In this document: in pieces, positions 1 to 64,000 of the stretch
Position numbering within the stretch: position 1 is the stretch's first letter
Layout: every line of letters starts with the position of its first letter
From: an uncultured Candidatus Poseidoniales archaeon
Lineage (GTDB): Archaea > Thermoplasmatota > Poseidoniia > Poseidoniales > Thalassarchaeaceae
Direction: 5' to 3'
Length of the DNA stretch: 64,000 nucleotides
Assembly: GCA_964645485.1 (NCBI GenBank)
Contig: CAZXZO010000007.1
Coordinates: 441-64,440 of the forward strand
The notes under the pieces: model-generated
Seen by the model: only the letters and a program-made list of their open reading frames with translations
Databases searched by the model: none
What the model was told of the DNA's origin: nothing
Position numbers and translations under genes: made by a program

Positions 1-3000
1 TGGCGGTCAGAATCTGGAGATTGGAAATTCCTCACTTTTGATTGGCCTCACAATCTTTCTGGCAATGGTGCAATCGTGATAGATGTAGATTGGCCAGATA
101 ATATTTACACCGATGTGGATGTAATTTGGATGTCGGAAAATGGCCATCCATATTCGTTAGAAGACCCGGTTGCTTATGGCCAATACAATTTAGTCCCAGA
201 AGTTTATTCAGAAAACAAGGATATGGGTTCAGGAAAATATCGGTGGCAAACTTCTACTGGGGGTAGCCATGAAATTTTGGTAGCAGATGCCACGCCTGGA
301 ATGAAACAGATGATGTTACATTCAATTCGTCACGGTGTGAACACCAATGATAATCCTCTGAATATTAGCGTAGGGCTAGTGAACGCAATCAATGGTTCAC
401 TGTCCAAAGTAGTGAGTGATTGGGCTGATGCAGACGGAGAGGAAGTCATTACAATTGGTGCTACTTTACCTCTAAATGTTTCATCAATTGAAGGATTTGG
501 TTGGACTCGCCCTGTATTACTTCCGTCAGAAACTGCTACTCAAGATACCCCAGGAAATTGGGGCTCTTCTGGATATTCTCACCAAATAGATGTACAGAAT
601 GCTGAACTTTTGAAAATTGAAATAGATTCATTGTCTCCTCGGACTGATTTGGATTTAGCCCTTTATCGAGATAAAAATAATAACGGTGTAATTGATTATG
701 GTAGTGAGCAAATTGATGTTAGTGGGAATTGGAATTCTGATGAGGAAATTCTCGTTGAATCGCCAACTTCGGGGACATGGTGGGCGGTAGTCCATGGATT
801 TGATGTCCCCAATGGCACAGCTTCTTTTTGGTTAAGAGAAACAATAATTGCTGGAGATTCCCTTTCTGTTGGGAATATTTCAACACTTAACTCCTCACAA
901 ATTAGTGCTAGATTTTCAAACGGAACCAGTGCTCTTGGAGGGATGGTTCCAGTCAGCGCTTTTGATGTAAATATCAGTTACGAAATGCCTGAAATGGCAG
1001 GGAATTGGCAAGGTTTTCTTGTTGTTAATTTAGATTCAGGCGGTTCTATACGGCTAAGTTATGATTACCAATTAGATGAATTGGTTCCAATTTTGGACTT
1101 CATAACTCCCCTCAATTTAACGAGAACAAATCAATCAATCCCTCTGAGTTTAGAAGCCCATGATTTTGGTAGCGGTTTCAATTTATCTTCATTGAAACTC
1201 GATACTCAACCCCAAGTAGATTGGAATAATGCATCATTTACTCTTGAGGCAATTTCTGAAAGGGGAGGTGATTCGACTGATTATGCCGAATCTTGGATGC
1301 ATTGGAATACTGCAATTAATAAATCTCTAGGCTCTCATTACCGCGAATCATCGGGATTAGTAATTATTGAGGCTGAGAATCCTACCTCGACTGCCGATGG
1401 TTCAGATCCTTCAGCACCATCTTGGCGATTAGAACCCTCATCAAATTCCAGTCTAAACAATTTCTTGACTACTGATAGTGATACTGGTTGGAGTGCAACA
1501 AATACCGATTCCGGGCCTCGATTGGATTACTCTATAGATTTCAACACCACGGGTACGTTTTATCTTTGGATTAGAATGAAGGCACCTGATGTTGATGGTA
1601 ATGCGGTTCATATTGGAATTAACGGCTCCGCTATTACTTCTGTTCCTGATGGAATGTATACTAATACATTTGATAGTTGGGAATGGACTAATATGGCATT
1701 GGATGGGAGTCAATCAAACCCAGTCCAGTTTGAGATAACTAATCCAGGGGTACATACAATCAACATTTGGGCTTCGAAGGATGGCGTTGCAATAGATGAA
1801 TTATTGTTAACAGATTCATGGAGTTCCACTCCAATGAATGTTGTAACGTCACAATCACCCATTGTTGACTTGACCTTACGTTCTGCTTGGTTAAATCTAT
1901 CACTCCCGGAGGATAATGGATGGAGGACTTTCTCAGCAGAAGTAATCGATGTTGCTCGAAGAGAAAACACCTCTAATTTGATGGTCGAATTTGATGATTT
2001 AGCACCTCCAATTATAATTTCAGGCTGGAATTTCTTATCCAATACTTCGATAATGCCGATTAATGTTCAAACTGATATCGGCAGCCAATTATGGCTGAAT
2101 GGTTCTCTCATAGAAATCAATGAAACAGGGTTTGGCGAAATTGAGTTAGTCCATCACCCATCTTATTGGGTTAATGGAAACGGAGACCCAATGAACGCTA
2201 CAACTTGGAATTGGGCTGATTTAAACAATTTTGTAATCACTGCTAAAGACTTGGCTGGCAATTGGAATAACCGAGAGTTTGAGGTGGCATATGATGGCTG
2301 GGGTGCACATAATAATGGACCGGAACCACAAATTATCCTAGCAAGTTATTCGGGTATTTCTGATGGTGATTTTTGGTCAGTTGAAGGACTACTGCCCCCT
2401 GACCGACTAAACGCCAAGCAGACGCCATTACGAGTGAATGTAGATGCCTACTTCGATACTAAGCAAGTTTGTGCTTACTTCATTGATGAAGATGGAGTTG
2501 AACAGACTTCATCTTGCCTATCAAAATCCTCGCCTCCATGGGGTTCAAACGATTCTAATCATATGCGTCAAGGCGCGCCTCTCCCTCCATCAAACATTCA
2601 TATCCCCTTTTCAATAGAGGTAAACCATTCAGGAATCAATGATGGTCGATGGCAAATATTTGTTGAAACTTTAGACTGGGCTGGAAACTGGGGTTGGGAG
2701 AACTTTACTTTGTTGATAGACAGAACGGCACCAGAAATTGAATGGATTTCACCCTTAGATAATTCTACAATTTGGAATCATAAATTGCCAATTAAATGGA
2801 ATATTTCAGAAATATCTGATCAATCTCTTGTGGTTGATGGTGTAGTTGTGGAAGATTTTTCGTCTGGAGATTTAACTATGGATACTGAAGTCACATTATC
2901 TGAAACAGGTTGGCACCAACTGTGTGTCCTCGCTTCTGATTTGAGTATTGGACCTTCAGCAAATGTGGTGACTGATTGTATTGATATTTACTTAACTCCG

Positions 3001-4188
3001 GAGGCTTATGAGCCAACCGTCACAGCAACTTGGGATGGTAGCTTACTGAATGATTCAAACCAATTTGTAGATTTGCATATCGGTCCAGAACAAGGTTGGT
3101 CTCTACAAATTTGGGATGGTTCCTCTTGGGTAATTCAGAATGGGTCTGAACTCTCAAGTGGTGACTTAATCGTGAGTGTTGTATTACAAGAAGGTAACAA
3201 TTCTCTGAAATTTGAGGTAGAAGCATTGGAGAAAATGTACGTTTTTGAGTTGTCTGCAATTCTTGACAGCCGTCCACCCCACCTAACAATTTCTTCACCA
3301 ATAAATGGATTTTCAATCCCGTTTATGCAGTGGAACGTAACAGGTGAGTGTGAAGTTGGATTAACTGTTGTAATTCAATTGGCTTCGGGGTCAAACTATT
3401 CAACAGAATGTAATTTCGAAGGTGAATATTTTGCATTAGTAGATTTCTTAGGTGGTGAAGGTTTTGAAACAATAACTGTCCAAAGTTGGGATAATGCTGA
3501 GAATTTAGCAGTGTCGTCTCATACTATTTTGATAGACAGAACTGCTCCTCAAGCAATTCTGCAATGGATAAAGCCAGGCTGCGATGTACAGCCTGTTTCA
3601 ACTGTATTCGACCCTAGTCCAAAACCATCTTGTGTTCTTGTCTTGAGAGCAGATTTCCTTGACCCAGATATTGCCTTTTGGTCAATATCTATTGAGAAGG
3701 ATAGGCAATTTATAACCTCACAAATGGGTGGTCATTCCCAATCAAACGTTGTTATTATTGATCTAGGGGATGAAGGTAGTCCAGGTACTTGGAGTGCTGA
3801 ATTGATAGTTGAGGATGCGGCAGGAAATCGCCAAATTTATTCTTTGGATGATGTATTTGTCTCACAAGAATCTACTTTATCCTCACGGGCTTCAACACCT
3901 GGTTCCTTTGCGAATATCTCCTTATTTGTATTGACTTTAGTTGCTTACATGATTATTCGAAATAGGAGACGCCAAATTGATGACCCTTGGCAAAGCCAGA
4001 TGCCTACTCCACTAGACCCTGAATTATTACTCGATGAAGAGGAAGATAGTGCCGATGAATTAGAGTTGGATGAACTTTCAATTCCTTCAAGCCATGGTCC
4101 AGTTGGGGGACCTCCTTCTAGTGAAGAAGAGATGGCAATTGCGGATGCGACAATTTTGCAAAAAGTCAAGGATAACAAGAACAAATAG
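1..4188 (+). CDS. Giant cell-surface protein, 5' end outside the window (PPC-type domain, lectin/CBM-like module, stacked Ig-like modules, C-terminal TM anchor plus acidic tail)
   Basis: Frame 1 has no stop from base 1 to the GTG at 76, so the gene enters from upstream; stop TAG at 4186-4188. PPC-like segment HQIDVQNAELLKIEIDSLSPRTDLDLALYRD...GTWWAVVHGFD. Lectin-like segment GTFYLWIRMKAPDVDGNAVHIGINGS...WEWTN. Repeated module openers DDLAPPIIISG, LIDRTAPEIEWISP, LDSRPPHLTISSP, LIDRTAPQAILQW. TM FANISLFVLTLVAYMII followed by RNRRRQ. More than 20 N-x-S/T sequons counted by eye in the first ~750 aa. Confidence 0.85.
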   Translation, partial: WRSESGDWKFLTFDWPHNLSGNGAIVIDVDWPDNIYTDVDVIWMSENGHPYSLEDPVAYGQYNLVPEVYSENKDMGSGKYRWQTSTGGSHEILVADATPGMKQMMLHSIRHGVNTNDNPLNISVGLVNAINGSLSKVVSDWADADGEEVITIGATLPLNVSSIEGFGWTRPVLLPSETATQDTPGNWGSSGYSHQIDVQNAELLKIEIDSLSPRTDLDLALYRDKNNNGVIDYGSEQIDVSGNWNSDEEILVESPTSGTWWAVVHGFDVPNGTASFWLRETIIAGDSLSVGNISTLNSSQISARFSNGTSALGGMVPVSAFDVNISYEMPEMAGNWQGFLVVNLDSGGSIRLSYDYQLDELVPILDFITPLNLTRTNQSIPLSLEAHDFGSGFNLSSLKLDTQPQVDWNNASFTLEAISERGGDSTDYAESWMHWNTAINKSLGSHYRESSGLVIIEAENPTSTADGSDPSAPSWRLEPSSNSSLNNFLTTDSDTGWSATNTDSGPRLDYSIDFNTTGTFYLWIRMKAPDVDGNAVHIGINGSAITSVPDGMYTNTFDSWEWTNMALDGSQSNPVQFEITNPGVHTINIWASKDGVAIDELLLTDSWSSTPMNVVTSQSPIVDLTLRSAWLNLSLPEDNGWRTFSAEVIDVARRENTSNLMVEFDDLAPPIIISGWNFLSNTSIMPINVQTDIGSQLWLNGSLIEINETGFGEIELVHHPSYWVNGNGDPMNATTWNWADLNNFVITAKDLAGNWNNREFEVAYDGWGAHNNGPEPQIILASYSGISDGDFWSVEGLLPPDRLNAKQTPLRVNVDAYFDTKQVCAYFIDEDGVEQTSSCLSKSSPPWGSNDSNHMRQGAPLPPSNIHIPFSIEVNHSGINDGRWQIFVETLDWAGNWGWENFTLLIDRTAPEIEWISPLDNSTIWNHKLPIKWNISEISDQSLVVDGVVVEDFSSGDLTMDTEVTLSETGWHQLCVLASDLSIGPSANVVTDCIDIYLTPEAYEPTVTATWDGSLLNDSNQFVDLHIGPEQGWSLQIWDGSSWVIQNGSELSSGDLIVSVVLQEGNNSLKFEVEALEKMYVFELSAILDSRPPHLTISSPINGFSIPFMQWNVTGECEVGLTVVIQLASGSNYSTECNFEGEYFALVDFLGGEGFETITVQSWDNAENLAVSSHTILIDRTAPQAILQWIKPGCDVQPVSTVFDPSPKPSCVLVLRADFLDPDIAFWSISIEKDRQFITSQMGGHSQSNVVIIDLGDEGSPGTWSAELIVEDAAGNRQIYSLDDVFVSQESTLSSRASTPGSFANISLFVLTLVAYMIIRNRRRQIDDPWQSQMPTPLDPELLLDEEEDSADELELDELSIPSSHGPVGGPPSSEEEMAIADATILQKVKDNKNK

Positions 4189-4204
4189 ACAAAAATATGA
4201 AACC

Positions 4205-7200
4205 ATGAAAATATGGGGAGTGGCCATGAGAAAGCAAAGAAGGTCTGCGGTCTTTACATCACTTTTGATGTTGTCATCCATCCTGACTGTTGGATTGGCA
4301 GCAGGATTAGATGGAGATAATGATGGAATTGATGACGCCGTTGATGATTGTCCATACGCCTGGGGCAATAGCAGTATAGATTTCACAGGTTGCCCAGATT
4401 CTGATGGGGATGGAAATCCCGATACAGTCGGTGCATGGGAAGGTGATTGGACAGAATCTAGCAGGTCACTATACGACAATTCTGGTTCATCTAGAGCCAT
4501 AGCGTGGGCATCCGACTCAGTTCACCTAGTCGGTAGCGGTGGAGGAAATGTAATCCTTTACAATGGCGCAGGTGCTAAAATATCTACACTGGTGTCGATT
4601 AGTGAAAACGTCAGAAGTTTAGATTTCACTGCAAACGACTCCTATCTGGCTGTTAGCGGATATTACGATAATTCTCAGAACCATGCATGGGTTCTGGTTT
4701 TAGAAATGGATTGGCCAACAAAAACCGCAACTGTAATCCAAAATCTAAGTTCCCAACATTCAGGTGACGTCTTTGCAGTCGAATGGTCAAATAATGGGGA
4801 CTATCTCTACACCGCTGGTGCTGATAACCTAATCAGAAAATTCGCCACGAATAATTGGACATTGGTTGATAGTTATAGCCGGTTAGACCAAATTTACAAC
4901 ATTGCAATTAGTCCAGATGACCGATTAATAGCAAGTGTGCATGGTTACGAAGTCTCCGTGTTTTGGACAAGTAATGGTACTGTATTTTTTAATCATGTAA
5001 ATCATTCTGGAATTACTCTCGCAGTAGCATTTAGTCCAGACGGTAAATGGGTGGTGACAGGTTCAGATGATACTTGGATTCATGTCTACAACACAACTAG
5101 TGGGAACCGACACACAGGTTGGGATGCTGGTTCTAGGGATATTAATCAAATTTCATTTGACCCAACTGGAAGCTTTTTTGTAGTTGCAAATGATGGTTAT
5201 AGTGGATATGTTTACCAAACAAGTGATTGGACCTACATCGATAATTTTGGGAGTTTTGGCACCTCTAACCAAAATCGCGGAACAAGGGCAGTGGAGTGGT
5301 CTCCTGATGGTTTGAAGATTGGTTTCGGCCAAAATAGAGGTAGGACAGCGGTTTACATTTTACCGGAGGGCCATCATCAACTGAAAGGCGATGTCACATC
5401 ACAATTGATGCTCAACCGTTGGAGATACAACTATCTGATGGAAGGTAAGCCATTATCACAAGAAAACCAAACAACCTCACAAATGACTCAAAATCTATGT
5501 AATGGGGAGGACATCATAGGTGCTAATTATTCGTTCAAAGAGAACCTTGCTAATCCCTTTGCAAATTATTCAACTTCCGGGCTGTTAGACTGCACATCCA
5601 CAAATAGAGAATTGTTAGAAGTTCCAATCGGCAGAATGCCTGCATCTTTCTTTGTTAAATCAGGTGGTCAGGCAGAAGCTTGTCTAAAGAGAATTGGAGG
5701 GCTGTCAATGGCCCAATTGAGGTATTTGGTTTCAGATGCTAGTGTTTCAACATTGGCTCAACCTGGATGGGCACCCGGTATGATCTGGGCGAGCATCGTT
5801 CCAAACGACGACTCTGACGGCGTGAAGGAATGGAGTGATTTCGACTCCTCCTGTCCTCAAGAAGGAATACACGTTTACCAAAGATGGGATAACCGTTCAG
5901 TTCCGATGATGATTGGGCGTCTCCTGACTTGTGCAGGTTGTCAATTTGAAGAGGATTTCTTTTCTAGTACGAGTTCACGCTACAGATTCACTGAACAAAC
6001 AAGGAGTGACATACTTTACGCAGTATCTCAAAATGATGAATCAATTGGATTTACCGAAATGAGGGCTGCAGAAAATTATTCTGGAATTTGGATAGTGCCT
6101 ATCGCTGATAATTGGACGCATAGTGCAAAAGACCACATCGCTGCCGGCGGAGTCACAATTTCACCCTCATTTGACAACAGTTCTAACGGAACTTATCCTG
6201 TACAATCCGACTACAACTTCATTCTGAACCGCGCTCAACAAGATGATCGGATGATGTTGATGAATTGGATGTTAAGTGATGCTGGTCAGAATGAGTGGGA
6301 TAGTATGGGTTTTGTCCGACTTGGGATTCTCGCAAGAGTAGATGCTTGGGCCAGATTGGGTGTTGATGCAACCGCTCTTCTCCCAGATACTGATGGTGAT
6401 GAAATATGGGATGGTGACGATGACTGTCCTGGTACTTGGACTGGATGGCAAGTTGATGCTGTGGGTTGTGCCCAACACCAAATTGATTCCGATGGTGACG
6501 GATACTACAATCATGAAGATGATTGTGTAAACGTTAGTGGTTCATCACTATGGCCAGAACTAGGTTGTATCGATTCAGACGGTGATGGCTGGACCAATTC
6601 TTCAGATAGTTTCCCATCCGACTTTAGTCAATGGGCTGACAATGATAGTGATGGTTATGGGGATAATTTATCGGGGTTGAATGCGGATGATTGCCCTCTT
6701 TTCGCTGGTAATTCTACCAATGATAGACTTGGTTGTGCAGACACTGACGGTGATGGTTGGTCAGATGAAGATGGCGATTGGAGCCTAACTGATGGCGCTG
6801 ACCACTTTCCTAATGATGCCACTCAATGGCGAGATAGTGATGGTGATGGATACGGTGACAATTACTCATTCACTATTGATGAATCTGGTTTGAGAATTCA
6901 AAATGGAGACGCGTTTGATGATGACATCACTCAATGGTCTGACCGCGATGGAGATGGCTTTGGCGACAATGGTATTGGCCAAGCGAGTGACGACTGTCCA
7001 GATGCTGCCGGAACCTCAATGGTTGACAGCGTAGGCTGCCCTGATGATGATGGCGATGGTTACTCAAATACTGCTGATATGTTTCCCAATGAGGTGACAC
7101 AATGGTTCGACACCGATGCCGATGGTTATGGTGATAATTGGGCAGGCGCTAATCCTGACCAATGTGTTGAGACACCATCATTTGAAGTGCCTTACGTTAA

Positions 7201-8110
7201 CGAAGATGGTTGTGGTCCATCAGAAAGAGATTCAGATTCAGATGGTATAATGGATGATATAGACCAATGCCCCTCAACCCCGATTGATCAAGCTGCTTTT
7301 GTAAATATGAATGGTTGCTCAGAAGCAGAAAGTGATGATGATGGAGATGGTGTTTACAACACTATAGACGGCCCAGATGGAATTTACAAGGATGATGCAA
7401 CACAATCAGCAGATAGTGATGGAGACGGCTTCGGAGACAACCCCAACGGGACGGACGGAGACGCTTGTCCTCAAATGCATGGGACTTCCGACAAAGACCG
7501 CCGCGGTTGCCTTGATAGTGATGGTGATGGATACAGTGACCCTGGTGGCGGCTGGGGCATATCTGACGGAGCCGATGCTTGGAAAAATGAGGCAACACAA
7601 TGGTCAGATTTTGATGGTGACGGATATTATGATAATTATGACAATCCTGCTTGGACCGCTTCTCGAGAAGAGGGATGGCCCGGAAAATATGTTGCTGGTG
7701 CTAGAATTGGGGATAAGTGTCCATTGAACGCCTCTGATTCGGCATATCCTGACCCGGGGTGTCCTACAAAACAAGGTACAATCTTAGATTATGGGAATTC
7801 AGATGCATCTGATGGTGGTCTTCCAATAATGCTAATCGTAATCATATTCTTAATTACTTCTGGAATAGTTGGTTTAGTAGTTGCAATTGTTATGAAACAG
7901 CAGAAGCCAAAGAAAAAGAAAAAATCAAGCCAACGTTCACAACAATCGGTGACAGTAGATTCCGCACTTAGTGGGGAGGCTCTAGAACCACCACATTGGG
8001 AAATCCAAGGTGTTGTGGGGGATGATGGGTTTGAGTGGCTTGAATGGCCTGAACAAAGTGATGTCTGGTGGTTCAGAGAAGAGAGTGGCTATTGGGCTCA
8101 ATGGGAATGA
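4205..8110 (+). CDS. Giant membrane-anchored surface protein: signal/anchor, WD40 beta-propeller, PstS-like periplasmic-binding-protein domain, thrombospondin type-3-like Ca-binding repeat array, TM, Lys-run and Trp/acidic tail
   Basis: Start moved from the ORF-track 4070 to ATG 4205 (MKIWGVAMRKQRRSAVFTSLLMLSSILTVGLAAG, signal-like; ATG 4226 also possible). WD40-like blades: VFAVEWSNNGDYLYTAGADNLIRKF, LAVAFSPDGKWVVTGSDDTWIHVYN, INQISFDPTGSFFVVANDG, AVEWSPDGLKIGFG. PBP-like: LSMAQLRYLVSD...IHVYQRWDNRSV...ESIGFTEM...GTYPVQSDYNFILNR...NWMLSDAGQ...GFVRL. D-x-D-x-DG repeats. TM LPIMLIVIIFLITSGIVGLVVAIVM followed by KQQKPKKKKK. Confidence 0.85.
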   Translation: MKIWGVAMRKQRRSAVFTSLLMLSSILTVGLAAGLDGDNDGIDDAVDDCPYAWGNSSIDFTGCPDSDGDGNPDTVGAWEGDWTESSRSLYDNSGSSRAIAWASDSVHLVGSGGGNVILYNGAGAKISTLVSISENVRSLDFTANDSYLAVSGYYDNSQNHAWVLVLEMDWPTKTATVIQNLSSQHSGDVFAVEWSNNGDYLYTAGADNLIRKFATNNWTLVDSYSRLDQIYNIAISPDDRLIASVHGYEVSVFWTSNGTVFFNHVNHSGITLAVAFSPDGKWVVTGSDDTWIHVYNTTSGNRHTGWDAGSRDINQISFDPTGSFFVVANDGYSGYVYQTSDWTYIDNFGSFGTSNQNRGTRAVEWSPDGLKIGFGQNRGRTAVYILPEGHHQLKGDVTSQLMLNRWRYNYLMEGKPLSQENQTTSQMTQNLCNGEDIIGANYSFKENLANPFANYSTSGLLDCTSTNRELLEVPIGRMPASFFVKSGGQAEACLKRIGGLSMAQLRYLVSDASVSTLAQPGWAPGMIWASIVPNDDSDGVKEWSDFDSSCPQEGIHVYQRWDNRSVPMMIGRLLTCAGCQFEEDFFSSTSSRYRFTEQTRSDILYAVSQNDESIGFTEMRAAENYSGIWIVPIADNWTHSAKDHIAAGGVTISPSFDNSSNGTYPVQSDYNFILNRAQQDDRMMLMNWMLSDAGQNEWDSMGFVRLGILARVDAWARLGVDATALLPDTDGDEIWDGDDDCPGTWTGWQVDAVGCAQHQIDSDGDGYYNHEDDCVNVSGSSLWPELGCIDSDGDGWTNSSDSFPSDFSQWADNDSDGYGDNLSGLNADDCPLFAGNSTNDRLGCADTDGDGWSDEDGDWSLTDGADHFPNDATQWRDSDGDGYGDNYSFTIDESGLRIQNGDAFDDDITQWSDRDGDGFGDNGIGQASDDCPDAAGTSMVDSVGCPDDDGDGYSNTADMFPNEVTQWFDTDADGYGDNWAGANPDQCVETPSFEVPYVNEDGCGPSERDSDSDGIMDDIDQCPSTPIDQAAFVNMNGCSEAESDDDGDGVYNTIDGPDGIYKDDATQSADSDGDGFGDNPNGTDGDACPQMHGTSDKDRRGCLDSDGDGYSDPGGGWGISDGADAWKNEATQWSDFDGDGYYDNYDNPAWTASREEGWPGKYVAGARIGDKCPLNASDSAYPDPGCPTKQGTILDYGNSDASDGGLPIMLIVIIFLITSGIVGLVVAIVMKQQKPKKKKKSSQRSQQSVTVDSALSGEALEPPHWEIQGVVGDDGFEWLEWPEQSDVWWFREESGYWAQWE
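6386..7643 (+). repeat. Coding array of 14 thrombospondin type-3-like calcium-binding repeats (DxDxDGxxDxxD, often DSDGDGYGDN, with DDCP...GC spacers)
   Basis: Units read in the translation: DTDGDE, DSDGDGY, DSDGDGW, DNDSDGYGD, DTDGDGW, DSDGDGYGD, DRDGDGFGD, DDDGDGY, DTDADGYGD, DSDSDGI, DDDGDGV, DSDGDGFGD, DSDGDGY, DFDGDGY. Two further units lie near the N-terminus (4310-4430). The gatggtgatgg motif recurs at DNA level. Confidence 0.8.
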
Positions 8111-8147
8111 TGCCAACCGCTATCAATAACTCCTCTCTCGACTAACT

Positions 8148-8996
8148 ATGGGAATTGCGAAGATAGCGGTATTAGGTGCCGGCCAAATGGGCAATGGGAT
8201 TGCTCAGGTTGCTGCATGCGCGGGGTATCAAGTAGTTATGATAGACATAAAACAAGATTTTGTTGATAGAGGATTGGAAAGTATTGAGAACTCACTTGCG
8301 AAGTTAGTTTCAAAGCAACGAATGACACAAGAACAGGCAGATTCAGCCCGGGCAAATATTTCAATTTCTACAGACAAAAATTCTGCGGCAGATGTAGACC
8401 TTGTAGTAGAGGCGATTCCAGAAATCCCAGACCTGAAATTCTCAACATTTGAAGAATTAGATAATATCTGTAAACCAGAAACAATTCTTGCAAGCAATAC
8501 TAGCAGTATCAGCATAGATGAGATTGCGGCTGCAACCAGCCGCCCAAACAAAGTCATCGGAATGCATTTCATGAATCCGGTACCAATTATGAAATTGGTG
8601 GAAGTTATCACAGGTTCAAAAACAGATGAAGAAGTATCTTCTTTGGTGGTAGAAGCAGCTGAAAGAATGGGCAAAATTGCATTGTGTTGTAAAGATTCAC
8701 CGGGATTCATCTCAAACAGATTGTTATGCCCGATGCTAAATGAAGCAGTTCTAACTCTTCAAGAAGGGATTGCTGAGCCTGAGGCAATTGATGGAATTAT
8801 GAAATTAGGAATGAACCACCCTATCGGGCCACTTGCCCTATGTGATTTGATTGGGCTTGACACAGTTCTTCACATTATGACAGTACTTCATGAGGGGTTC
8901 GGGGATGACAAATATGCTCCCGCCGATTTGCTAAAACAAATGGTAGAGCAAGGAAAACTTGGTCGTAAAAGTGGTGAAGGATTCTACTCCTATTAA
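8148..8996 (+). CDS. hbd: 3-hydroxybutyryl-CoA / 3-hydroxyacyl-CoA dehydrogenase (NAD-binding)
   Basis: N-terminal Rossmann KIAVLGAGQMGNGIAQVAA; NTSSISI; GMHFMNPVPIMKLVEV; PGFISNRLL; GMNHPIGPLALCDLIGLD; length 282 aa. Confidence 0.92.
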   Translation: MGIAKIAVLGAGQMGNGIAQVAACAGYQVVMIDIKQDFVDRGLESIENSLAKLVSKQRMTQEQADSARANISISTDKNSAADVDLVVEAIPEIPDLKFSTFEELDNICKPETILASNTSSISIDEIAAATSRPNKVIGMHFMNPVPIMKLVEVITGSKTDEEVSSLVVEAAERMGKIALCCKDSPGFISNRLLCPMLNEAVLTLQEGIAEPEAIDGIMKLGMNHPIGPLALCDLIGLDTVLHIMTVLHEGFGDDKYAPADLLKQMVEQGKLGRKSGEGFYSY

Positions 8997-9108
8997 TGAC
9001 GAATTATGGTGTCCCGCACAAATAATGTCTTCTTCTTCATACTCAAAATAGCATTCCCTTGAGGCAATTATGATAAGAGGGCACTACGGGGTGCCCTTTG
9101 GAATAGTT

Positions 9109-9495
9109 ATGGCAGGCACAGAGAAGGTTGAAATTCGGACACTGAAAGTTGGGCGATACTGCACTGTTGATGATAGCGCCTACAAGATTCTTAAAATTTC
9201 AAAGTCTAAGCCAGGGAAGCACGGAAGCGCAAAGGCTAGACTAGATTTAGAAGACCTATTTACTGGTTCAAAGAGAAGCCACGTTGGTACGGTTACAGAC
9301 AAAATTAGTGTTCCAATCATTGAGAAAGGTTCAGCAACAGTTACTCATGTTCAAGGAGCCGATGTTCACGCTATGGATGCAAAAACATTCGAAATGATGG
9401 TTTTACCAATGGAAGATGGATTGAATATTGAATCTGGTGGAGAAATCATGTGGATGGAAGCATTGGGTCGATTTAGAATCATCCGCGACCATTGA
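9109..9495 (+). CDS. eif5a: Translation initiation factor 5A (aIF5A)
   Basis: Hypusine-site motif SKSKPGKHGSAKARL. Start moved to ATG 9109 (MAGTEKVEIRTLKVGRY), which matches the usual archaeal N-terminus; the ORF-track start at 9070 adds 13 atypical residues. Confidence 0.9.
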   Translation: MAGTEKVEIRTLKVGRYCTVDDSAYKILKISKSKPGKHGSAKARLDLEDLFTGSKRSHVGTVTDKISVPIIEKGSATVTHVQGADVHAMDAKTFEMMVLPMEDGLNIESGGEIMWMEALGRFRIIRDH

Positions 9496-9498
9496 GGC

Positions 9499-9547
9499 TA
9501 TCTTCTTTTTAGAGGAATTGATTTGAAGGTGGTTGGGTTCGACCACC
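9499..9547 (+). terminator. Probable aIF5A terminator: oligo-T run (9506-9510) plus GGTGG/CCACC hairpin (9528-9547)
   Basis: tcttcttttt lies directly after stop 9493-9495. 5-bp inverted repeat ggtgg...ccacc with a 10-nt loop. Archaeal terminators are typically T-tracts. Confidence 0.35.
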
Positions 9548-9572
9548 ATAGATACGGAGCGGGGGTGTAGAA

Positions 9573-12014
9573 TTGTCAGTAAAACGTTCAGCATACAGGC
9601 AGCCCGCTACAGCAGAAGGACTGAAGGCAATTGAGGATGGGACTTTAACTTGGCTTGACCAAGAGATGTATAAAAATCTCAACACAGGTGTCTTAGAACA
9701 ATATCTTGAGGAGAAAAATCTCGAAGAGGCGTTTGAAGTAAGTCATTGGTCACTTGGGAAAGTAATGATTGGAATTTTGGTTGGTGCTGTTTTCAGTGGG
9801 GTAACCGCATACATTGGGTTGAAAATTGGGTTGGCAGTTTCTGCGGCTTGGTATATCGCTTACTTACTCGGGATGTCATTACGCTGGTCGCCATCTGAAG
9901 TGAATATCGCCACAAGTGCTACCACCGGAGCAACCCATGCATCTACGGGGTTCATTTTCACGTTTCCAGCAATATTTTTGTTAGCCTCTAGTCCTAATTA
10001 TGAGGTAGGTGGAGGCCATTTAATCAGTAGTGTTGATACATTCCAGTTGGCTTTTATCGGAATAATTGCATCCATGTTTGCTGGATTTTTAGGTGTGATG
10101 TATTTTATCATTTTTAGAAGGGTTTGGCTAGTAGAAGATCCCTTACCTATGCCTGGGTTTGAGGCCACTCTTGTACTACTGGATATTGCTTGTGACGTGT
10201 CTAGTGGGGCTGCAGAACAAGCAAAAGAGTCTCTGAAAACTGTTGGGCTTTCTACCGTTGGCACGATGCTGTTCATGTTCATCATTGATTATCCATTATC
10301 GTGGAAGCGTCATTTAGATGGGGTTTCAGCATCTTTATTTGATGTAATCGCGCAAAAGTTGACTTTTGCTGGAACAGCATTGTCCTCAATTTTCAGCCAT
10401 CATGCTATCCATCAGCCAGCCGGAATTCACACAGTAGAAGGCGAGCACGGTACTTGGGAAGGTGTTTCAAAAGGTATCACCCATTACGATGAAGATAAAT
10501 TCAATCCATTTGAGTATACATATCTGGGGATTGAAATGTCACCTACTCTCTTTGCAATTGGTTGGTTCATGCGCCTGAGGGTGGCAATCTTAGTGAACCT
10601 AGGCACTTTAGTTGCGTGGTTTTACCTAGTTCCTCTTGCAGTGAGTCTTGATGTTCCAGTGTATGATGCTAATCTTGGTGCGTACTTCAAATTGTCAGAT
10701 TTTGGTAATCCAGAAACTGTGCCTTACACTCCACTAGTTCAGATGAAGGTTTATTCGACATTAATTCGAGTGATTGCAATTGGTGCAATTCTTGGTGGTG
10801 GGTTCCTTGGTTTGGCTAAGATGGCTCCTACATTCGTCAATATTTTTGGCGATATTAAAAACGCGTTCAAGGGAGAACAAGGTGCAGAATACATGGAAGA
10901 AAAGGGATGGTATGAATGGCCTCTTTACCATCTTCCGATTTTCATAATAATTTCTTTCATTGCCATGACGTTCATCTTTACAATTGGTGGATTCCCTTTT
11001 ATTCCAAGCCTTCTCTTTTCAATAATTGTTGGGATTTCAACATTCTTACTCGGTGCTATCGCAGTTCGTGTAATGGGTGAAACGGGTATTGAGCCCGTCA
11101 GTGGAACTTCATTCATTGTTTTACTAGGACTGTTAGGTTTATTCCTGAATTTAAGAGATACTTTTGGCTTGACTAAGGAAGAAGCAATCTTGTTGGGTCT
11201 TGTAGGTACTACAGTGTTTGGTTCTGCAATCTCAATGTCAGGGACTGTTGTTGGGGACTACAAAAACAGCCTGTATATAGGAAACAGGCCTTATCACATC
11301 TCAAAAGGAAATATCATGGGTGTTGTGCCTGGTGCAATCCTAGGTGCGGGTGTTGCAATTTTCCTTTCAAAGATGCTAGCTGATGGAAGTATAGATTTAC
11401 TCGCTCCACAAGCAAATGCATTTGCTACCTTTACGATTTTATTATCGGAGAATGAAGGTAATCTATACGCATTAGGTTTAGGATTCTTGCTTGGTTGTTT
11501 CATCGAATGGGCAACCGGAATGGGAACCTCCTTCGGCCTAGGTATGTATCTACCTACTTTGGCAACCTTCCCCATGCTAATTGGCGGAGGTTTGAGAGAT
11601 TGGTGGGAGGCTAAGAGGCTCGCACCTAAGGTCGAAAAAATCCGGGAAGAAGGAGGCAACAAAGAAGCAGAAAGAACACGTGCAATCATGTTGCTTGGTA
11701 CGTTCATGCTTGCTGCAGGGATGCTAACCGGTGAAGCCTTCATCGGTGTAGAAAGCGCAGTATTTGCAGTAGTTGATGAATTACCAACTGGCGAATCTGT
11801 GCCAATTTTAGATGGTGAAACACCGGTATTGGACCCAGATGGAAACCCAGTCATGGGTGAACAAGTATTGGGTGATCTTGGTTGGTATCCTTATGCAAGA
11901 TTTGCCTCATTTTTAGGAATGAATTTATTCTTAGGATTAGGAATCTATTTGTTATTCAGGAAGGCTGGAATTATTGGCCCGAAAGATGAACTTTTGGAAG
12001 CCGAATTAGAGTGA
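9573..12014 (+). CDS. OPT-family oligopeptide transporter (polytopic membrane protein)
   Basis: 813 aa with many TM segments; SPSEVNIATSATTGATHASTGFIFTFPA and the C-terminal LAAGMLTGEAFIGV resemble OPT-superfamily signatures. TTG start as in the ORF track. Confidence 0.75.
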   Translation: MSVKRSAYRQPATAEGLKAIEDGTLTWLDQEMYKNLNTGVLEQYLEEKNLEEAFEVSHWSLGKVMIGILVGAVFSGVTAYIGLKIGLAVSAAWYIAYLLGMSLRWSPSEVNIATSATTGATHASTGFIFTFPAIFLLASSPNYEVGGGHLISSVDTFQLAFIGIIASMFAGFLGVMYFIIFRRVWLVEDPLPMPGFEATLVLLDIACDVSSGAAEQAKESLKTVGLSTVGTMLFMFIIDYPLSWKRHLDGVSASLFDVIAQKLTFAGTALSSIFSHHAIHQPAGIHTVEGEHGTWEGVSKGITHYDEDKFNPFEYTYLGIEMSPTLFAIGWFMRLRVAILVNLGTLVAWFYLVPLAVSLDVPVYDANLGAYFKLSDFGNPETVPYTPLVQMKVYSTLIRVIAIGAILGGGFLGLAKMAPTFVNIFGDIKNAFKGEQGAEYMEEKGWYEWPLYHLPIFIIISFIAMTFIFTIGGFPFIPSLLFSIIVGISTFLLGAIAVRVMGETGIEPVSGTSFIVLLGLLGLFLNLRDTFGLTKEEAILLGLVGTTVFGSAISMSGTVVGDYKNSLYIGNRPYHISKGNIMGVVPGAILGAGVAIFLSKMLADGSIDLLAPQANAFATFTILLSENEGNLYALGLGFLLGCFIEWATGMGTSFGLGMYLPTLATFPMLIGGGLRDWWEAKRLAPKVEKIREEGGNKEAERTRAIMLLGTFMLAAGMLTGEAFIGVESAVFAVVDELPTGESVPILDGETPVLDPDGNPVMGEQVLGDLGWYPYARFASFLGMNLFLGLGIYLLFRKAGIIGPKDELLEAELE

Positions 12015-12023
12015 GGTTGTAAC

Positions 12024-12998
12024 GTGGCCCGACAGCCACCTCCGACTTTCGCATGGCTGATATTAGCGGCTTCTGTATTAGCAGTATCAAGTGCGGGTGC
12101 AGTGTTTCAATTGATTAGTGAAGTAAGCCCAATATTGAGAGCATCATGGCGTTTGCAGGCAACATCTGTTATTCTGTTGCCACCGTTTATTTATCAAGTC
12201 GTTAAATTGAGGAAAAATGACCCTCAAACATTTTCACGTTTAGGTGAAAAAGATGTGTTGTTAGCAATTATTGGTTCTTCTATTTGTCTCTGGATCCATT
12301 TTGGTAGTTGGGTCTGGTCACTTGACCACACATCCTTGACTCATAGTCTGTTATTCGTTACCGCGCACCCTCTAGTTATTGTCACGGGGCTTTATTTCCT
12401 AGGAAAACAAATTTCGCCCGAGCAGACAAGCGGAGCACTTCTTGGGTTTCTTGGGGTAGGGATATGCTTATTGGGTGTTACAAATGAAGGAGAAGTGACT
12501 CTAATCGGTGATTTGGCAGCTTTCATTGGTGCAATTGCCATTGTTGGATACTTAATTGCTGGCAGGGTTCTTCGCGAGTGGATGCCTCTTTTCATCTACG
12601 CATTTCCTGTCACTTTAATTGCAAGCATTTTGCTTGGGCTTAGTTCAATTGCTCTCGAAGGTACTTCACTAAGCGGTTTGCCAGCAGTGAGTTCAGTATT
12701 TGGATGGCATGACATTGCTTGGCTACCGGCGATAGTTTACCTTGCACTCGGGCCTGGCTTAGTTGGACATACAGGAATAAATGGAGTATTACGTTGGTTC
12801 CCACCACTTGTTATTTCGGTCGCGGTTCTTTTTGAACCGTTGATTGGTTCCTTAATTGGTTGGTTCCTTGGTACAACAGAGATGCCCGGTCTCTACACTT
12901 GGATTGGTGGAATCTTCTTGATACTGGGTGTGATATTGGTAACAATTGGTCAGGCATCAATTGATGAATTACAAAACGCAGCAGATGAAGGTGAGTGA
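12024..12998 (+). CDS. EamA/DMT-superfamily transporter
   Basis: About 10 predicted TM helices in two similar halves, 324 aa, GTG start 9 nt after the OPT stop. Family call from overall architecture only. Confidence 0.55.
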   Translation: MARQPPPTFAWLILAASVLAVSSAGAVFQLISEVSPILRASWRLQATSVILLPPFIYQVVKLRKNDPQTFSRLGEKDVLLAIIGSSICLWIHFGSWVWSLDHTSLTHSLLFVTAHPLVIVTGLYFLGKQISPEQTSGALLGFLGVGICLLGVTNEGEVTLIGDLAAFIGAIAIVGYLIAGRVLREWMPLFIYAFPVTLIASILLGLSSIALEGTSLSGLPAVSSVFGWHDIAWLPAIVYLALGPGLVGHTGINGVLRWFPPLVISVAVLFEPLIGSLIGWFLGTTEMPGLYTWIGGIFLILGVILVTIGQASIDELQNAADEGE

Positions 12999-13000
12999 AT

Positions 13001-13936
13001 ATGAGTCATACTATTTTGGTTACTAATGATGATGGAATTAATGCACCTGGTATTACCGCTCTTGTTCAGGGACTTCATGATTCTGGGTACAGGGTGGTAG
13101 TTTGTGCACCTGACCGTGAAAGGTCTGCATCCGCGATGCATCTCACTTTACATCGTCAGATGAAATTGAGGCGTAGAGAAGATTTACTTGAAATCTATAG
13201 AATAAGTGAAAGCGGGCCGGAAATTGATTTATTCGATCTGTCAGGCTTTCCTGCAGATTGTGTGTTGACTGCGCTTGGTGGAGGGCTTCCGGACAATATT
13301 CCGACACCCTCTCTATGTATCAGTGGGATAAATCGAGGACCAAATATGTCCGTTGATGTATTACATTCAGGTACGATTGGAGGAGCAAGACAAGCAGGAA
13401 CTTGTGGTCTGCCCGCGATAGCAACTAGTCTGGATACTTTTGAGCCAAACGACTATGCAAATGCTCTACGCGCTACTCTAGAATTAGTTAAACAAGTCTG
13501 TCAGATTATTCCCGAAGAACCTCAAAACCTTGGCCGAGAAGGTGGAAGTGATACTAAACCAGTTGGCCGTAATGATGAAGAAATTTTGAGAAATGCATTG
13601 ATATTAGGTGATATTTATGTCAATCTCAATGTGCCCGTTGGATGGAAAAGAACATTTTCTTCGACCCATTTGGGAGGTAGGTGGTATCGAGGAGCCATAG
13701 AAATTGTCGGTGACAATTCTGTTGACAGAGATGAATGGGATATTCAATTAGGCGCAGCGAGCATTGAGGATGAACCCATAAAAAATGGTGATTCTCATCA
13801 TGTACGATTAGGATTTGCAAGTATTTCTACTCTTGGAACATGGCCTCAAGGACACCCATTAGCGATTTCAGATGAATTATTGGCAACGGCTTACTCAGGT
13901 GAAGGATTCCCTTCATGGCTATTTATTGGTCAATAA
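13001..13936 (+). CDS. surE: 5'/3'-nucleotidase SurE
   Basis: N-terminal ILVTNDDGINAPGITAL, and GINRGPNMSVDVLHSGTIGGA. ATG 13001 chosen; GTG 12995, overlapping the upstream stop, is an alternative. Confidence 0.9.
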   Translation: MSHTILVTNDDGINAPGITALVQGLHDSGYRVVVCAPDRERSASAMHLTLHRQMKLRRREDLLEIYRISESGPEIDLFDLSGFPADCVLTALGGGLPDNIPTPSLCISGINRGPNMSVDVLHSGTIGGARQAGTCGLPAIATSLDTFEPNDYANALRATLELVKQVCQIIPEEPQNLGREGGSDTKPVGRNDEEILRNALILGDIYVNLNVPVGWKRTFSSTHLGGRWYRGAIEIVGDNSVDRDEWDIQLGAASIEDEPIKNGDSHHVRLGFASISTLGTWPQGHPLAISDELLATAYSGEGFPSWLFIGQ

Positions 13937-14567
13937 TGGTATCCAGTAAATGGTGAACCACACCTATTGCAGTGTGTCCTTGAATCCATTTTTTACCTAG
14001 TGAGATAGATTTGGTATATTGTTCGAGAAGTTCGTTTTCATCATCTGTAAATGGTTGGTCATCTGATAAAATGAATCCGAGTTTCTCTGAGATAGAGGTG
14101 TTGTAGAGTTCAGAGAAGTCTTCTGCATCTGCATCTAATTTGACAATTTCAACATCTTCTTTCTTCCATTCATTTAGTGTGACTGAGAGGTCTCCCCCAG
14201 AATGCCAAATTCCAGGCTGGTGCTCTATCCAGTGGCCACGAGCGGGGGTAGGTTCAAGCAATATTTTTCCAATTTGACCGGCAATTGCTCGCTCGTCTGG
14301 GTGTAGTCCCCAAACCTTATCACCATCAAACCAAATTCTCCTTGGCGGCCCTTCACCACCCATCAGGTGAATGGTAATGTGGGTATTCTTTCTGATGCCG
14401 TGAGATAAGAATAGAGCGGAATTAATTGCTCGGACAATTACATCCATTCTACCTGCGCTTCCGCTCAAATCATTCAGATTCAATTTCCCATTACTTGTAG
14501 CACGGTGGCCAATAATGGCGAATCTTCTCTCTTGCAAATGTTCACCTTCACATAGGCATGTCGACAT
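13923..14567 (-). CDS. trmY: tRNA (pseudouridine54-N1)-methyltransferase TrmY (SPOUT family)
   Basis: LNDLSGSAGRMDVIVRAINSALFLSHGIR, HPDERAIA and the C-terminal GHTAIGVVHHLLD match the remembered MJ1640-type sequence (LKDLPGSCGRLDLLCRCV, SPDERNIA, HCITIIHNVLD). Confidence 0.8.
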   Translation of the reverse strand: MSTCLCEGEHLQERRFAIIGHRATSNGKLNLNDLSGSAGRMDVIVRAINSALFLSHGIRKNTHITIHLMGGEGPPRRIWFDGDKVWGLHPDERAIAGQIGKILLEPTPARGHWIEHQPGIWHSGGDLSVTLNEWKKEDVEIVKLDADAEDFSELYNTSISEKLGFILSDDQPFTDDENELLEQYTKSISLGKKWIQGHTAIGVVHHLLDTIIDQ

Positions 14568-15903
14568 CGTCCATATCGCCCATCATATCTTTCATTTGCT
14601 TGCGGAGTCTACGGTTTCCTCTTACGCCTTTCATCATTTTACGAGAGCGTTTCCATTGTGCTAGTAAATCCTTAACGTCTCTCTCAGTAGTACCTGAACC
14701 TCCGGCGATTCTCTTGATTCTCTCTTGTTTGAGGACCAGTGGTTCGTTCTTTTCGTGTGAGGTCATACTATCCATGATTATCTTGAATTTTTCAAGGTTG
14801 GATTGCATCTCAAGTTTTTGTTTTTTTGACATGTTTCCCATACCCATGAAACCCATTGGCATATGTGACATAATTTTGTCAACAGTTCCAATTTTTGACA
14901 TCATTTCCATCTGTTTATACATATCATTTAATGTAAATCTACCCGACATTAATCGTTCTGCAATTCTTGCTGCTTCTTCTGCATCTAAGTCTTCGGGGGC
15001 GAGGTCGATTAATCCTCTAATATCGCCCATTCCTAAAAGTCTTGAAATGAATCTATCGGATTCGAATTTCTCAAGGTCTGAAACCTTTTCACCTTCTCCA
15101 ATATACACAATTGGCGCGCCTGTAGTTGCTACTGCTGAAAGTGCGCCACCACCGCGTGCGGTACCATCTAATTTTGTTACAATGACTCCTGTTACTCCAA
15201 CTAAGTCATGGAAAGAGGCTGCAACTGGTCCAGCTGCTTGACCAACTTGAGCATCAATTACAAGGAATCTTTCAGTTGCTTTTGCAACTCTATGAATAGC
15301 ATCTAATTCTTCTTGTAAGCCTTGGTCTAATCTATCTCGGCCTGCTGTATCAATGATTACTAAGTCGGCCCCACCAACTTCTGCTAACCCGTTTTTCACG
15401 ATTGTCAACGCATCAGTTTCTTCGGGTTCACCATATACTTCGACAGGGGAATCTGCGAGAAGTTGTTGTAATTGTGCATATGCACCGGGACGATGGACGT
15501 CAGCCTCGATGACAGCGATTTTCATATTGTACTTTTTTCGCCACCATTCAGCTAATTTAGCAGTGGTTGTGGTCTTTCCTTGTCCATATAGCCCAACCAT
15601 CAGAATAGTCTGGTTATGAGGGATTATCTCCCTTGGAGTGCCAAGCATTCGAACCAATTCGGTGTAAATGATATTCAATGCATGAGTTTGTAGGACTACT
15701 CCTGGACGAGGTTCTTCCTCCCTCATCCGTGATTCAAGTCGCTCTGAAATTTCTTTGGTTTGCCTAACGTTGAAATCGGCTTCAAGTAAAGCCACGCGAA
15801 TACTTTTGATCATCTCTGCAAGTTCAGCCTCATCCAACTTGCGTTTACCTTTAAGTGCGGTAATAGCACCAAAGATTCCGGCCTTCAGTCCTTCAAGTGC
15901 CAT
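14548..15903 (-). CDS. srp54: Signal recognition particle protein SRP54
   Basis: GTPase motifs GLYGQGKTTTTAKLA, DTAGR, TKLDG; Met-rich M domain at the C-terminus. Confidence 0.97.
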   Translation of the reverse strand: MALEGLKAGIFGAITALKGKRKLDEAELAEMIKSIRVALLEADFNVRQTKEISERLESRMREEEPRPGVVLQTHALNIIYTELVRMLGTPREIIPHNQTILMVGLYGQGKTTTTAKLAEWWRKKYNMKIAVIEADVHRPGAYAQLQQLLADSPVEVYGEPEETDALTIVKNGLAEVGGADLVIIDTAGRDRLDQGLQEELDAIHRVAKATERFLVIDAQVGQAAGPVAASFHDLVGVTGVIVTKLDGTARGGGALSAVATTGAPIVYIGEGEKVSDLEKFESDRFISRLLGMGDIRGLIDLAPEDLDAEEAARIAERLMSGRFTLNDMYKQMEMMSKIGTVDKIMSHMPMGFMGMGNMSKKQKLEMQSNLEKFKIIMDSMTSHEKNEPLVLKQERIKRIAGGSGTTERDVKDLLAQWKRSRKMMKGVRGNRRLRKQMKDMMGDMDDVDMPM

Positions 15904-16003
15904 GCATCCACCGAACGGTCGGTTACACCCATCCCGTTTGAATGCGCCGGACTAGTAATTGTTGAAGCGGTGAATACATCAAGAGTCATCATCTCGCCCC
16001 ACT

Positions 16004-16801
16004 ATGGCATTAGACCTGCCTCAGTATCAGGTTCAGATTCTAATTGCGCTTGGAACCCTCGGTGTATACGTTGGTTGGCGAGGAGGAATGCAGAATATGG
16101 CTGGATTCTATGATATGCCAAATGCTACCAAACATCTTGCATTTGGGATTGTGCTTGGGGCGTTTAGTGGGGTACTGATTGACGGGCTTTTCATCAGCCT
16201 TGTTGCACAAACCGGGGCAGTTTTAATTGAAACCCTTGGTTTGATGATATTTCTAGGGCTGTTGCAGTCTCTTATTTTTCACTTTTTACTGTCAAGGGAA
16301 AAGGTCAGAATATTGCTTTCTTCTCCGACTTCGGGATGGACAATGGGGCTTGGAATGGGTGCACTGCAAGCCTCATATCTGATGATTAGGATGGCAGACC
16401 CAAATTGGATTGGATTTGTCTCTGGGTTCAACTGGCAAATGATATTGACGGGTTTTTGGATAACAATCACTTTGCCAGCCATTGAAGCAGCACTCGGCTC
16501 CTGGCAAGGTGCTGCAGTAGTAGACAAAAAGCCACTGTCGGTAATGTGGCAGTCAGGTCTTTATCGGGGATTCATTCTAATCGTAGTTCTAGTAGGAATA
16601 ACCGCTCAACCAATTTTATTGCTGGTGTTACCTATTGTGGCGATATATGGATTCTCCCTTGCGGAAGAAAAATGGTTACCGTCTGCATTAATCCCATCAA
16701 TCAGGCAGGAATATTATCGTACAGTGCGGAAATCGTCTGAAAGAGCCCGTTTGAAGGCAGAAAGACGCCATGGGGATGTAGTAAACGAGTCAGAAGAATA
16801 A
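16004..16801 (+). CDS. Polytopic membrane protein, unknown function
   Basis: 265 aa, about 7 hydrophobic segments and a basic C-terminal tail (RTVRKSSERARLKAERRH). No catalytic motif recognised. Confidence 0.6.
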   Translation: MALDLPQYQVQILIALGTLGVYVGWRGGMQNMAGFYDMPNATKHLAFGIVLGAFSGVLIDGLFISLVAQTGAVLIETLGLMIFLGLLQSLIFHFLLSREKVRILLSSPTSGWTMGLGMGALQASYLMIRMADPNWIGFVSGFNWQMILTGFWITITLPAIEAALGSWQGAAVVDKKPLSVMWQSGLYRGFILIVVLVGITAQPILLLVLPIVAIYGFSLAEEKWLPSALIPSIRQEYYRTVRKSSERARLKAERRHGDVVNESEE

Positions 16802-16854
16802 GGTACCAACCCTATCTATTACCTGATGTTAATGGAGAACCGTTATGGGGCTTA

Positions 16855-18435
16855 GTGGCGCAGAGTAGGATAATGCCGCGATGTCCATATTGTATGGCTC
16901 CCACTAGTGCGCTTAACCCAATATGCCACGGATGTGGGAGGGTAATCAGTGGGACTTCTGGCATGGGTGGGCGAGTTACCCCTTCAGGAGTGCCGAAGTA
17001 CCATGGTGGTAGAGTACAGCATGGAATGAGCCCAACCGCTCGTGCACATCAAGTACAAATGAAACGCAAAAAGAAAAAATCAGGAAAACAATTCAAGAAT
17101 CTTGTTTTAGTGATAATCATCGCTTTTATTTTCCTTTTCACCCCAGCTCAAGAACATGTTAACAAACAATTGAGCATTTGGTTAGGAGATTTTTGGAAAT
17201 CTATAGGACCTTCCCACGAATACCCGACCCATACTGAATATACTCTTGAAAGAACAGTAGAAATTGAGAACTTTGACTCTGGGGAAAGACAATTCCTCTA
17301 CCGTTTACCAATTCCAATTCAACGAACCAATAGGGGTGTTGAAGATACTACCTTTGAAAGAAATGGGGTATCTGATATGGCAATGAATCTTCAATGGGTG
17401 AAAACTATGAAAGTGGGTTCTAGTTTTTCGCATATTGATGTTCCAGTTATGACCGTTGAATATCTAGAAGAATCATCTGCGATATCTTTGGGAGATGGAT
17501 ATTCATCTGTTCACTGGCCGACTTTAGGTGCAAGTGGGGATAGATGTGAATATACGAGGTGTTTAGTTTGGAAAGGTGATATTCCCGCCAATTCAATTGC
17601 AATCCTGACAGTAACGTACGAGATTTCTTCCTCAACCTATTCGTGGACGAGTGGAGAAACGATATCTACTCCAATTACTGGCACTGCTCTAGGCATGGAT
17701 ATTTCTAACTCAGGCTCATTTAGTGATTTATCTAGGTCAGGGTGGGTCGGTGCCACGACTTCTTTGATTGGAGAAGAACATCAGTGGTATGATAGAAATG
17801 AGGGGGGCTCAATTGAGAATTGGGCCGTTGATGGAGACCACCATCTCGTTAAATCTGCTGCGGATAATATTCAAGCAAGTCTTCCTTTGGAGCAACAAGA
17901 CAACATTTTTGCTTTCTCACATGCAGCATTCATCTATGTTAGAGATAATGTCGTATATGGACCAGGAGCAGCATATCCCCCTAGAAATGGCCCAACTTGC
18001 TTAGCCCAGGGGATTGGCGATTGTGATGAACAGGCAAATGCTTGGATGAGTATTCTAAGAGTGAAAAACATCCCAACTTGGTATGAATTTGGTGCATTAA
18101 CTTCTATGAATCATGAAATTTGGGAAGCCCATGCATGGTCTGTGATTTTAATTCCTTACAATAATGCGTGGTGTGATGAAAATGGTATCGATTTGGATAG
18201 TTGCTACTTAGAAGGTTCAGTAGATGTCGTGAATAACAAATGGTTATTGCATACTCCAACCGCTTTTTCAGAATTTTTAGAACCATATAGTCCACAAGGA
18301 ACAGCACCCGATGAATTCTATAAAGTGATGTCCATAAACGCATATGAGTACAATTGGGTTGAGAATTGGGATACTGTTGTTGGGCCAGATCACCTCGGTC
18401 CCACTTTTAAAGTTCCATACGTAACTGGAGAGTGA
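16855..18435 (+). CDS. Transglutaminase-like cysteine-protease-fold protein with N-terminal zinc ribbon and one TM
   Basis: Zinc ribbon CPYC...CHGC; Lys-run then TM LVLVIIIAFIFLFTPA; transglutaminase core GIGDCDEQANAWMSILRVKNIP...WEAHAWSVI (Cys-His). ATG 16873 is an alternative start. Confidence 0.8.
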   Translation: MAQSRIMPRCPYCMAPTSALNPICHGCGRVISGTSGMGGRVTPSGVPKYHGGRVQHGMSPTARAHQVQMKRKKKKSGKQFKNLVLVIIIAFIFLFTPAQEHVNKQLSIWLGDFWKSIGPSHEYPTHTEYTLERTVEIENFDSGERQFLYRLPIPIQRTNRGVEDTTFERNGVSDMAMNLQWVKTMKVGSSFSHIDVPVMTVEYLEESSAISLGDGYSSVHWPTLGASGDRCEYTRCLVWKGDIPANSIAILTVTYEISSSTYSWTSGETISTPITGTALGMDISNSGSFSDLSRSGWVGATTSLIGEEHQWYDRNEGGSIENWAVDGDHHLVKSAADNIQASLPLEQQDNIFAFSHAAFIYVRDNVVYGPGAAYPPRNGPTCLAQGIGDCDEQANAWMSILRVKNIPTWYEFGALTSMNHEIWEAHAWSVILIPYNNAWCDENGIDLDSCYLEGSVDVVNNKWLLHTPTAFSEFLEPYSPQGTAPDEFYKVMSINAYEYNWVENWDTVVGPDHLGPTFKVPYVTGE

Positions 18436-18466
18436 ACAGTCAAATGAGAGATGCTCGCCCGATTAA

Positions 18467-19894
18467 ATGCCAAAGGGTGCTTCCATGAGGATAGTTATCG
18501 GGGGGGCCGGCGAAGTCGGTCGTGGAGTTGCAAAGGCCCTACGCAGTGAGGGTAGAGACGTAGTTCTCATCGATACAGACCCTGTTTCCATCAAAGAGGC
18601 ACAAGCCTTGGATGTCTTGGTGGTGCAGGGAGATGCAACATTACGAGAGGACTTGATGGAAGCCGAAGTACAAAATGCTGAGGTTTACATTGCCGCAACC
18701 CAACGAGATGAAATTAACATGATTTCGTGCGCTTTAGCGCGAGATATTTCTCAACAAGCAGGAAGTTCCAAATTAATGACAATTGCCAGAATTCATGATG
18801 CGAGTTTGATATCTAACGAAGAAATTGAAGATTTGACAAGATGGAGTGGAGTTCAACACGCGGTTTGTTCTGACTTGCTGGTAATTGAAGATCTAAAGGT
18901 TGGATTGCAGGGTGCTTCAATGGTTGAAGTTCTCCCACTTGGGCATGATGCTTGGATATCTGTAGGAGAAGTTCTTCCTTCGGCAGACAAATTGATTGGC
19001 TCAACTATTCAAGAGGCTAGAGATAATGTTGATGGATTACCAAGAATTTTTGGCATAAAAGCACCGGGTAAGAAGAGCCTTATCCCTGATTCCAACTCGG
19101 TTATTGTTGCAAATTCACTTGTTGCTTTCGCAACAATCGGAAAACACACTTTCAAAAGAATTCTTTTGGCGACTGGGCATGAACCTCCAGATTATCCTGA
19201 CCACCCAAGAGTAATGATATTTGGTGCAACTAGATTGGGTCGCCAAATAGCAAAATCATACCTAGAAGATGGCTGTAGAGTAACTGTCATCAGTGAGAAT
19301 TTGGAACAAGCAAACGAATTAGCTGGTAGTGATTTTGCCAACACAGACCTTCTAGATTCAATTCATGGGAATCCCCTAGATGTCGGATTACTCCAAGAGT
19401 TAGATGTTGATGAACATCACATTGCGATTTCTGCTTTATCTGATGACCATGCTAACATGGCAGTTGCACTTCATGCTACTGAATTAGGTGTTCCTCGAGT
19501 GGGGATGGTTCTAGATGATAGTCAAATGGCGCAAATTGCAAGAAGAATTGGTCATTCATTTGCAGTTAGCCGTAGAAGAGTTTCAATCAACTATATTCTT
19601 CGCCATGTTCACAGCAAGATAGAAGGAAATTATCATCTATTATCAACAATTCCAGATATTGTTGGAATGTCTGCCGTCTTAGGACCAGGTCACAAAATGA
19701 TTGGTAATCAGGTAAAAGTGTTAGAAAAGAACCTATGTCGGTTAGCATTTATTCATCGCACATCTCAGTCTTCTGGAATAGAAAGCATTCTGAGGGCATC
19801 TAGTGACCAAATCTTAATGGAAGGTGACCGATTGATGCTTTTCGCTAAAGTGGAAGACATTGAAAATGTTGAAAAACGACTCACAAGGAGTTGA
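18467..19894 (+). CDS. trkA: Trk potassium uptake system, NAD-binding subunit TrkA
   Basis: MRIVIGGAGEVGRGVAKAL Rossmann motif, second RCK half VMIFGATRLGRQIAKS, 475 aa. ATG 18485 is an alternative start. Confidence 0.9.
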   Translation: MPKGASMRIVIGGAGEVGRGVAKALRSEGRDVVLIDTDPVSIKEAQALDVLVVQGDATLREDLMEAEVQNAEVYIAATQRDEINMISCALARDISQQAGSSKLMTIARIHDASLISNEEIEDLTRWSGVQHAVCSDLLVIEDLKVGLQGASMVEVLPLGHDAWISVGEVLPSADKLIGSTIQEARDNVDGLPRIFGIKAPGKKSLIPDSNSVIVANSLVAFATIGKHTFKRILLATGHEPPDYPDHPRVMIFGATRLGRQIAKSYLEDGCRVTVISENLEQANELAGSDFANTDLLDSIHGNPLDVGLLQELDVDEHHIAISALSDDHANMAVALHATELGVPRVGMVLDDSQMAQIARRIGHSFAVSRRRVSINYILRHVHSKIEGNYHLLSTIPDIVGMSAVLGPGHKMIGNQVKVLEKNLCRLAFIHRTSQSSGIESILRASSDQILMEGDRLMLFAKVEDIENVEKRLTRS

Positions 19895-19898
19895 ATAA

Positions 19899-21461
19899 AT
19901 GAGAAATGATGTTCTCGCCTACGTGGTAGGTTTGACTCTAATGTTGTTATCAGGTCCTTTAGCATTGATGATTATCGTTGGGGCCGTTTTCTTCGGCGAC
20001 GTAGAATTAACCATGCGCTCGTTTTTGATACCCTTTGCTATTTCCCTTGGCGTTGGTTATTGGCTGAAGGTTTGGGGTGAAAAGAGAGGTGCTAGTTCAG
20101 AACGTCTGCGGGACAGGGAAGCATTTGCTGCTGTGGCATTGGGTTGGCCAGTAGTAGTAATGATTGGTGCTCTACCATATTGGTTTGGAGGAATGTTTCA
20201 TGGGCCATTTGAATTGCTTAATGGTGACTCCAATTTAGTAGAGGTTCTGGGGGGTTATGTACGTGCTTTCTTTGAATCCATGTCAGGTTTTACAACAACA
20301 GGTGCTACAGTAATTGACCCTAGAACTAGTCCTGTTTGCCAGCCTAGTGTGCCGGATTGTATCAATGCGCAGGCCAAGATCCACCTATTGTGGCGAAGTC
20401 TGAGTCAATGGCTCGGGGGCATGGGGATAATTATGCTCGGGATGTTGCTATTGGCTCGCTATTTAGGTGGTGGGATGACAATGGCAAGGGCAGAACTGAC
20501 TGGGCCTTCACTATCACGATTGAAGCCAAGAATTCAACAGACCGCAAAGATTCTTTGGGGAATCTATGCATTCTTCACAATTGTAGAAATTGCTTTACTC
20601 TACTATTTGGCGGGAATGGGGTTGTTCGACGCCGTTAATCATGGATTAACAACTCTGCCTACGGGTGGATTTAGCACCTATGATGCAGGAATTATGTCTT
20701 TTGATAGTGTCACGGTAGAATGGATAATTACTGTGTTTATGGTAATAGCGGGGGTTAATTTCAGCCTGTATCATTTTATCTATAGAGGGGAGTGGAAGGC
20801 CGCGATAAAGGACCAAGAATTGCAAGTATATTTGGCTGTATTAGCCCTTGCGACTGTTACAATGGCTGCTAGTCTTTACTTCTTAGCAGAGTGGGATTTT
20901 GGAATTTCATTCCGCCACGCAGCCTTCCAAGCGGCTTCAATTGGGACGTCTACTGGATATGCGAGTTCAGACTTCGTGCTTTGGCCAACCTTAGCATTGA
21001 TAATCCTATTATTCTTGATGATAGTTGGTGCGTCTGCAGGCTCAACAGGCGGAGGGTTGAAAATTTTACGCTTGAGGATTGCATATTTACTTGCAAAGCG
21101 AGAAATTTCTCGGATTGCATCACCTAAGAAAATTCTCCTTGTTAGGCTAAACGGGAAAGTTGTTGAGGATGAGAAACTTTGGACAATCGTAGGCATGCTT
21201 TCTTGGTGGGCTGTTTTATCAATGGCGAGTATCATCTTATTAGCGATAATCGAATCATCTCTTGATTTGGAAACAGTAATCTCAGTGGCTATTTCTTCAT
21301 TAGGTAATACTGGTCCTGCCTTAGGTAGTTTAGGACCAACTCAAACCTGGGCTAGTTTACATTGGACTAGTCTACTAATAACTTCAACATTGATGTGGTT
21401 GGGGCGATTGGAATTACTTACGGTTATTGTTCTACTCTCAATTAGGGTGTGGAAAGAATAA
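19899..21461 (+). CDS. trkH: Trk potassium uptake system, membrane subunit TrkH
   Basis: Selectivity-filter-like motifs MSGFTTTGATV, GTSTGYA, LGNTGP; polytopic; directly downstream of trkA. Confidence 0.9.
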   Translation: MRNDVLAYVVGLTLMLLSGPLALMIIVGAVFFGDVELTMRSFLIPFAISLGVGYWLKVWGEKRGASSERLRDREAFAAVALGWPVVVMIGALPYWFGGMFHGPFELLNGDSNLVEVLGGYVRAFFESMSGFTTTGATVIDPRTSPVCQPSVPDCINAQAKIHLLWRSLSQWLGGMGIIMLGMLLLARYLGGGMTMARAELTGPSLSRLKPRIQQTAKILWGIYAFFTIVEIALLYYLAGMGLFDAVNHGLTTLPTGGFSTYDAGIMSFDSVTVEWIITVFMVIAGVNFSLYHFIYRGEWKAAIKDQELQVYLAVLALATVTMAASLYFLAEWDFGISFRHAAFQAASIGTSTGYASSDFVLWPTLALIILLFLMIVGASAGSTGGGLKILRLRIAYLLAKREISRIASPKKILLVRLNGKVVEDEKLWTIVGMLSWWAVLSMASIILLAIIESSLDLETVISVAISSLGNTGPALGSLGPTQTWASLHWTSLLITSTLMWLGRLELLTVIVLLSIRVWKE

Positions 21462-22994
21462 TCAAAATAGGGTTTTTTGCCCTTTATCTATTTGGGGTGC
21501 AGATTCTTCAATTGGCTCTAGCATCTGTTCATCCTCCTCATCAGTAGTTTTAACAAGAATACTTGCATTGTATCTCTCAACAATTTCTTTAGTTGATTTT
21601 AGATTACTTCTGAGTCCGTGAAGCAAAGCGTGTTCATCACCATCCAAATTGAGTTCTTTGCTAATTGTGAAATCGTCGACATCAGTTGTCTCCTCTGATT
21701 CGTGTATTGCTGCTAGAGGTGGCCACAATTCTTCTCTTGCTGCTTGAATGCTACAACCTGAAAGAGCACTTAATTTTCCAATCAATGCTTTTCTACGCCA
21801 AGGCTCCATACCGCGTTTCAAAAATGGTGGGAAAGATAGTGAAAACCTAGAAGTTGGATCATTTTTGGATGAAACACTAGCAGATAATGCAGATAATTGG
21901 CCAGACCAATACCAACTTCGATATGCATTATTGCTGTACATTGTATGCAATGACTGGTCAGCAATTGAGCAAGTTTTAGTTGCTCTACTAAGGTCATCTC
22001 TACCCTTGAAAACTGAGGAATTATTCCATGAAACCCAAGCAACTAATTCTCTAGGTGTAATTTCAATATCTCTCATCATTTCCGCAGCGTCCTTTGCTGT
22101 GGTACTTTTGTAAAGTTCTTCTAAGCCGGGGAATAAGTCAAGTTGTTGGTCTCGTAAACCACGACTCAGTTGAGTCTCAACTGCATCTAAGTCGATGTGA
22201 TTAAAACCATCCTCGCATATCATTTGTAAATCTCTAACAAGTGCTCGGATATCACCAGGGTTAGCATTAACTAGCCTACTAAGAGCACCAGGGTCCGAGG
22301 AAACTCTTTCAGAATTTAGAATTCGTTTTGCAATTTTCAGCATTGCATTTGAGCTGGCTCTTCGGAATTTGACTAACTCTGCTTGGCGCAAGAATCGGTC
22401 TCTTGCCGAAGCCCAATTGGAATTGCGCCGACCCCACAATCCCATAGGTTCATTACAAGTCATAATTACAGGTTGAGTGGTATTTTTCAGCATTTTGAGA
22501 AGTTCGGCTTTACCGCCAGAATCGCCCTTTAGGGATGAAATAGAGCTATCTTCACCTCTTTTTTCTGCTAGAGAGCCCTCAATCCTTTTTTCACTAGCCT
22601 GCCGTAAACCCCCGTGTAAATGGTCAACTTCGTCTAACAGAATCAGTGTCTTTTTCGACCCGCCCAAATCAAAGGACCCGTCCAACCCAAATGTGTGGTT
22701 TGTTGCCCCTCCACCAGCGGCTTTTCTTATTGAAGCGGCATTTCTTGCGTCACTTGCATTTAGTTCGATTACAACCCAGCCGAAGTCTTCAGCGACTGCT
22801 CTAACAATGCTTGTTTTGCCAATTCCAGGTGGGCCCACCAGCAGAAGTCCCTTTTTGTCTGGTGTACCTTTTTTCCACGATTCTAGCCACATCGTTATTC
22901 TTTTTCTGGCGGCTTCATTGCCCTCTAAGTCTGCGGCTTTTTTAGGACGATAGCGCTCAGTCCAGTCGGATGGAATAGTCTGAACCTCGCCCAT
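21462..22994 (-). CDS. rfcL: Replication factor C large subunit
   Basis: WTERYRPKK; Walker A LLVGPPGIGKTS; ILLDEVD; acidic C-terminus ending in the PIP-like QKTLF. ATG 22994 chosen (GAGGGTG 5 nt upstream); the ORF-track GTG is at 23006. Confidence 0.92.
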   Translation of the reverse strand: MGEVQTIPSDWTERYRPKKAADLEGNEAARKRITMWLESWKKGTPDKKGLLLVGPPGIGKTSIVRAVAEDFGWVVIELNASDARNAASIRKAAGGGATNHTFGLDGSFDLGGSKKTLILLDEVDHLHGGLRQASEKRIEGSLAEKRGEDSSISSLKGDSGGKAELLKMLKNTTQPVIMTCNEPMGLWGRRNSNWASARDRFLRQAELVKFRRASSNAMLKIAKRILNSERVSSDPGALSRLVNANPGDIRALVRDLQMICEDGFNHIDLDAVETQLSRGLRDQQLDLFPGLEELYKSTTAKDAAEMMRDIEITPRELVAWVSWNNSSVFKGRDDLSRATKTCSIADQSLHTMYSNNAYRSWYWSGQLSALSASVSSKNDPTSRFSLSFPPFLKRGMEPWRRKALIGKLSALSGCSIQAAREELWPPLAAIHESEETTDVDDFTISKELNLDGDEHALLHGLRSNLKSTKEIVERYNASILVKTTDEEDEQMLEPIEESAPQIDKGQKTLF

Positions 22995-23077
22995 CAACAC
23001 CCTCACGGCAGCGAGGGGTTTTGAATGTTCATTACTGAATTATACATGAAATGGTTAATCTGTTGATTAAACTGAAG

Positions 23078-24802
23078 TCAGAAAACCGATTGAAGAGAAC
23101 CGCTTTGTAGATGGTGAATTAAATCATCTATTGATATTCTAATTTGAGATTGGTCATCACGTCTACGAACTGTAACTGTGCCATCATCCAGTGATTCATA
23201 GTCAACAGTGATGGCCCAAGGCACACCAATTTCATCGGCTCTAGCATACCTTCTACCAATTGATTTGGTGCCGTCATAATAAACACCAATTCCTTTGATA
23301 TCAAGAAGATTTGATTGCAATTCTTTGGCAATTTCTGTCATTCCATCTTTCTCGAATAGTGGTAAGACAACTACTTCGTAAGGCGCAACCGATTCTGACA
23401 GGTGTAAAATGAGATACTCTTCTCCTTCTTTGCTCGTCATCTCATAACCATGGTCAAGTAGATGCCAAATGATGCGGTCTAGGCCAAATGCAGGTTCAAC
23501 CACATGAGGTAGGAACCATTCCCCCCGAATCGTCTCTTGAATTCTCACTACCTTAACCATAGAATCATCAATATTGACAACATTTCCATCCTTCAGAGTC
23601 AATTCAAAAGGAAATGTTGTGGGAATTATCTCAAGTTCTGACAACGCTTCTGTTACTTGGCCAGCTTGTTGTTTGAAAGCAGGACCGACAACTGAGCCAA
23701 TAGCAGAAACCACTTCCTTATCAATTTCTATTGGCTGATCAAATTCTCGCCATGCTCTCAACTCTTTAGTGCCAGTTGCTTCTTCATGTGCTGCCAAATC
23801 ATAGCAACCGCGATGAGCGATTCCGACACATTCAATCCAGCCATAGGAACCGTTCATTTCTAAGTCCCAACAATCAGAAGCGTAATGTGCCATTTCATCA
23901 GATTCATGTTGTCTAAATCTTATTTTGGAGGGGTCTGCTCCAATACTTGTTAGGAAATCATATGTTTCTGCCATGAACATCGCCACGGTTGCGTGGCGAA
24001 CGATGTTCTTTGCCAATGCTGTTCCTATGTCCATGTTTTTTGTTTCTTGTTCACCATCTCGGGGGTCAGGAATCAATTGGAAATCGACACCATCCCATTT
24101 AGAGAGGTCATGATGTGCCTCAACATTTGGGTCAATGAAATATTCTAATTCAGCCATATTGAATTCTCTTTGGCGAATCATACCTTGGCGAGGGCTTATT
24201 TCATTCCTGTATCCTTTACCCACTTGGATTGCTCCGAACGGAAGGCGATTCCTGAAATGGCGCTGAATCATTGGGAATGTGAGGAACATTCCCTGAGCAG
24301 TTTCTGGCCGCATATAGGCCTGTCTTCCACCTCTTGTTGCTCCAATTTTGGTACTAAACATGAGGTTCATTGGGCGCGAGTCTGCCCAATCCTCTTGGTT
24401 ACAAGATGGGCAGGTGACATTATTGGCTGCGAGGATTGAATCTAAATCAGCCCCTGAAAGAGATTCTGGATTTTGATGATATTCTTCAACTAAATGGTCA
24501 CTTCGAAAAATCCCATTGCAGGAATTACATTCTGATGCATGGTCATTGAAGGCAGACACATGTCCACTTGCTTGTAGAACAGATTCAGGAGTTATAGTCG
24601 GGCTATCAATTTCAACAATATTCCCTTTGGACAACCAGTGTTCGCGCCATTGTTGTTGCACATTTCGCAATAACCTGCCTCCCACAGGTCCATAATCAAA
24701 CAAACCTGTGATACCGCCATAGAGTGAAAAAGCAGGGAAGATCATTCCTCTTCGTTTCAACATCGACATCAAGGAGTTAACTCGCTCGCTGTCCCCGGTC
24801 AC
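23078..24802 (-). CDS. glyS: Glycine--tRNA ligase (archaeal/eukaryotic type)
   Basis: MLKRRGMIFPAFSLYGGITGLFDYGPVG, RPETAQG, FRNEISPR, the C-terminal anticodon-binding region, and a zinc-like CNSC...CPSC insertion. AGGTGA lies 5 nt upstream of the GTG start. Confidence 0.95.
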   Translation of the reverse strand: MTGDSERVNSLMSMLKRRGMIFPAFSLYGGITGLFDYGPVGGRLLRNVQQQWREHWLSKGNIVEIDSPTITPESVLQASGHVSAFNDHASECNSCNGIFRSDHLVEEYHQNPESLSGADLDSILAANNVTCPSCNQEDWADSRPMNLMFSTKIGATRGGRQAYMRPETAQGMFLTFPMIQRHFRNRLPFGAIQVGKGYRNEISPRQGMIRQREFNMAELEYFIDPNVEAHHDLSKWDGVDFQLIPDPRDGEQETKNMDIGTALAKNIVRHATVAMFMAETYDFLTSIGADPSKIRFRQHESDEMAHYASDCWDLEMNGSYGWIECVGIAHRGCYDLAAHEEATGTKELRAWREFDQPIEIDKEVVSAIGSVVGPAFKQQAGQVTEALSELEIIPTTFPFELTLKDGNVVNIDDSMVKVVRIQETIRGEWFLPHVVEPAFGLDRIIWHLLDHGYEMTSKEGEEYLILHLSESVAPYEVVVLPLFEKDGMTEIAKELQSNLLDIKGIGVYYDGTKSIGRRYARADEIGVPWAITVDYESLDDGTVTVRRRDDQSQIRISIDDLIHHLQSGSLQSVF

Positions 24803-24891
24803 GCCTTCACCTAAGGGTCGCTCGGATGGAGAAGGGTTCTCAATGCTTCGCTATGAATAGACTCAAAAATGCTAACTCTTTAGGTTATTTC

Positions 24892-25203
24892 ATGGGGCAA
24901 GCGATGGTTGAAATTACCAGCAAAGATTGCACCGGTTGTGACCTTTGTATTACCCACTGTCCTTTTGAGGCACTTTTGCCTCTTGCTGAATGTCCGCCAG
25001 AACACAAAAAGAGACCAGTTATTGTGCTCAATGAGAATTGTGTTGGTTGTCTAAGTTGTATTGGTTCTTGCCCAACCAATGCTCTGCATGAAGTTCGGGT
25101 GCCGATTATTGCTGAACACTCACCATTAATCTTCCAAGAATCACCTTCACCAAAAGTAGAGGTTTTCAACCGTTGGGGAAAGAATGGGTCAAGATGGGCT
25201 TGA
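24892..25203 (+). CDS. 2x[4Fe-4S] ferredoxin-domain protein
   Basis: Two cluster motifs, CTGCDLCITHCP and CVGCLSCIGSCP. Start uncertain (ATG 24826, 24892 or 24904); 24826 lies only 23 nt from the divergent glyS start. Confidence 0.75.
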   Translation: MGQAMVEITSKDCTGCDLCITHCPFEALLPLAECPPEHKKRPVIVLNENCVGCLSCIGSCPTNALHEVRVPIIAEHSPLIFQESPSPKVEVFNRWGKNGSRWA

Positions 25204-25252
25204 AATAAGCCATCAGCGTGCATAAAATCCTAATATTCTCCTTTTAATCCGA

Positions 25253-25264
25253 ATTATTGATATA
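25253..25264 (+). promoter_or_regulatory. TATA/BRE-like promoter element ATTATTGATATA upstream of lhr
   Basis: AT-rich 12-mer 44 nt upstream of ATG 25308. The identical 12-mer recurs at 56293-56304 upstream of the actin-like gene. Confidence 0.45.
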
Positions 25265-25307
25265 ATGGTTCGTTGCGCTCTCGCATTACGAATAGGTTGG
25301 AGAATAT

Positions 25308-28300
25308 ATGGCTGAGATAGTATACTTGGATTCATACGAAGAATCTGAGGTGATTTTTAGTCAATTGTCCCAACCAGTGCGGGATTGGTTTAAGGATAAA
25401 TTCCCCGATTTCACTGACCCACAAAAGATGGCTATTCCTTCCATTACTGCTGGGGATAACTTGTTGTTATGCAGTCCTACAGGTAGCGGAAAAACATTGA
25501 CTGCTTTTCTAGGTATTATTGATAAATTAATTCGAAAATCATTAGATGGGGCCCTTGAGAAGAAGGTATACTGTGTTTATATTTCTCCAATTAAAGCATT
25601 AGCGAATGACATTCAGAAAAATTTGATTGAACCTTTAACCGAGATAAAATCAAGATTTCTGCCCGGTCGGTCTAAAGATATCAAAGTGGGTTTGAGAACA
25701 GGTGACACTAGTCAATCAGAACGCCAAAAAATGTTACGAAATCCTCCTCATATTCTGATTACAACCCCTGAAAGCCTCGGTCTTGCACTTGCTTCATCCA
25801 AGTTCCGGCCGTTGATGGCAGATTTGAATTGGATCATATTAGATGAGTTGCACAGCTTAGTTCCTTCCAAAAGAGGGACTCTGTTATCATTGACGATGGC
25901 ACTTTTAGATTCTGTAATTACTACACCAGTGCAAAGAATTGGAATATCTGCCACCATGGAACCTTTAGATGAAGTAGCAAGGTTTCTAGTTCCTGTTGGT
26001 GATGATACAGACGAAGTTAAAATTGCTAAAATAAGTGGGGCTAGAGAACTTGATTTAGATATCATTCTCCCACACGTAAGGTTTGGTGACCCAACTTTTG
26101 ACCACAAACAAATTCTTGACGCCAACGTTGATCGGATTTTAGACCTAGTTGAAGCACATACAACAACTATCGTGTTTGTCAACACAAGAAAAATGACTGA
26201 GGAAATTGTACAGAAACTTCGCCGCCTTGCAGGATGGGATGAAGAAGGGATAGAGGCCCATCACGGTTCAATGAACAAACAAATCCGGAAGGATGTGGAA
26301 CAACGATTGAAAATGGGCGAATTAAGATGTTGTGTATCTTCATCTTCCCTAGAATTAGGTATTGATATTGGAACTGTTGATTGTGTAATTCAACTTGGTT
26401 CTCCTGGAAGTATTGCAACGGCCCTACAACGAGTCGGAAGAGCAAGCCACCACGTAGGGGGGATACCTCGCGCAAGGTTCCTACCAACTGGGCCACACGA
26501 TTTAGTCGAGTTAGTCGCTCTTCAAGGAGCGATAATGAGCGGTGAAATGGATTTGTTAAGATTCCCGGAAAATGCACTTGATGTGTTAGCCCAATTTATG
26601 GTTGGGTTAACTATTGTAGGGGAGCAAGATATAGACGAAGTCTTTGAATTGGTTACAACTGCGTGGCCATATCGTTCACTTCCGTATGACGATTACATCG
26701 AAGTAATTGACATGTTAGAAGAAGAAAAGAGGTTGTGGGTAGATTGGGAGGAAAATACACTCGGAAAGAGAGGTTATTCTCAGATGATTTATTACACCAA
26801 CCTTGGAACTATTTCACCGGATAATAACTACCTAGTTCTGAATACAGATGGTTCAATGATTGGGCAATTATCTTCCTCATTCGTCTCTAGTGTGAGACCA
26901 GGTGATGTGATTCTTCTTGGTGGGACAACCTACAGAATACAGTCAATTCAGGGGTCTAGAGTGAATGTTACACCTGTAACGGGGTTCCGTCCTACCGTCC
27001 CATCTTGGTCTGGTGAAGCACTCTCGAGAAGTGCTGAACTATCTAACGCAGTGCTAAGACTGCAGAAAGGCACTATGTTGGCACTGCGCCGGCAGAGAGA
27101 CCCTCGCCGGCTGTTAATGGAAGGTTACGGCCTTTCCCGGCAAATATCAGAGTCAGTTGCCCGATTCATGGAGCAACACGTAGCGGAGTCGTTTGAAGTC
27201 CCGGGTCCAAACCGTATCATGATGGAACAAATTGTTGGCGGTGTTACAACATACATGGTGACAACATGTAGAGGGCGAGCATTCAATATGACGCTTGGCT
27301 ACTTCTTTGCAGGTATCGCTTCTGCCCACGAAATCCAAGTCCATGAGATTTCTTTCGATGAAAACGGATTTCTCATTAAGATGTCAGATGATATTGACCC
27401 CGCTGCCTTCCCAGCTGTATTCGAGGCAAATGACCACCGTAGGGTAATTGAAGGCTATTTGATGGACACACAATTGTTTGCAAAGAGATTTCGAGAAGTT
27501 GCTGGTAGAAGTTTAATCATTCCTCGGCGCATTGGTGCTGAAGAAGTTTCACCACAACAATTCCAACAAAAAGCCGATGCTTTACTCAAAAACCATAGGG
27601 CAGCCGAAGGTTCTTTGCTGATGAAAGAAGTCTTCAATGAAATTTTCCATGCTGACCTTGATATGGTGGGATTAAATCAATTCGTTTCAGAGGTTGTTCA
27701 AGGCAGTTCTAGAATTTTACACACCAGAGTGAAGGTTCCTTCTCCAATCGGGATGAATCTTTACATGTCAGCATTTGAAGATTTACTTTCAATGAGGACT
27801 AGGGCATATTTGATCAAAGATATTGACCCTGAAATCCTAAGGCGATTACTCGGGCAGAGGGCCCTTGCTACTCAACTAGATGAGGAACAAGTCAATACTT
27901 ACTATGATGATAAAGTTGCAATTCCTAAGGATGCAGATTCACTTCTAGACTTAATGGAAATGGGTGGAGGATTAGATAAGAATCATGAAAATCCACTCTA
28001 CAGAGAAAAATTGGATGGCATCAAAAAAGAAGATATCAGAACTTGGATCCGACAACTCATCAAGGAGGAGCAAATTGTTAGAGTTTCAAATACAGGTCAT
28101 GATGGGATTGACAATAAATGGTTCTCAAAAAGAATGGGAGACATACATGGGACACTTGGTGTCCTATCATCAAATAATGCCGAAGAATTTGATGACCTTC
28201 GCCAGTTCTATCTTGGTGGAATGACCTATGATACCAGCACTAAATACAAAGACACGGAAGCAATTGAGTGGGAGCCAACCCCGCTGTCTGACCCACATGA

Positions 28301-30602
28301 GTGCCTTCGGGTAAAATTGGTTGACTTACTAGGCAGCGAAGGACCTCAAACATTAGAAGTACTAGTCGACAGATTGCCCTTCCCTAAGGAAATGATAGAG
28401 AACATATTGCATGAGTTAGAAGTTCGCAACATAGTCACCATTGGATTCTATAGACAAACGGAAGAAGGTGAATTTATCTTAAGGGTAGATGAACACTATC
28501 TGACTGGTGGAGAGGAAGAAGTCATCGCTTATCGCAACCTGCAAAATTTACTGTTAACGAAATCTTTCAAATTACATGATGACCCATTAGGTGCACTTTC
28601 TTCCCACGTAATGATTCAAAAAATGCATGAATTATTAGACCGCGTGAAGGATTTCCGCTTCGCTGATTGGAAGGATATGAAACATGATTCAGATGTTTTG
28701 ATGGGCCGTTTACTACACAATCGAATTGGATACACCAAAAAGGACCAAATGGGTTTACTTCTAGGCTTGAGACCAGAACCATGGATTGGTGATATGGAAG
28801 CCAAATTAATGACCAAAGTTCCGGCTGGAGAAAATGTAACAAGACAACAAATATTGATCGATATTCCTCGTGATGATGAATCTAAACATTTGATGAATCG
28901 GGCAAAATATGCTCTAAATAATATGGAACGTCAACTACTTTATGTCAAACAATATGAAGAGTTGCCAGAGAGAAAACGCAGTCTTTCCCTATTTCACCGG
29001 GTTCACGAAGTGTATCATCCATTACCTTTTGACGATGCATTAGTTGAGTTAATTAACAGAATAGGGCCGGTAAAAAGATACACTCTTGGCTGGTATATCA
29101 GTAGATCTGGCGATGAACTAGAAGATACCTTGAAATTGCTTTTAGAGCAAGGTAGAATCACTAAAGTTTCAGCGCTACAACCAGGTTTAACAGATTTCTA
29201 TTGTATCCCATCTGATGTATCAGAAGTCAAAAAACGTATCCGCGAAGATAGGCAGATGCGAATCTTAACCCAATCAGATCCTTTCTGTTCACGCTTCATT
29301 CAAGAAGTAAGATATGTACTGAAACAAGGTTGGTATTATCCTGTATTCAAAGGTGTAGACCCGGTTGGAAGGATATTGATGTACAAAGTAAATGATTACC
29401 TTGAAATCAAAGATATACACATTCCACATGCATACTTAGATGAATTTGTCGAGCAGTTTGAACGCCTCTTAGAAAATTATAGAGATACCCTAGTAGAAAT
29501 TTCAGTATTAACTAATTTCAATGGTGAAAATATATCCGAGGCCAGACCAGAAACCATTGACGCGTTCACTAGAATTGGATTTCAAGCGATTGGTGACGGG
29601 CGGAGGATGATTCGTGGCGGTGTTATGGACCCACGACCAGTCAAAGAATCTGTGAGAGTATTATTCTATAATCATAAAATGCATCAAGACTCAAGAAGTG
29701 AAAATGAAACCATTGCTGTAAAAGACCTGATGGAAATTAGAGATGATTTCGCATTAAGAGGACGCAGTGAAGCGTATCGAGTTAACCTTTCTTCAATGGC
29801 TAGTGCTAACCAATTGCACCAGGGGACCAATTTAACCGGGCATAGAGTGTATGCTCCATATTCACATTTCCAGAAGTTGCTGACAATTCGAAATTTACCT
29901 CCTGATGAAGAATTATTAGATGTCTTGGAATTCTTCACTGATAATTCAGACCCTCAATTATTCATGGATAGACATGCGTTACGGCGCTCGGAGTTCCGCA
30001 AACTCGCTCAACCACTAATTCGCTCAGGTCACTTAGTTCAAGACTACAGAGGAGGGTTCCGTACAGTTCATCCAACTATTATCACCGACCACTGGCAATT
30101 CAAACAAGATTATCTCATTGAATTGATAAAAGAAATTCCAGTTATCACCATGAAACAATGTGAAAAAATGGCAGGCAAGCCATACAAACCTGAAGAAATC
30201 ATGACGGTTCTTCAATATCTTGTGGATGAAGGACAACTAATCAAAGGATTCCTGTTAGAAGATTTGAATCAAGTTTGTTGGGGTCGGAAAAAGATGCTTG
30301 AAAGTTCATCTGTAGTTCCCGTAATGCGGGATTTCGTTTTACCTCCGTCCGACCCTCTAGCACCATACTTTGCCTCTTTGTTGAGAGAAAGATTCGGATT
30401 TGGTTCTGCCTATTTGGTATTCCACAATGAGGAACCAATTGCTGCATTCAAGGCAAATACAAGAGAGAATATCATCGATGTCAAAGACATTGTTGCTGAC
30501 CCGAAGTTGGAAAAGCAAGCATTGAGAGTTATGAAAGAATTCGCTTGGGAACATAGTATGCCTTTACGTGGTAAGGTTCTTGAAAAACTCAAGAAGCGTT
30601 AG
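25308..30602 (+). CDS. lhr: Lhr-family DExH helicase with long C-terminal extension (1764 aa)
   Basis: Motif I SPTGSGKT, DExH ILDELHS, motif VI QRVGRASH, and the Lhr beta-barrel segment GDVILLGGTTYRIQSIQGSRVNVTPV...PSWSGE. About 860 further residues follow. Confidence 0.9.
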   Translation: MAEIVYLDSYEESEVIFSQLSQPVRDWFKDKFPDFTDPQKMAIPSITAGDNLLLCSPTGSGKTLTAFLGIIDKLIRKSLDGALEKKVYCVYISPIKALANDIQKNLIEPLTEIKSRFLPGRSKDIKVGLRTGDTSQSERQKMLRNPPHILITTPESLGLALASSKFRPLMADLNWIILDELHSLVPSKRGTLLSLTMALLDSVITTPVQRIGISATMEPLDEVARFLVPVGDDTDEVKIAKISGARELDLDIILPHVRFGDPTFDHKQILDANVDRILDLVEAHTTTIVFVNTRKMTEEIVQKLRRLAGWDEEGIEAHHGSMNKQIRKDVEQRLKMGELRCCVSSSSLELGIDIGTVDCVIQLGSPGSIATALQRVGRASHHVGGIPRARFLPTGPHDLVELVALQGAIMSGEMDLLRFPENALDVLAQFMVGLTIVGEQDIDEVFELVTTAWPYRSLPYDDYIEVIDMLEEEKRLWVDWEENTLGKRGYSQMIYYTNLGTISPDNNYLVLNTDGSMIGQLSSSFVSSVRPGDVILLGGTTYRIQSIQGSRVNVTPVTGFRPTVPSWSGEALSRSAELSNAVLRLQKGTMLALRRQRDPRRLLMEGYGLSRQISESVARFMEQHVAESFEVPGPNRIMMEQIVGGVTTYMVTTCRGRAFNMTLGYFFAGIASAHEIQVHEISFDENGFLIKMSDDIDPAAFPAVFEANDHRRVIEGYLMDTQLFAKRFREVAGRSLIIPRRIGAEEVSPQQFQQKADALLKNHRAAEGSLLMKEVFNEIFHADLDMVGLNQFVSEVVQGSSRILHTRVKVPSPIGMNLYMSAFEDLLSMRTRAYLIKDIDPEILRRLLGQRALATQLDEEQVNTYYDDKVAIPKDADSLLDLMEMGGGLDKNHENPLYREKLDGIKKEDIRTWIRQLIKEEQIVRVSNTGHDGIDNKWFSKRMGDIHGTLGVLSSNNAEEFDDLRQFYLGGMTYDTSTKYKDTEAIEWEPTPLSDPHECLRVKLVDLLGSEGPQTLEVLVDRLPFPKEMIENILHELEVRNIVTIGFYRQTEEGEFILRVDEHYLTGGEEEVIAYRNLQNLLLTKSFKLHDDPLGALSSHVMIQKMHELLDRVKDFRFADWKDMKHDSDVLMGRLLHNRIGYTKKDQMGLLLGLRPEPWIGDMEAKLMTKVPAGENVTRQQILIDIPRDDESKHLMNRAKYALNNMERQLLYVKQYEELPERKRSLSLFHRVHEVYHPLPFDDALVELINRIGPVKRYTLGWYISRSGDELEDTLKLLLEQGRITKVSALQPGLTDFYCIPSDVSEVKKRIREDRQMRILTQSDPFCSRFIQEVRYVLKQGWYYPVFKGVDPVGRILMYKVNDYLEIKDIHIPHAYLDEFVEQFERLLENYRDTLVEISVLTNFNGENISEARPETIDAFTRIGFQAIGDGRRMIRGGVMDPRPVKESVRVLFYNHKMHQDSRSENETIAVKDLMEIRDDFALRGRSEAYRVNLSSMASANQLHQGTNLTGHRVYAPYSHFQKLLTIRNLPPDEELLDVLEFFTDNSDPQLFMDRHALRRSEFRKLAQPLIRSGHLVQDYRGGFRTVHPTIITDHWQFKQDYLIELIKEIPVITMKQCEKMAGKPYKPEEIMTVLQYLVDEGQLIKGFLLEDLNQVCWGRKKMLESSSVVPVMRDFVLPPSDPLAPYFASLLRERFGFGSAYLVFHNEEPIAAFKANTRENIIDVKDIVADPKLEKQALRVMKEFAWEHSMPLRGKVLEKLKKR

Positions 30603-31512
30603 ACCGTTTTTTTGGTAAAAATGGATCCATCAATCTGAGAATGTTATTGTGAAGTTCGGGTAAGATTTCAAATAGCACAATTGCCATTAAAAACATAGCA
30701 AACAAACTACCAACTTTTGCTGCATAAGAATGAGCGAAATCAAACATTCCGATTCCTAACCATTGCCAGTCTCGATATGTCATGTCAAGATAAATAATGC
30801 CAGCGTTACGAAATACATTGAGAATATGTATTAGCGGCAATGTTATGATTAAGCCACGAATTCTCAACTTCCAGGGTGATTTTTGCAGAGCAACTAAAGC
30901 GCCAACAAATACTATCATTGATTGCAGAGCACTACACGCTAAAATTATTGAAACACCTGTTGGAGAACCGTCTGCGTACTCAATTGGAATAAAAAATCCT
31001 CCTTCCCCAAGTGGTTCAAGGTGAAGCCAAGGGTTCCCAGTGAACTCTGAAAAAAGTGTAGTTGAGCCATCATAGTATTCTACATGAGCAGGGCCAACCT
31101 GAAGGTCTGCAATACCCGTCATTTTCAAAAACAAAACTGCCTGAATCGCGGTGAACCAAACAAGTGCAACTGAGAGGTAAGGAATCCACGAGATTGCTAA
31201 GTAAGGAAGTGCAGACCAAAAGACAGCACCCTTTAACCAATATAATGCAGGCTCTTCTTTACCGGCTTTTTGTGAATTATATTCCCAAACTCCTAATGCA
31301 ATCCCAATTGGCAATGTTGCACCAGACATCAGGATTAACACTGGGTCTGCTAATTCTATGTAATGAGGTGTGTCAAGGAAAAAGTAAGTACAAATGGATA
31401 TCCAGCCAATAGCAGAGATTGCAGCCTTGTTATCCAGCTTACTGTGGAAGGTATAACCTAAGGTTGCAATACCCAGCAAAGCAAAAACCAACCTCGCCTC
31501 TTCGATTGCCAT
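30589..31512 (-). CDS. Archaeosortase/exosortase-family membrane protein (ArtA-like)
   Basis: 307 aa, polytopic. Candidate catalytic Cys in SIILACSALQSM (aa 193) and Arg in LNVFRNAG (aa 235); the 42-residue Cys-Arg spacing resembles the remembered ArtA Cys173/Arg214. His/Lys in FDFAHSYAAK. The 3' end overlaps the lhr stop by 14 nt (convergent). Confidence 0.6.
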   Translation of the reverse strand: MAIEEARLVFALLGIATLGYTFHSKLDNKAAISAIGWISICTYFFLDTPHYIELADPVLILMSGATLPIGIALGVWEYNSQKAGKEEPALYWLKGAVFWSALPYLAISWIPYLSVALVWFTAIQAVLFLKMTGIADLQVGPAHVEYYDGSTTLFSEFTGNPWLHLEPLGEGGFFIPIEYADGSPTGVSIILACSALQSMIVFVGALVALQKSPWKLRIRGLIITLPLIHILNVFRNAGIIYLDMTYRDWQWLGIGMFDFAHSYAAKVGSLFAMFLMAIVLFEILPELHNNILRLMDPFLPKKRSNAS

Positions 31513-31519
31513 TTTTGTT

Positions 31520-31528
31520 CCCCCCCCC
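31520..31528. repeat. C9 (G9 on the minus strand) homopolymer tract in the divergent archaeosortase / gmhA promoter region
   Basis: Read directly: atttttgttc cccccccctg. On the minus strand the context is TTTAACCGCGACAAAACA-G9-AACAAAA-ATG, so the tract lies 7 nt upstream of the archaeosortase ATG. Confidence 0.9.
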
Positions 31529-31618
31529 TGTTTTGTCGCGGTTAAAGCCGCCTCTTTGTATTGTCGTGGTTCAACAAGTCGTAAATAGGCTGTCTGTCAG
31601 CGATTGTTCAGTGGTGAC

Positions 31619-32203
31619 ATGGAGAACGTCGACTTCAGAGAATTTTTAGAGGTGTATAAAGGCGATTTAGTCTCAGCGATTAACTCCCTTAATCAAGCCG
31701 ATTTGAATCAATTGACCAACGAAATCCTTTCCGTGATGGATAATGACGGCACAGTACATTTCATTGGAAATGGTGGTTCGGCTGCAACTCCATCCCACTC
31801 AGCAGGGGATTGGAGTAAAGAATTAGGACTCAAAACAATTTGTCACACAGATAATACCGCCTCATTAACCGCTTGGGCTAATGATACTGGATATGGCAAC
31901 ATCTTCGCAGGTGCTCTTGGAACTTGGGCAAAAGTGGGAGATTTAGTTGTGGGATACAGTGGGTCGGGAAATTCTGAGAATGTATTGAATGGAATGGTCA
32001 AAGCCAAGGAAATTGGCTGTAGGACTGCTGCAATCACAGGAAATTACAAAGATGGTGGGGGAGGGAAATTAGCAACAATGGTAGATGTTGCGATAATTTG
32101 TGAAACTACGTCTATGGAAAGAATAGAGGATTTACAACTCATTATTAACCACATGGTGAAGGAAGCCGTAAAATTAGAACGGAATCTTCCTAGTCATTCT
32201 TGA
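31619..32203 (+). CDS. gmhA: SIS-domain sugar isomerase, phosphoheptose isomerase (GmhA)-like
   Basis: VHFIGNGGSAATPSHSAGDW, GYSGSGNSENV, ITGNYKDGGGGKL and ERIEDLQLIINHMV parallel the E. coli GmhA layout. TTG 31604 is an alternative start. Confidence 0.75.
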   Translation: MENVDFREFLEVYKGDLVSAINSLNQADLNQLTNEILSVMDNDGTVHFIGNGGSAATPSHSAGDWSKELGLKTICHTDNTASLTAWANDTGYGNIFAGALGTWAKVGDLVVGYSGSGNSENVLNGMVKAKEIGCRTAAITGNYKDGGGGKLATMVDVAIICETTSMERIEDLQLIINHMVKEAVKLERNLPSHS

Positions 32204-32215
32204 GGTGAGTATTTC

Positions 32216-32860
32216 ATGTTACCATCACGTCATCAGTATGGTATCACTGACTTAGTCAAATTTCCACCTTTACCTAACAACCAAACTTGGGCGGGTGAAA
32301 TTGCATACCTAGACCGAGACGGAGTTCTAAACATAGGCAGTGAGGATTACATCAATTCAGTTGATGAATTAGAGGTTTTAGCCGGGGCTGCTTCTGCAGT
32401 TGCACGAATAAGACAGGCAGGATTTAGAGTGTGTATTGTGACCAATCAATCTCCTATAGGAAGGAGGTTGTGGGGTCATGAAAGACTTGGAGAGGTTAAT
32501 TCAGAACTACAAACACGGCTTTTAGAAGAAAACGAGGATGCACATCTCGATGTTATTCTTTACAGTCCATATGTTCCTTGGAGTAATGCTTGGGCTAGGA
32601 AAGGAAATCCTGGAATGTTACAGGTTGGACGGCAAATTATTGATGCCACTGAAAACGAAGCAGTAATCTCAGAATTTGATTATGGGGTTGATTATGTTGC
32701 TAGGGAAGAAGGTAATTCATTCATGGTGGGTGACAGAATGGCTGACATGAAGGCAGGATTAAATCATGGAGTGAGGACATTCCGTTGCAATCAACATATT
32801 GGGATTGCAGAGGTAGTAGAACGAGTCCTCGATTTCTCCGACATGGGCGATAGTCTCTGA
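32216..32860 (+). CDS. gmhB: HAD-family phosphatase, D,D-heptose 1,7-bisphosphate phosphatase (GmhB)-like
   Basis: HAD motif I YLDRDGVLN, motif II VTNQSPIGR, RKGNPGML, and motif IV FMVGDRMADMKAG. The Cys-rich zinc site of E. coli GmhB is not conserved. Confidence 0.7.
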   Translation: MLPSRHQYGITDLVKFPPLPNNQTWAGEIAYLDRDGVLNIGSEDYINSVDELEVLAGAASAVARIRQAGFRVCIVTNQSPIGRRLWGHERLGEVNSELQTRLLEENEDAHLDVILYSPYVPWSNAWARKGNPGMLQVGRQIIDATENEAVISEFDYGVDYVAREEGNSFMVGDRMADMKAGLNHGVRTFRCNQHIGIAEVVERVLDFSDMGDSL

Positions 32861-32900
32861 AACGACGCCCTCAAGTGTTACTGCCACGCGGCCAACATCA

Positions 32901-34151
32901 ATGGCATGGATTGGTCTTGACGATACTGACTCTGTCGAAAGTGGTTGTACAACGTGGGATTTCCACCTTTTATTGACCCATTTAGAGGAATCCGGGTTCA
33001 GTATTGTAGGCGCACCGAACTTGGTAAGGTTATGGCCCTTTGCACCTGAAAGAACTAGAGGAAATGCAGCCCTTTCTGCAGAAATTAAATCGTCGTCATC
33101 TACAATTTCCCTTAATGAAATTTTAGAAATTTGGTTTTATCAACGTTATATTTCTGATAACCCATCACTAGATGATGATAGGGTGGAGGCTGCTAGTCCA
33201 GTTCTGGTTTGTACCGAAAATAGGTTTCCTGAAAATTGGTATTGGGATGCAGTAAGGGGTTTTGTTGATCCTAGTAACAGGTTAGATGATGTGTCAGCAT
33301 TTTCTTCTGCTAGATTTTGGTCTGTGGAGGAAGATTCTAATTCTGCTCAAGTTATTAGAGGAATTGTAGGTGCAACAAGCGCCATTTCCTGGCGAGGAGA
33401 AAACGATTGGACATGGGAAGCAACTGCATGGAGGGAGGCTGAAAACATCGGTAAATCTCGCAAAGTTCCCGCGAATTTAGTAGGTACAATGTCAATAAAA
33501 TTTCCTCAAACCATACTTAATCGAGACCCAAATGCAGGCGATTCGTTAATCACTCCTCGTACGCCGTGCCCTGTTCTATATGGAATTAGGTCGGAAGACT
33601 GTGAGGTTGCCAAGCAAGCACACGATTGGTTACAGTCTAGTGATGAGGTAGAAAATGCAGTTGCAATGTGCGTTCATCGAACAAATCAAGCAACTGATGA
33701 TCATATTGAGAATATAGGCACCGGGGTGGTAATTTCAAGCGTTAGAGAAGTAAAAGGGGGCCATGCTTCTCTTTCTGTGTTTGACGGAGAACAACACTCA
33801 ACTTTAGTTGCCTTCAAGCAAGGTGGTGATGTTAATCGATTACTGAAATCTCTTCTAGTCGGTGATTTGGTAGAATGGAGAGGGTTGCTTTCCCCTAAAG
33901 GTGAATTTCATTTGGAATCCCTAATGTGTTCAGATGCAGTGCCGCGACAACTTTCACGCCCTATCTGTAAATGTGCAGGCAAATTCTGTCGCCAAGGTGT
34001 TGGCCAGCCATTGCGTTGTGAGCAATGTGGCGCGAAAGAAAAGTCTGAATGGCTAAATTCTAAGTTTGATTCTACCAAAATATGGGTGGAGCCCCCTAGT
34101 TCTAATCGTAGGCATCTGGCTAAACCACTAAACCGACAAGCGAAGAGGTAA
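32901..34151 (+). CDS. tiaS: tRNA(Ile2) 2-agmatinylcytidine synthetase TiaS
   Basis: Characteristic N-terminus MAWIGLDDTDSVESGCTTW; C-terminal zinc ribbon CKCAGKFCRQ...CEQCG; 416 aa. Confidence 0.85.
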   Translation: MAWIGLDDTDSVESGCTTWDFHLLLTHLEESGFSIVGAPNLVRLWPFAPERTRGNAALSAEIKSSSSTISLNEILEIWFYQRYISDNPSLDDDRVEAASPVLVCTENRFPENWYWDAVRGFVDPSNRLDDVSAFSSARFWSVEEDSNSAQVIRGIVGATSAISWRGENDWTWEATAWREAENIGKSRKVPANLVGTMSIKFPQTILNRDPNAGDSLITPRTPCPVLYGIRSEDCEVAKQAHDWLQSSDEVENAVAMCVHRTNQATDDHIENIGTGVVISSVREVKGGHASLSVFDGEQHSTLVAFKQGGDVNRLLKSLLVGDLVEWRGLLSPKGEFHLESLMCSDAVPRQLSRPICKCAGKFCRQGVGQPLRCEQCGAKEKSEWLNSKFDSTKIWVEPPSSNRRHLAKPLNRQAKR

Positions 34152-34177
34152 TTGAGGAGAGGTCGTCTCGGCATCTC

Positions 34178-34441
34178 ATGGTTGATTCAGTATCAATAGC
34201 ATATGTTCTGTTGTTCATGGCCTCAGGAGCACTAGTATATCTCATCATCAAGATGATTAAGCGCAATCAACAATCAATAATTGCTGAAAATGCTCCAGTG
34301 ATTGCTGGGTCAGATGAATTGGGTGGAAAGGCGAAAGATCCCGACCAATTCACTGAACCAGATGATGATGCCTTAGAAGAAATGGCTGAGTTGTTAGCAT
34401 CTGCTGCAGAAGCCCAAGGCATCGAGTACGAAGAAGACTGA
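34178..34441 (+). CDS. Small single-pass membrane protein with acidic C-terminal tail
   Basis: TM IAYVLLFMASGALVYLIIKMI followed by KRNQ; tail rich in D/E (DPDQFTEPDDDALEEMAE). Confidence 0.5.
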   Translation: MVDSVSIAYVLLFMASGALVYLIIKMIKRNQQSIIAENAPVIAGSDELGGKAKDPDQFTEPDDDALEEMAELLASAAEAQGIEYEED

Positions 34442-34444
34442 TGT

Positions 34445-35095
34445 TCAACTAAATCCTTCATCGTTTATTTGCAATTGAATAATGTCGTCCCCAATTTGAA
34501 GGTTCCTTTTTTGTAATCCTTTTTCTGAACTTGTTAGCTGCCAATTTGAAGGTAACAGATGTTCGAGTAATTTTTTTCCGCGGATTTTCCATTCTTTCTG
34601 CCCGCTCGCATCCCCATACAGTGCTGAAGTAATTAGTAACTTACATCCTGATGGCTGCAGAATTGTGGCCAAAGAATCAATTGCTGAAATAGCCAACCTG
34701 TCTGCTTGGCCACTCCTTGGAGTCCAATCATCAATGACAAATAATTGTGGAGTTAATCTTTGAGCTAGTTTACTGCCAGTAAGAATTCCACCCGCAACTC
34801 CTTCACCACATTCCATCATGTGATATTTTGCTAATGCAACCACATCTACATCATTGAGAATCTGGCTAAACCTGAGAGGGTCAGGTGATTTTTCACACAC
34901 CCAAATAACCCTTCCACCATCTAGTAATGTATCCCGTGCATATTGCAATGCTAATGAAGTTCCACCGCAGCCTTCCCCAACTGCCAAGTGCGTGATTGAG
35001 TGTAACAGAGGGAGGTCCACGCCTGTTGGTTTGTTTGGGGGTTCTTGAATACTTAGATTGAAAACCAATCTTTCAACGGTAATCGCTATGACCAT
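34445..35095 (-). CDS. RecA/KaiC-superfamily ATPase-like protein with degenerate P-loop
   Basis: Walker-A position reads GEGCGGTS (Thr where the Lys is expected); Walker-B-like QLFVIDDW; 216 aa, similar in size to archaeal RadB/KaiC-like single-domain proteins. Confidence 0.55.
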   Translation of the reverse strand: MVIAITVERLVFNLSIQEPPNKPTGVDLPLLHSITHLAVGEGCGGTSLALQYARDTLLDGGRVIWVCEKSPDPLRFSQILNDVDVVALAKYHMMECGEGVAGGILTGSKLAQRLTPQLFVIDDWTPRSGQADRLAISAIDSLATILQPSGCKLLITSALYGDASGQKEWKIRGKKLLEHLLPSNWQLTSSEKGLQKRNLQIGDDIIQLQINDEGFS

Positions 35096-35113
35096 GCACC
35101 ATGTGGGGCTGCC

Positions 35114-35332
35114 ATGAGCAGTAGTCGAGATAAGGAAAGAATCCCTCGCCGGTCTCTCCCAGCCTTCGAGGAAGTTGATGGAGGGTTGAGTGGTGCATTA
35201 CGCACTCATGGCTTGATTGGAACGGCCTTACTTGACAAGAATCAGTTTGGACCACAAGCAATGATTCTTCTACTAGTAATAACCGCAACTTGCACCGGTT
35301 TGGCGCTTGGTGGATTGATGTTAATCACTTGA
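35114..35332 (+). CDS. Possible small tail-anchored membrane protein (72 aa), speculative
   Basis: An ATG-initiated ORF fills most of an otherwise unexplained 229-nt gap. Charged N-terminal part (MSSSRDKERIPRRS) and hydrophobic C-terminus AMILLLVITATCTGLALGGLMLIT. No homology recognised. Confidence 0.25.
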   Translation: MSSSRDKERIPRRSLPAFEEVDGGLSGALRTHGLIGTALLDKNQFGPQAMILLLVITATCTGLALGGLMLIT

Positions 35333-36674
35333 TTGCAACCCGCGCCAATGCAACTGCTTCATCTACCAATTCTGCTGAAACTCCAAGATGGCTATTTGGG
35401 TCAAACAGAGCGTGCAATTCATCTCCATCAAATGCCGCCGCGATTGTTGGCGTCATTGCACAGACATCTTCCAAGTGGACTCCTTTCTGTAGGGATTCCA
35501 TCGAAGCAGACCGAAGAACTTCATGTGCCTCATCTCTTGGTATTCCATTTTCAACTAGAGCGATCATAACCTTTTCAGCCATGACTAATCCGTTTTGGGA
35601 ATTGATGTTGCGTAACATATTGTCTTTGTCTACGACCAGTTTACCCAAGACACGGTCACACTTAGAGAGAACGTCATCTAACAGAACAACTGAGTGAGAG
35701 AGAGTGAATCGTTCAGCACTAGAATTAGCCAAATCACGCTCATGCCAAAGCAATGCATTTTCCCAAGTTGGTAACATCATTGCTCTAACTACACGGGCCA
35801 GGCCGCAGGCATTTTCGGCGGTAATTGGGTTTCGTTTGTGAGCCATTGTAGAGGAACCCACTTGCTTTTCAACATCAAAATATTCTCCAACTTCGGCGAT
35901 TTCAGTGCGTTGTAGATTTCTAATTTCCTGTAACACCTTTTCGACACTTGTGGCTACATTTGCCATCCAGGAAACCCACTCAATGTATCTGTCTCGTCCG
36001 ACAACTTGAGTAGTTACAAGAGGAATTCCTAGACCCAAGTGAGTCATTATGTGTGCTTGAAGTTCCCTCGCGTGCTCGCCCTGTGCTGCACCGGTCCCCA
36101 CTGCTCCGAGGAATTTCCCAACACATACTCTTGGCGTGAGTTCTTGGAGTCGAATAAGGTGGCGTCTAAATTCATCTAGCCAAACTGCTACCTTCAATCC
36201 AAAAGTGATTGGCACTGCTGCTTGTCCATGTGTACGGCCAATGCAAACGGTGTCCCTCTCTCTTTCTGCTAAATCAGCAATTGTGGAAATTAAAGTACAA
36301 ATTATCTGAGTTTGTTGATCGATTGAATCCCTGATTTGTAACGCCACTGCTGTATCTACAATATCGTTAGATGTAGCCCCAAGGTGTATACACCATCCTG
36401 CATCTCCGGCTTTTTCTGCCATTGCTTTTGTGAGCGCCATTATGTCGTGCTTAGTTTCAGCCTCAATTTCTTCAACTCTTTCCTTGGTTACAATGTCAGG
36501 GTCTGAGATCGCTGCAACTGTATCATAATCTGATTGAGAGACTTTCCCAAGTTCTTTGTGGGCCCAAATCAAGGCTCTCTCCACCTCTAGTTGACGTGAG
36601 TGACGTCCGAGGTCAGACCAGATGTCTTTGACAGCGTCGCGACCGTACCGATAATCTAGTGGACAGAGTGGCAT
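35325..36674 (-). CDS. purB: Adenylosuccinate lyase
   Basis: PLDYRYG, GATSNDIVDTA, and the signature SSTMAHKRNP. Start moved to ATG 36674 (MPLCPLDYRYG, GAGGA upstream), which removes the overlap with the next gene. Confidence 0.93.
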   Translation of the reverse strand: MPLCPLDYRYGRDAVKDIWSDLGRHSRQLEVERALIWAHKELGKVSQSDYDTVAAISDPDIVTKERVEEIEAETKHDIMALTKAMAEKAGDAGWCIHLGATSNDIVDTAVALQIRDSIDQQTQIICTLISTIADLAERERDTVCIGRTHGQAAVPITFGLKVAVWLDEFRRHLIRLQELTPRVCVGKFLGAVGTGAAQGEHARELQAHIMTHLGLGIPLVTTQVVGRDRYIEWVSWMANVATSVEKVLQEIRNLQRTEIAEVGEYFDVEKQVGSSTMAHKRNPITAENACGLARVVRAMMLPTWENALLWHERDLANSSAERFTLSHSVVLLDDVLSKCDRVLGKLVVDKDNMLRNINSQNGLVMAEKVMIALVENGIPRDEAHEVLRSASMESLQKGVHLEDVCAMTPTIAAAFDGDELHALFDPNSHLGVSAELVDEAVALARVAIK

Positions 36675-36729
36675 TGGAGTATCCTCAAACCGGCCGAGAA
36701 GGGACTTTGGTTTGAGCGTAACGCCCCAA

Positions 36730-37512
36730 TCATTCAGCAAAAGAAACGCCTTCAATCAATAAATGTCCCCTTTGACCAGTCCAAATAGGGTCTCCATTAA
36801 TCTTTATTTTTTTGTTCATCCAAGGGGTTTTTAGGATAGTGGTTTCAAATTCTCCTCCCTCACCATCTACTGAAAATCGGTGGATTCTAGCAAGTGATTC
36901 TAATTCAGTCAAATTAATACTATCCAGAGTCTTACCGACCCATTTTTCATCTAATCCTTCACAAGATATCGAACTCAATAGGAATTCAAATCCATGATTG
37001 ACAAGGTCACGCATGTGGTCTTTGGCTTTGTGGTGCCAGAGCGGGCAAAAAGATTTGACTCCAAGTCTTTGAGCCATGCGTTCAATTCTGGTTTTTTGAT
37101 AATCGCTGCGTAGTGCACCTGTGACTATTGCATCTATAGGTGCATTCGGGATTAATTTGGTAATGGGCTGTGAATTATTGATGTTGAAGTCAAATAAATT
37201 GGAAATTTCACTACTTGTCAGAGTCTCTTCTGTGGTTGAAGAAGAATCGCCCTCAATAATTGGACGCAAATTATTCTCTAGTTCACCAATTTCTGTAGGT
37301 TCATCACCACTTATGTCGACAGGTAACCAAGGTATGCCACCCGAACTAGCTTGCAATCCTGCTACCGAAGTTGCTGGCACTTGGAACATCATGGAGTCTC
37401 CTCCTGTAATGTTGATAGTGACGATACCGGCGACATCCCACCCCTTTAGCAGAGACCACCAAATTGCGTAGCACGAATCTTTCCCTCCAGATGACAGGAC
37501 AATGACTCGCAT
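36730..37512 (-). CDS. PP-loop ATPase of the MJ0570 / diphthine-ammonia ligase (Dph6-like) family
   Basis: MRVIVLSSGGKDSCYAIWW (SGGKDS PP-loop) and C-terminal GEGGEFET. Start moved to ATG 37512. Confidence 0.75.
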   Translation of the reverse strand: MRVIVLSSGGKDSCYAIWWSLLKGWDVAGIVTINITGGDSMMFQVPATSVAGLQASSGGIPWLPVDISGDEPTEIGELENNLRPIIEGDSSSTTEETLTSSEISNLFDFNINNSQPITKLIPNAPIDAIVTGALRSDYQKTRIERMAQRLGVKSFCPLWHHKAKDHMRDLVNHGFEFLLSSISCEGLDEKWVGKTLDSINLTELESLARIHRFSVDGEGGEFETTILKTPWMNKKIKINGDPIWTGQRGHLLIEGVSFAE

Positions 37513-37623
37513 GTAGTGCGGATGAAGCCGAGGGTGAAAAAGAAGTGGGCGATGCTTGAGATTGTGGTTCTTGGTTCTCAAGGTTCATAAGAGTCCGTCT
37601 GACAGCCGGGCTTAGGTGAGCAG

Positions 37624-38349
37624 ATGCAACCAAGCGGAAGAGGATACGACCACGGAATCACAACATTCAGTCCTGATGGCAGATTGTTTCAGGTAGAATA
37701 TGCAAGAGAGTCTGTCAAAAGAGGTACAACGACTGTTGGATTGAAGTATCGTGGTGGAGTTTTACTTATTGTTGACAAGCGAATTGCAAGCCGTTTGATT
37801 ATTCCAGAGTCAATTGATAAAATCTACAAAATTGATGACCACATTGGATTTGCAACATCTGGACTTGTTGCAGATGCGCGACAACTTGTAGCACGGGCTC
37901 GGGCAGAGTGTCAGATTAACCGTATTACATATAGCGACAAAGTTCCAGTTGACATCTTGACAAAGAAAATCTGTAATTTCAAGCAATCCTTTACCCAATA
38001 TGGTGGGACTAGACCTTTTGGAACAGCCTTGTTGATTGCAGGCGTTGATGAAAACGGTATTCACCTTTACGAAACCGACCCAAGTGGAGCATACCAATCC
38101 TACCACGCTGGTGCAGTTGGAAGAGGAAGGAACTCAGTTGTAGATTTCTTCGAAAACAAATGGAAAAAGAACATGACTCAGAATGCAGCGGTTAAACTCG
38201 GACTAGAAGCGCTACGTTCATCTTTAGAAGATGAGGATTTGAACAAGAACGCGGTACAGATTGCAGTTTTAGACAAAAATGGATTCCGATTGATGGACCT
38301 AGAAGAAACAATTGGACACATAGACAAGTTACCTGCTAAAGAAGATTGA
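37624..38349 (+). CDS. psmA: Proteasome subunit alpha
   Basis: YDHGITTFSPDGRLFQVEYA, and GTRPFGTALLIAGVD. Confidence 0.97.
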   Translation: MQPSGRGYDHGITTFSPDGRLFQVEYARESVKRGTTTVGLKYRGGVLLIVDKRIASRLIIPESIDKIYKIDDHIGFATSGLVADARQLVARARAECQINRITYSDKVPVDILTKKICNFKQSFTQYGGTRPFGTALLIAGVDENGIHLYETDPSGAYQSYHAGAVGRGRNSVVDFFENKWKKNMTQNAAVKLGLEALRSSLEDEDLNKNAVQIAVLDKNGFRLMDLEETIGHIDKLPAKED

Positions 38350-38405
38350 TTTCAGCGAAGATGCTATGCGCATCTCCTCTCCTCGCTCATTTTGGAGGTA
38401 CGCTC

Positions 38406-39095
38406 ATGGTCAGTATGGATGACGCCGTTATCGCCCGTCTAGAGAAAGGCGGAAAGAGGTATGAAGTGTTGGTTGACCCTGATTTGGTTCATCAATGGAA
38501 GGATGACCAAAGTAGTGTAGAACTAGATGATTTATTGGCAACCGATGAGGTGTGGCATGATGTCAAGAATGGCGAAAGGCCAACGAGTGACAAATTAGAA
38601 GCAGTTTTTGGAACCGTTGAGTTAGAGCAATGCGTTCAAAAAATTCTATTGGAAGGGAGTATTCAACTCACCACTGACCAGAGGAAAAAAATGATCGAAG
38701 AAAAGACAAGACAAGTTATTGCCGACATTTGTATGCTAGGTATAGACCCTCAAACCAAACTCCCACACCCGCCACAGAGAGTTGAGAACGCTCTTATTGA
38801 GGCTAGATTCAAAGCAGATCCATTCAAATCGGTTGAAAAACAGGTCAAAGATGCAGTTGCGATGATTAGGGAATTAATTCCTATTTCTTTTACGACAGTG
38901 AAGTTAGCCTTCAAAGTAGGTGGCACAAATTATGGCTCGGTATTTGCCTTAGTCAGGGAGGAAGTCCTACGTGAGGATTGGTTAGAGAATGGTGATTGGG
39001 CTTTCACTGTGGAAATACCTGCTGGGATGAAAAATGATTACATCGCTAAAGTTGGGAAAAGAGCCCCCGATGTTGTGGTAAAAGAGTTGAAGTGA
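38406..39095 (+). CDS. SBDS-family ribosome maturation protein
   Basis: AVIARLEKGGKRYEVLVDPD at the N-terminus; conserved position after psmA in the archaeal exosome superoperon. ATG 38406 is preceded by GGAGGT. Confidence 0.85.
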   Translation: MVSMDDAVIARLEKGGKRYEVLVDPDLVHQWKDDQSSVELDDLLATDEVWHDVKNGERPTSDKLEAVFGTVELEQCVQKILLEGSIQLTTDQRKKMIEEKTRQVIADICMLGIDPQTKLPHPPQRVENALIEARFKADPFKSVEKQVKDAVAMIRELIPISFTTVKLAFKVGGTNYGSVFALVREEVLREDWLENGDWAFTVEIPAGMKNDYIAKVGKRAPDVVVKELK

Positions 39096-39167
39096 ACTGA
39101 CTCAATTAGTCATTTAATATGCAACGGTTATAGATGATGGGCCGGTCGGCCGGCTCGGAGAAGAAAC

Positions 39168-39872
39168 ATGAGTAATAGTGGCGCCTCGGATGGGCGCACT
39201 TTGGCTGCATCCGGCAGCCTGGTGATACCCGGCGATAAAATTAGTTCTGATACAAGTGGCCAACTTGGTCACGGAGTCATTAAAGTGAATGATGAATTGA
39301 TAGCAACCAAACTTGGTTACTTGGTTGAAAAGTCGGGTGAAGTTTCAATTCTTCCAGTACATACGGCTTACTTTCCTAGACCTGGTGATTTAGTGGTCGG
39401 GTACATTGAAGGCATGAGATCTAATATTTGGTTTATTGACCTAAATGCCCCATTCAATGCTATTCTTCCTATGAGTCTCGCTCCAATGAAGATTGAATAC
39501 GGCGGAACTCGAGATGCAATGGATGTAGGAACTACAATTTTGTGTCGCGTTCAGGAAGTAGATGAAGCCCACTCTTCAGTTGTAACAATGAAGGGAATGG
39601 GATTGAGGAAAGTTAATTCTGGATTCGTTGATACAATCCCTCCTCATCTAGTGGGTACAATTTCGAGTGGTTCAAATGCAATCATCCAGCAACTCAAAGA
39701 TGCAAGTAATTGCAGAATAATCTTAGGTGCAAATGGCAGAATTTGGGTTGATGGAGAACCTGAAGGCATTCGAATAGTGCGAGATGCATTAGCATACGCA
39801 CGTGATAATCAACATTCAACTGAATTGGCAGCTGGTATTGCTAGCCAATTAGCAAACGGAAATGGAGAGTGA
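39168..39872 (+). CDS. rrp4: Exosome complex RNA-binding subunit Rrp4 (S1 + KH)
   Basis: PGDLVVGYIEGMRSNIWFIDLNAPFNAILP (S1), a KH-like C-terminal half, and its position before rrp41. Confidence 0.9.
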   Translation: MSNSGASDGRTLAASGSLVIPGDKISSDTSGQLGHGVIKVNDELIATKLGYLVEKSGEVSILPVHTAYFPRPGDLVVGYIEGMRSNIWFIDLNAPFNAILPMSLAPMKIEYGGTRDAMDVGTTILCRVQEVDEAHSSVVTMKGMGLRKVNSGFVDTIPPHLVGTISSGSNAIIQQLKDASNCRIILGANGRIWVDGEPEGIRIVRDALAYARDNQHSTELAAGIASQLANGNGE

Positions 39873-40600
39873 TGAAAATGGGATATGGTGACGTCCAAAT
39901 GATAGATGAGAACGGCAATCGCGTAGATGGCCGGAAAGCAGGGGATATACGACCCATTGAAATTGAAATGGGAGTGGTTCCCGTTGCAGATGGTTCAGCA
40001 AGTATGCGATGGGGCACAAATTATGTTATTGCCTCGGTATATGGTCCTATGGAGGCTCATCCAAGAAAGATTCAACGCCAAGAGCGAGCGGTTCTTGATG
40101 TTCGCTACAACATGGCACCTTTTTCAACTACAGACAGATTCCGTCCTGGATTCAACAGACGCAGTCGGGAAATTAGCAAAGTGACAGCAGATGCTTTAGA
40201 GTCAGTTGTTTTACTCGAACTTTATCCACGAAGTAAAATACGTGTTGAAATTGAGGTCATTTGTGCTGAAGCAGGAACACGTTGTGTTGGCTTAACTGCG
40301 GCGTCACTTGCTCTAGCAGATGCTGGTATACCAATGACAGACATGGTAGTCAGTGTTGCAAGTGGAAAAATCAACGGTGTAGTTGTTTGTGACCTGAATA
40401 AGGAAGAGGATAATTATGGAGCAGCCGATTTACCCATGGGTGTCCTTCCAAACACTGGGGAACTTGTTTTCCTACAAATGGATGGTGACCTTTCACCTTC
40501 TGAATTCCAAGAGGCTTGGGATTACAATATGGAAGCCGCGTTAAAAATTCACGAATTAATGAAGGAAGCAATTGCTAACAAATACGGTGGTGGTCAATAA
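39869..40600 (+). CDS. rrp41: Exosome complex exonuclease Rrp41 (RNase PH fold)
   Basis: RVDGRKAGDIRPIEIEMGVVPVADGSASMRWGTNYVIASVYGP. Start overlaps the rrp4 stop (GTG 39869, ATG 39872). Confidence 0.93.
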   Translation: MMKMGYGDVQMIDENGNRVDGRKAGDIRPIEIEMGVVPVADGSASMRWGTNYVIASVYGPMEAHPRKIQRQERAVLDVRYNMAPFSTTDRFRPGFNRRSREISKVTADALESVVLLELYPRSKIRVEIEVICAEAGTRCVGLTAASLALADAGIPMTDMVVSVASGKINGVVVCDLNKEEDNYGAADLPMGVLPNTGELVFLQMDGDLSPSEFQEAWDYNMEAALKIHELMKEAIANKYGGGQ

Positions 40601-41379
40601 TGGCTCAACCCCTAGTTCCTGAATTACTGCGCGCTCACTTAGCAGAACTTGCATCTAGAGACCAAAGAGCAGATGGTCGAGGCCAATGGGAAGGCCGAGA
40701 ACTCTCGGTGGAAGTGGGAGTACTTGACCGAGCAGAAGGTAGTGCAAAAGTGCAAATGGGAGATACAATCGTATTTTGTGGTATCAAATTCCAACTTCAA
40801 ACCCCTTATCCTGACAGACCTGATGAAGGAGGTCTGATGACTAGTGCTGAATTGAGACCATTAGCAGGGCGCCATATTGAACCCGGGCCACCAAGCCCTG
40901 AAAGTATCGAAATCGGTAGAGTTGTTGACAGAGGAATTCGCGAATCTGGTTGTATCGACACCAAGGATTTGTGTATTATTCCAGGTGAAAAAGTCTGGCA
41001 AGTCATTATTGATTGCTTTGCTATCAGCGATGATGGTAATTTATTCGATGCCTTTGGATTAGCAGCGATCGCTGCGCTCCACAACGCAACTCTTCCAGGC
41101 GAACGGTTTGATGTTGGTGAAGATAAGAAGTTACCAGTTAACAAAACCCCAATAATGTGTTCATTCCAAAAAGTAGGGGGAAGGTTCGTTTATGATTCAA
41201 ATAGAGAAGAAGAAGTTGGTGGTGATGAAAGAATTCACATCACACTTGGAGAAGACGACCATGTCCACTCTTTGCAGAAGGGATTAAAGGGAGTGTTCTC
41301 GGCGAGCGAATTCGTAGAAATCATGGATGCGGCTAAGCAACGATGTGCAGAGTTGAGAAAAATAGTAGATTCATTGTGA
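40600..41379 (+). CDS. rrp42: Exosome complex subunit Rrp42 (RNase PH-like)
   Basis: RADGRGQWEGRELSVEVGVLDRAEGSAKVQMGDTIV. ATG overlaps the rrp41 stop by 1 nt. Confidence 0.9.
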   Translation: MAQPLVPELLRAHLAELASRDQRADGRGQWEGRELSVEVGVLDRAEGSAKVQMGDTIVFCGIKFQLQTPYPDRPDEGGLMTSAELRPLAGRHIEPGPPSPESIEIGRVVDRGIRESGCIDTKDLCIIPGEKVWQVIIDCFAISDDGNLFDAFGLAAIAALHNATLPGERFDVGEDKKLPVNKTPIMCSFQKVGGRFVYDSNREEEVGGDERIHITLGEDDHVHSLQKGLKGVFSASEFVEIMDAAKQRCAELRKIVDSL

Positions 41380-41388
41380 GGTGTTTGA

Positions 41389-41796
41389 ATGGCAAAGCGA
41401 ACTAAGAAAGCAGGACTCGAAGCAAGATTCGGAGCTAGATACGGTGTGAGTGTCAGGCGAAGAGCCTCATCCGCACTAAGAAAGGTAAAGAGAGAATACT
41501 CTTGTCCAGTATGTCAATATCAAAAAGTAAGACGTGAATCTGCTGGTATTTGGGCTTGCAGAAAGTGTGGCCACACATTTGCTGGTGGAGTCTGGCAACC
41601 TTTTACCAGAGCATCTGATGCAAATAATAGGATTATTCGCAGGTCTGTTGAAGGAGCAACCGCTACTGATATGGCATTGATAGCCCAAAATGCTGCTATT
41701 GAATATGAGCGTACTTTGAATGAAGAAGACCAAGATGCTCCACTAGAAGAAATTACCACCGAAGGAGATGGTGATGATGGTAGCGAAGAAGAGTGA
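41389..41796 (+). CDS. rpl37ae: Large-subunit ribosomal protein L37Ae (eL43) with acidic C-terminal extension
   Basis: RFGARYGVSVRRR, and zinc ribbon CPVC...CRKCGHTFAGG. The roughly 40 extra C-terminal residues end in EGDGDDGSEEE. Confidence 0.9.
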   Translation: MAKRTKKAGLEARFGARYGVSVRRRASSALRKVKREYSCPVCQYQKVRRESAGIWACRKCGHTFAGGVWQPFTRASDANNRIIRRSVEGATATDMALIAQNAAIEYERTLNEEDQDAPLEEITTEGDGDDGSEEE

Positions 41797-42022
41797 TGTT
41801 TGTACTGCAACTCTCACTTTAAGTCAAAATATTGATGTTAATTCATTGGCTGCAGCTTTAGCAACTGAAGATGTAGACATCAAAACCGATTCATCTTCTC
41901 TCTCCGTGGAAGTATCTGCTGACAACATATCTGACCTTAGAGCAAGGCTCAATACTACACTTCGCTCAATTCAGGCCGCATCCGAGTCACTTATTGAGGT
42001 CAACCGTAGCCGATTAGATTGA
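41768..42022 (+). CDS. pcc1: KEOPS complex subunit Pcc1-like
   Basis: 84 aa. SADNISDLRARLNTTLRSIQAASESL matches the Pcc1 pattern (A-D...LRa.vNs.lR.i). Superoperon position after L37Ae; the start overlaps the rpl37ae 3' end by 29 nt. Confidence 0.65.
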   Translation: MVMMVAKKSDVCTATLTLSQNIDVNSLAAALATEDVDIKTDSSSLSVEVSADNISDLRARLNTTLRSIQAASESLIEVNRSRLD

Positions 42023-42032
42023 GGGATAAAGA

Positions 42033-42353
42033 ATGGTAACCGAAGATATTAGGCAAAGATTGCAGATGGTAGTTGCTGAACTACAGAGTTCAGCCCAACA
42101 AGTCGCGTCTATTGGCGGACAAATTAAGGAGTTAGAAGCCACACTTGAGCACCTATCTACACAAGAAGAAGATAGAGCAGTTTATCGCCAATCCGGACCG
42201 CTTCTGTTAGAGGTAAGTGATAGGGAAAAATTGTCTGAGGATATTGAGGCGACCATTACCACACTCAAAGAGCATGAACAAAGATTAGTTACTCAAGAAG
42301 AGACCCTTCGAACTCAATACGATCAGATGGTAAAACAGTTTGAGGGTTCGTAG
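42033..42353 (+). CDS. pfdB: Prefoldin subunit beta
   Basis: 106 aa, with two coiled-coil arms flanking the hairpin VYRQSGPLLLEV; superoperon position. Confidence 0.8.
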   Translation: MVTEDIRQRLQMVVAELQSSAQQVASIGGQIKELEATLEHLSTQEEDRAVYRQSGPLLLEVSDREKLSEDIEATITTLKEHEQRLVTQEETLRTQYDQMVKQFEGS

Positions 42354-43339
42354 TGACAGAGACAAATGATGACCTCACAATGTTTCACCATTGGGTCACG
42401 GACAAATCTGAGAAAGGCGCAATTGCAATTGTTTCTCATAAAAATGGTGATATGGACACTATTGGCTCTGCTGTTTGCTTGGCATCTTTGATTGGTCCTG
42501 GTGCTAAAGCCTGTGGGATTTATGTTTCCAAGGTCGCAAAAAGAGTGTTGGCAGATGTTGAAGGTTCCTTTCATTTGATGGATTCTAACAGACCAATGTG
42601 GCCTAGAACATTAGCAGGAATAATTGTTGTAGATTGCGCTTCATATTCTCAAACAGGATTACAATTGCCTGCTGACGTACCAATTTGTGTAATTGACCAT
42701 CATCAAGGCGGTAGTGAATGGCAAGAGGCAGAACTGGTCATCTGTTGGGATGTTAGTTCTACAACCGAAATAATTCATAGATATGCCGAACATTTTGATT
42801 TGAAAATGGATAATAATTCTGCAACTCTATTATTGGCTGGAATCGTGACTGACACAGGGAGATTCAAACATGCAAATGGTGGGTCATTCATTGCTGCTGG
42901 CGAATTAATTGACAAATACTCTCTAGATTATGCAGCCTTCATAGAATCTATAGAGCGGGATGAATTGAACCATTCTCAAAAAATGGCAATTGCAAAAGCC
43001 CTATCTAGATTAGAATCAATTGACGCTGGTGAATGGTTTCTTCTACACACATCAGGCAGCACAAATGAGGGTATTGTTGCCAATTCACTGTTGTCTGCAG
43101 GAGCAGATGTTGCATTAGTGGTAAGAAGGGCTGAAAATGAAACGAGATTGATTGGTAGAGCAAGTAGGTCAGCAGTGAATGATGGTGTCCATCTAGGTGA
43201 AATTATGGCAGAATTATGTGATACCTTAGGTGGGGAAGGCGGTGGCCATTCTGGCGCTGCAGGATGGTCTGGAGATGTCCCTAGCATCACAGCCCGCTCT
43301 GGATTTATCTCAGCGCTATCAAGCATTAGGAGAGATTGA
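42353..43339 (+). CDS. DHH/DHHA1-family phosphoesterase (NrnA-like nanoRNase / pAp phosphatase type)
   Basis: Motifs VSHKNGDMDTIGSA, VVDCAS, VIDHHQ, GIVTDTGRFK, and DHHA1 GGGHSGAAG. GTG overlaps the pfdB stop (TAGTG). Confidence 0.85.
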   Translation: MTETNDDLTMFHHWVTDKSEKGAIAIVSHKNGDMDTIGSAVCLASLIGPGAKACGIYVSKVAKRVLADVEGSFHLMDSNRPMWPRTLAGIIVVDCASYSQTGLQLPADVPICVIDHHQGGSEWQEAELVICWDVSSTTEIIHRYAEHFDLKMDNNSATLLLAGIVTDTGRFKHANGGSFIAAGELIDKYSLDYAAFIESIERDELNHSQKMAIAKALSRLESIDAGEWFLLHTSGSTNEGIVANSLLSAGADVALVVRRAENETRLIGRASRSAVNDGVHLGEIMAELCDTLGGEGGGHSGAAGWSGDVPSITARSGFISALSSIRRD

Positions 43340-43340
43340 A

Positions 43341-44300
43341 ATGCCAACTGCGTTTGAATTGTATGAGTTGCATTGTGCCGAGCCATTATCTGATGATACC
43401 ATCAAGAATTTTGAAGATCAATTTGGTTTAGCAGAGGCAGCAATAATTGCAGGAGATGTTGATTTTTCTTTGAAAATGGATGTATTTCTATCAGATGCTG
43501 AATCCAAATTCCTTAAGTTCCGCCACTCCCAATTAAACAATGATTTTGACGCTGCTCAAAATTTTCTAAAAGAAAGTGTAGAATCAAGTCGAAGTGCAAG
43601 TGAACGAAACCACACTTTGGAAGCCCGTTCTCGTATGGAATGGGGCTTGTTACGTTTCACTGCCGGAGAAGAAGAGGAGGCCGGTGTTGATTTGCGCTGG
43701 GCTATGGAGAGACTCAAGGCAATTGAGGAAGGGAGCATTGCTCATGGTATTGCGACTCTAAACTTAGCAGAATGGCACACTTCTAGAAATGAGGGAATTA
43801 TGGCTTTAACGATTCTCTCAGATATTAATAGAGAAGGACCACATGAAGAACCAATAATCGCAACTAGCAGATTACAAATTTCTTGTCTTCTTTTTGAATT
43901 AGGAGATTATGTGTCTAGTCAGCGCCATGCATGGGTGGCATTTGATCTATGTTCTAGAAGTGAAATGATGGAATCCGCGCACCAATCTGCGTTAATTTGG
44001 ATGGACTTAAGCCTCACTAAGATTGACGATTCTTCGCCACGCATGGCTGAAATAGTTAGAGATGCGGCCCCAAGAGAAATAGGACAGAACACTAATTGTT
44101 CTGCCCATCGAGAAGACCTGAAAGAAGTTGTAGAATGGTGTACTAACAACTGGACCCTTGGATTTGAAGGGAAATCTAGGCCAGATATTGCAGTTTTATT
44201 AGAAGCAGAAAAAAATCTCGGTCTTGACAATTTTTCCAATATGGTAAGAGAATCTGAGAAAGCGGCTGACCCAATTGTTCTCGCTATGATTGGTCACTAA
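43341..44300 (+). CDS. Helical-repeat hypothetical protein
   Basis: Start moved to ATG 43341, 1 nt after the DHH stop. Composition looks all-helical; no recognised motif. Confidence 0.6.
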   Translation: MPTAFELYELHCAEPLSDDTIKNFEDQFGLAEAAIIAGDVDFSLKMDVFLSDAESKFLKFRHSQLNNDFDAAQNFLKESVESSRSASERNHTLEARSRMEWGLLRFTAGEEEEAGVDLRWAMERLKAIEEGSIAHGIATLNLAEWHTSRNEGIMALTILSDINREGPHEEPIIATSRLQISCLLFELGDYVSSQRHAWVAFDLCSRSEMMESAHQSALIWMDLSLTKIDDSSPRMAEIVRDAAPREIGQNTNCSAHREDLKEVVEWCTNNWTLGFEGKSRPDIAVLLEAEKNLGLDNFSNMVRESEKAADPIVLAMIGH

Positions 44301-45276
44301 GGTGTCCTTTTGCCTCTTCTAAAAATGGAATGGCCCATTCTTCGCCACTTGTCACTAATCTTCTTGCTAGGAAAAATGCAGAAGAATATTCTTCATTTTT
44401 TAACAAATTTAATATATTTTCTTCATTATCACTCAGTTTTTCTTCAACCTCAGATTTCAACTCGTTTTCACTTTCAGAGGGAATTGCTACTTTTAGTGCT
44501 AAGGTTTCCATTTTCTTCAAGAATTTCACACGGGTACTACTATCTGGCTTAGCCCACTTTTCATTACCACTATCGAGCCGAGATTCCATGCGGGCCCGAA
44601 ATTTATCCCGTGGAGTCATTTGAGGAAAATGAGTCTGGGCTTGGTCATAACAAAACCATGCTTCATCGTATTCTTGCCGCTTTTCATGCAAGTGCCCAAG
44701 TTCTATCCAGGCTTCATGATTGAATGGTCTTTGGGCGAGTAATTTTCGTACTAGGCGAATAAATAATTGTTCATCTACTAATCGAACTCTTTCTAGTCTT
44801 CTTCCAAATAAAACATTAGCGCGCGGGTCGGTTAAATCCAAGGTAAAGAATCTAGCCTCTAATTCACCTAAAAATTCAGGAGTGATGAGTTGTTCCCAAT
44901 ATTCAGGGTCAAGTGGGTCTGCTGTTAGAGAGGCAGACAGTAAAGAAAAGCCGTGTTCAAGCATATCGACTTCTACAAGTTGTTGCAAATGTTCCGGGTC
45001 TCTTCCTAATACTGCAAATAAATCCTCTAATACCGCTCGTAATCCGATTTCATCTGCCGCTAAAGTTTTGATTTCTGCAAGAATTCTCCAATTTTCTTCG
45101 TGGGTAAAATCATGTAGGACTGCTTGGCGAGCACTCTGTTCTGCCCACTTCAAGTTTTGAGATGATGTTTCTGGGGTTTTTTGGGCTAATGCTAGAAACT
45201 TCATAGCTTGAGAGCGATGTCTATTGCCAAGACTACGGCGAGGATGTTGTAATGAGGAGCCACTACTATTCGCCAT
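44284..45276 (-). CDS. TPR-containing hypothetical protein
   Basis: TPR-like unit HEAWIELGHLHEKRQEYDEAWFCYDQAQTHFP; acidic Ser/Glu-rich segment near the C-terminus. Start moved to ATG 45276. The 3' end overlaps the convergent gene by 17 nt. Confidence 0.6.
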   Translation of the reverse strand: MANSSGSSLQHPRRSLGNRHRSQAMKFLALAQKTPETSSQNLKWAEQSARQAVLHDFTHEENWRILAEIKTLAADEIGLRAVLEDLFAVLGRDPEHLQQLVEVDMLEHGFSLLSASLTADPLDPEYWEQLITPEFLGELEARFFTLDLTDPRANVLFGRRLERVRLVDEQLFIRLVRKLLAQRPFNHEAWIELGHLHEKRQEYDEAWFCYDQAQTHFPQMTPRDKFRARMESRLDSGNEKWAKPDSSTRVKFLKKMETLALKVAIPSESENELKSEVEEKLSDNEENILNLLKNEEYSSAFFLARRLVTSGEEWAIPFLEEAKGHLSDQS

Positions 45277-45325
45277 GACCTGCTCTGATGGTTGGTTCAA
45301 TTGAAGTTTGCCAATTATTGAGTGA

Positions 45326-46591
45326 CTATAGTACTGATGTGAATGGCTTCTTGTCTCTGCCAAATGGGATGGTTGCATCATAACCAATTTTTGAGGTCAA
45401 TCCATCATCTGTTCTAGTTGGATCGAGGCTACTGCCTCGCTGGTTGCTTAGAATTACTGTGTCTTTGTCCGGTTGCCATCTTGTCATCAACGCCCACTCA
45501 ACTCTTATCGGGTCTGCTGGATTAATATCGGTATCAACTATAGTTACCGCTTTCATAGAGGGGTGGCCTTCAAACGCGGCCATAATCGCATTGTTTGCAT
45601 CTTCGCTAGATTGAGGTTCTATCTGAACAACTGCTGCAAGCCACCCTGAGCCTCCTGAAGTCATAACAACATCTCGGCAATCACAAACTTTGGAAACACT
45701 TGAGAAAATTGTCGGTGCGCGTGGGAGACCCATTAGTGCATGATGTTCTGCTAATCCCGGTAGTATTGCATGAAAAATAGGGTTGTCCCTGTGGTGAATG
45801 GAGTGCACTTCTATGACTGGTTGTTTTCGAACGTCATCAATTGTGCCCGTTATATCGATGTATGGACCTTCATCATCGTCTTCACTAGTGATTGATGCAC
45901 ACATAGCGTATTCAGCATCTGCAGGTACAGTTACACCATTTTCTAACGAGATAACTTCCATTGGTTTGCCGTAGAATTTTTGATATAAGGAAGAAGCCAC
46001 AGTAAGTTCATCAATTGGTTCATTGAATGACATTGCGGCTGCTAACAGCAGACAAGGGTCTGCTCCATTTACTATAGCAATATCAACAGAATCACCCTTC
46101 TCTCTGGCTTCATCAACCATTGTTCTGAGGTGCCTTGGCACTAATCTGGCTACCAGATGATTTTCATCTCGGACAAATTGGCGGTGGAAAGAAACATTGC
46201 GTATTCCATCATATTCTGCTATGATAATACTAGCCGACATGTATCGCCCTCTATCTTGTGGGTAATGATGCGGGATTGGTAGTTTCCTCAAGTCCACAGG
46301 CTCGATGGAATTCTCCATCACTGGGGCCTCTCCTTCACAATTAATTGGGGTAGAACGGTTATCCATTGCCCATTCTAAAGAAGTTAGTAATTGAGCAGGT
46401 TCAATTCCAAATTGTCGGGCCATGTTGTCTCTAAGGCAAACATTTGCCGCGGCTGAATGGCCGTCAACTCCCACGGGATTAGTGAACATTATGGCATCCT
46501 TAGGATTTGATTCGATTGCTAATCTCATCTCGTTAATTGGGTTTGTTTTGTCAAGCGTGACGGCCCCATTGAGATGGTCTCTAAATGCCAT
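45326..46591 (-). CDS. UbiD-family (prenylated-FMN-dependent) decarboxylase
   Basis: 421 aa. LPIPHHYPQDRGRYMSASIIIAEYDGIRNVSFHR, SGGSGWLAAVVQI and INPADPIRVEWALMTRWQPDKD fit the UbiD-family layout. Confidence 0.85.
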   Translation of the reverse strand: MAFRDHLNGAVTLDKTNPINEMRLAIESNPKDAIMFTNPVGVDGHSAAANVCLRDNMARQFGIEPAQLLTSLEWAMDNRSTPINCEGEAPVMENSIEPVDLRKLPIPHHYPQDRGRYMSASIIIAEYDGIRNVSFHRQFVRDENHLVARLVPRHLRTMVDEAREKGDSVDIAIVNGADPCLLLAAAMSFNEPIDELTVASSLYQKFYGKPMEVISLENGVTVPADAEYAMCASITSEDDDEGPYIDITGTIDDVRKQPVIEVHSIHHRDNPIFHAILPGLAEHHALMGLPRAPTIFSSVSKVCDCRDVVMTSGGSGWLAAVVQIEPQSSEDANNAIMAAFEGHPSMKAVTIVDTDINPADPIRVEWALMTRWQPDKDTVILSNQRGSSLDPTRTDDGLTSKIGYDATIPFGRDKKPFTSVL

Positions 46592-46691
46592 TATGACGGC
46601 GACTTAGATACATCGCTTGAAGGTTGGGGGACATCTAATTGAGTAAGGCTGAAATCGGCACCCTGCGCTTATGTCGAATGATTCCTTGCCG

Positions 46692-46741
46692 ATGGCCTCA
46701 TATATGCGGGGTAGGTCGGCGGCTTGCTTCAAGGTGTAATC
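46692..46741 (+). promoter_or_regulatory. S12 promoter/leader: ATGGCCT, TATA-like CATATATG, conserved TAGGTCGGCGGCTT, SD AAGGTG
   Basis: TATA-like box 46699-46706, motif 46712-46725, AAGGTG 46731-46736, ATG 46742. The same ordered elements occur upstream of EF-2. Confidence 0.55.
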
Positions 46742-47170
46742 ATGGGTAGAGGACTCTTTGCAGGTGCGAAAATGAAGCGAGACAGACAGCGATTTCGCTG
46801 GAAGGACCGTGGTTACAAAAAGCGAGTTTTGAAACTCAAACAAAAGTCTGACCCTCTTGGAGGTTCAGCACAAGCCAAAGGCATCGTAATTGAGAAGGTT
46901 GGTATTGAAGCCAAGCAACCTAACTCAGGTATTCGTAAGGCAGTAAAAATTAGTTTAATCCGTACTGGAAACAAGTTGACTGCGTTCGCACCAGGTGATG
47001 GTGCGATCAATTTCATAGATGAACACGATGAAGTCATGGTCGAAGGAATTGGTGGCCGCATGGGTCGTTCATACGGAGATATTCCTGGAGTTCGATTCAA
47101 GGTAATCAAGGTCAATGGCGTTTCACTTAATGAAATGGTTAGAGGCCGTAAAGAGAAGCCAATTCGCTGA
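46742..47170 (+). CDS. rps12: Small-subunit ribosomal protein S12 (uS12)
   Basis: [28 protein letters not shown], and [21 protein letters not shown] 46742 is preceded by AAGGTG. Confidence 0.96.
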
Positions 47171-47179
47171 GGTGGAAAA

Positions 47180-47821
47180 ATGAGTGATGAAGTTGAAGAA
47201 GAAGTTGCAGAAGAACCTGCAGAAGAGAAAATCGTCAACGAAGCACCCATTGCAGGAATTGGTACACTTGTTTTCAACAAATGGGATGCAACTACAGTAT
47301 CATGTGAAGACCCAGGTATTGCACCTTACATCAATCTCAAGACTGTCGGTGTGCCACACACTGGTGGTCGACATGCAAATGCTTGGTTTGGTAAGAGCAA
47401 GTTGTCCATTGTTGAGAGATTTATCAACGGATTGATGAGAACTGGAAAATATACCGGCAAGAAAACCACTGCCACAAAATCCTTCGAGAACGCATTAGAC
47501 CGTATCGCTGCAAGAGATGATACGAACCCTCTACAAGTATTCGTAGATGCAGTAGCAAATTCAGCACCGATGGAAGAGATTACTCGGATTAAATTCGGGG
47601 CAGTTAGTCAGCCAAAGGCTGTTGACAGCGCCCCAATGCGCCGGATTGATGTTGCTATCAGACACTTGGCTACAGGTTCTACTCAAGCAACGCGAAAAAG
47701 TACGAGGACCCTCACTGAAGGAATTGTTACAGAAATTTCCAAAGCAGCCAATGGAGATGTTACGTCCTATGCAATTGGTAAGAAAGAGGAAGTAGAAAGA
47801 ATCGCTGCTTCTGCTCGCTAA
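47180..47821 (+). CDS. rps7: Small-subunit ribosomal protein S7 (uS7) with acidic N-terminal extension
   Basis: FNKWDATTVSCEDPGIAPYINL, and ERFINGLMRTGKYTGKK. The first ~25 residues are mostly Glu (MSDEVEEEVAEEPAEE). Confidence 0.95.
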   Translation: MSDEVEEEVAEEPAEEKIVNEAPIAGIGTLVFNKWDATTVSCEDPGIAPYINLKTVGVPHTGGRHANAWFGKSKLSIVERFINGLMRTGKYTGKKTTATKSFENALDRIAARDDTNPLQVFVDAVANSAPMEEITRIKFGAVSQPKAVDSAPMRRIDVAIRHLATGSTQATRKSTRTLTEGIVTEISKAANGDVTSYAIGKKEEVERIAASAR

Positions 47822-47822
47822 T

Positions 47823-47838
47823 CTTTCCGGATTTTTTT
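47823..47838 (+). terminator. Oligo-T terminator after rps7
   Basis: ctttccggattttttt lies immediately after stop 47819-47821 (T7 run at 47832-47838). Confidence 0.45.
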
Positions 47839-47937
47839 CAAGTCCATGGAATTGCTTTAACTTGGATATTCTATACTTGAAGTTAATAGTGCTAATTCAA
47901 TCACAATAAAATTACTAACAAGAGGTCTAGTGGTTAT

Positions 47938-49095
47938 ATGTCAGATTTAACAGACAATCCTAGTCCAATAAAGTATAATTGGGTAAATGCAGTTTTTCTT
48001 TTTGCAACTCCTATTTTGGCTCTAATTGGAGCAATATGGCACGGTTTTACTTATGGAATCACTTGGGTTGAAATTTGTATATTTTTCTTCTGGTATTTTG
48101 CGTGTGGATTGTCTATAACGGTTGGATATCACAGATTATTCTCCCACCGAAGCCATTCCGCAGTTTTACCTCTTAGAATTCTATATGCTCTGTTTGGGGC
48201 TGGCGCGTTTCAAAACTCAATTTTAGAATGGTGTAGTGATCACAGAAGACACCACAAAGATACGGATAAAGAAGGTGACCCATATAATGCGACAAGAGGT
48301 TTTTGGTGGAGTCATTTCTTTTGGATTATAATTGATGAAGAAGATGGCGAAGTAGACTATTCAAATGTACCAGATTTGCAAAAAGACTGGGTTGTAAGGC
48401 TTCAACATCGTTTTATTTTCACAATCGGATTTCTGGTAGGAATGGTAGCCCCTGCGATAATCGGCTACCTTCTTGGTGGCATTCCAACTGCAATTGGTGG
48501 GTTTGTATGGGGTGGTTTAGTTCGCACCGTTTTTGTCCACCATGGAACATTTTTGATAAATTCAGCAGCACATGTATGGGGTAAACAATCGTACACAACA
48601 AGTAACAGCAGCAAGGATTCTAATTGGCTTGCCTTTTTTACATTCGGAGAAGGGTATCACAATTTTCATCACGCATTCCAAGCTGATTATCGAAACGGAA
48701 TCAGATGGTGGCAGTGGGACCCGTCAAAATGGTGGATTAGGGCTTTCTCACTAGTAAAATTTAATTCCAATCTGAAAAGGACTCCAACTGCATCAATTGA
48801 GACTGCTAAAATGAGAACGTCTTTTTCTAAAATTGCCAATCAATCAGAACAAAACCATAATGAAACTACGATGAATGTTTTTGAATTAAGGAGCAATGAA
48901 TGCATACAGGCTATGCGTGACGCGTTGAGATATCTAGATGAGACGCGGGCGCAATTAAGCCGCTCGAGTTCAAACGCAAGGGACATCATTGTTGAGCAAA
49001 TCACTCAAACGAAAAATAAGATTAATGCAATCAATTTAGAGTTTCAAGCCATTTTAGATGAAATGACGAAACCTTCTCATCAACCATCCGTATAG
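47938..49095 (+). CDS. Membrane acyl-CoA/acyl-lipid delta-9 fatty-acid desaturase
   Basis: Three histidine boxes in canonical order: HRLFSHRS, HRRHHK, GEGYHNFHHAF. Four TM segments. A ~100-aa helical C-terminal extension, 385 aa in total. Confidence 0.9.
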   Translation: MSDLTDNPSPIKYNWVNAVFLFATPILALIGAIWHGFTYGITWVEICIFFFWYFACGLSITVGYHRLFSHRSHSAVLPLRILYALFGAGAFQNSILEWCSDHRRHHKDTDKEGDPYNATRGFWWSHFFWIIIDEEDGEVDYSNVPDLQKDWVVRLQHRFIFTIGFLVGMVAPAIIGYLLGGIPTAIGGFVWGGLVRTVFVHHGTFLINSAAHVWGKQSYTTSNSSKDSNWLAFFTFGEGYHNFHHAFQADYRNGIRWWQWDPSKWWIRAFSLVKFNSNLKRTPTASIETAKMRTSFSKIANQSEQNHNETTMNVFELRSNECIQAMRDALRYLDETRAQLSRSSSNARDIIVEQITQTKNKINAINLEFQAILDEMTKPSHQPSV

Positions 49096-49151
49096 GCTCC
49101 TTGCCCATCAGGAATTGAGGCTCTTGCCCCTTAATATGAATTACAAGGGTG

Positions 49152-49204
49152 GTGGCCTTTATGAACCGATGTTAGGTCGGCCGCTTCACCGAAGGTGAAG
49201 ACTG
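49152..49204 (+). promoter_or_regulatory. EF-2 promoter/leader: GTGGCCT, TATA-like TTTATGAA, conserved TAGGTCGGCCGCTT, SD-sequestering hairpin
   Basis: TATA-like box 49158-49165, motif 49173-49186. Perfect 7-bp hairpin CTTCACC (49184-49190) / GAA loop / GGTGAAG (49194-49200), ATG 49205. Confidence 0.55.
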
Positions 49205-51412
49205 ATGGGACGAAAAGAAGACAACATCGCAAAAGCAACAGAAGTGATGCATGATAGAGACCGTATTCGTAATCTCTGCATTGCTGCTCATATTGACCAC
49301 GGAAAAACAACTCTCTCAGATAATTTGATTGCTGGAGCAGGAATGATGAGTGAAGACCTTGCTGGTAAAAGCAGGGTTTTAGATTTCGATGAGCAAGAAT
49401 CTGCAAGAGGAATTACCATCAATGCAGCGTCTGCCTCTATGGTTCACGCAGTTGAGGGCACAGATTTCCTAATCAATTTGATTGATACACCTGGTCACGT
49501 AGATTTCGGTGGCGACGTAACTCGAGCAATGCGCGCAGTAGATGGATGTTTCATCTTAACTTGTGCAGTTGAAGGAGCAATGCCACAAACAGAAACTGTG
49601 GTGCGCCAAGCCTTGAAAGAAAAGGTGAAGCCAGTTCTATTCATTAACAAGGTTGACCGTTTAATAAACGAATTACAAGTAACTCCTGAGGATATGCAAG
49701 AGAGATTCATGGATCAGATTACCAAAGTAAACAAATTAATTCGCCAATTTGCTCCTGATGAATACAAGAAATCTTGGCAAGTCAGTGTTTCAGATGGCAC
49801 AGTTGCTTTCGGATCTGCTTACCACAACTGGGGTATTACTGTACCATATATGCAGAAATCTGGTATTTCGTTCAAGGATATCTTTGATTATTGTAATAAT
49901 GAAGAGCAAAGAGAATTATCCAAGAAAGCACCAGTACACGAGGTTCTCTTAGACATGGCAGTTACTCAATTACCAAGTCCAGTGGTTGCACAACCATACC
50001 GTATTCCTAATATTTGGTCTGGGGATTCCGATTCAGAGATGGGTCAAGCAATGATAAACTGTGACCCAGATGGTCCTCTTGCGCTCATGATTACTAAGAT
50101 TTGGATGGACCCTCATGCTGGAGAAGTAGCTGTTGGCCGTCTTTATTCTGGAACTATTAACCACGGAGAGAGTTTGTGGGCTATTGGGGGAAGTAAAGCA
50201 GAGCGAGTACAACAGGTTAGCATGATGGTTGGTGGAGACCGCATCTCAATTCCAAAAATCGTTGCAGGAAATATAGCCGCATTAACTGGTATTCGTTCCG
50301 CTGCAGCCGGTGTTACCGTTGCGAGGGATAAGGATATCATTCCTTTCGAAGCAATCAGGCATTATTCAGAACCAGTAGTTACAGTCGCTGTAGAGCCTAA
50401 ATCAATGAAAGACCTACCAAAATTCATTGATGCACTTCGTTCACTTGCAAAAGCAGATGCTTCCCTACAAGTTACAACCAATGCTGAAACCGGTGAGGCA
50501 TTGCTTGCTGGAATGGGTGAACTTCACCTTGAAATTACAACTTACAGAATTGAAGAAGAACAGGGAATCAAAGTCTCCGTTTCTGAACCAATTGTGGTAT
50601 ATCGAGAAACAACTGCAGGCAACAACCATGGGCGACCTTTCGAAGGTAAATCACCTAATCGCCACAATAGATTTTACATTGAAGTTGAACAACTTCCAAT
50701 TGAAGTTGTAGATGCTCTGCGCCAAGGAGATATCGGTTCAGGTACTATTCGGCCAAATGACGCAAAAGAAATTGGCAGGAAATTCGCTGAATACGGCATG
50801 GACAAAGATTTGATGCGCAAAACTTACGCTATCAATGGTACTAATGTTTTGGTCAATGATACTAAGGGTATTCAATACCTCCACGAAACAAAAGAATTGC
50901 TAATCGAAGCTTTCAATGAAGTATGCAAAAAAGGACCTATTGCTGAAGAACCACTAATGAGTGTCATGGTCAAACTCAAAGATGCAAAACTCCACGAAGA
51001 TGCTATCCACCGTGGCCCTGCTCAAACAATTCCAGCAATGAGAAATGCCATCAAGGGTGCTCTAGTAAGGGCTAATACTGCTCTAATGGAGCCTATGCAA
51101 AAAATGCATGTTTCCGTACCTAATGACTGGTTAGGTGGAGTCACAAGAGAAATTACTCAACGCCGTGGAGAAATAGAAGACATGCCATCTGATGGTGAAA
51201 TCACCACAGTTATTGGAAAAGTTCCAGTTGCAGAAACATTTGGTTTCTCAAACGATATTCGGGCTGCAAGTCAGGGTAGAGCGGTATGGAATTCTGAAAA
51301 TTGTGGATTCGAAGAATTGCCAAGATCACTTCTAGAGAAAGTAGTTGGAGAGATTCGTCAGCGAAAGGGTATGAAACCTGAAATCCCAGGTGAATCATAT
51401 TATTCTGATTGA
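49205..51412 (+). CDS. fusA: Elongation factor 2 (aEF-2)
   Basis: AHIDHGKTTLSD, DTPGHVDF, NKVDR, and the diphthamide-site context HEDAIHRGPAQ. Confidence 0.98.
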   Translation: MGRKEDNIAKATEVMHDRDRIRNLCIAAHIDHGKTTLSDNLIAGAGMMSEDLAGKSRVLDFDEQESARGITINAASASMVHAVEGTDFLINLIDTPGHVDFGGDVTRAMRAVDGCFILTCAVEGAMPQTETVVRQALKEKVKPVLFINKVDRLINELQVTPEDMQERFMDQITKVNKLIRQFAPDEYKKSWQVSVSDGTVAFGSAYHNWGITVPYMQKSGISFKDIFDYCNNEEQRELSKKAPVHEVLLDMAVTQLPSPVVAQPYRIPNIWSGDSDSEMGQAMINCDPDGPLALMITKIWMDPHAGEVAVGRLYSGTINHGESLWAIGGSKAERVQQVSMMVGGDRISIPKIVAGNIAALTGIRSAAAGVTVARDKDIIPFEAIRHYSEPVVTVAVEPKSMKDLPKFIDALRSLAKADASLQVTTNAETGEALLAGMGELHLEITTYRIEEEQGIKVSVSEPIVVYRETTAGNNHGRPFEGKSPNRHNRFYIEVEQLPIEVVDALRQGDIGSGTIRPNDAKEIGRKFAEYGMDKDLMRKTYAINGTNVLVNDTKGIQYLHETKELLIEAFNEVCKKGPIAEEPLMSVMVKLKDAKLHEDAIHRGPAQTIPAMRNAIKGALVRANTALMEPMQKMHVSVPNDWLGGVTREITQRRGEIEDMPSDGEITTVIGKVPVAETFGFSNDIRAASQGRAVWNSENCGFEELPRSLLEKVVGEIRQRKGMKPEIPGESYYSD

Positions 51413-51446
51413 GTAGTTAAAAATTAAACTATAAAATAGTCATTGA

Positions 51447-53135
51447 CTATGAAATCCTAATGAGTTGCCAGTCTGTTAATTGTCTGAGAATTGACAATGC
51501 AGGTGAATCGGGTAATTTGTCTAAACATGAATGGGCTAATTGATGGTATTCCATCGCTCTATCCTTTGCATAAGAGATAGAACCAGAAGCCTGTAATTCA
51601 CAAAGAACTTCATCAAGTGTATCTCGAGGAGTTTCCTCATTTCGAGATGCAAACACCTCGTTGAATGTTGGTAACTCACTTGGCTCTAAACTTAATGCAT
51701 GAATTGCAATCAGAGTTCTCTTTCCTTCTACAACATCGCTGCAGGCTGGCTTGCCTAATGTCTCACTATCGCCGGTAGCATCGATTAAATCATCCATTAA
51801 TTGGAAGCAAAGACCGAGGTTTTCGCCCCAATTAGCCAGATTCTCAATTACATCTGCCTTTGCACCAGAAAGTATAGCACCTGTTCGTGCGCAAGTTGTG
51901 AACATAGCAGCGGTTTTTCCCGAGATCATAGCCAAGTATTCTTCTTCACTCACATAATCTCTGTTTTCAAAATCCATGTCTAGTTGTTGGCCTTCTGAGA
52001 CCTTACGAACCATTTTCCCGATTATTGAAACTAAAGAACGGAAATCCTCAGATGAGATTTCATCTGCTTCACTCAAGATCTCAAAGGAGACTGCCAACAT
52101 TGCGTCACCAGCGTTGATTGCTGTAGGCATATCATATGCAATGTGGACCGCTTCTCTGCCTCTTCTCAATTCATCATTATCCATTATGTCATCATGTACT
52201 AGAGTGAAATTATGAATGATTTCTATTGCAGCACCTAGGTCATACAATGAATCAGAAGAGCCGCCACATGCATCTGCTACCAACCATGGTAATATTGCCC
52301 GGAGTCGCTTCCCTCCACCTTCAATTAGGTGCATCATGGCATTTTTCAGACGTTCATGGTTTGATTTGTCTAATGCTGTAATTATCCTACTTTCTACTTC
52401 CGAAGCATGGTCTTTTAATGCCTCGAGTAAAGTAGAATCAGCGCTAGAAACAACATCTCCAATGTGATGTACCACATTTTCTTGAAGAGAACTTACTTCA
52501 TCAAGGTGACCCCACCAGTTGGAGGCGAACCTTGTATAAATCTCATAGAACCAAGGGGCAATAATTTCGCCGTTTTCTGGCGAATTGGTGATTAAATCTT
52601 CTAATTGTGATTGGTTTACCCAGCGGACTTCAGATATTTCATTGGGATTAATGTGTAATTCTACATCAGCGCGAATTAACAGAATATGGTCTAATTCATG
52701 TTCGATCCATTTTTCGTCTGCTCTTGCTCTATAATGCATCCTGGTTATTAGATGAAAATTCTCAATCGGTAATTGTTCAGAAGTGATTCCAAGTTCTTGT
52801 TCCATCTTACGAATTGCAGCACGTTTGACTCCGAGGTCATCTTCCATTTCAGTTTCGCCTTCAATGTCAAGGGGGTGGCTGCAACAAGAGTTTGCCCACA
52901 CTGATGGAAATGTAATCTTAGTATCTGCTCGTTTTTGGATTAACATCTCATTTGAGGAGTTGAACATTAAGATACTGAAAGCGCGATGAAGAGTTCCTTC
53001 TCCGAGGTGACTATCTACTTTTGACATTGAGCCGATTTGACAATCATTTTCATCAACTAAGATTACCATTTCTTTCATCATTTCACTTTGTTCTTCATCA
53101 TATTCAGCGCCAAGGAATGGACTGTTCTCGCTCAT
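51447..53135 (-). CDS. Fusion protein: type-1 (Nudix) isopentenyl-diphosphate isomerase + trans-polyprenyl (geranylgeranyl) diphosphate synthase
   Basis: N-terminal half: HRAFSILMFN, FPSVWANSCCSHP, AAIRKMEQELGI (IDI-1). C-terminal half: first Asp-rich motif LVHDDIMDNDELRRG, second FQLMDDLID. One uninterrupted frame. ATG 53135 chosen (the ORF-track GTG is at 53147). Confidence 0.88.
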   Translation of the reverse strand: MSENSPFLGAEYDEEQSEMMKEMVILVDENDCQIGSMSKVDSHLGEGTLHRAFSILMFNSSNEMLIQKRADTKITFPSVWANSCCSHPLDIEGETEMEDDLGVKRAAIRKMEQELGITSEQLPIENFHLITRMHYRARADEKWIEHELDHILLIRADVELHINPNEISEVRWVNQSQLEDLITNSPENGEIIAPWFYEIYTRFASNWWGHLDEVSSLQENVVHHIGDVVSSADSTLLEALKDHASEVESRIITALDKSNHERLKNAMMHLIEGGGKRLRAILPWLVADACGGSSDSLYDLGAAIEIIHNFTLVHDDIMDNDELRRGREAVHIAYDMPTAINAGDAMLAVSFEILSEADEISSEDFRSLVSIIGKMVRKVSEGQQLDMDFENRDYVSEEEYLAMISGKTAAMFTTCARTGAILSGAKADVIENLANWGENLGLCFQLMDDLIDATGDSETLGKPACSDVVEGKRTLIAIHALSLEPSELPTFNEVFASRNEETPRDTLDEVLCELQASGSISYAKDRAMEYHQLAHSCLDKLPDSPALSILRQLTDWQLIRIS

Positions 53136-53194
53136 TGCCTCACCCACTATCTTATCTGAGGGGTTTTGCCTCTATAATGAGATGGTATAATCTC

Positions 53195-54010
53195 CTATGG
53201 AGATTCAGGAATTATCCTCGTTCCTAATGTTGTACCATCTGTTACGAGTTCTACAATTCGTTCTGGATGTTCACCGTCAATAATCCAAACATTAGGTACA
53301 TGGGCAGAAATTTTTCCCCCAACACTTAATTTCAGATAAATGCCTCCAGTAACATCAATTTCGGATTTATGTACACCTTCAAATGGTTGGTTGGGTGACC
53401 ACTCAGGAATTAGTTTTGCAGTAGAATCAGTGGGTGGTGAAGACATCAATCCTGGTGCACCTCCCATTGCAAAAAGCATATGGCTCGCTTCTAGTTCTAT
53501 GGCCAGTCTATAGCAAATGTCATCGCCGCTTAAAATACCAAATTCTCTATCATCAGAACATTCGACAACATCTCCATATGTAATGTGAACTAATTCACCA
53601 TTTAAGTTGAAACGATGTAAATCTCCCACAAATTCCTTACCTGTTCCTACAGCCCATTCATGTGGTGGGTGTGAGGATGTAGAAATTCCTAACTTTTGTA
53701 GTTCAATAGAAACTAATTGATTCAGATTTAACATATCCCTTCTCACTGATTGGATAGCCTCATCTTGGGAACTTAGACTATTAGTTGTAGGTAAATCTTC
53801 GTTAATTCTTCCTTTGTGTAGTTTCCAAGTTTTAGCTTTCAGGTGACCATAACTTCCAGCGCCATGAACAATGATTACGCGTAAATTCAATTGGGTTAGT
53901 TGCTCAACTATTTTTGCTAAGTTTCGGATTACATCAATTTTTGGGGTACACAAGTTCTCTTTTTCTGTGATTAACCCGCCGCCAAATTTGATGATGACGG
54001 GCCCTTCCAT
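53195..54010 (-). CDS. ipk: Isopentenyl phosphate kinase (amino-acid-kinase fold)
   Basis: VIIKFGGGLITEK, IIVHGAGSYGH, ILSGDDICYRLA, IDVTGGI. ATG 54010 chosen (the ORF-track TTG is at 54016). Confidence 0.85.
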   Translation of the reverse strand: MEGPVIIKFGGGLITEKENLCTPKIDVIRNLAKIVEQLTQLNLRVIIVHGAGSYGHLKAKTWKLHKGRINEDLPTTNSLSSQDEAIQSVRRDMLNLNQLVSIELQKLGISTSSHPPHEWAVGTGKEFVGDLHRFNLNGELVHITYGDVVECSDDREFGILSGDDICYRLAIELEASHMLFAMGGAPGLMSSPPTDSTAKLIPEWSPNQPFEGVHKSEIDVTGGIYLKLSVGGKISAHVPNVWIIDGEHPERIVELVTDGTTLGTRIIPESP

Positions 54011-54108
54011 AGTCAACCCGAAAGAGCACTCTATGAAGTCAATTGCTATTGGCCTCAGTATAAAATTGACCCACCGCGTTGATTAGGGTAGATATGGTGC
54101 GGTGATTC

Positions 54109-54441
54109 ATGGAAGATGGTGCCACTGTAAACCAACTGCAAAGATATCTGCAGGATCAGTTGGTTGAGGCAGAAGATATATCTAATCTCGAAGAACGGAA
54201 AAAGAGAATATTAATCTTAGAATCATCATTATTTGAGGTGATTAAGTTTCTCAAATCGGTTGAAGAGAGAGAACTCATAGAATCAGTGATTTTTGAAGAA
54301 TCTTCTTCGGTCAGACTAATTTCGTCTTCTGATAAGGGCGACATTGAGAATACTTCTAACTCTGAAGTATGCGTAAAGTGTGATGAACCAAAAAGCGCCG
54401 AGTTTGATTTTTGTCAAGTATGTGGATACCAGAAAAAGTAA
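54109..54441 (+). CDS. Small acidic coiled-coil protein with C-terminal zinc ribbon
   Basis: 110 aa; CVKCDEP...CQVCGY at the C-terminus. No family recognised. Confidence 0.55.
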   Translation: MEDGATVNQLQRYLQDQLVEAEDISNLEERKKRILILESSLFEVIKFLKSVEERELIESVIFEESSSVRLISSSDKGDIENTSNSEVCVKCDEPKSAEFDFCQVCGYQKK

Positions 54442-55125
54442 TTACTCTTCTTCTCCCCATTCATCAAGCATTAGTGCATATTCTGTATTATCATAAGGCA
54501 CGTGTGCACAGAATTGAGCATCAACTATTTCTGTAAGGTAAACCGTTGTCCCAGCATGGTAAACAGTGTAGCCGGATGCTTGCATCTGGATAATATCGAT
54601 TTCGATTATTGCTGGTCGCGAATGGTGAACTGCGCCCGCATTTGCTGCATTTGTGATGGTCTTTGAAAGATGTACCCATTTTCTCCCACCAGGATGAATT
54701 CCACCTTCAAGATGAACATCCAATTCGTCCCTTGAAACAGGGTAAAAGAGTAATTCAGGAATATTGTCTGAAGGTAAGTCAAGTTCAATTTCTACTGTGT
54801 GTGCATAAGTTGCTCTCACATTACCGCCTCGAATTTCGTAACGACCCTTGGGATCTGTATCTACAATCGCTTGGATATGACGGTCCCTTAGCCAATGTTT
54901 GCGCTTATCTTTAGCAGAAATCCCATTAGATAATTCCCTTATACTAACCCAACCATTGATATCCATCTCTAAATCAAATTTTTCTGGAAAATGACGAAGG
55001 ATTCCAGCCATTCTTCTGGCTATCTGGTCTCTTTCCCTTCCATTCATTACGAATTTGCCTTCGCTATTACAGGCTGGACAAAGTTCACCTTCAAAGGTAC
55101 CATGCAGTTCACACTCTCGTAGCAT
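54442..55125 (-). CDS. kptA: RNA 2'-phosphotransferase KptA/Tpt1 with N-terminal zinc knuckle
   Basis: RMAGILRHFPEKFDLEMDINGWVSIREL, GRKWVHLS, and the N-terminal CELHG...CPAC. ATG 55125. Confidence 0.85.
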   Translation of the reverse strand: MLRECELHGTFEGELCPACNSEGKFVMNGRERDQIARRMAGILRHFPEKFDLEMDINGWVSIRELSNGISAKDKRKHWLRDRHIQAIVDTDPKGRYEIRGGNVRATYAHTVEIELDLPSDNIPELLFYPVSRDELDVHLEGGIHPGGRKWVHLSKTITNAANAGAVHHSRPAIIEIDIIQMQASGYTVYHAGTTVYLTEIVDAQFCAHVPYDNTEYALMLDEWGEEE

Positions 55126-55233
55126 CAAGCGGGCCGACTCGCGCCCTATTGATAACCGCGCCGGTTTAGGTGTCTCTGCCTATGTAGGCGTGAATAGGAA
55201 CTCATATGACCCTTGGAGTTACTCAAGGGTTTC

Positions 55234-56262
55234 ATGGCATTCCGGAAGAAGCCTGTGAAGGGAACCAAAGGCTTAGGCGAAGCGAAGGAGAATTTGACCG
55301 CCTTAGATGACGGAGATTGTCCTCGTTGTGGTGGTGGAAGTAGTAGTTCGTCTATTCCTGGTTACCTTGCTTGTGACCGTTGTCAATATGAATGGGCTGA
55401 CCCAAATAGTTCATCATCAGGTGGTAGAAGAGCTCGTGAATCGGTTCGCTCAGAATCCAAATTGATTGAACAGTTCAAAACAGAAATAGAATCAGGAACA
55501 GGATTATCCAGAGTTCTTGGGATTGATGAAAATTTAACCCGAGAACAGGAACAAGGATTAACTCGCCTGCAGGATAAATGGATGGAAGGAATGCAAGGAC
55601 ACTTCAATGTCGCAGAAGAACAGCGCAAACCGTTGATGATCAATTTTGATGAAGATGATAACATTCTCGAGACAGAAGTTGGTAAATTGACTCTAAAGAC
55701 TAACGATTTTGATGGAGGGGAAGAAGTCAGAATTGAATATCCGGGCAAGGGTACTGAATTTTACTTGTTAAATGAAGATTCAAGCACAGGGTGGAGGCGT
55801 GGGAGAACAATAGCAGATACTGCCCGCAATATCGCTTCTGTGATTAATAAAACTAGCAAGTTTGTATATGCTGACAATGTGGATAATGTAGTAACTTTTG
55901 AGTTAAGAGATAACCGACTAAAGGCGTCTTCTTTAGTACTCTATATTGACGACCCGGGTGGCAAAGATATTGTCGCTGAAAAGGACGGTGTGGTACTCGA
56001 CCCGACCGCCGTAGGAATTGAATCGGACTATCAAACCGCAGTAGAACTAGTACTTTCAGATGGGGTGATAACTCCTAGTGAAGACCAACTGCTCTGGGCG
56101 ATGCGGCAACATCTAGGAATTTCGGAAGAAAGACATGTACAGATTGTCATGACCCTGTTTGGTGAAGGGGTTACCAAAGAGTGTACTGGTTGTGGAGAGG
56201 GGGCACCTCTCTATTCAGAACACGCCGCTTGGTATTGTGATGGCTGTGAAATGTGGCTATAA
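55234..56262 (+). CDS. Acidic protein with zinc ribbons at both termini, unknown function (upstream partner of the actin-like gene)
   Basis: N-terminal CPRCGG...CDRCQYEW; C-terminal CTGCGEG...CDGCEMW; the central ~250 aa have no recognised family. ATG 55234. Confidence 0.65.
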   Translation: MAFRKKPVKGTKGLGEAKENLTALDDGDCPRCGGGSSSSSIPGYLACDRCQYEWADPNSSSSGGRRARESVRSESKLIEQFKTEIESGTGLSRVLGIDENLTREQEQGLTRLQDKWMEGMQGHFNVAEEQRKPLMINFDEDDNILETEVGKLTLKTNDFDGGEEVRIEYPGKGTEFYLLNEDSSTGWRRGRTIADTARNIASVINKTSKFVYADNVDNVVTFELRDNRLKASSLVLYIDDPGGKDIVAEKDGVVLDPTAVGIESDYQTAVELVLSDGVITPSEDQLLWAMRQHLGISEERHVQIVMTLFGEGVTKECTGCGEGAPLYSEHAAWYCDGCEMWL

Positions 56263-56292
56263 ATCAAGAGGCTTTGTAAACAATTGTTAGGG

Positions 56293-56304
56293 ATTATTGA
56301 TATA
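56293..56304 (+). promoter_or_regulatory. TATA/BRE-like element ATTATTGATATA upstream of the actin-like gene
   Basis: Identical 12-mer to 25253-25264. Lies 36 nt upstream of ATG 56340, with GGTGA between. Confidence 0.45.
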
Positions 56305-56339
56305 CCGTCCCCTTCGGAGCGTGGACTACGGTGAATACA

Positions 56340-57362
56340 ATGGCGAACGAGACTCTTTACATCGGTGTAGACCTAGGTACGTTTAGGTCAGTCATGGTTT
56401 CAAATGATAAACACGAAGAACAAGTGTTAACAGTTATCGGCACTCCAAAGGATTCGATTGCCAAAAACTTCCTCCGTAGAGATGTTTTATTCGGGGAAGA
56501 AGCTCTGAAAAACAGACTCGCATTGAACCTATACCGACCTCTAGAACATGGAGTGATTAAGGACACACCTGAAGATAAGAAATTCATTGCTCACTTCATT
56601 AATCACATGATGAATTTAGCTGACCCTGAGGAGTATGATAGAGTAGTTGCTGTAATCGGTGCTCCTGCTGAGGCAAGTCACGTTGACAAAACCGCAATTT
56701 TTGATGCTGCTGCTGGAACTGTCAACGCTTGCATGATTATTTCCGAACCTTTCGCAGTTGCTTATGCTCTAGATATGCTTGACCATACAATGGTTGTAGA
56801 TATAGGTGCAGGAACAACTGATATTTGCCGGGTTTACGGCACCATACCAAGGCCGGAAGACCAATTGCACGTAAATCAAGCAGGTGATGCAATTGATGCT
56901 GCTCTGATAGAAGCCATTCAACGCAAATACGTTGGCGCTCAAATCACTAAGGATATGGCAAGACGTTGGAAAGAACAATTTTCATTCACAAATACTTCAC
57001 CGCCAAAAGACCCGGTTGTTGTTGACTTTTCAATTGATGGAAAAGCAATGTCACTTGACATCACAGATTGTATCTCATCTGCTTGTGAATCAATTATCAA
57101 TCCAATTGTTGATAATTTGAAGGCTCTAATTGCAGATTCAAATCCAGAATATCATGATGGCTTCCGACAAAACATCATCCTAGCAGGTGGGGGTTCTGGA
57201 ATCAGAGGCCTAGGAGCCTCAATTGAAGAGAGACTAGCAGATCTAGGTGGCATCACTGTACACATTGTCGAAGACCCTGTCAGATTAGGAGCGATGGGTG
57301 CACTAAGGCTAGCGCAAGAAGTACCAGAAGAATATTGGAAAAACCTAACCCTTTCAGAATAG
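56340..57362 (+). CDS. Actin-fold cytoskeletal ATPase, MamK-family-like
   Basis: LYIGVDLGTFRS (phosphate 1), IISEPFAVAYALD, VVDIGAGTTDICRV (phosphate 2), KEQFSF, NIILAGGGSGIRGL (adenosine), GALRLAQEVPEEYW. These are closer to remembered MamK strings than to MreB. GTG 56331 is an alternative start. Confidence 0.85.
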   Translation: MANETLYIGVDLGTFRSVMVSNDKHEEQVLTVIGTPKDSIAKNFLRRDVLFGEEALKNRLALNLYRPLEHGVIKDTPEDKKFIAHFINHMMNLADPEEYDRVVAVIGAPAEASHVDKTAIFDAAAGTVNACMIISEPFAVAYALDMLDHTMVVDIGAGTTDICRVYGTIPRPEDQLHVNQAGDAIDAALIEAIQRKYVGAQITKDMARRWKEQFSFTNTSPPKDPVVVDFSIDGKAMSLDITDCISSACESIINPIVDNLKALIADSNPEYHDGFRQNIILAGGGSGIRGLGASIEERLADLGGITVHIVEDPVRLGAMGALRLAQEVPEEYWKNLTLSE

Positions 57363-57369
57363 TTAGGTA

Positions 57370-57960
57370 TCATTCCTCTTCGCTTGAGAACTTAGCAACG
57401 ATTTCATCTGAAACTAGTTTTTCTTGGCAATTTGGGCAAAGATCAGACCCACTCAATTCTAAGGGTTTTACTGCTAGAATAGACAAACAATGTGGGCAAG
57501 AAGCCATCATTTCGTTAGTTTCTAGATTAGATGAAGCAAGAATATTGGTCGATTGACCGATATACCAGGCCATAAACATAGGATTTGAAAATGTTGTAAA
57601 TCTCTTTACCATTCCAACTATTATGAAAATCAACATTATTGCCATTATTGCTGACATTATGCTTCCTTGAAGTCCTGAAATCAGGTCTAAGACTGTTATC
57701 AATGAGCATATTAGAATTAAGAAAATCCAATGCATAATCGCCAATCTATAAGCCCAGATTTTTCTCCTTGAAAAGCCAAAATATATTGCCAATCCTGCTG
57801 ATAAAGTAAGTATTGAAGCGAAAGTACCAATTTGTAATAATGTTCCTTCTAAACTCAATGAGAAGGTCAGTAACAAAAAGAAAAACAAGAGAGTTAACCA
57901 AAGGAGAGTGCTAGACATACTACGATGAACACGCTCAATAGTAGCGAGGTCCCTTTCCAT
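57370..57960 (-). CDS. Four-TM membrane protein with C-terminal cytoplasmic zinc ribbon
   Basis: TM-rich core, then CPHC...CPNC and an acidic end. Internal ATG 57960 preferred, because ATG 58035 would sit 3 nt from the divergent coaBC start. Confidence 0.6.
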   Translation of the reverse strand: MERDLATIERVHRSMSSTLLWLTLLFFFLLLTFSLSLEGTLLQIGTFASILTLSAGLAIYFGFSRRKIWAYRLAIMHWIFLILICSLITVLDLISGLQGSIMSAIMAIMLIFIIVGMVKRFTTFSNPMFMAWYIGQSTNILASSNLETNEMMASCPHCLSILAVKPLELSGSDLCPNCQEKLVSDEIVAKFSSEEE

Positions 57961-58038
57961 AACCCTTCCAATTTGTCTAACTAATTCAGTTTGATGGAAC
58001 CGATAGCCGTAAAGGATACCACCAAATCGGACCATCTA

Positions 58039-59247
58039 ATGAGTGAAACTAGTGACATCGGTGTAGATGTCACTTCTGACACCCTACTTGACAAACATGT
58101 GCTAGTTGCCATTAGTGGCGGAATTGCAGTTGTAGATAGTGTGAGGTTGCTTAGGGAACTAAGGCGCCATGGTGCTCAAATCACTGTAGTAATGACTCAC
58201 TCAGCCCAGGAAATGATTTCCCCTTTAGCCATCGAATGGGCAAGCCAATCTCAGATAATAACTGACTGGGATTCAGACATGGCTCAACTTGACTTAGTTG
58301 ATGCAGTTCTAATATGTCCAGCAACTCGTCATACAATCGGTTGTCATATTCACGGAATTTTAGATACCCCGATGCAAATGGCACTAACTGCAGCCCGAGG
58401 TCGGAAAATACCAATGCTGTTTATTCCAAGTATGCATAACTCATTATCAGACGATGAGGTAACCCAAGACCTTTGTTTGGAATTGGAAAAGTTTGGACAT
58501 CACATATTTTGGGGTGAAGAAATAGAGGGGCGCAGAAAACAACCTGATGTAATACAGATAGTGGGCACTCTTTCACATATAATTAACAAAAATCGTGCCA
58601 ACAGGAAGAGAGTTGCACTGACTTTGGGTGCTACCCGAAGCGCAATTGATTCAGTAAGGTGGGTTCAAAACACATCTAGTGGGAAAACAGGATTCGAGAT
58701 TTCAGATTATCTCTATAGAATGGGCCATGAAGTAGTAATTTTCAAGGGAGTTGTAACCACAAATTCCCAGTTAAACCACCAAGATATTAGAGATTGTAAA
58801 GAGCCTGAATCAATGCTTAATCAACTGATTGATTTCAGCCAGAGTGATAATCCTCCAGATGCCTGGATCTTTTCTGCTGCTGTTCTAGACTACACAGTGA
58901 CTAACACCTGGAGTACGAAATTAAGTTCAGGTATGGATAATTTCTCAATAGAATTACAAAAATCGGAGAAGCATATAGACATAATTAGTCAATCATGCAA
59001 GGATGATTTGAAAATTGGATTCAAATTACAATCAGGATTTACTAAGGGTGAATTAATAGAAGCTGCCAAAAATTCGTTAGAACGTAACGGTTTAGATGCA
59101 GTGGTTGCTAACCATTTAGAGAATCGCAATGAGGGGCCAAATCGGGCATTTTGGGTAGATTCAAATGGCACAATAATCGACCTAAAGGACAACTATTCTA
59201 TGGCAAAAGTAATTGATAAGAAATTATCAGAACCTAAAGATGACTGA
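58039..59247 (+). CDS. coaBC: Bifunctional phosphopantothenoylcysteine decarboxylase / phosphopantothenate-cysteine ligase
   Basis: Flavoprotein half HVLVAISGGIAVVDSVRLLRELRRHGAQITVVMTHSA, and CoaB half NTSSGKTGFEI...AAVLDY. ATG 58039. Confidence 0.88.
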   Translation: MSETSDIGVDVTSDTLLDKHVLVAISGGIAVVDSVRLLRELRRHGAQITVVMTHSAQEMISPLAIEWASQSQIITDWDSDMAQLDLVDAVLICPATRHTIGCHIHGILDTPMQMALTAARGRKIPMLFIPSMHNSLSDDEVTQDLCLELEKFGHHIFWGEEIEGRRKQPDVIQIVGTLSHIINKNRANRKRVALTLGATRSAIDSVRWVQNTSSGKTGFEISDYLYRMGHEVVIFKGVVTTNSQLNHQDIRDCKEPESMLNQLIDFSQSDNPPDAWIFSAAVLDYTVTNTWSTKLSSGMDNFSIELQKSEKHIDIISQSCKDDLKIGFKLQSGFTKGELIEAAKNSLERNGLDAVVANHLENRNEGPNRAFWVDSNGTIIDLKDNYSMAKVIDKKLSEPKDD

Positions 59248-59530
59248 ATCGACAATAGCATTTGATAGCCTCGAGCCAATTACTAATTTAGCCGCGTATA
59301 TTGGAATGTTGTGCATTTTGATGGCATTTATTTTAGAAACACGGGGGTACCTCAATAGTCGAGGTTTGCAATATCTAATGTTAATGGCAGTTGGTTCCGC
59401 AATTTTGGGAATTCGTGCTTTACATACTGGGGAATGGGCATTTGTCGTCCTAGAATTAGTTTGGATGCTTGCGGCGGTAATAGCAATTTTTAACCCAACT
59501 CGGCCTTCTAACCCCGATACGGTAGCGTAG
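59240..59530 (+). CDS. Small three-TM membrane protein
   Basis: 96 aa with three hydrophobic helices; ATG overlaps the coaBC stop by 8 nt. Confidence 0.5.
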   Translation: MTESTIAFDSLEPITNLAAYIGMLCILMAFILETRGYLNSRGLQYLMLMAVGSAILGIRALHTGEWAFVVLELVWMLAAVIAIFNPTRPSNPDTVA

Positions 59531-59562
59531 TATTCAAGCCGGATGGGTAGACCGGCGACAAC

Positions 59563-61056
59563 ATGGGTGGCCAAGGTAAAGCGAAGCGGGGAATTCCTGC
59601 CAAGGCTGATTTTAATGCTTGGTACCCAGCAATTGTTGAAATCGCTGACCTAGTTGACAAGAGATATCCAATCAAAGGGATGGATGTTTGGCGCCCATAT
59701 GGCTGGAAGGCAATGAAGTACATTGATGCATTGACTCATGCAGAGATGGAAAGAACTGGCCACGATGAAGTCAACTTTCCTCTTTTGATACCCGAAGACC
59801 TTCTAGAAAAAGAAAATCAACTAGTAGCCCGTTTACAAGCAGCACGTGAGGCAGGAGTTGATGTCAGTGAACTTAGGTTTGATGAGGAAGTAGAAGGATT
59901 TAGCAAAGAAGTCTATTGGGTAAAACATGCAGGAGAGACTGAATTAGATGTTCCAATGTTCCTACGGCCTACTTCGGAGACAGCAATGTACACTTTGTTC
60001 CCGTTATGGATAAGGAGTCACTCCGACTTACCATTGAAGACTTACCAAATTGTCAATACTTTCCGTTATGAGACAAAACAAACTCGAACGTTTATCAGAG
60101 TTAGAGAGATACACTTTTTTGAAGCACACACTGCTCACAAGGATGAGGATGATGCATCTGCTCAAATTCAAGAGGACCTTGAGATTGTAGACAATATAAT
60201 GTCAGACCTATGTCTTCCTGTAATCATTTCCAAACGCCCTGTGTGGGATACTTTCCCAGGGGCGTGGTACACAATTGCAATCGACGTGATAATGCCAAAT
60301 GGACGAACTCTTCAGGTAGCTTCTTGCCATCATTACCGAGACCAGTGGGCTGAGGCTTTTGGTATGACATACGAAGATGTGGATGGAACACACAAAAATT
60401 GTCACCAGACAACTTACGGAATGTCTGAAAGATTGTTAGGAGCGGTTGTTGGCACTCATGGTGATGATAACGGCTTAATTTTCCCCCCAAAATCTGCGCC
60501 TATTCATGTTGTTATGATTCCAGTTGCCGCACATAAAAGTGAGGCGGTTATGGAAACTGTGAATTCTATCACTAGCCAACTAAAATCTGCAGGGTTACGT
60601 GTGCATATTGATGACCGCGATAAAAGAGCAGGCAAGAAATTCTATGACTGGGAAATTAAGGGCGTTCCACTTAGACTAGAGATAGGGCCTAGGGATGTCG
60701 AAAATGGTACAGCATTTGCTGCTAGAAGAACTGGTGGCAAGCAACCAATCAAAATTGATGATATTGTCGAAGAAGTTTCTAATGAATTGGACGCAATAGA
60801 ATCTGAATTAGAATTAAGGACATCCTCAATCATGGATGAAATGGTTGTAAGTTTGATATCTCTAGAGGCTGACATAGAAGAAGGCATAGTCTACGAAATT
60901 GCATTTGATGGAAGTGATGCAGATGCAGAAATTCTTGAAAAATCGACTGGATTAACAATCCTCGGCGAATGTATGACTCCTTATGAGGATGAAAGACCAT
61001 GCATTGTCACTGGCAAAATGACAACTAAGAGAAATCATCTGGCACGAATGTACTGA
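59563..61056 (+). CDS. proS: Proline--tRNA ligase (archaeal/eukaryotic type)
   Basis: LRPTSETAMY, FRYETKQTRTFIRVREIHFFEAH, the anticodon-binding domain, and the C-terminal zinc-domain remnant ending in Y. Confidence 0.95.
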   Translation: MGGQGKAKRGIPAKADFNAWYPAIVEIADLVDKRYPIKGMDVWRPYGWKAMKYIDALTHAEMERTGHDEVNFPLLIPEDLLEKENQLVARLQAAREAGVDVSELRFDEEVEGFSKEVYWVKHAGETELDVPMFLRPTSETAMYTLFPLWIRSHSDLPLKTYQIVNTFRYETKQTRTFIRVREIHFFEAHTAHKDEDDASAQIQEDLEIVDNIMSDLCLPVIISKRPVWDTFPGAWYTIAIDVIMPNGRTLQVASCHHYRDQWAEAFGMTYEDVDGTHKNCHQTTYGMSERLLGAVVGTHGDDNGLIFPPKSAPIHVVMIPVAAHKSEAVMETVNSITSQLKSAGLRVHIDDRDKRAGKKFYDWEIKGVPLRLEIGPRDVENGTAFAARRTGGKQPIKIDDIVEEVSNELDAIESELELRTSSIMDEMVVSLISLEADIEEGIVYEIAFDGSDADAEILEKSTGLTILGECMTPYEDERPCIVTGKMTTKRNHLARMY

Positions 61057-61076
61057 TTGATAATGGGAATACTGTT

Positions 61077-61631
61077 CTACCTTTTCAAGTAGGTCCAGAT
61101 TAATGCAATTATTCCAACCCCAATCACTGCAATATCAGGGATTCCAATACTTCCCTCAAAAAGCGGAGGAGACCAACCCCAACCATCGCTCAGGTTCCCC
61201 ACACTAGCCCAATTCATTCGCGAATGACCATCTGCAGGGCAACCTCCACCTGTGCAATCATTTCCTAAAAAGGAAAATATGCCGAAAAGGTTTGCAACCC
61301 CAGCCGCTAAAATTGTTGAACCTAATGCTAAGCCAGCCTTACTCATCCCCTGAGGTTCTGGGTCGACAGGTGGGGTGGTGGGAGCCTCAAATGGTTTGAT
61401 GTCGGATTCAAAAGGAGGAATCACCTCTATCATTAAATCAGCATCATCGTCCTCTGCAAGACTCTCAGAAAGTGCACGTTTTGATTCGCCTCTGGATAAG
61501 CCCATTTTTTCTAAGAATTCCTCACCGTAAATTCTCTCTGCTAATTTTGCAAGAATTGGGTCTTCCTCCAATGCTTCGGGGCCTAAATCGCCATCTAGCA
61601 ACTTCTTCAATTTATCAGAATCGTTGCTCAT
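61077..61631 (-). CDS. Hypothetical two-TM protein with acidic N-terminal domain and Cys/Gly/Trp-rich external loop
   Basis: 184 aa; TM segments LALGSTILAAGVANLFGIFSF and IAVIGVGIIALIWTY; loop GNDCTGGGCPADGH...GWGWSPP. Confidence 0.5.
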   Translation of the reverse strand: MSNDSDKLKKLLDGDLGPEALEEDPILAKLAERIYGEEFLEKMGLSRGESKRALSESLAEDDDADLMIEVIPPFESDIKPFEAPTTPPVDPEPQGMSKAGLALGSTILAAGVANLFGIFSFLGNDCTGGGCPADGHSRMNWASVGNLSDGWGWSPPLFEGSIGIPDIAVIGVGIIALIWTYLKR

Positions 61632-61706
61632 GGTTAATGCTCCTACCCTTGTGGAAATGCTATGTGTTCATCAAAGCATTGATTGAACGGTTAATCAAAT
61701 AACTAG

Positions 61707-62642
61707 TTACTTACGTTGCATTACTCGCTGTGCTGCAGCAACAATATGGCTCGCACCCATCGAATATTCTTCCAATAATTCGTCCCCATCACCAGATTGT
61801 CCGAAGTGGTCAGATACACCAATTCTTTCTAATGGGCTGGGGCATTTTTCCGATAAATGTTCAGCTACTGCTCCACCAAGGCCACCAATAACAGAATGGT
61901 CTTCAGCAGTGACAAAGCAACCACATTTCTCAGCGAGTTGTGAGATTAGTTTCCCATCAAGTGGTTTTATTGTATGCATATCTACCACAGTTGCGTTTAT
62001 TCCGTTTGCCTCAAGGTTTTGTGCTGCTTCAAGAGCCCTTGAAACCATCACACCACAAGCAATAATGGCTACATCATTGCCTTCAACTAGGATTGAACCT
62101 TTTCCAATTTTTAAATTCGAAGCAGCCTGTTCGTCATAAATAACCGGGGTTTTATTTCTCGCTGTACGGGTGTAGGATGGCGATTTAGTTTGTGCTAATT
62201 GAAGTGTTAATTGTTCTGTACTATTGAAATCACTTGGATGCATAACCACCATATTCGGAAGACTGCGATAAATTGCCAAATCTTCTATAGATTGGGCGGA
62301 AGAACCATCAGTCCCAGTGTGAATTCCTCCGTGACTGCCACAGATATGGACGGGAATATTAGGTCTAGCAATGCCATTTCTGACTTGCTCAAAGGCCCTT
62401 TCTGTAAAAATAGCAAATGTTGATGCAAAGGGTTTGTATCCACTTGTTGCTAAGCCTGCTGATACTAACATCATATTTTGTTCAGCAATACCTAGAGATA
62501 TCGTTCGTTCAGGGAGCAATTTTCTAAAGTTTTGACTTTTAGTTGATTTGCCCAGATCAGCTTCAACAACGATTACTTCTGGATCTGTTGCAAGTTTGAC
62601 AAGAGCGGAGCCATATCCATCTCTAGATGCAACTAAACTCAT
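61707..62642 (-). CDS. Transketolase, C-terminal (pyrimidine-binding) subunit
   Basis: GIAEQNMMLVSAGLA, GSHGGIHTGTDGSSAQSIEDLA, and GGLGGAVAE. 4-nt overlap with the N-terminal subunit gene. Confidence 0.93.
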   Translation of the reverse strand: MSLVASRDGYGSALVKLATDPEVIVVEADLGKSTKSQNFRKLLPERTISLGIAEQNMMLVSAGLATSGYKPFASTFAIFTERAFEQVRNGIARPNIPVHICGSHGGIHTGTDGSSAQSIEDLAIYRSLPNMVVMHPSDFNSTEQLTLQLAQTKSPSYTRTARNKTPVIYDEQAASNLKIGKGSILVEGNDVAIIACGVMVSRALEAAQNLEANGINATVVDMHTIKPLDGKLISQLAEKCGCFVTAEDHSVIGGLGGAVAEHLSEKCPSPLERIGVSDHFGQSGDGDELLEEYSMGASHIVAAAQRVMQRK

Positions 62643-63481
62643 TCTAATTCCTCCATAGCAACTCGAAGTTGGTCATCGTTGGGAGCGGCGCCATGGAATG
62701 ATGGGTTATCTTCCATGAAAGAGACTCCTTTGCCTTTGATTGTATGTGCTACTACCACGGCTGGTCCGTCGGTTACCGAATCCATCCACTCTATTGCCTC
62801 AACAATTTCATTCATATTATGGCCATCACATTCGCGTACTGCCCATCCAAATCCTCCCCACTTAGCAGCAACATCAAACATTCTCATTTGTTTTTCACAA
62901 AAGTCATCATTTTGTATGCGATTTCTATCGACGAATACTTTGAGGTTCCCAACTTCGTGATGTACCGCTGCCATAGCAGCTTCCCAAACTTGTCCCTCTT
63001 GTAATTCTCCATCACCTAACATCACATACGAAGTTCGAGGTGAATCATCTAGGGTTGCTGCAAGAGCGGTACCTAGACCAAAGGAAAGACCCATGCCTAA
63101 ACTACCCGCAGAGAAGTCAACTCCTGGAGTCCATTTCATATCGACATGACCTTGGCAAACCCCACCCATAACCCGGTAGGTTGACAAATCTTCTTCGGAA
63201 AGAAATCCCATTTCATGTAAAATAGCGTAAACTGCTGGCGATGCATGCCCTTTACTCATGATGAATCGGTCTCTCTCAGGGTCATCAGGGTTAGATGAAT
63301 CAACATTCAATCTAGTTTTGTATAGAGCAACAAGTATGTCAATAGCGGAGAGTGAACCCCCTGGATGGCCAGCATTAGCCCGGTGAACCATTTGTACTAT
63401 GTTTCTACGACATTTTTTAGCAGTGTCGAGAAGTTCGTCAATAGACGAATAATCTTCTGACATCTCGTTTTCTGGACTCAT
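62639..63481 (-). CDS. Transketolase, N-terminal (thiamine-diphosphate-binding) subunit
   Basis: AGHPGGSLS, SKGHASPAVYA, GSLGMGLS, LGDGELQEGQVWEA. ATG 63481 preferred over the ORF-track TTG at 63541. Confidence 0.93.
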   Translation of the reverse strand: MSPENEMSEDYSSIDELLDTAKKCRRNIVQMVHRANAGHPGGSLSAIDILVALYKTRLNVDSSNPDDPERDRFIMSKGHASPAVYAILHEMGFLSEEDLSTYRVMGGVCQGHVDMKWTPGVDFSAGSLGMGLSFGLGTALAATLDDSPRTSYVMLGDGELQEGQVWEAAMAAVHHEVGNLKVFVDRNRIQNDDFCEKQMRMFDVAAKWGGFGWAVRECDGHNMNEIVEAIEWMDSVTDGPAVVVAHTIKGKGVSFMEDNPSFHGAAPNDDQLRVAMEELE

Positions 63482-63554
63482 CACAGTTGTTCCCCATCGG
63501 GGTTGCATTTCTGTAAGCCTTTGATGGTTTCTAATCAACAAGGAAATTCAAGGG

Positions 63555-64000
63555 TTAAGGGACCTTCACCTTGTCAATTACCCGACGAGCCCCATCTACT
63601 ATCACAGAAGCCCAGTTAAACAGTAAGGAAAAAGGTCTCTTAGCAGGTGGAAGGCTTCTAGTTACTAACCAAGTAAACACCCCAAAGAACCACAAAAAGA
63701 ACACCGTTGAGAAGAAAGGCCCAAGAGTTCCTAGGAAGGGCAACCAATTATCTGGTCTAGGTAATGGTGAGAAGGATGATAGTACTATGAAAGCCGCAAC
63801 GACAACACCCATCAAGGCTTCTCCTGCAATCAAACCAGCCGAAAGTAAAGTGCCTCTACTAACAAGTTCTTTTCCGGATTTGACTGCCTTTTCAGTTGGC
63901 TCTCCTGCAAGTGAATCGTCAACTCGTAGATGTGCAGTCCTCGTTACCAAGTGGTTGAGAACCCCACCCAAAAATATGGTTGCAGAGAGATAGAAAGGTA
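63555..64000 (-). CDS. OPT-family oligopeptide transporter, C-terminal part only (5' end beyond the window)
   Basis: The minus-strand frame stays open from 63971 to base 64000 (codons read ...PFYLSATIF-L). GTLLSAGLIAGEALMGV matches the C-terminal OPT motif, which is also present in the 9573 gene. Confidence 0.7.
   Translation of the reverse strand, partial: PFYLSATIFLGGVLNHLVTRTAHLRVDDSLAGEPTEKAVKSGKELVSRGTLLSAGLIAGEALMGVVVAAFIVLSSFSPLPRPDNWLPFLGTLGPFFSTVFFLWFFGVFTWLVTRSLPPAKRPFSLLFNWASVIVDGARRVIDKVKVP

Follow-up and report, generated by a model that had tools for sequence, protein, structure and literature searches.

Organization of the locus

A single reading frame occupies positions 4205–8110 of the forward strand in the window, the 64,000 nucleotide stretch of DNA that was analysed, and all of the features described here are on that strand. 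Its translation is free of stop codons and is 1301 aa long, with the true start probably at the ATG at 4226 (residue 8), on account of the gene sequence and the N-termini of the homologues, which would give a product of 1294 aa. Taken from the reading frame, its translation, and the homologues, the gene appears to encode a type I membrane surface glycoprotein.

The predicted signal peptide (4205–4303) has a basic n-region, a hydrophobic stretch at residues 14–33, and a small-residue site before [AVL]DGDxDG, as judged by hydropathy and from the homologues, among which sites of the type VSA followed by VDGDGDG are seen. At the other end, a membrane-proximal segment with a Cys pair (7685–7819), the Cys columns of which are conserved in the family alignment, precedes a single transmembrane (TM) helix at residues 1206–1229 (7820–7891), with a Kyte-Doolittle mean of up to 3.05 over 19 residues, and then a run of Lys. 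The cytoplasmic tail (7892–8107) carries a Trp-rich motif in its last ~39 aa (7991–8107), and comparison of the tails side by side finds D-x-G-x-EW...WW[YF]R...W kept in every clade. A Pfam search with this tail of ~70 aa gave no match and revealed no catalytic or known signalling domain.

The initial annotation had described one 1301-aa frame with an N-terminal signal or anchor and a C-terminal TM helix and tail, with which both translation and hydropathy agree. The N-terminal signal, the one C-terminal TM helix, and the extracellular hallmarks (hydropathy, sequons, and Cys pairs) are those of a type I single-pass protein, and the gene product is a conserved protein of this type in the Poseidoniales (Marine Group II, MGII), predicted to be at the cell surface.

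The head: a WD40 propeller joined to a PstS-type domain

Two DxDxDG (TSP3-like) units with a Cys pair (4304–4459; motifs at residues 36 and 65), the D, G, and C columns of which are invariant in the family alignment, are followed by a seven-bladed WD40 β-propeller (4460–5359). The Pfam WD40 family PF00400, with its cut-off of 27 bits, is matched at 60.4 bits, the best PDB sequence match is 2ymu (E 9.6e-50), and the AlphaFold2 (AF2) model of the head has 28 strands, making seven blades, over residues of about 86–385. Foldseek aligns the propeller with seven-bladed WD40 structures at TM scores of 0.83–0.90 and rmsd of 2.3–2.6 Å, such that the approximately seven WD40-like blades previously read from the translation are borne out.

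The last strand of the propeller (model residues 348–352) leads into strand 1 of a periplasmic-binding-protein (PBP) fold within 5 residues, with no linker, and the two-domain model of the head (695 aa) has a pTM of 0.79, which would suggest that the propeller and the PstS-type domain form a rigid head.

This second domain is a two-lobed, PstS-derived type II PBP domain at residues of about 389–726 (5369–6382), as assigned from Pfam, AF2, Foldseek, transitive homology, and its motifs. Six of its Cys are invariant, and it contains an NDDxDG loop. Pfam PBP_like_2 (PF12849) matches the domain alone at 26.3 bits and the whole protein at 22.6 bits, against a gathering threshold of 27, and is matched by 8 of 24 family members (best E 8e-8). 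The AF2 model has a pLDDT of 88.3 and a pTM of 0.86. When it is searched against the PDB with Foldseek, each of the first 41 ranks is taken by a PstS or phosphate-binding protein, the best E being 4.8e-15 (to 4jwo) and the TM scores to 4jwo and 1twy 0.72–0.76. A PstS-like segment had been proposed here at 5600–6340; the fold assignment stands on the AF2, Foldseek, and profile evidence, but the extent does not, the domain being longer in both directions. The possibility that the middle region is another propeller or a lectin is ruled out by the PstS-like fold and the profile evidence.

A profile search with the domain family retrieved 235 representative proteins, among which those other than the MGII giants match PBP_like_2 at 58–221 bits and are linked at E 1e-68 to 1e-23. 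The lineage itself carries such a protein: a pst-type locus in the Poseidoniaceae (L073, contig JADHSC010000024.1) encodes PhoU and two permeases together with a tandem PBP_like_2 lipoprotein. This tandem PstS lipoprotein and the middle domain have in common the six Cys, the LSMAQLRWI helix, a distinctive insertion, NNDDDGVREWSDLDSSC, of the pattern NDDxDG-x-x-EWSDL-x-x-x-C, and a segment of the form N-x-T-H-G-x-x-D. The fact that the profile reaches PBP_like_2 proteins and that the Cys and insertion are common to this lipoprotein supports a PstS origin, and these sequences mark the middle domain as paralogous to the PstS type that the lineage itself has.

Loss of the phosphate-binding motifs

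The ligand loops were compared in a MAFFT alignment of 31 family members with the PstS of E. coli, the residue numbers of which check out, and of the Poseidoniaceae. The residues sought were E. coli T10, S38, D56, R135, S139, G140, and T141, or the GSST, GSGxG, SR, and SGT motifs of short PstS, and among the family only equivalents of R135 and of the nearby D137 are present. Set against the PstS motifs GSST, GGGSxG, DMSR, and SGT, three of the four phosphate loops have other residues in this family and the fourth has been remodelled, the alignment of loop 3 to E. coli PstS being unreliable. In loop 1, the family has V, H, I, or Y at E. coli T10, and an acidic residue where MGII PstS has Ser (the E. 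coli A9 position; D or E in 29/31). In place of the GGGSxG loop, loop 2, there is N-x-[TS] or a sequence unrelated to it, the family lacks in this alignment the DMSR loop that is seen in the MGII type of PstS, and S139-G140-T141 is represented by [RK]-[ST]-[VID]. There is in addition an invariant N-x-S/T sequon in loop 4. The replaced motif loops, the loop 1 acid, and the loop 4 sequon together make canonical phosphate binding by this domain unlikely. The initial annotation had left the retention of anion-binding residues as a question, and mostly they are not retained; its reading of RWDNRSV in place of R-x-SGT is right in that this segment falls on the R-x-D-G-S-G-T loop, of which only R and D are kept. 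The domain is therefore best described, from its sequence, as a PstS-derived fold that is not a recognisable phosphate binder.

The retained pair does leave some room for an anion. Arg560 and Asp562 fall in the alignment at E. coli Arg135 and Asp137, the equivalents of which are found in 27/31 and 29/31 members respectively, and a Thr at the F11 position and a Ser or Thr at the N-terminus of the loop 4 helix are also kept, as are the N-termini of the helices, so that there may be an anion site of altered geometry. The middle domain would then still bind phosphate, a phosphoester, sulfate, or similar, and the protein would be a surface trap that gathers dissolved or particulate material containing phosphorus close to the cell, either independent of a separate Pst transporter or feeding it. 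In addition to these residues, such a trap would be in keeping with the unambiguously PstS-like fold, with the three helices predicted by AF2 to point their N-termini toward the cleft, and with the precedent of surface PstS proteins that have documented roles beyond transport (PMC2242829). It is nonetheless quite improbable, as the Gly-rich loop 2, SGT, and DMSR that are present in the true PstS of the lineage are gone from this family, the conserved Asp/Glu in place of the loop 1 Ser would disfavour an anion, the sequon in loop 4 is invariant, and none of pstC, pstA, pstB, or phoU adjoins the gene in the loci surveyed.

The stalk

The head is followed by 13 strict and one degenerate DxDxDG units (6383–7684), in an array at residues 727–1140, the degenerate unit being DTDGDE at residue 727. 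Unit spacing is 22–40 aa, and the ~430 residues include 14 Cys and are 26% Asp plus Glu; with the two N-terminal units, the whole protein has 15 strict and one degenerate motifs. The 2 and 14 TSP3 units of the earlier description are indeed where they were placed, but one of the 14 is degenerate and Pfam TSP_3 (PF02412) reaches only 17.0 and 17.9 bits, under its threshold of 25. The sole solved relative is a bacterial TSP3-repeat OmpA protein, 5wtl (E 4.4e-4), and four stretches match the PA1041 anchor lipoprotein family NF053612 of NCBIfam. It is inferred that the array forms a calcium-stiffened stalk.

It is common for receptors to have PBP (Venus-flytrap) folds as their sensor domains, and the last ~39 residues of the tail are kept in every clade, as might be expected if closure of the domain were relayed via the TM helix to a Trp-rich module that recruits a signalling partner. 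Such a transmembrane sensor is very unlikely, however, since with about 480 residues of repeat stalk between head and membrane it is implausible that a conformational change would be relayed. Moreover, neither a catalytic domain nor a known signalling one is seen in the tail of about 70 aa, and there are no signalling genes in the neighbourhood of the gene.

Conservation, glycosylation, and expression

There are 31 full-length homologue clusters, of 1272–1378 aa, across the Poseidoniales, and 67 family loci in species genomes, mostly one per genome and in a core syntenic position. The domain order is as had first been described, and the same architecture is kept across the order. Mean pairwise identity is 0.47 in the PstS-type domain versus 0.42 in the WD40 domain, all parts of the ectodomain being conserved to a comparable degree, and the PstS-type domain is under purifying selection. 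In the ectodomain there are 23 sequons where shuffled sequences give 11.4 ± 3.0 (z about 3.9), and this excess, the four sequons that are invariant, and the invariant Cys pairs support the prediction of an extracellular glycoprotein. The gene is transcribed in situ, with contigs at 99–100% identity to it in three metatranscriptomes, although such contigs can contain DNA.

We know of no identified S-layer gene in this lineage, and a structural envelope protein, S-layer-like or of a glycocalyx, in which the WD40 and PstS-derived domains are lattice or spacing elements rather than modules that bind a ligand, would be in keeping with an order-wide and mostly single locus in a core syntenic position, with the strong sequon enrichment and its four invariant sites, with the even conservation of the ectodomain, and with the metatranscriptome contigs, with the same caveat as to DNA. 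This is considered unlikely, if the least so of the alternatives, because a receptor or adhesin is a better fit to the conserved Trp-rich tail and to a head made of two interaction-type folds.

The neighbouring S8 protease and possible functions

The upstream neighbour (1–4188), identified from Pfam, its orthologues, and adjacency, is the C-terminal 1395 aa of a membrane-anchored S8 subtilase of ~2400 aa, which ends 16 nt upstream of the gene. The part in the window has Pfam GH115_C and Big_13 matches, a TM helix, and an acidic tail, with Peptidase_S8 seen in full-length orthologues. In a tblastn survey, about 30 of the 32 informative Thalassarchaeaceae-like loci, at no less than 41% identity, have this giant immediately upstream and in the same orientation, and it is also adjacent in L062, L064, and L070; the two genes of L001 have an overlap of 4 nt. 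In most Poseidoniaceae the upstream position is taken by 3HCDH, and in the P0016 clade too the giant is missing from it. The other neighbours across loci are 3HCDH, aIF5A, OPT, EamA, and SurE, and the region, including aIF5A, OPT, SurE, and SRP54, is syntenic over the whole order, which would mean that adjacency to the S8 gene may reflect conserved gene order rather than function.

The reading preferred here, given about an even chance of being correct, is that the WD40/PstS-derived head on its stalk is a binding or scaffold protein and possibly a partner of the S8 protease. The head would bind a macromolecular or small non-phosphate ligand, in a predicted pocket with the conserved Asp/Glu of loop 1 and the Arg-Trp-Asp-Asn-[RK]-[ST] motif of loop 4, and the protein would serve for adhesion, for substrate capture, or as a scaffold subunit and not as the receptor of an ABC transporter. 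In the Thalassarchaeaceae lineage it may work beside the membrane-anchored giant S8 protease, and the Trp-rich tail may dock a putative intracellular partner. The capture or adhesion device suggested in the initial annotation is plausible.

A more specific form of this, in which a Poseidoniales PstS duplicate was stripped of its phosphate site and joined to an extracellular WD40 propeller, making a Venus-flytrap/propeller receptor head of a new type that is carried on a calcium stalk, is doubtful. The Asp/Glu and Arg of the pocket would then recognise the termini of peptides or amino acids, or another zwitterionic ligand, and a surface complex with the 2400-aa protease would capture proteins or particles, the products of which would pass to the nearby OPT peptide transporter. 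If true, this would be a dedicated archaeal surface proteolysis machine behind the scavenging of ocean protein by MGII.

Comparison with known systems

The middle domain shares with PstS and PBP_like_2 proteins the two-lobe type II PBP fold, and with the tandem PstS lipoprotein of the Poseidoniaceae in particular the six Cys, the helix, the insertion, and the segment given above. Unlike PstS, it is embedded in an anchored protein of 1301 aa between a propeller and a stalk, its phosphate motifs are replaced, and its gene is away from pstC, pstA, and phoU. The propeller has the 28 strands and seven blades of the WD40 propellers of Thermomonospora PkwA (5yzv), RACK1, WDR5, and Nostoc (2ymu), but is predicted to be extracellular, is rich in N-glycosylation sequons, and is fused without a linker to the PBP fold. 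In the PDB, WD40 and PBP folds occur together in one entry only, 3dm0, a fusion of MBP and RACK1 that was engineered. As in the TSP3 repeats of the Capnocytophaga gingivalis OmpA-family protein (5wtl) and PA1041, DxDxDG-x-x-D units alternate with Cys spacers; in contrast to these, the present protein lacks both an OmpA and a peptidoglycan-binding domain, and the array joins the head to an archaeal TM anchor.

Tetrabrachion of Staphylothermus marinus is a membrane-anchored, coiled-coil stalk glycoprotein that forms the S-layer and binds the subtilisin-type protease STABLE. The likeness is in the combination of an archaeal anchored stalk glycoprotein with a subtilisin-family protease, a pairing that is suggested here by gene adjacency, but there is no relationship of sequence or fold between tetrabrachion and the present protein.

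In surveys of MAGs, TSP3-type surface proteins of MGII have been proposed as adhesins, and 1–4 extracellular S8 peptidases have been reported per MGII genome (Rinke et al. 2019, PMC6461757; Orellana et al. 2019, PMC6864105). In the keyword-searched passages of PMC6461757 and PMC6864105, there is no mention of WD40, of a WD40 and PstS head, of exaptation of PstS, or of pairing with a giant S8 protease. Stalked surface proteins are already known in MGII, where they have been considered as candidates for adhesion (PMC6461757), and the present protein is a variant of them.

The gene and its WD40 propeller

The gene at 4205-8110 on the + strand is a single open reading frame of 1301 codons. Two in-frame ATG codons, at 4205 and 4226, are found downstream of the stop codon of the preceding gene (4186-4188), and a longer alternative start, the in-frame ATG at 4070, would overlap that gene, which ends at 4188. 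Because the N-termini of the homologues, each a short basic n-region, match from residue 8 on (MRKQRR...), they favour the ATG at 4226, which is probably the real start and would make the protein 7 residues shorter. Hydropathy identifies an N-terminal hydrophobic segment (residues 14-33) and one strong hydrophobic helix (residues 1206-1229) that is followed by a run of Lys.

The WD40 propeller proposed in the initial annotation is borne out. The Pfam WD40 score of 60.4 bits exceeds the cut-off of 27, many further WD40-propeller families also match, and among solved structures the closest relative is the WD40 protein 2ymu of Nostoc (E 9.6e-50). In an AlphaFold2 model of the head, that is the propeller and the domain following it (residues 34-728, alignment of 22 sequences, pLDDT 88.0, pTM 0.79), 28 strands between model residues 53 and 352 form seven four-stranded blades, which Foldseek superimposes on 7-bladed WD40 structures with a TM of up to 0.90 at 2.3-2.6 A. 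Within five residues of the last blade strand the middle domain opens with its first strand, and the head is therefore without a linker; the pTM of 0.79 for this two-domain construct suggests that the propeller and the middle domain may be held in a fixed arrangement. The sole low-confidence stretch of the model (window 5537-5581, residues 445-459, pLDDT about 40) is a loop bearing the invariant sequon Asn454-Tyr-Ser, which would fit a flexible glycosylated loop.

The middle domain

Several lines of evidence agree that the middle domain is a periplasmic-binding-protein fold of the PstS type. Pfam PBP_like_2 scores 26.3 bits on residues 421-692, slightly below its cut-off of 27, and is matched individually by 8 of 24 family members (best E 8e-8). 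AlphaFold2 modelled residues 385-730 with confidence (pLDDT 88.3, pTM 0.86), and the PDB structures that Foldseek places at ranks 1-41 are phosphate-binding proteins throughout, the top match being 4jwo (E 4.8e-15), with a TM of 0.72-0.76 to 4jwo and 1twy. When an HMM of the domain was searched against 1.84 billion representative proteins, only 235 were found at E < 1e-3, and those outside the giant family, as we call the homologues of this protein in Marine Group II (MGII, the Poseidoniales), match PBP_like_2 strongly (58-221 bits), often in 2-5 tandem domains. Because Pfam, the model, Foldseek and these HMM-linked proteins agree, the PBP-like assignment made initially is correct, although its extent is not: the domain covers nucleotides 5369-6382, rather than 5600-6340.

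Comparison of the domain with solved structures by sequence alone is uninformative. Single-sequence and profile HMM searches against PDB sequences gave weak matches only (E 0.14-0.7, mostly PstS and ModA), while a second single-member search gave chance matches to methylisocitrate lyase. Alignment by hhalign of the family profile with E. coli PstS alone had a probability of 0.7% and was used solely for the register of loop 4.

A stand-alone PstS close to the middle domain, P0053, is on a contig of 1.5 kb. The same Cys-rich PstS subtype is present in five eukaryotic-looking proteins (P0081, P0049, P0105, P0109, P0121), one with Ephrin_rec_like and others with mucin-like Thr/Pro tails or with type I TM anchors and tandem PstS domains. 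That these five are eukaryotic in origin is a guess; the distribution suggests a marine PstS subfamily common to protists and MGII archaea.

The binding pocket

The anion-binding residues were compared across 31 giant-family members with the sequence of E. coli PstS, in which the known ligand residues have the expected numbers. At the Ser pair of loop 1, 29 of the 31 have [DE], followed by V, H, I or Y; the Gly-rich loop 2 is N-x-[TS] in two clades and consists of unrelated residues in the third; and S139-G140-T141 is replaced by [RK]-[ST]-[VID], with an invariant Asn in front of it, giving rise to an N-x-S/T sequon. The alignment also shows no DMSR loop, a feature of the MGII PstS type, in the giant-family domain. 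Two features speak against loss of the phosphate site: Arg560 and Asp562 occupy the positions of E. coli Arg135 and Asp137. An altered anion trap is a rival, less likely reading. We conclude that the fold derives from PstS and that its pocket has been remodelled, so that phosphate is unlikely to be bound in the canonical way. Nor is the domain decaying, its mean pairwise identity being 0.47 as compared with 0.42 in the propeller.

Stalk, sequons and cytoplasmic tail

Strict DxDxDG motifs lie at residue 36, at residue 65 and at 13 further positions within 761-1135, with a degenerate unit at residue 727 and a unit spacing of 22-40 residues. The stalk is 26% Asp+Glu and contains 14 Cys. Its only solved relative is 5wtl, a TSP3-repeat OmpA-family protein (E 4.4e-4), and four stretches match the NCBIfam PA1041 anchor model. 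Pfam TSP_3 reaches 17-18 bits on these units, below its threshold of 25. The initial reading of thrombospondin-type-3 repeats therefore stands as "TSP3-like" at the level of the motif, given the DxDxDG units and the 5wtl match, but not as membership of the Pfam family.

As a hallmark of an extracellular protein, the ectodomain has 23 N-x-S/T sequons, against 11.4 +/- 3.0 in composition-matched shuffles, and those at Asn257, Asn454, Asn563, and Asn636 are kept in 29/29 full-length homologues. A rival, less likely reading makes the protein a structural component of the envelope; in our preferred reading it would be a stalked protein, stiffened by calcium, that serves in binding or as a scaffold, and not a transport receptor.

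The C-terminus carries a Trp-rich motif, D-x-G-x-EW...WW[YF]R...W (window 7991-8107), which is conserved in every clade of the family and which a regex search of the window's six frames found in this gene only. By eye the tail resembles a WW-type hairpin. Pfam had no match to it, and the WW domain was dropped after five tails gave no match at E up to 10. The tail may dock an intracellular partner. That the protein is a sensor is an unlikely alternative; the binding or scaffold role is the one we favour.

Genomic neighbourhood

In a scan that took one genome for each species, 67 loci were found; all belong to Poseidoniales, with both Thalassarchaeaceae and Poseidoniaceae represented. The ORF upstream of the gene studied (1-4188, + strand) encodes the C-terminal 1395 aa of a giant S8 subtilase, full-length orthologues of which are 2367-2415 aa and have Peptidase_S8. 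The C-terminal end of the subtilase, encoded by window 3898-4188, consists of a Ser/Thr linker, PGSF, a TM helix, RNRRRQ, and an acidic tail of ~65 aa. Its IPSSHGPVG-x-PP motif is kept in the orthologue at locus L001.

When neighbouring proteins were compared with the 67 loci by tblastn, about 30 of the 32 informative loci (at least 41% identity) had the S8 gene immediately upstream and in the same orientation, with an overlap of 4 nt between the pair in L001. In most Poseidoniaceae a 3-hydroxyacyl-CoA dehydrogenase is upstream in place of S8, the exceptions being L062, L064, and L070. A fragment upstream in L004 was considered as an S8 C-terminus and rejected, as it is 3-hydroxyacyl-CoA dehydrogenase. 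Both stalk and gene context differ in the P0016/P0019 clade (L005:10001-14137 and L032), where the propeller and PstS-derived head are retained, the stalk is another acidic repeat of the DHDGDGC-x-D-x-x-EDDDDDGDG type, and an M28 peptidase and a rotamase are upstream. Downstream, aIF5A, OPT, EamA, and SurE are syntenic, following the gene in nearly all 67 loci; in the window the OPT-family oligopeptide transporter is at 9573-12014, about 1.5 kb from the gene. The adjacency of S8 is suggestive of a link, short of proof, and cooperation with the protease in Thalassarchaeaceae is probable.

Contigs from three marine metatranscriptome runs align with the gene at 99-100% identity (for example 329 nt with 0 differences and 386 nt with one), although carry-over of DNA is possible.

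Possible role in Marine Group II

Marine Group II are among the most abundant planktonic archaea, are uncultured, and are thought to feed on proteins and peptides. It is established how the giant family is built, that this architecture is conserved, that the middle domain descends from PstS, and that the phosphate motifs have been lost. Being conserved across the order, transcribed, and in one of the order's two families adjoining a giant extracellular protease, these proteins are concrete candidates for the step in which substrate is bound at the cell surface. With about 690 aa and a confident model, the head offers a well-delimited construct on which ligands can be screened and the structure solved.

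Passages of PMC6461757 propose MGII "thrombospondin" genes as adhesins and passages of PMC6864105 report extracellular S8 subtilisins in all MGII MAGs; the keyword-searched passages of the two papers make no mention of WD40, a WD40 and PstS head, or the origin of the head. A literature search for Poseidoniales with WD40 gave nothing relevant.

Comparison with the PstS of Poseidoniales

The three weaker matches of the species scan are a different gene. In L073, a Poseidoniaceae MAG, this gene encodes a lipoprotein with PBP_like_2 in tandem (110 bits) and is divergent from a MazE/AbrB-PhoU regulator and two BPD_transp_1 permeases of the ABC type, and the locus (L073:5379-11242) is therefore of the pst type. 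The lipobox is LAGC, and the permeases are unusually long (450 and 585 aa).

Six Cys characterise this PstS type, whose fold also accommodates an inserted NNDDDG loop. It has in common with the giant-family middle domain the six Cys, an LSMAQLRWI helix, an N-x-T-H-G-x-x-D segment and an insertion, PNxDDDG-x-x-EWSDL-x-x-x-C, that resembles a DxDxDG loop in its own right. The true PstS, however, retains GSST, GGGSGAG, DMSR, and SGT, the positions of which differ in the 31 giant-family members. This is a clear, datable exaptation of a transporter receptor, PstS, as a non-transport surface module, and the persistence of the ancestral PstS type in the same order allows the two to be compared.

What the first reader, a model, noticed from the sequence alone, without database searches (positions are those of the whole stretch)
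47822..49204. Bacterial-type delta-9 fatty-acid desaturase inserted as its own transcription unit between rps7 and EF-2
In archaea, S12, S7 and EF-2 are normally contiguous in the str-type operon. Here a 385-aa membrane desaturase with the three canonical His boxes (HRLFSHRS, HRRHHK, HNFHHAF) sits between S7 and EF-2.
- A T7 terminator lies directly after rps7.
- An AT-rich promoter region (CACAATAAAATTAC) precedes the desaturase.
- EF-2 has a separate promoter that copies the S12 promoter layout.
- The gene looks more AT-rich by eye than its flanks.
Archaeal membranes are isoprenoid-based, so an acyl-chain desaturase is unexpected. With hbd at 8148, it fits earlier comparative-genomic proposals, as I recall them, that some planktonic Euryarchaeota carry bacterial-like fatty-acid lipid genes. 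The size and C-terminal helical extension resemble proteobacterial DesA-type enzymes acting on lipid-bound acyl chains.
Basis: partly seen in the sequence, partly recalled or inferred. Interest (0 to 1): 0.62.

Follow-up and report, generated by a model that had tools for sequence, protein, structure and literature searches.

The report
Old acyl desaturase gene between S7 and EF-2
A marine Group II archaeon (Poseidoniales) carries a stearoyl-CoA-desaturase-type membrane enzyme between ribosomal protein S7 and EF-2; the gene is real, but it is an old, vertically inherited, repeatedly lost feature of this order, not a recent bacterial insertion.

Summary
ORF 47938-49095 (+) encodes a 385-aa membrane desaturase with all three His boxes, lying between rps7 and EF-2. 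A T7 run follows rps7, and EF-2 has its own promoter-like block that matches the S12 one.

The protein is SCD-type. PDB SCD1 gives E 2e-42, and the predicted fold matches SCD1 with TM 0.81-0.85. All ten metal-site residues and the kink residues are kept. It is not a DesA equivalog (58 bits against a cutoff of 400).

The "insertion" reading is largely wrong:
- Among 80 Poseidoniales species loci, S7-desaturase-EF-2 occurs in 25, in both families.
- The desaturase tree mirrors the flanking-gene tree (r = 0.81).
- One empty locus (L044) still holds the last codons of the gene, so that lineage lost it by deletion.
- GC3 and synonymous codon use are native. The low GC comes from first codon positions.
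- dN/dS is about 0.05-0.07.

The named non-archaeal relatives are all bacterial, so an ancient bacterial origin is plausible.

Most likely function: an O2-dependent delta-9 desaturase making monounsaturated acyl chains. This fits published proposals of bacterial-like lipids in this group. The substrate carrier and electron donor are unknown.

Verdict: a new member of a known kind, of moderate interest.

The parts
46697..46741 (+). S12 promoter-like block and leader: GGCCTCATATATGC (TATA-like), TAGGTCGGCGGCTT, then AAGGTG (Shine-Dalgarno-like) before the ATG at 46742
   Evidence: The block is conserved upstream of S12 in about 70 Poseidoniales loci.
46742..47170 (+). rps12 (S12). The ATG at 46742 is the likely start; the ORF tool's TTG at 46724 lies inside the leader motif.
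   Evidence: Pfam PF00164, E 5e-43. Called homologues are 142 aa.
47180..47821 (+). rps7 (S7)
   Evidence: NCBIfam NF003106, 234.9 bits against a cutoff of 225.
47832..47838 (+). T7 run, a candidate archaeal oligo-T termination signal after rps7
   Evidence: It is the longest T run in 46500-51600. The S12, S7 and EF-2 coding regions contain no run of T5 or longer.
47876..47919 (+). Conserved upstream block of the desaturase: CTTGAAGTTAATAGTGCTAAT (candidate BRE/TATA or regulator site), followed by the less conserved ACAATAAAATTACTAAC
   Evidence: CCTTGAAGTTAATAG[T/G]G..AAT is conserved in the window clade (L012, L014, L016, L017). A related block, CCCAATAGTCAATAG, occurs in Poseidoniaceae, including the relocated copy L001; the motif is found in 11 of 21 upstreams, against a background of 0.03 per 100 nt.
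47938..49095 (+). SCD-type membrane acyl desaturase, 385 aa. It has 4 TM helices (15-39, 43-69, 160-180, 182-208). The di-iron ligands are H65, H70, H102, H105, H106, N208, H212, H241, H244 and H245. A C-terminal three-helix extension spans 284-377.
49148..49204 (+). EF-2 promoter-like block and leader: GGCCTTTATGAACC (TATA-like), TAGGTCGGCCGCTT, then AAGGTG before the ATG
   Evidence: It is present upstream of EF-2 in all loci, whether the slot holds the desaturase, another gene or nothing.
49205..51412 (+). Archaeal elongation factor 2
   Evidence: TIGR00490, 1058 bits.

Best explanation
The gene encodes a functional, O2-dependent, di-iron membrane acyl desaturase of the stearoyl-CoA-desaturase (SCD/OLE1, COG1398-like) type. 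It most likely introduces a cis-delta-9 double bond into C16-C18 saturated acyl chains.

History (inferred). An ancestor of Poseidoniales (Marine Group II) acquired it once, probably from Bacteria. It settled in the spacer between two pre-existing transcription units, S12-S7 and EF-2. It has since been inherited vertically, with repeated deletion or relocation.

Expression in this Thalassarchaeaceae genome (inferred). The gene is probably expressed from its own promoter downstream of an oligo-T stop after rps7. EF-2 is driven by its own S12-like promoter, so the insert has no polar cost.

Role (inferred). The likely role is to supply monounsaturated acyl chains, from imported or self-made fatty acids, for ester lipids on the G3P backbone that this order is predicted to make. 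This would tune membrane fluidity in cold, oxic seawater.

Shown here: protein family, fold, intact active site, purifying selection, native composition, and the synteny pattern.
Inferred: regiospecificity, substrate carrier (CoA or lipid), electron donor, promoter use and lipid destination.
For: Identity:
- PF00487, E 4e-17.
- PDB SCD1 4ymk/4zyo, E 2e-42 over residues 8-288.
- AF2 model with pLDDT 94 and pTM 0.88. Foldseek finds only SCD1 (E 3e-17, TMt 0.81-0.85, rmsd 2.6-2.9 A).
- All ten SCD1 metal-site residues are invariant in 47 sequences. The kink residues Q147/W153/T261 correspond to Q92/W98/T204 and are kept (SCD1 numbering from PMC8533217).

Selection and composition:
- dN/dS is 0.05-0.07 against close relatives.
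- GC3 and synonymous codon likelihood lie within the window distribution.

History:
- 25 of 80 GTDB Poseidoniales species loci have S7-DES-EF-2, in at least 5 separate clades of both families.
- The DES tree mirrors the flanking-gene tree. Pairwise distances correlate with Pearson 0.81 and Spearman 0.71 over 300 pairs.
- All MGII desaturases form one clade among 1.8 billion representatives.
- L044 keeps the last ~8 codons and the stop of DES in an otherwise empty spacer.
- The relocated copy (L001-L004) nests inside the Poseidoniaceae DES clade and keeps the same upstream motif.

Transcription layout.

Lipid context: MGII lack G1PDH, have G3PDH and fatty-acid genes (PMC6461757; PMC7852524). 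hbd is present in the window.
Against: - No expression data could be obtained.
- No electron-donor gene (cytochrome b5, ferredoxin or flavoprotein reductase) is adjacent. The nearest ferredoxin is 23 kb away.
- The loop that aligns with SCD1 R188/K189 is acidic in 17 of 21 MGII sequences (IIDEEDGEVD) but K/R in 16 of 26 bacterial ones. As I recall, that loop contacts the CoA phosphates. If so, acyl-CoA may not be the substrate.
- No oligo-T follows the desaturase, so it may read through toward EF-2.
- In L005 and L018 the S7-DES spacer is only 37-39 nt, so there the gene is probably co-transcribed with S12-S7.
- The trees are neighbour-joining on few genes, without bootstrap. Deep nodes and the root are uncertain.
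- About 47 of 80 species lack the gene at this site, so it is dispensable or relocated in many lineages.
Confidence: 0.72

Rival explanations
1. The desaturase is a recent horizontal insertion of a bacterial gene into the str-type operon of this particular lineage, as its own foreign transcription unit.
For: - Total GC is 1.8 sd below the window mean.
- The nearest sister group, L019-L022, has an empty slot.
- The protein family is otherwise bacterial.
Against: - GC3 (0.325 against 0.335 +/- 0.033) and synonymous codon likelihood (-1.016 against -1.055 +/- 0.044) are native.
- The same arrangement occurs in both Poseidoniales families with DES only 49-57% identical, tracking the flank divergence.
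- The MGII desaturases are monophyletic.
- L044 carries a deletion scar.
Confidence: 0.05
2. It is an acyl-lipid rather than an acyl-CoA desaturase. It would desaturate acyl chains already esterified to membrane glycerolipids, like cyanobacterial DesC or Pseudomonas DesA in function. It would act in situ as a homeoviscous adaptation enzyme.
For: - Charge inversion in the loop aligned with SCD1 R188/K189. It is D/E in 17 of 21 MGII sequences and K/R in 16 of 26 bacterial homologues.
- SCD1 R155 corresponds to Ser in all MGII sequences.
- The extra C-terminal three-helix unit is absent from SCD1.
Against: - The DesA equivalog model scores only 58 bits against a cutoff of 400.
- The best sequence and fold matches are to the acyl-CoA enzymes.
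- The role of R155/R188/K189 in CoA binding is recalled from memory and was not verified here.
- MGII proteomes may be acidic in general, which would explain the acidic loop.
Confidence: 0.2
3. The enzyme serves fatty-acid catabolism, detoxification or signalling rather than membrane building. It would convert imported saturated fatty acids for handling alongside beta-oxidation, or make a non-membrane unsaturated product.
For: - Relocated copies lie a few kb from acyl-CoA dehydrogenase and 3-hydroxyacyl-CoA dehydrogenase genes (L001-L004). L092 has a similar neighbourhood.
- MGII are described as fatty-acid degraders (PMC6461757, PMC9723583).
- hbd is present in the window.
Against: - Beta-oxidation of saturated acyl-CoA needs no delta-9 desaturation. 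Desaturation would add auxiliary steps.
- No known catabolic pathway uses an SCD-type enzyme (from established knowledge).
- The neighbouring genes are not in operon-like contact with the desaturase.
Confidence: 0.1
4. It is a non-acyl member of the membrane di-iron superfamily, such as a carotenoid ketolase or hydroxylase, an alkane hydroxylase or a sphingolipid desaturase.
For: PF00487 is a broad family, and the Pfam score itself is modest at 63 bits.
Against: - The specific match to SCD1 is 149 bits, E 2e-42, over 280 residues.
- The fold search finds only SCD1.
- The SCD-specific NSAAH motif (Asn and His ligands) and the kink residues are conserved.
Confidence: 0.03

Closest known systems
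Mammalian stearoyl-CoA desaturase 1 (SCD1; PDB 4YMK, 6WF2, 4ZYO)
   Same: - About 30% identity over residues 8-288, with the same fold (TMt 0.81-0.85).
- Four TM helices.
- Nine His and one Asn at the metal site.
- Kink residues Q/W/T conserved.
   Different: - No N-terminal regulatory extension.
- An extra C-terminal three-helix unit (284-377).
- An acidic instead of basic loop after W129.
- No cytochrome b5 / b5-reductase system is known in this organism.
Bacterial ~380-aa SCD-like 'acyl-CoA / fatty acid desaturases' (annotated in Bdellovibrionota, Oligoflexia, Bacteriovoracia, 'Deltaproteobacteria', Thermoanaerobaculia and Elusimicrobiota MAGs). Functionally characterised relatives of this type, from memory, are P. 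aeruginosa DesB and M. tuberculosis DesA3.
   Same: - The same length.
- 35-48% identity.
- Several cases align through the C-terminal extension, to about residue 370.
   Different: - The MGII proteins form their own clade.
- The acidic loop.
- No adjacent oxidoreductase gene. DesB-DesC and DesA3-Rv3230c are paired with one (from memory, not tested here).
Archaeal str-type gene row S12-S7-EF-2
   Same: The order S12, S7, EF-2 and their orientation are kept. 47 of 80 Poseidoniales loci have S7 and EF-2 only 77-304 nt apart.
   Different: In Poseidoniales, EF-2 always carries its own promoter-like block. The spacer acts as a slot that holds the desaturase (25 loci), a GGACT/AIG2-like gene (5 loci) or nothing.

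Membership tests
SCD / OLE1-type delta-9 acyl desaturase (membrane di-iron 'first desaturase') | Three His boxes (HxxxxH, HxxHH, HxxHH) plus the NSAAH Asn/His ligands | tested here: met
   H65, H70, H102, H105, H106, N208, H212, H241, H244 and H245 are invariant in 47 sequences. They align with SCD1 H120, H125, H157, H160, H161, N265, H269, H298, H301 and H302.
SCD / OLE1-type delta-9 acyl desaturase (membrane di-iron 'first desaturase') | SCD fold: four TM helices with a cytosolic cap that holds the metal centre | tested here: met
   AF2 pLDDT 94.1. Foldseek against SCD1 gives E 3e-17, TMt 0.81-0.85 and rmsd 2.6-2.9 A, with no other significant hit.
SCD / OLE1-type delta-9 acyl desaturase (membrane di-iron 'first desaturase') | Residues that kink the acyl chain at C9-C10 (human Q147, W153, T261) | tested here: met
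   Q92 is Q in 18 of 21 MGII sequences and E in 3. W98 and T204 are invariant. Residue roles are from PMC8533217.
SCD / OLE1-type delta-9 acyl desaturase (membrane di-iron 'first desaturase') | Acyl-CoA as substrate, with basic CoA-contact residues | tested here: inconclusive
   The loop aligned with R188/K189 is D/E in 17 of 21 MGII sequences. The role of these residues is recalled from memory only.
SCD / OLE1-type delta-9 acyl desaturase (membrane di-iron 'first desaturase') | Delta-9 desaturase activity with O2 and an electron donor | not testable with these tools
   This needs heterologous expression and fatty-acid profiling.
DesA family fatty acid desaturase (NCBIfam NF049918 equivalog) | Whole-protein score at or above the curated cutoff of 400 bits | tested here: not met
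   58.4 bits, E 6.6e-16.
Recently transferred (foreign) gene | Atypical GC3 or codon usage, patchy presence limited to one shallow lineage, and a gene tree that disagrees with the host tree | tested here: not met
   GC3 is -0.3 sd and codon likelihood +0.9 sd from the window mean. The gene is present in both families. The trees are congruent, r = 0.81.
Independent archaeal transcription unit | Upstream terminator, own BRE/TATA promoter, own terminator, and a mapped transcription start | tested here: inconclusive
   A T7 run follows S7 and a conserved upstream block is present. No downstream oligo-T was found. No RNA data were available. The spacer is only 37-39 nt in L005 and L018.

The most novel reading that the evidence does not exclude
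Poseidoniales have kept, since before their two families split, an oxygen-dependent acyl desaturase whose CoA-contact loop has turned acidic. On this reading it acts on ester-bound acyl chains of their own membrane glycerolipids. That would be a direct enzymatic sign that these abundant ocean archaea build and tune bacterial-type unsaturated fatty-acyl membranes alongside isoprenoid ethers.
Probability: 0.2. Interest if true: 0.75.

Novelty: new member of a known kind. Interest (0 to 1): 0.4.

Why it matters
Marine Group II archaea are among the most abundant surface-ocean archaea and are uncultured. [quoted passage not shown]

A conserved, selected SCD-type desaturase adds a concrete, testable enzyme to that 'mixed membrane' idea. 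One does not desaturate acyl chains merely to burn them. In the papers searched here, nothing was found that discusses this gene.

The synteny result also corrects a tempting misreading. Position inside a ribosomal gene row together with low GC does not mean recent transfer. The S7|EF-2 spacer in this order is a boundary between two promoters that tolerates cargo.

Tried and rejected
- Metatranscriptome support. Only three RNA runs, from a study holding a relative, were offered. Their contigs matched only short conserved GTPase and r-protein stretches, so they say nothing about the desaturase.
- Naming the nearest non-MGII relatives by cluster look-up. Of 20 clusters, only 2 carried taxon names. 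A profile search gave more names, all bacterial.
- The taxon of the sister sequence P0121/P0271 (L092) could not be named. Its neighbouring acyl-CoA dehydrogenase is 69% identical to the MGIIa one, so it is probably a related archaeon.
- The sigma-70 promoter and hairpin-terminator scan gave counts no higher than in shuffled sequence, and it is not appropriate for archaea.
- The SCD1 structure papers (Bai 2015, Wang 2015) are not held. The CoA-contact residue roles therefore remain from memory.
- Rejected ideas: recent HGT, DesA equivalog, a non-acyl hydroxylase, and CACAATAAAATTAC as the conserved promoter element.

Full report
**What is there.**
The window region 46.7-51.4 kb reads, all on the + strand:
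- S12 (46742-47170)
- S7 (47180-47821)
- a 116-nt spacer
- a 385-aa ORF (47938-49095)
- a 109-nt spacer
- aEF-2 (49205-51412)

A T7 run sits 11 nt after the S7 stop, at 47832-47838. It is the longest T run in 46500-51600. The exact 14-mer TAGGTCGGC[G/C]GCTT occurs in the window only upstream of S12 and of EF-2. In both places it lies behind a TATA-like box and ahead of an AAGGTG ribosome-binding motif.

**Whose genome it is.**
EF-2 is 96-98% identical to that of MAGs titled Candidatus Thalassarchaeaceae / Poseidoniales. The rest of the window holds ordinary archaeal housekeeping genes: proteasome alpha, exosome subunits, L37ae, SRP54, aIF5A and diphthamide synthase. The organism is therefore a Marine Group IIb archaeon.

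**What the protein is.**
- Pfam gives FA_desaturase, E 4e-17.
- The PDB sequence search gives mouse and human SCD1 at E 2e-42 over residues 8-288.
- An AlphaFold model built on 47 homologues is confident: pLDDT 94.1, pTM 0.88.
- Foldseek finds SCD1 and nothing else significant: E 3e-17, TMt 0.81-0.85, rmsd 2.6-2.9 A.
- The ten metal-site residues (H65, H70, H102, H105, H106, N208, H212, H241, H244, H245) are invariant across MGII and bacterial homologues. They align with SCD1 H120, H125, H157, H160, H161, N265, H269, H298, H301 and H302 (numbering from PMC8533217).
- The residues that hold the C9-C10 kink in SCD1 (Q147, W153, T261; PMC8533217) correspond to Q92, W98 and T204 and are kept.
- The NCBIfam DesA equivalog is not met: 58 bits against a cutoff of 400.
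- Residues 284-377 form three confident helices that are absent from SCD1. Many ~380-aa homologues share them, and several align through to about residue 370.

**A possible difference from SCD1.**
The loop after W129 reads IIDEEDGEVD. SCD1 has VRKHPAVKEKG at the aligned position. The residue aligned with R188 is D/E in 17 of 21 MGII sequences and K/R in 16 of 26 bacterial ones. I recall that R188/K189 contact the CoA phosphates, but I could not verify this because the structure papers are not held. The carrier, CoA or lipid, is therefore open.

**Is it a recent insertion? No.**
I fetched the EF-2 locus from 80 GTDB species representatives of Poseidoniales and located S12, S7, the desaturase, EF-2 and the two outer neighbours in each.

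1. The frame UbiD-like(-) | S12 S7 [slot] EF-2 | IDI-GGPPS(-) is conserved throughout.
2. The slot holds the desaturase in 25 loci. It holds a two-domain GGACT/AIG2-like gene in 5 loci. It holds nothing in 47 loci (spacer 77-304 nt). Three contigs are too short to tell.
3. On a neighbour-joining tree of the five flanking proteins, slot-desaturase loci fall in at least five separate clades on both sides of the midpoint root. These include records titled Thalassarchaeaceae and Poseidoniaceae.
4. The desaturase tree reproduces that branching. Pairwise desaturase distances correlate with flank distances: Pearson 0.81, Spearman 0.71, 300 pairs.
5. In an exhaustive search of 1.8 billion representatives, all MGII desaturases fall in one clade.
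6. L044 is nested inside a desaturase-bearing clade and has an 'empty' spacer. That spacer still contains the last ~8 codons and the stop codon of the desaturase, followed by the normal downstream sequence. This is a deletion scar.
7. A copy found elsewhere in the genome (L001-L004, next to a GNAT gene and a few kb from an acyl-CoA dehydrogenase) nests inside the Poseidoniaceae desaturase clade. It keeps the same upstream motif, ACCCCAATAGTCAATAG. It therefore relocated together with its control region.

**Composition and selection.**
Total GC is low: 0.392 against 0.425 +/- 0.018 for 47 window genes. That comes from first codon positions (GC1 0.439). GC3 is 0.325 against 0.335 +/- 0.033. A leave-one-out synonymous-codon likelihood is -1.016 against -1.055 +/- 0.044. 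Both are typical of the window. dN/dS against four relatives is 0.05-0.07, although dS is near saturation. That criterion is largely met, except that conservation is patchy because of losses.

**Origin.**
Outside MGII, the closest sequences that carry taxon names are all bacterial: Bacteriovoracia, 'Deltaproteobacteria', Thermoanaerobaculia, Elusimicrobiota, Bdellovibrionaceae/-ales and Oligoflexia. The immediate sister, P0121/P0271, lies on a contig whose acyl-CoA dehydrogenase is 69% identical to an MGIIa one. It is probably another related archaeon. An ancient bacterium-to-archaeon transfer is the simplest reading. The trees here cannot date or root it.

**Transcription layout (inferred).**
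- Every Poseidoniales locus has a conserved block about 45 nt upstream of EF-2, whatever the slot holds. It consists of a TATA-like TTTATGAAC or CTTAAGAACCCC, then AGGTCG or AGTGG, then GGTG, then ATG.
- S12 has a matching block.
- So S7|EF-2 is a boundary between two promoters across the whole order. This explains why the spacer tolerates cargo.
- The desaturase has its own clade-conserved upstream block. In this clade it is CCTTGAAGTTAATAG[T/G]G..AAT at 47876-47896.
- The S12, S7 and EF-2 coding regions contain no run of T5 or longer, while the desaturase has nine. This is consistent with oligo-T acting as a termination signal here, with modest desaturase expression, and with EF-2 depending on its own promoter.
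- No oligo-T follows the desaturase.
- In L005 and L018 the S7-desaturase spacer is only 37-39 nt, so co-transcription with S12-S7 is likely there.
- No RNA data could be brought to bear.

**Function.**
The best-supported reading is an O2-dependent delta-9 desaturase that makes monounsaturated C16-C18 acyl chains. [quoted passage not shown] 2017). A desaturase is not needed for beta-oxidation. Its retention under purifying selection therefore fits a supply of unsaturated acyl chains to membrane lipids. The electron donor is unknown. Nothing suitable is adjacent, and a 2x[4Fe-4S] ferredoxin lies 23 kb away.

**Novelty.**
Public annotations already call these proteins 'acyl-CoA desaturase' or 'fatty acid desaturase' in Poseidoniales MAGs. 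I found no paper in the held library that discusses them. The protein is a new member of a known family. The added value lies in three things: the order-wide, ancestral S7|EF-2 slot; the evidence for vertical descent with loss; and the acidic CoA-site loop as a lead. Interest is moderate.

Noticed in passing
L045, L046, L054, L058, L068 (between S7 and EF-2; e.g. L045 about 5018-6000): In one Poseidoniaceae clade the same S7|EF-2 slot holds a different gene. It is a ~280-aa two-domain GGACT/AIG2-like gamma-glutamyl cyclotransferase family protein (Pfam PF06094, E 6e-31; PF13772). The spacer is a recurrent cargo site.
   Followed up: partly
window 46712-46725 and 49173-49186; weaker copy about 39140-39160: The exact 14-mer TAGGTCGGC[G/C]GCTT lies downstream of TATA-like boxes before S12 and EF-2 and is conserved across Poseidoniales loci. 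A looser GGCCGGTCGGCCGGCT precedes the exosome-subunit gene at 39168. It may be a shared initiator or leader element of translation-related genes.
   Followed up: partly
window 45326-46591 (-), 51447-53147 (-), 53195-54010 (-): Isoprenoid-pathway-type genes bracket the S12-S7-desaturase-EF-2 row. They are a UbiD-family decarboxylase, an IDI(NUDIX)-GGPP synthase fusion of 566 aa, and an amino-acid-kinase-family (isopentenyl-phosphate-kinase-like) gene. This frame is conserved in nearly all 80 loci. The fusion gene is inverted in L066, L077 and L079.
   Followed up: partly
window 47938-49095 versus 46742-47821 and 49205-51412: There are nine runs of T5 or longer inside the desaturase coding region and none in the S12, S7 or EF-2 coding regions. 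This suggests selection against oligo-T in the highly expressed translation genes.
   Followed up: no
L044 1835-1965: Deletion scar. The S7-EF-2 spacer retains the last ~8 codons and the stop codon of the desaturase (aagcaagcaaagactgctgcaTAA), followed by the usual downstream sequence.
   Followed up: yes
L066 and L090 (record titles): Records titled 'Deltaproteobacteria bacterium AH-558-G13' and 'Yoonia sp. YZ14D_8.59' carry typical Poseidoniales UbiD-S12-S7-EF-2 loci (EF-2 82-83% identical). The contigs are probably mis-binned or contaminant.
   Followed up: no
L092 (GCA_964389655.1, contig CAYMED010000014.1) 6001-7158: This is the closest desaturase outside the MGII clade (48% identity, 385 aa). 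It sits next to a PPIase gene and an ABC-2 transporter, with a PAP2 phosphatase and an acyl-CoA dehydrogenase that is 69% identical to the MGIIa one. The organism is not identified.
   Followed up: partly
window 46500-51600 in run X4 (marine metagenome): Contig depth is about 22-35x over S12, S7 and EF-2, from a diverged relative, but about 4-5x over the desaturase. Co-occurring related populations therefore differ here, and the more abundant one matches the window only in the conserved genes.
   Followed up: no

What the first reader, a model, noticed from the sequence alone, without database searches (positions are those of the whole stretch)
55234..57960. MamK-family actin homologue in an archaeon, flanked by two zinc-ribbon proteins: candidate uncharacterised cytoskeletal module
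The 340-aa ORF at 56340-57362 has all the actin-fold signatures. Block by block, it resembles my recollection of the magnetosome actin MamK more than MreB.
- MamK VVSEPFMVGYGLD vs IISEPFAVAYALD here.
- IVDIGAGTIDICAL vs VVDIGAGTTDICRV.
- KEQFSF is identical.
- QPEY...NIVFAGGGSRIRGL vs NPEY...NIILAGGGSGIRGL.
- GALRLAEELPPQYW vs GALRLAQEVPEEYW.
No magnetosome genes are nearby. The gene has its own TATA-like element. Upstream on the same strand, 77 nt away, is an acidic 342-aa protein with zinc ribbons at both ends. Downstream, 7 nt away and convergent, is a 4-TM protein ending in a cytoplasmic zinc ribbon. One filament-former, one soluble Zn-ribbon adaptor and one membrane Zn-ribbon anchor would form a plausible positioning or tethering system. 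I know of no description of such a system in planktonic Euryarchaeota.
Basis: partly seen in the sequence, partly recalled or inferred. Interest (0 to 1): 0.72.

Follow-up and report, generated by a model that had tools for sequence, protein, structure and literature searches.

The report
MamK-like actin pair in marine archaea
Marine Group II archaea, among the most abundant plankton in the ocean, all carry a strongly conserved actin-like filament gene that resembles the bacterial magnetosome actin MamK far more than MreB, always next to an archaeon-specific double zinc-ribbon gene that may be its partner; nobody has studied either.

Summary
ORF 56340-57362 is an intact actin-fold ATPase. It scores 368 bits on NCBI's MamK model, against 100 for MreB and 225 for BeeR. 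Its best solved-structure matches, by sequence and by fold, are MamK.

It is not a magnetosome MamK:
- It falls below the curated cut-off of 400 bits.
- It forms its own clade (100% bootstrap), confined to Poseidoniales (Marine Group II).
- It sits among housekeeping genes, with no magnetosome genes in the window.

The upstream double zinc-ribbon protein (A, 55234-56262) has no Pfam family, and every named relative is Poseidoniales/MGII. It is as conserved as the neighbouring prolyl-tRNA synthetase. It lies directly upstream of the actin in all 25 informative genomes and in further metagenome contigs, although the genes on both outer sides change. It is the credible candidate partner.

The downstream 4-TM zinc-ribbon protein (C) is real. 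However, it evolves fast and is separated from the actin in two lineages, so it is probably not part of the system.

Poseidoniales also hold a second, paralogous MamK-like actin, next to a coiled-coil protein.

Verdict: a new, uncharacterised archaeal member of the MamK-like actin family with a candidate partner. The three-gene module is only partly supported.

The parts
55234..56262 (+). Gene A: a 342-aa soluble protein. It has an N-terminal C4 zinc ribbon (C29/C32/C47/C50), two long helices, a beta-rich domain (about 148-255), a helical TerB/ENT-like segment (263-309) and a C-terminal C4 zinc ribbon (C317/C320/C335/C338). It is the candidate partner of the actin.
   Evidence: ORF and start codon. 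It has 283 detectable homologues; all that carry a source name are Poseidoniales/MGII or marine Euryarchaeota, and none matches a Pfam family. It has 92 invariant columns, including all 8 cysteines. The AF2 model has pLDDT 68, and 78-91 for residues 150-342. Foldseek finds no PDB match with E<1e-3. Only weak L37Ae/IS1595 zinc-ribbon and sub-threshold TerB/ENT hits appear. It lies directly upstream of B in 25/25 loci and in L037, L048-L051 and L055-L062.
56297..56307 (+). TATA-box-like element TTGATATACCG in the A-B spacer, 33-43 nt upstream of the B start codon. It is the probable own promoter of the actin gene.
   Evidence: The core positions are invariant or nearly so across 20 aligned Poseidoniales spacers whose flanks diverge. 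It is the only exact copy in the window; near-copies lie upstream of other gene starts, e.g. at 25257 and 61688. Promoter activity is inferred, not shown.
56330..56334 (+). GGTGA Shine-Dalgarno-like site 6 nt upstream of the B ATG.
   Evidence: Read directly from the sequence. It is conserved in most aligned spacers.
56340..57362 (+). Gene B: a 340-aa MamK-like actin-fold ATPase (Poseidoniales actin paralogue 1).
   Evidence: NCBIfam MamK 367.9 bits, BeeR 225, MreB 100.6. PDB MamK 261 bits. Foldseek gives MamK E 1e-29 with TM 0.76-0.81, BeeR 5e-24, MreB about 1e-17. The motifs DLGT, SEPF, DIGAGTTD and GGGS are intact. It is 70-98% identical across the order. Its clade has 100% bootstrap support.
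57370..58035 (-). Gene C: a 221-aa membrane protein (about 4 TM) with a conserved KRF.TF.NP motif, a C-terminal CPHC...CPNC zinc ribbon and an EEE tail. It is a convergent neighbour and probably NOT part of the actin system; its stable neighbour is dfp.
   Evidence: ORF. Hydropathy and family alignment. It is adjacent to B in 22 of 24 loci, but in L020/L021 it sits with dfp on the other side of the inverted Tpt1-A-B block. In L055-L064 it is absent from the B neighbourhood. It is 27-84% identical across loci.

Best explanation
Gene B encodes a chromosomal, housekeeping actin homologue of the MamK-like branch.

Shown:
- It is an intact actin-fold ATPase.
- Its closest solved relative is MamK.
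- It forms a clade of its own, found only in Poseidoniales.
- It evolves more slowly than the adjacent prolyl-tRNA synthetase.
- It has a conserved TATA-like element of its own.

Inferred:
- Like MamK, BeeR and other family members, it polymerises with ATP into cytoplasmic filaments.
- It has neither an N-terminal amphipathic helix nor a hydrophobic insertion loop, so it probably cannot bind membrane or cargo by itself and needs an adaptor.
- The best candidate adaptor or regulator is gene A. It is a soluble protein restricted to the same order, with a C4 zinc ribbon at each end of a beta-rich plus helical core. It is never separated from B, although the genes on both outer sides are reshuffled.
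- The zinc ribbons would hold a cargo or a second protein while another surface binds the filament.

The cargo and the cellular process (shape, chromosome or organelle positioning, membrane growth) are unknown. Gene C is a separate membrane protein linked to dfp, not an anchor of this system. Nothing here concerns magnetosomes.
For: Family and fold:
- NCBIfam MamK 367.9 bits against MreB 100.6.
- PDB sequence search: MamK 261 bits, BeeR 161, MreB 63.
- Foldseek of the AF2 model: MamK TM 0.76-0.81 at E 1e-29, ahead of BeeR and MreB.
- All nucleotide-binding motifs are conserved.

No membrane-binding element:
- Only five residues precede the first strand.
- The loop aligned with T. maritima MreB MNLFKP (L93/F94) reads NLADPEEYD.

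Conservation:
- In the most distant loci B is 70-76% identical, A 56-60%, ProRS 50-63%, Tpt1 48-53%, Dfp 41-45% and C 27-29%.

A-B linkage:
- A is adjacent and on the same strand in 25/25 genomes, and in the metagenome contigs.
- The upstream neighbour varies: Tpt1, a thiolase, or a 265-281-aa gene.
- The downstream neighbour varies: C, DZR110, a 92-aa ORF then C, or an unrelated 240-aa membrane protein then SIR2.
- A has no named relative outside Poseidoniales/MGII and no viral copy.

Precedent from relatives, which each sit beside a different protein with little or no Pfam match:
- A 426-aa coiled-coil protein next to paralogue 2.
- An N-terminal coiled-coil fused to the actin in the sister clade.
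- A 1940-aa protein with an ArlD/E domain in ANME-2.
Against: No direct evidence links A to B.
- There is no A-actin fusion. The N-terminal domain of the fused relatives is unrelated to A (hhalign probability 0.1%).
- The distance-matrix partial correlation between A and B is the lowest of all gene pairs (-0.65), although with 12 taxa this is weak evidence.
- B has its own promoter-like element, so the two genes need not be co-transcribed.
- The whole IDI-to-ProRS block is largely collinear in the order, so much of the adjacency is shared ancestry.
- A's fold gives no functional clue.
- Polymerisation of B is inferred from family membership only.
- The B model has low confidence in subdomain IB (pLDDT below 50 for residues 31-75).
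Confidence: 0.55

Rival explanations
1. The actin works alone or with unlinked partners, and gene A is functionally unrelated. A could, for example, be a nucleic-acid- or protein-binding zinc-ribbon protein of some other pathway. On this view the adjacency is inherited gene order in a conserved housekeeping block.
For: The surrounding block (IDI-GGPPS, AA kinase, DZR110, Tpt1, A, B, C, Dfp, ProRS) is collinear in most loci. B has its own TATA-like element. There is no rate covariation and no fusion. Zinc ribbons are common here, in 7 of 52 genes.
Against: Every other junction around the pair has been broken at least once within the order, namely Tpt1|A, B|C and DZR110|Tpt1. The A|B junction has never been found broken in more than 35 contigs. 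A is under unusually strong constraint for an order-specific orphan.
Confidence: 0.3
2. One reading: B filament, A soluble adaptor and C membrane anchor act together as a tethering system.
For: C is convergent and within 7-35 nt of B in most of the 22 (of 24) loci where it is adjacent. Its zinc ribbon is its best conserved part, and its topology would put that ribbon in the cytoplasm. The A-C distance vectors correlate (partial r 0.82), but this is weak.
Against: In L020/L021 C remains next to dfp, 3.5-4 kb away on the other side of the inverted Tpt1-A-B block. In the P0079 lineage an unrelated membrane protein and SIR2 follow B. C is the fastest-evolving gene of the block, down to 27% identity. 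Its invariant neighbour is dfp.
Confidence: 0.12
3. It is simply the archaeal MreB, as public annotation says ('rod shape-determining protein'). It would work at the membrane to control cell shape.
For: Pfam MreB_Mbl scores 99.7 bits, above its gathering score of 27. JGI and NCBI name the homologues MreB. A shape function cannot be excluded by sequence.
Against: The NCBIfam MreB models are far below cut-off: 100.6 against 293, and 87 against 365.75. Pfam PF06723 has no separate MamK family; the nearest relatives, including the MamK-like domains, all hit it. In the tree MreB is the distant outgroup (distance 1.77, against 1.14 to MamK). There is no amphipathic helix or hydrophobic loop. No gene product scanned in the window matches MreC, MreD or RodZ.
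Confidence: 0.08
4. It is a ParMRC-like DNA segregation system in which A is the DNA-binding adaptor.
For: The layout, an actin plus a small adjacent adaptor gene, resembles type II partition loci. Zinc ribbons and the basic N-terminus of A could bind DNA. The related archaeal Salactin has been implicated in chromosome partitioning (PMC10746226).
Against: There are no iterated centromere-like repeats in or around the pair. The ParM model scores 17 bits against a cut-off of 417. The locus is chromosomal housekeeping, with no plasmid or viral relatives of A. A is acidic overall (pI 4.66).
Confidence: 0.1

Closest known systems
MamK (magnetosome actin of Magnetospirillum; PDB 5LJV, 5LJW, 5JYG)
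   Same: It is the best match by HMM, by sequence (39-43% identity over the full length) and by predicted fold (TM about 0.8). The nucleotide-binding motifs and the C-terminal GALRLA..P..YW helix are the same. Both lack a membrane-targeting sequence, so both would depend on adaptors.
   Different: The window protein scores 368 bits where AMB-1 MamK scores 542 and the family cut-off is 400. It forms a separate clade. The host is an archaeon. There is no magnetosome gene cluster, and neither neighbour is related to MamJ, MamY or McaA/B. The filament architecture is untested.
BeeR (Verrucomicrobiota three-stranded tubular actin; PDB 8R2N; PMC11929497)
   Same: It is another MamK-related actin of unknown function in non-magnetotactic organisms. 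It is the second-best structural match (E 5e-24).
   Different: The window protein scores 225 bits against a cut-off of 530. BeeR forms its own clade with 98% support. The window protein lacks BeeR's 30-50-aa disordered N-terminal extension, and it is closer to MamK than BeeR is (39% against 29% identity).
Poseidoniales actin paralogue 2 (P0249 type; uncharacterised)
   Same: It occurs in the same archaeal order, and its clade is sister to the window protein's clade (78% bootstrap). It is 44% identical, is also MamK-like (330 bits) and also has an adjacent gene with no Pfam match above threshold.
   Different: Its neighbour is a 426-aa acidic coiled-coil protein downstream, not a zinc-ribbon protein upstream. 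Its locus differs (Peptidase_S8 ... PcrB, ABC transporter). I could not show that one genome holds both paralogues.
MreB
   Same: It shares the actin fold and matches Pfam PF06723. Public annotation uses this name.
   Different: Identity is only 27.5%. The window protein is far below the NCBIfam MreB cut-offs. It has no membrane-binding element, no MreC/MreD/RodZ match among the window's gene products, and the host has no peptidoglycan synthesis to organise (the last point rests on general knowledge of archaea).
Salactin and Volactin (haloarchaeal actins; PMC10746226)
   Same: They are archaeal actin homologues. The Salactin paper reports MamK as Salactin's closest family.
   Different: The matches are weak: NCBIfam salactin 60.6 bits against 400, and Pfam Volactin 30.6 against 35. 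They belong to different lineages (Methanotecta against Poseidoniales).
Actin-plus-adaptor systems (MamK-MamJ, ParM-ParR, AlfA-AlfB)
   Same: They share the proposed working principle: a filament former plus a small adjacent lineage-specific adaptor that couples filaments to cargo.
   Different: A has no sequence or fold similarity to any known adaptor. There are no centromere repeats. The resemblance is functional analogy only, and it is untested.

Membership tests
MamK family (NCBIfam NF040964) | Score at or above the curated cut-off of 400 bits | tested here: not met
   The window protein scores 367.9 bits. Calibration: AMB-1 MamK 542, Nitrospira P0262 425, fusion-clade P0246 414.5, other Poseidoniales 358-372, ANME-2 371, paralogue 2 330.
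MamK family (NCBIfam NF040964) | MamK is the best-scoring actin-like model, by a wide margin | tested here: met
   MamK 367.9, BeeR 225.1, MreB 100.6, salactin 60.6, ParM 17.1. PDB: MamK 261 bits against MreB 63.
MamK family (NCBIfam NF040964) | Actin-fold nucleotide-binding motifs intact (phosphate 1, connect 1 with the catalytic Glu, phosphate 2, adenosine) | tested here: met
   DLGT, SEPF, DIGAGTTD and GGGS all align with MamK.
MamK family (NCBIfam NF040964) | Phylogenetic placement within the clade of magnetosome MamK proteins | tested here: not met
   In the NJ tree the Poseidoniales clade has 100% support and is sister to paralogue 2 (78%). AMB-1 MamK groups with P0305 and P0275 elsewhere. 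Deep nodes are unresolved, so only 'not nested in the AMB-1 clade' is shown.
MamK family (NCBIfam NF040964) | Located in a magnetosome gene cluster (mamAB-type neighbours) | tested here: not met
   I scanned 49 window gene products with Pfam. All hits are housekeeping families, with no CDF transporter, MamE-like protease, LemA or magnetochrome match. A few small ORFs were not scanned.
MamK family (NCBIfam NF040964) | Two-stranded, parallel, non-staggered filament; ATP-dependent polymerisation | not testable with these tools
   This needs purified protein and EM. Only the monomer fold similarity was tested (TM 0.76-0.81).
MreB | NCBIfam MreB models at or above cut-off | tested here: not met
   PRK13927 scores 100.6 against 293, and TIGR00904 scores 87 against 365.75. 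Pfam PF06723 is passed (99.7 against 27), but Pfam has no separate MamK family and the MamK-like relatives also hit it.
MreB | Direct membrane binding element (N-terminal amphipathic helix or hydrophobic insertion loop) | tested here: not met
   The first beta-strand begins at residue 6. The loop aligned to T. maritima MreB L93/F94 reads LADPEEYD.
MreB | Associated mreC/mreD/rodZ genes | tested here: not met
   No such Pfam match appears among the 49 gene products scanned in the window.
BeeR | NCBIfam NF053558 at or above 530 bits, and a 30-50-aa disordered N-terminal extension | tested here: not met
   The score is 225.1 bits. There is no N-terminal extension. BeeR forms a separate clade with 98% support.
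Salactin / Volactin | Family model at or above cut-off | tested here: not met
   NCBIfam salactin 60.6 against 400. Pfam Volactin 30.6 against 35. Pfam Salactin 57.2 passes its cut-off of 27.1 but is far weaker than MreB_Mbl or MamK.
ParMRC-type partition locus | ParM-family actin, an adjacent DNA-binding adaptor and iterated centromere repeats | tested here: not met
   ParM scores 17.1 bits against 417. There are no repeat arrays in 54000-58200. DNA binding by A was not tested.

The most novel reading that the evidence does not exclude
A and B together form a previously undescribed archaeal actin-adaptor system. The conserved MamK-like filament would be coupled to its cargo by a double zinc-ribbon protein of unknown fold. 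It would be one of two paralogous actin-partner pairs in Marine Group II archaea; the other pair uses a coiled-coil partner. Both actin genes lie near isoprenoid-lipid genes (IDI-GGPPS, IPK-like kinase and thiolase for one; GGGP synthase PcrB for the other). The system could therefore organise membrane growth or cell shape in some of the ocean's most abundant, still uncultured archaea.
Probability: 0.3. Interest if true: 0.75.

Novelty: new member of a known kind. Interest (0 to 1): 0.5.

Why it matters
Marine Group II archaea are among the most abundant planktonic microbes, have no cultured representative that I know of, and their cell biology is essentially unknown. Their genomes label this gene 'MreB', which is misleading. 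It is a distinct, very strongly conserved clade of the MamK-like actins, and a second paralogue exists.

This gives a concrete and cheap experimental entry point:
- Express B and test ATP-dependent polymerisation.
- Test whether A binds B.

It also adds to the emerging picture, after BeeR, that MamK-like actins are widespread outside magnetotactic bacteria and recruit lineage-specific partners. If A is confirmed as an adaptor, it would be a new adaptor type built from two zinc ribbons.

Tried and rejected
1. MamK A278D lead. The window protein has Asp at the position where A278D makes MamK non-polymerising (PDB 5LJW title; alignment). That column is hypervariable across the family, with D and E the commonest residues, so it allows no inference.

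2. Rosetta-stone test. The nearest non-Poseidoniales relatives are 523-1232-aa fusions. Their conserved N-terminal coiled-coil domain is unrelated to A (hhalign probability 0.1%).

3. Rate covariation (mirror tree). The A-B partial r is -0.65, the lowest of all pairs. With 12 taxa and differing saturation I treat this as uninformative.

4. Hairpin in the A-B spacer. It looked plausible by eye, but RNAalifold predicts no consensus pairs.

5. Centromere-like repeats. None were found.

6. Viral or mobile origin. A has no viral relative, and B has only three distant MamK-like hits in IMG/VR.

7. Fold-based annotation of A. There is no PDB fold match with E<1e-3. Profile searches give only weak L37Ae/IS1595 zinc-ribbon and sub-threshold TerB/ENT hits.

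8. Both actin paralogues in one genome. I found no shared contig or locus-tag prefix in four look-ups, so this is unresolved.

9. Literature. No paper in the held library combines MamK with Poseidoniales or Marine Group II, or discusses an actin in this order. The MamK structure paper (PMC5127371) is not held.

10. Rfam and tRNA scans of the window found nothing.


Full report
**What is there**

The three ORFs are exactly as described.
- A: 55234-56262 (+), 342 aa.
- B: 56340-57362 (+), 340 aa.
- C: 57370-58035 (-), 221 aa.

The A-B spacer is 77 nt and the B-C gap is 7 nt, convergent. Public assemblies that carry the identical protein call the same genes.

The flanking genes are housekeeping: an IDI-GGPP synthase fusion, an amino-acid-kinase-family protein, a 110-aa zinc-ribbon protein (DZR110), Tpt1/KptA, then A-B-C, then Dfp/CoaBC and prolyl-tRNA synthetase. 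The rest of the window is ordinary archaeal core genome. It includes SRP54, exosome subunits, proteasome alpha, SBDS, TiaS, L37Ae, S12/S7/EF-2, RFC, GlyRS, Trk and an Lhr helicase. None of the 49 gene products scanned matches a magnetosome gene family. No Rfam family or tRNA is present.

**The actin**

B scores as follows against curated models and solved structures.

| Source | MamK | BeeR | MreB |
|---|---|---|---|
| NCBIfam | 367.9 bits (E 4e-110) | 225 | 100.6 (best model) |
| PDB sequence search | 261 bits (5LJW/5LJV/5JYG) | 161 (8R2N) | 63 (1JCE) |
| Foldseek of the AF2 model | E 1e-29, TM 0.76-0.81 | E 5e-24 | E about 1e-17 |

Pfam gives MreB_Mbl 99.7 bits, but Pfam has no separate MamK family. 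The AF2 model has pLDDT 71 and pTM 0.71.

All nucleotide-binding motifs are intact. Identity is about 39% to AMB-1 MamK, 35% to BeeR and 27.5% to T. maritima MreB, while MamK and BeeR share 29%. So the MamK-over-MreB observation is solid.

**Is it a MamK?**

Only loosely. NCBI's curated cut-off for the MamK family is 400 bits. Scores against that model are:

| Protein | Bits |
|---|---|
| AMB-1 MamK | 542 |
| Nitrospira protein that NCBI names MamK-family (P0262) | 425 |
| Fusion-clade protein (P0246) | 414.5 |
| Window protein B | 368 |
| Other Poseidoniales orthologues | 358-372 |
| ANME-2 relative (P0261) | 371 |
| Poseidoniales paralogue 2 (P0249) | 330 |

I built a neighbour-joining tree of 86 full-length actin domains, drawn from an exhaustive search of 1.84 billion representatives. 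It used 333 columns, 100 bootstraps and MreB as outgroup.
- The Poseidoniales sequences form a clade with 100% support.
- That clade is sister to P0249 (78%).
- Both join, weakly (54%), a well-supported clade (99%) of long fusion proteins.
- AMB-1 MamK and BeeR (98%) lie in other clades.
- Deep nodes are unresolved.

The protein is therefore a distinct clade within a broad MamK-like superfamily. It is not MreB and not a magnetosome MamK. It lacks an N-terminal amphipathic helix, and its loop equivalent to the MreB membrane-insertion loop is acidic. Like MamK, it should need adaptors to reach membrane or cargo.

**Distribution**

Thousands of 90%-identity clusters match B. The top 120 are 76-97% identical and come from MAGs labelled Poseidoniales, Poseidoniaceae, Thalassarchaeaceae or 'Euryarchaeota', usually annotated 'rod shape-determining protein MreB'. 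I found no paper that links MamK or any actin with this order.

**Neighbour A**

A has 283 detectable homologues. All that carry a source name are Poseidoniales/MGII or marine Euryarchaeota, and none matches a Pfam family. An alignment of 24 homologues shows 92 invariant columns. These include all eight zinc-ribbon cysteines and the motifs RLQDKW, FDGGEE.R.EYPG.GTEF, GWRRGR, DDPGG and DGIITPSEDQLLWAMRQ.

The AF2 model (pLDDT 68, and 78-91 for residues 150-342) shows, in order:
1. an N-terminal zinc ribbon;
2. two long helices;
3. a beta-rich domain;
4. a helical bundle;
5. a C-terminal zinc ribbon.

Foldseek finds nothing with E<1e-3. Profile searches give only weak L37Ae/IS1595-type ribbon similarity and sub-threshold TerB/ENT hits. 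A's acidity is not special, since the window's median pI is 5.4.

**Synteny**

In 27 species-representative genomes, A lies directly upstream of B on the same strand in all 25 that include upstream DNA. The junctions around the pair have all been broken somewhere in the order.
- A thiolase gene is inserted between Tpt1 and A in nine loci.
- A further 265-281-aa gene precedes A in other lineages.
- In L020/L021 the Tpt1-A-B block is inverted. DZR110 then follows B, while C stays with dfp 3.5-4 kb away.
- In the P0079 lineage B is followed by an unrelated 240-aa membrane protein with a Q/P-rich tail, and then SIR2.
- In L048-L051 a 92-aa coiled-coil ORF separates B from C.

The A|B junction is intact in every contig seen. 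In the most distant loci, B (70-76%) and A (56-60%) are at least as conserved as ProRS (50-63%), whereas C drops to 27-29%.

C is nevertheless a real family. It has four TM segments, a KRF.TF.NP motif, a conserved CPHC...CPNC ribbon and an EEE tail.

**Limits of the A-B link**

- The spacer contains a conserved TATA-like TTGATATACCG and a GGTGA, so B probably has its own promoter.
- No A-actin fusion exists. The N-terminal domain of the fused relatives is unrelated to A.
- Distance-matrix covariation does not single out A-B.
- No repeat arrays suggest a centromere.
- Zinc-ribbon motifs occur in 13% of window genes.

The link therefore rests on persistent adjacency, shared phyletic restriction and strong constraint. 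It remains an inference.

**Context from relatives**

P0249, the sister lineage, is also from Poseidoniales. This order therefore has two MamK-like paralogues that are 44% identical. Paralogue 2 sits in a very conserved context: Peptidase_S8, the actin, a 426-aa acidic coiled-coil protein, PcrB and an ABC transporter. I could not show both paralogues on one contig or in one MAG.

Other MamK-like actins sit in other settings.
- Some carry an N-terminal coiled-coil fused through a long disordered linker, in a bacterial-looking context.
- One lies inside a cheA-cheC-cheD cluster.
- In ANME-2, one precedes a 1940-aa protein with an ArlD/E domain.
- One is fused to a complete FtsZ.

The recurring theme is a conserved filament former with a lineage-specific partner. 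That theme makes A a reasonable partner candidate.

**Verdict**

The best reading is a housekeeping, ATP-dependent, MamK-like filament system specific to Marine Group II archaea. The double zinc-ribbon protein A is its probable adaptor or regulator (confidence about 0.55 for the pair, about 0.85 for B as a filament-forming MamK-like actin), and C is a bystander. It is a new, uncharacterised archaeal member of a known protein kind. Interest is moderate, because the host is globally abundant and its cell biology is unknown.

Noticed in passing
L028:6001-8381; L038-L047 (actin at 3001-4005, partner at 4098-5378): Poseidoniales carry a second MamK-like actin paralogue (334-336 aa, 44% identical to the window protein, NCBIfam MamK 330 bits). 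Its context is highly conserved: Peptidase_S8, the actin, a 426-aa acidic coiled-coil protein (faint crescentin-rod hit), PcrB and an ABC transporter. I could not show it in the same genome as the window-type actin.
   Followed up: partly
window 51447-54016; L018:3617-4843; L028:8361-9137: Both actin paralogues lie next to isoprenoid or ether-lipid genes. The window type is near the IDI-GGPP synthase fusion and an IPK-like amino-acid kinase, and in many loci a thiolase sits directly upstream of A. Paralogue 2's partner overlaps PcrB (GGGP synthase). This could be coincidence, or a hint of a membrane-growth role.
   Followed up: no
P0242-P0260 (e.g. L033:382-3027): The closest non-Poseidoniales relatives (44-49% identity) are 523-1232-aa proteins. 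Each has a conserved N-terminal coiled-coil domain (K[FY].EWA.YFG), a long low-complexity linker and a C-terminal MamK-like domain. The gene context looks bacterial (Peptidase_M23, glycosyltransferases). They pass the NCBIfam MamK cut-off (414.5 bits for P0246).
   Followed up: partly
P0284 (768 aa, from the representative search): This single polypeptide has a complete FtsZ (Tubulin GTPase plus FtsZ_C, residues 4-307) fused to a MamK-like actin domain (435-753). It is a tubulin-actin fusion that groups near the AMB-1 MamK clade in the tree.
   Followed up: partly
L036:1-4507 and L035:6001-12925: One MamK-like actin (P0257) is embedded in a cheA-cheC-cheD-actin-291aa-cheC cluster. The ANME-2 MamK-like actin (P0261) is followed by a 1940-aa protein whose only Pfam hit is an N-terminal archaeal flagella ArlD/E domain. 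This may link some MamK-like actins to chemotaxis or archaellum positioning.
   Followed up: no
L052-L054 (IMG/VR contigs of 50, 114 and 274 kb): Three contigs classed as viral encode MamK-like actins that are 36-44% identical to the window protein. None encodes a relative of A.
   Followed up: no
window 76-4188 and 4070-8110: Two overlapping giant ORFs lie in tandem (1370 and 1346 aa). One has a GH115_C domain and the other WD40 beta-propeller repeats.
   Followed up: no
window 54442-55128 (-), 57370-58035 (-), 41389-41796 (+): Three of 52 window proteins end in an EEE tail: Tpt1 (...WGEEE), C (...SSEEE) and L37Ae (...GSEEE). The tail is conserved in orthologues of Tpt1 and C. Tpt1 also begins with a zinc-ribbon-like CxxxxxxxxxxxCxxC. 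Significance unknown.
   Followed up: no
L002-L005 record titles: Contigs whose actin genes are 94-97% identical to the window's are labelled Thalassarchaeaceae in three cases and Poseidoniaceae in one. Family-level labels on these MAGs are therefore not reliable. The window most likely comes from a Thalassarchaeaceae (MGIIb) genome.
   Followed up: no
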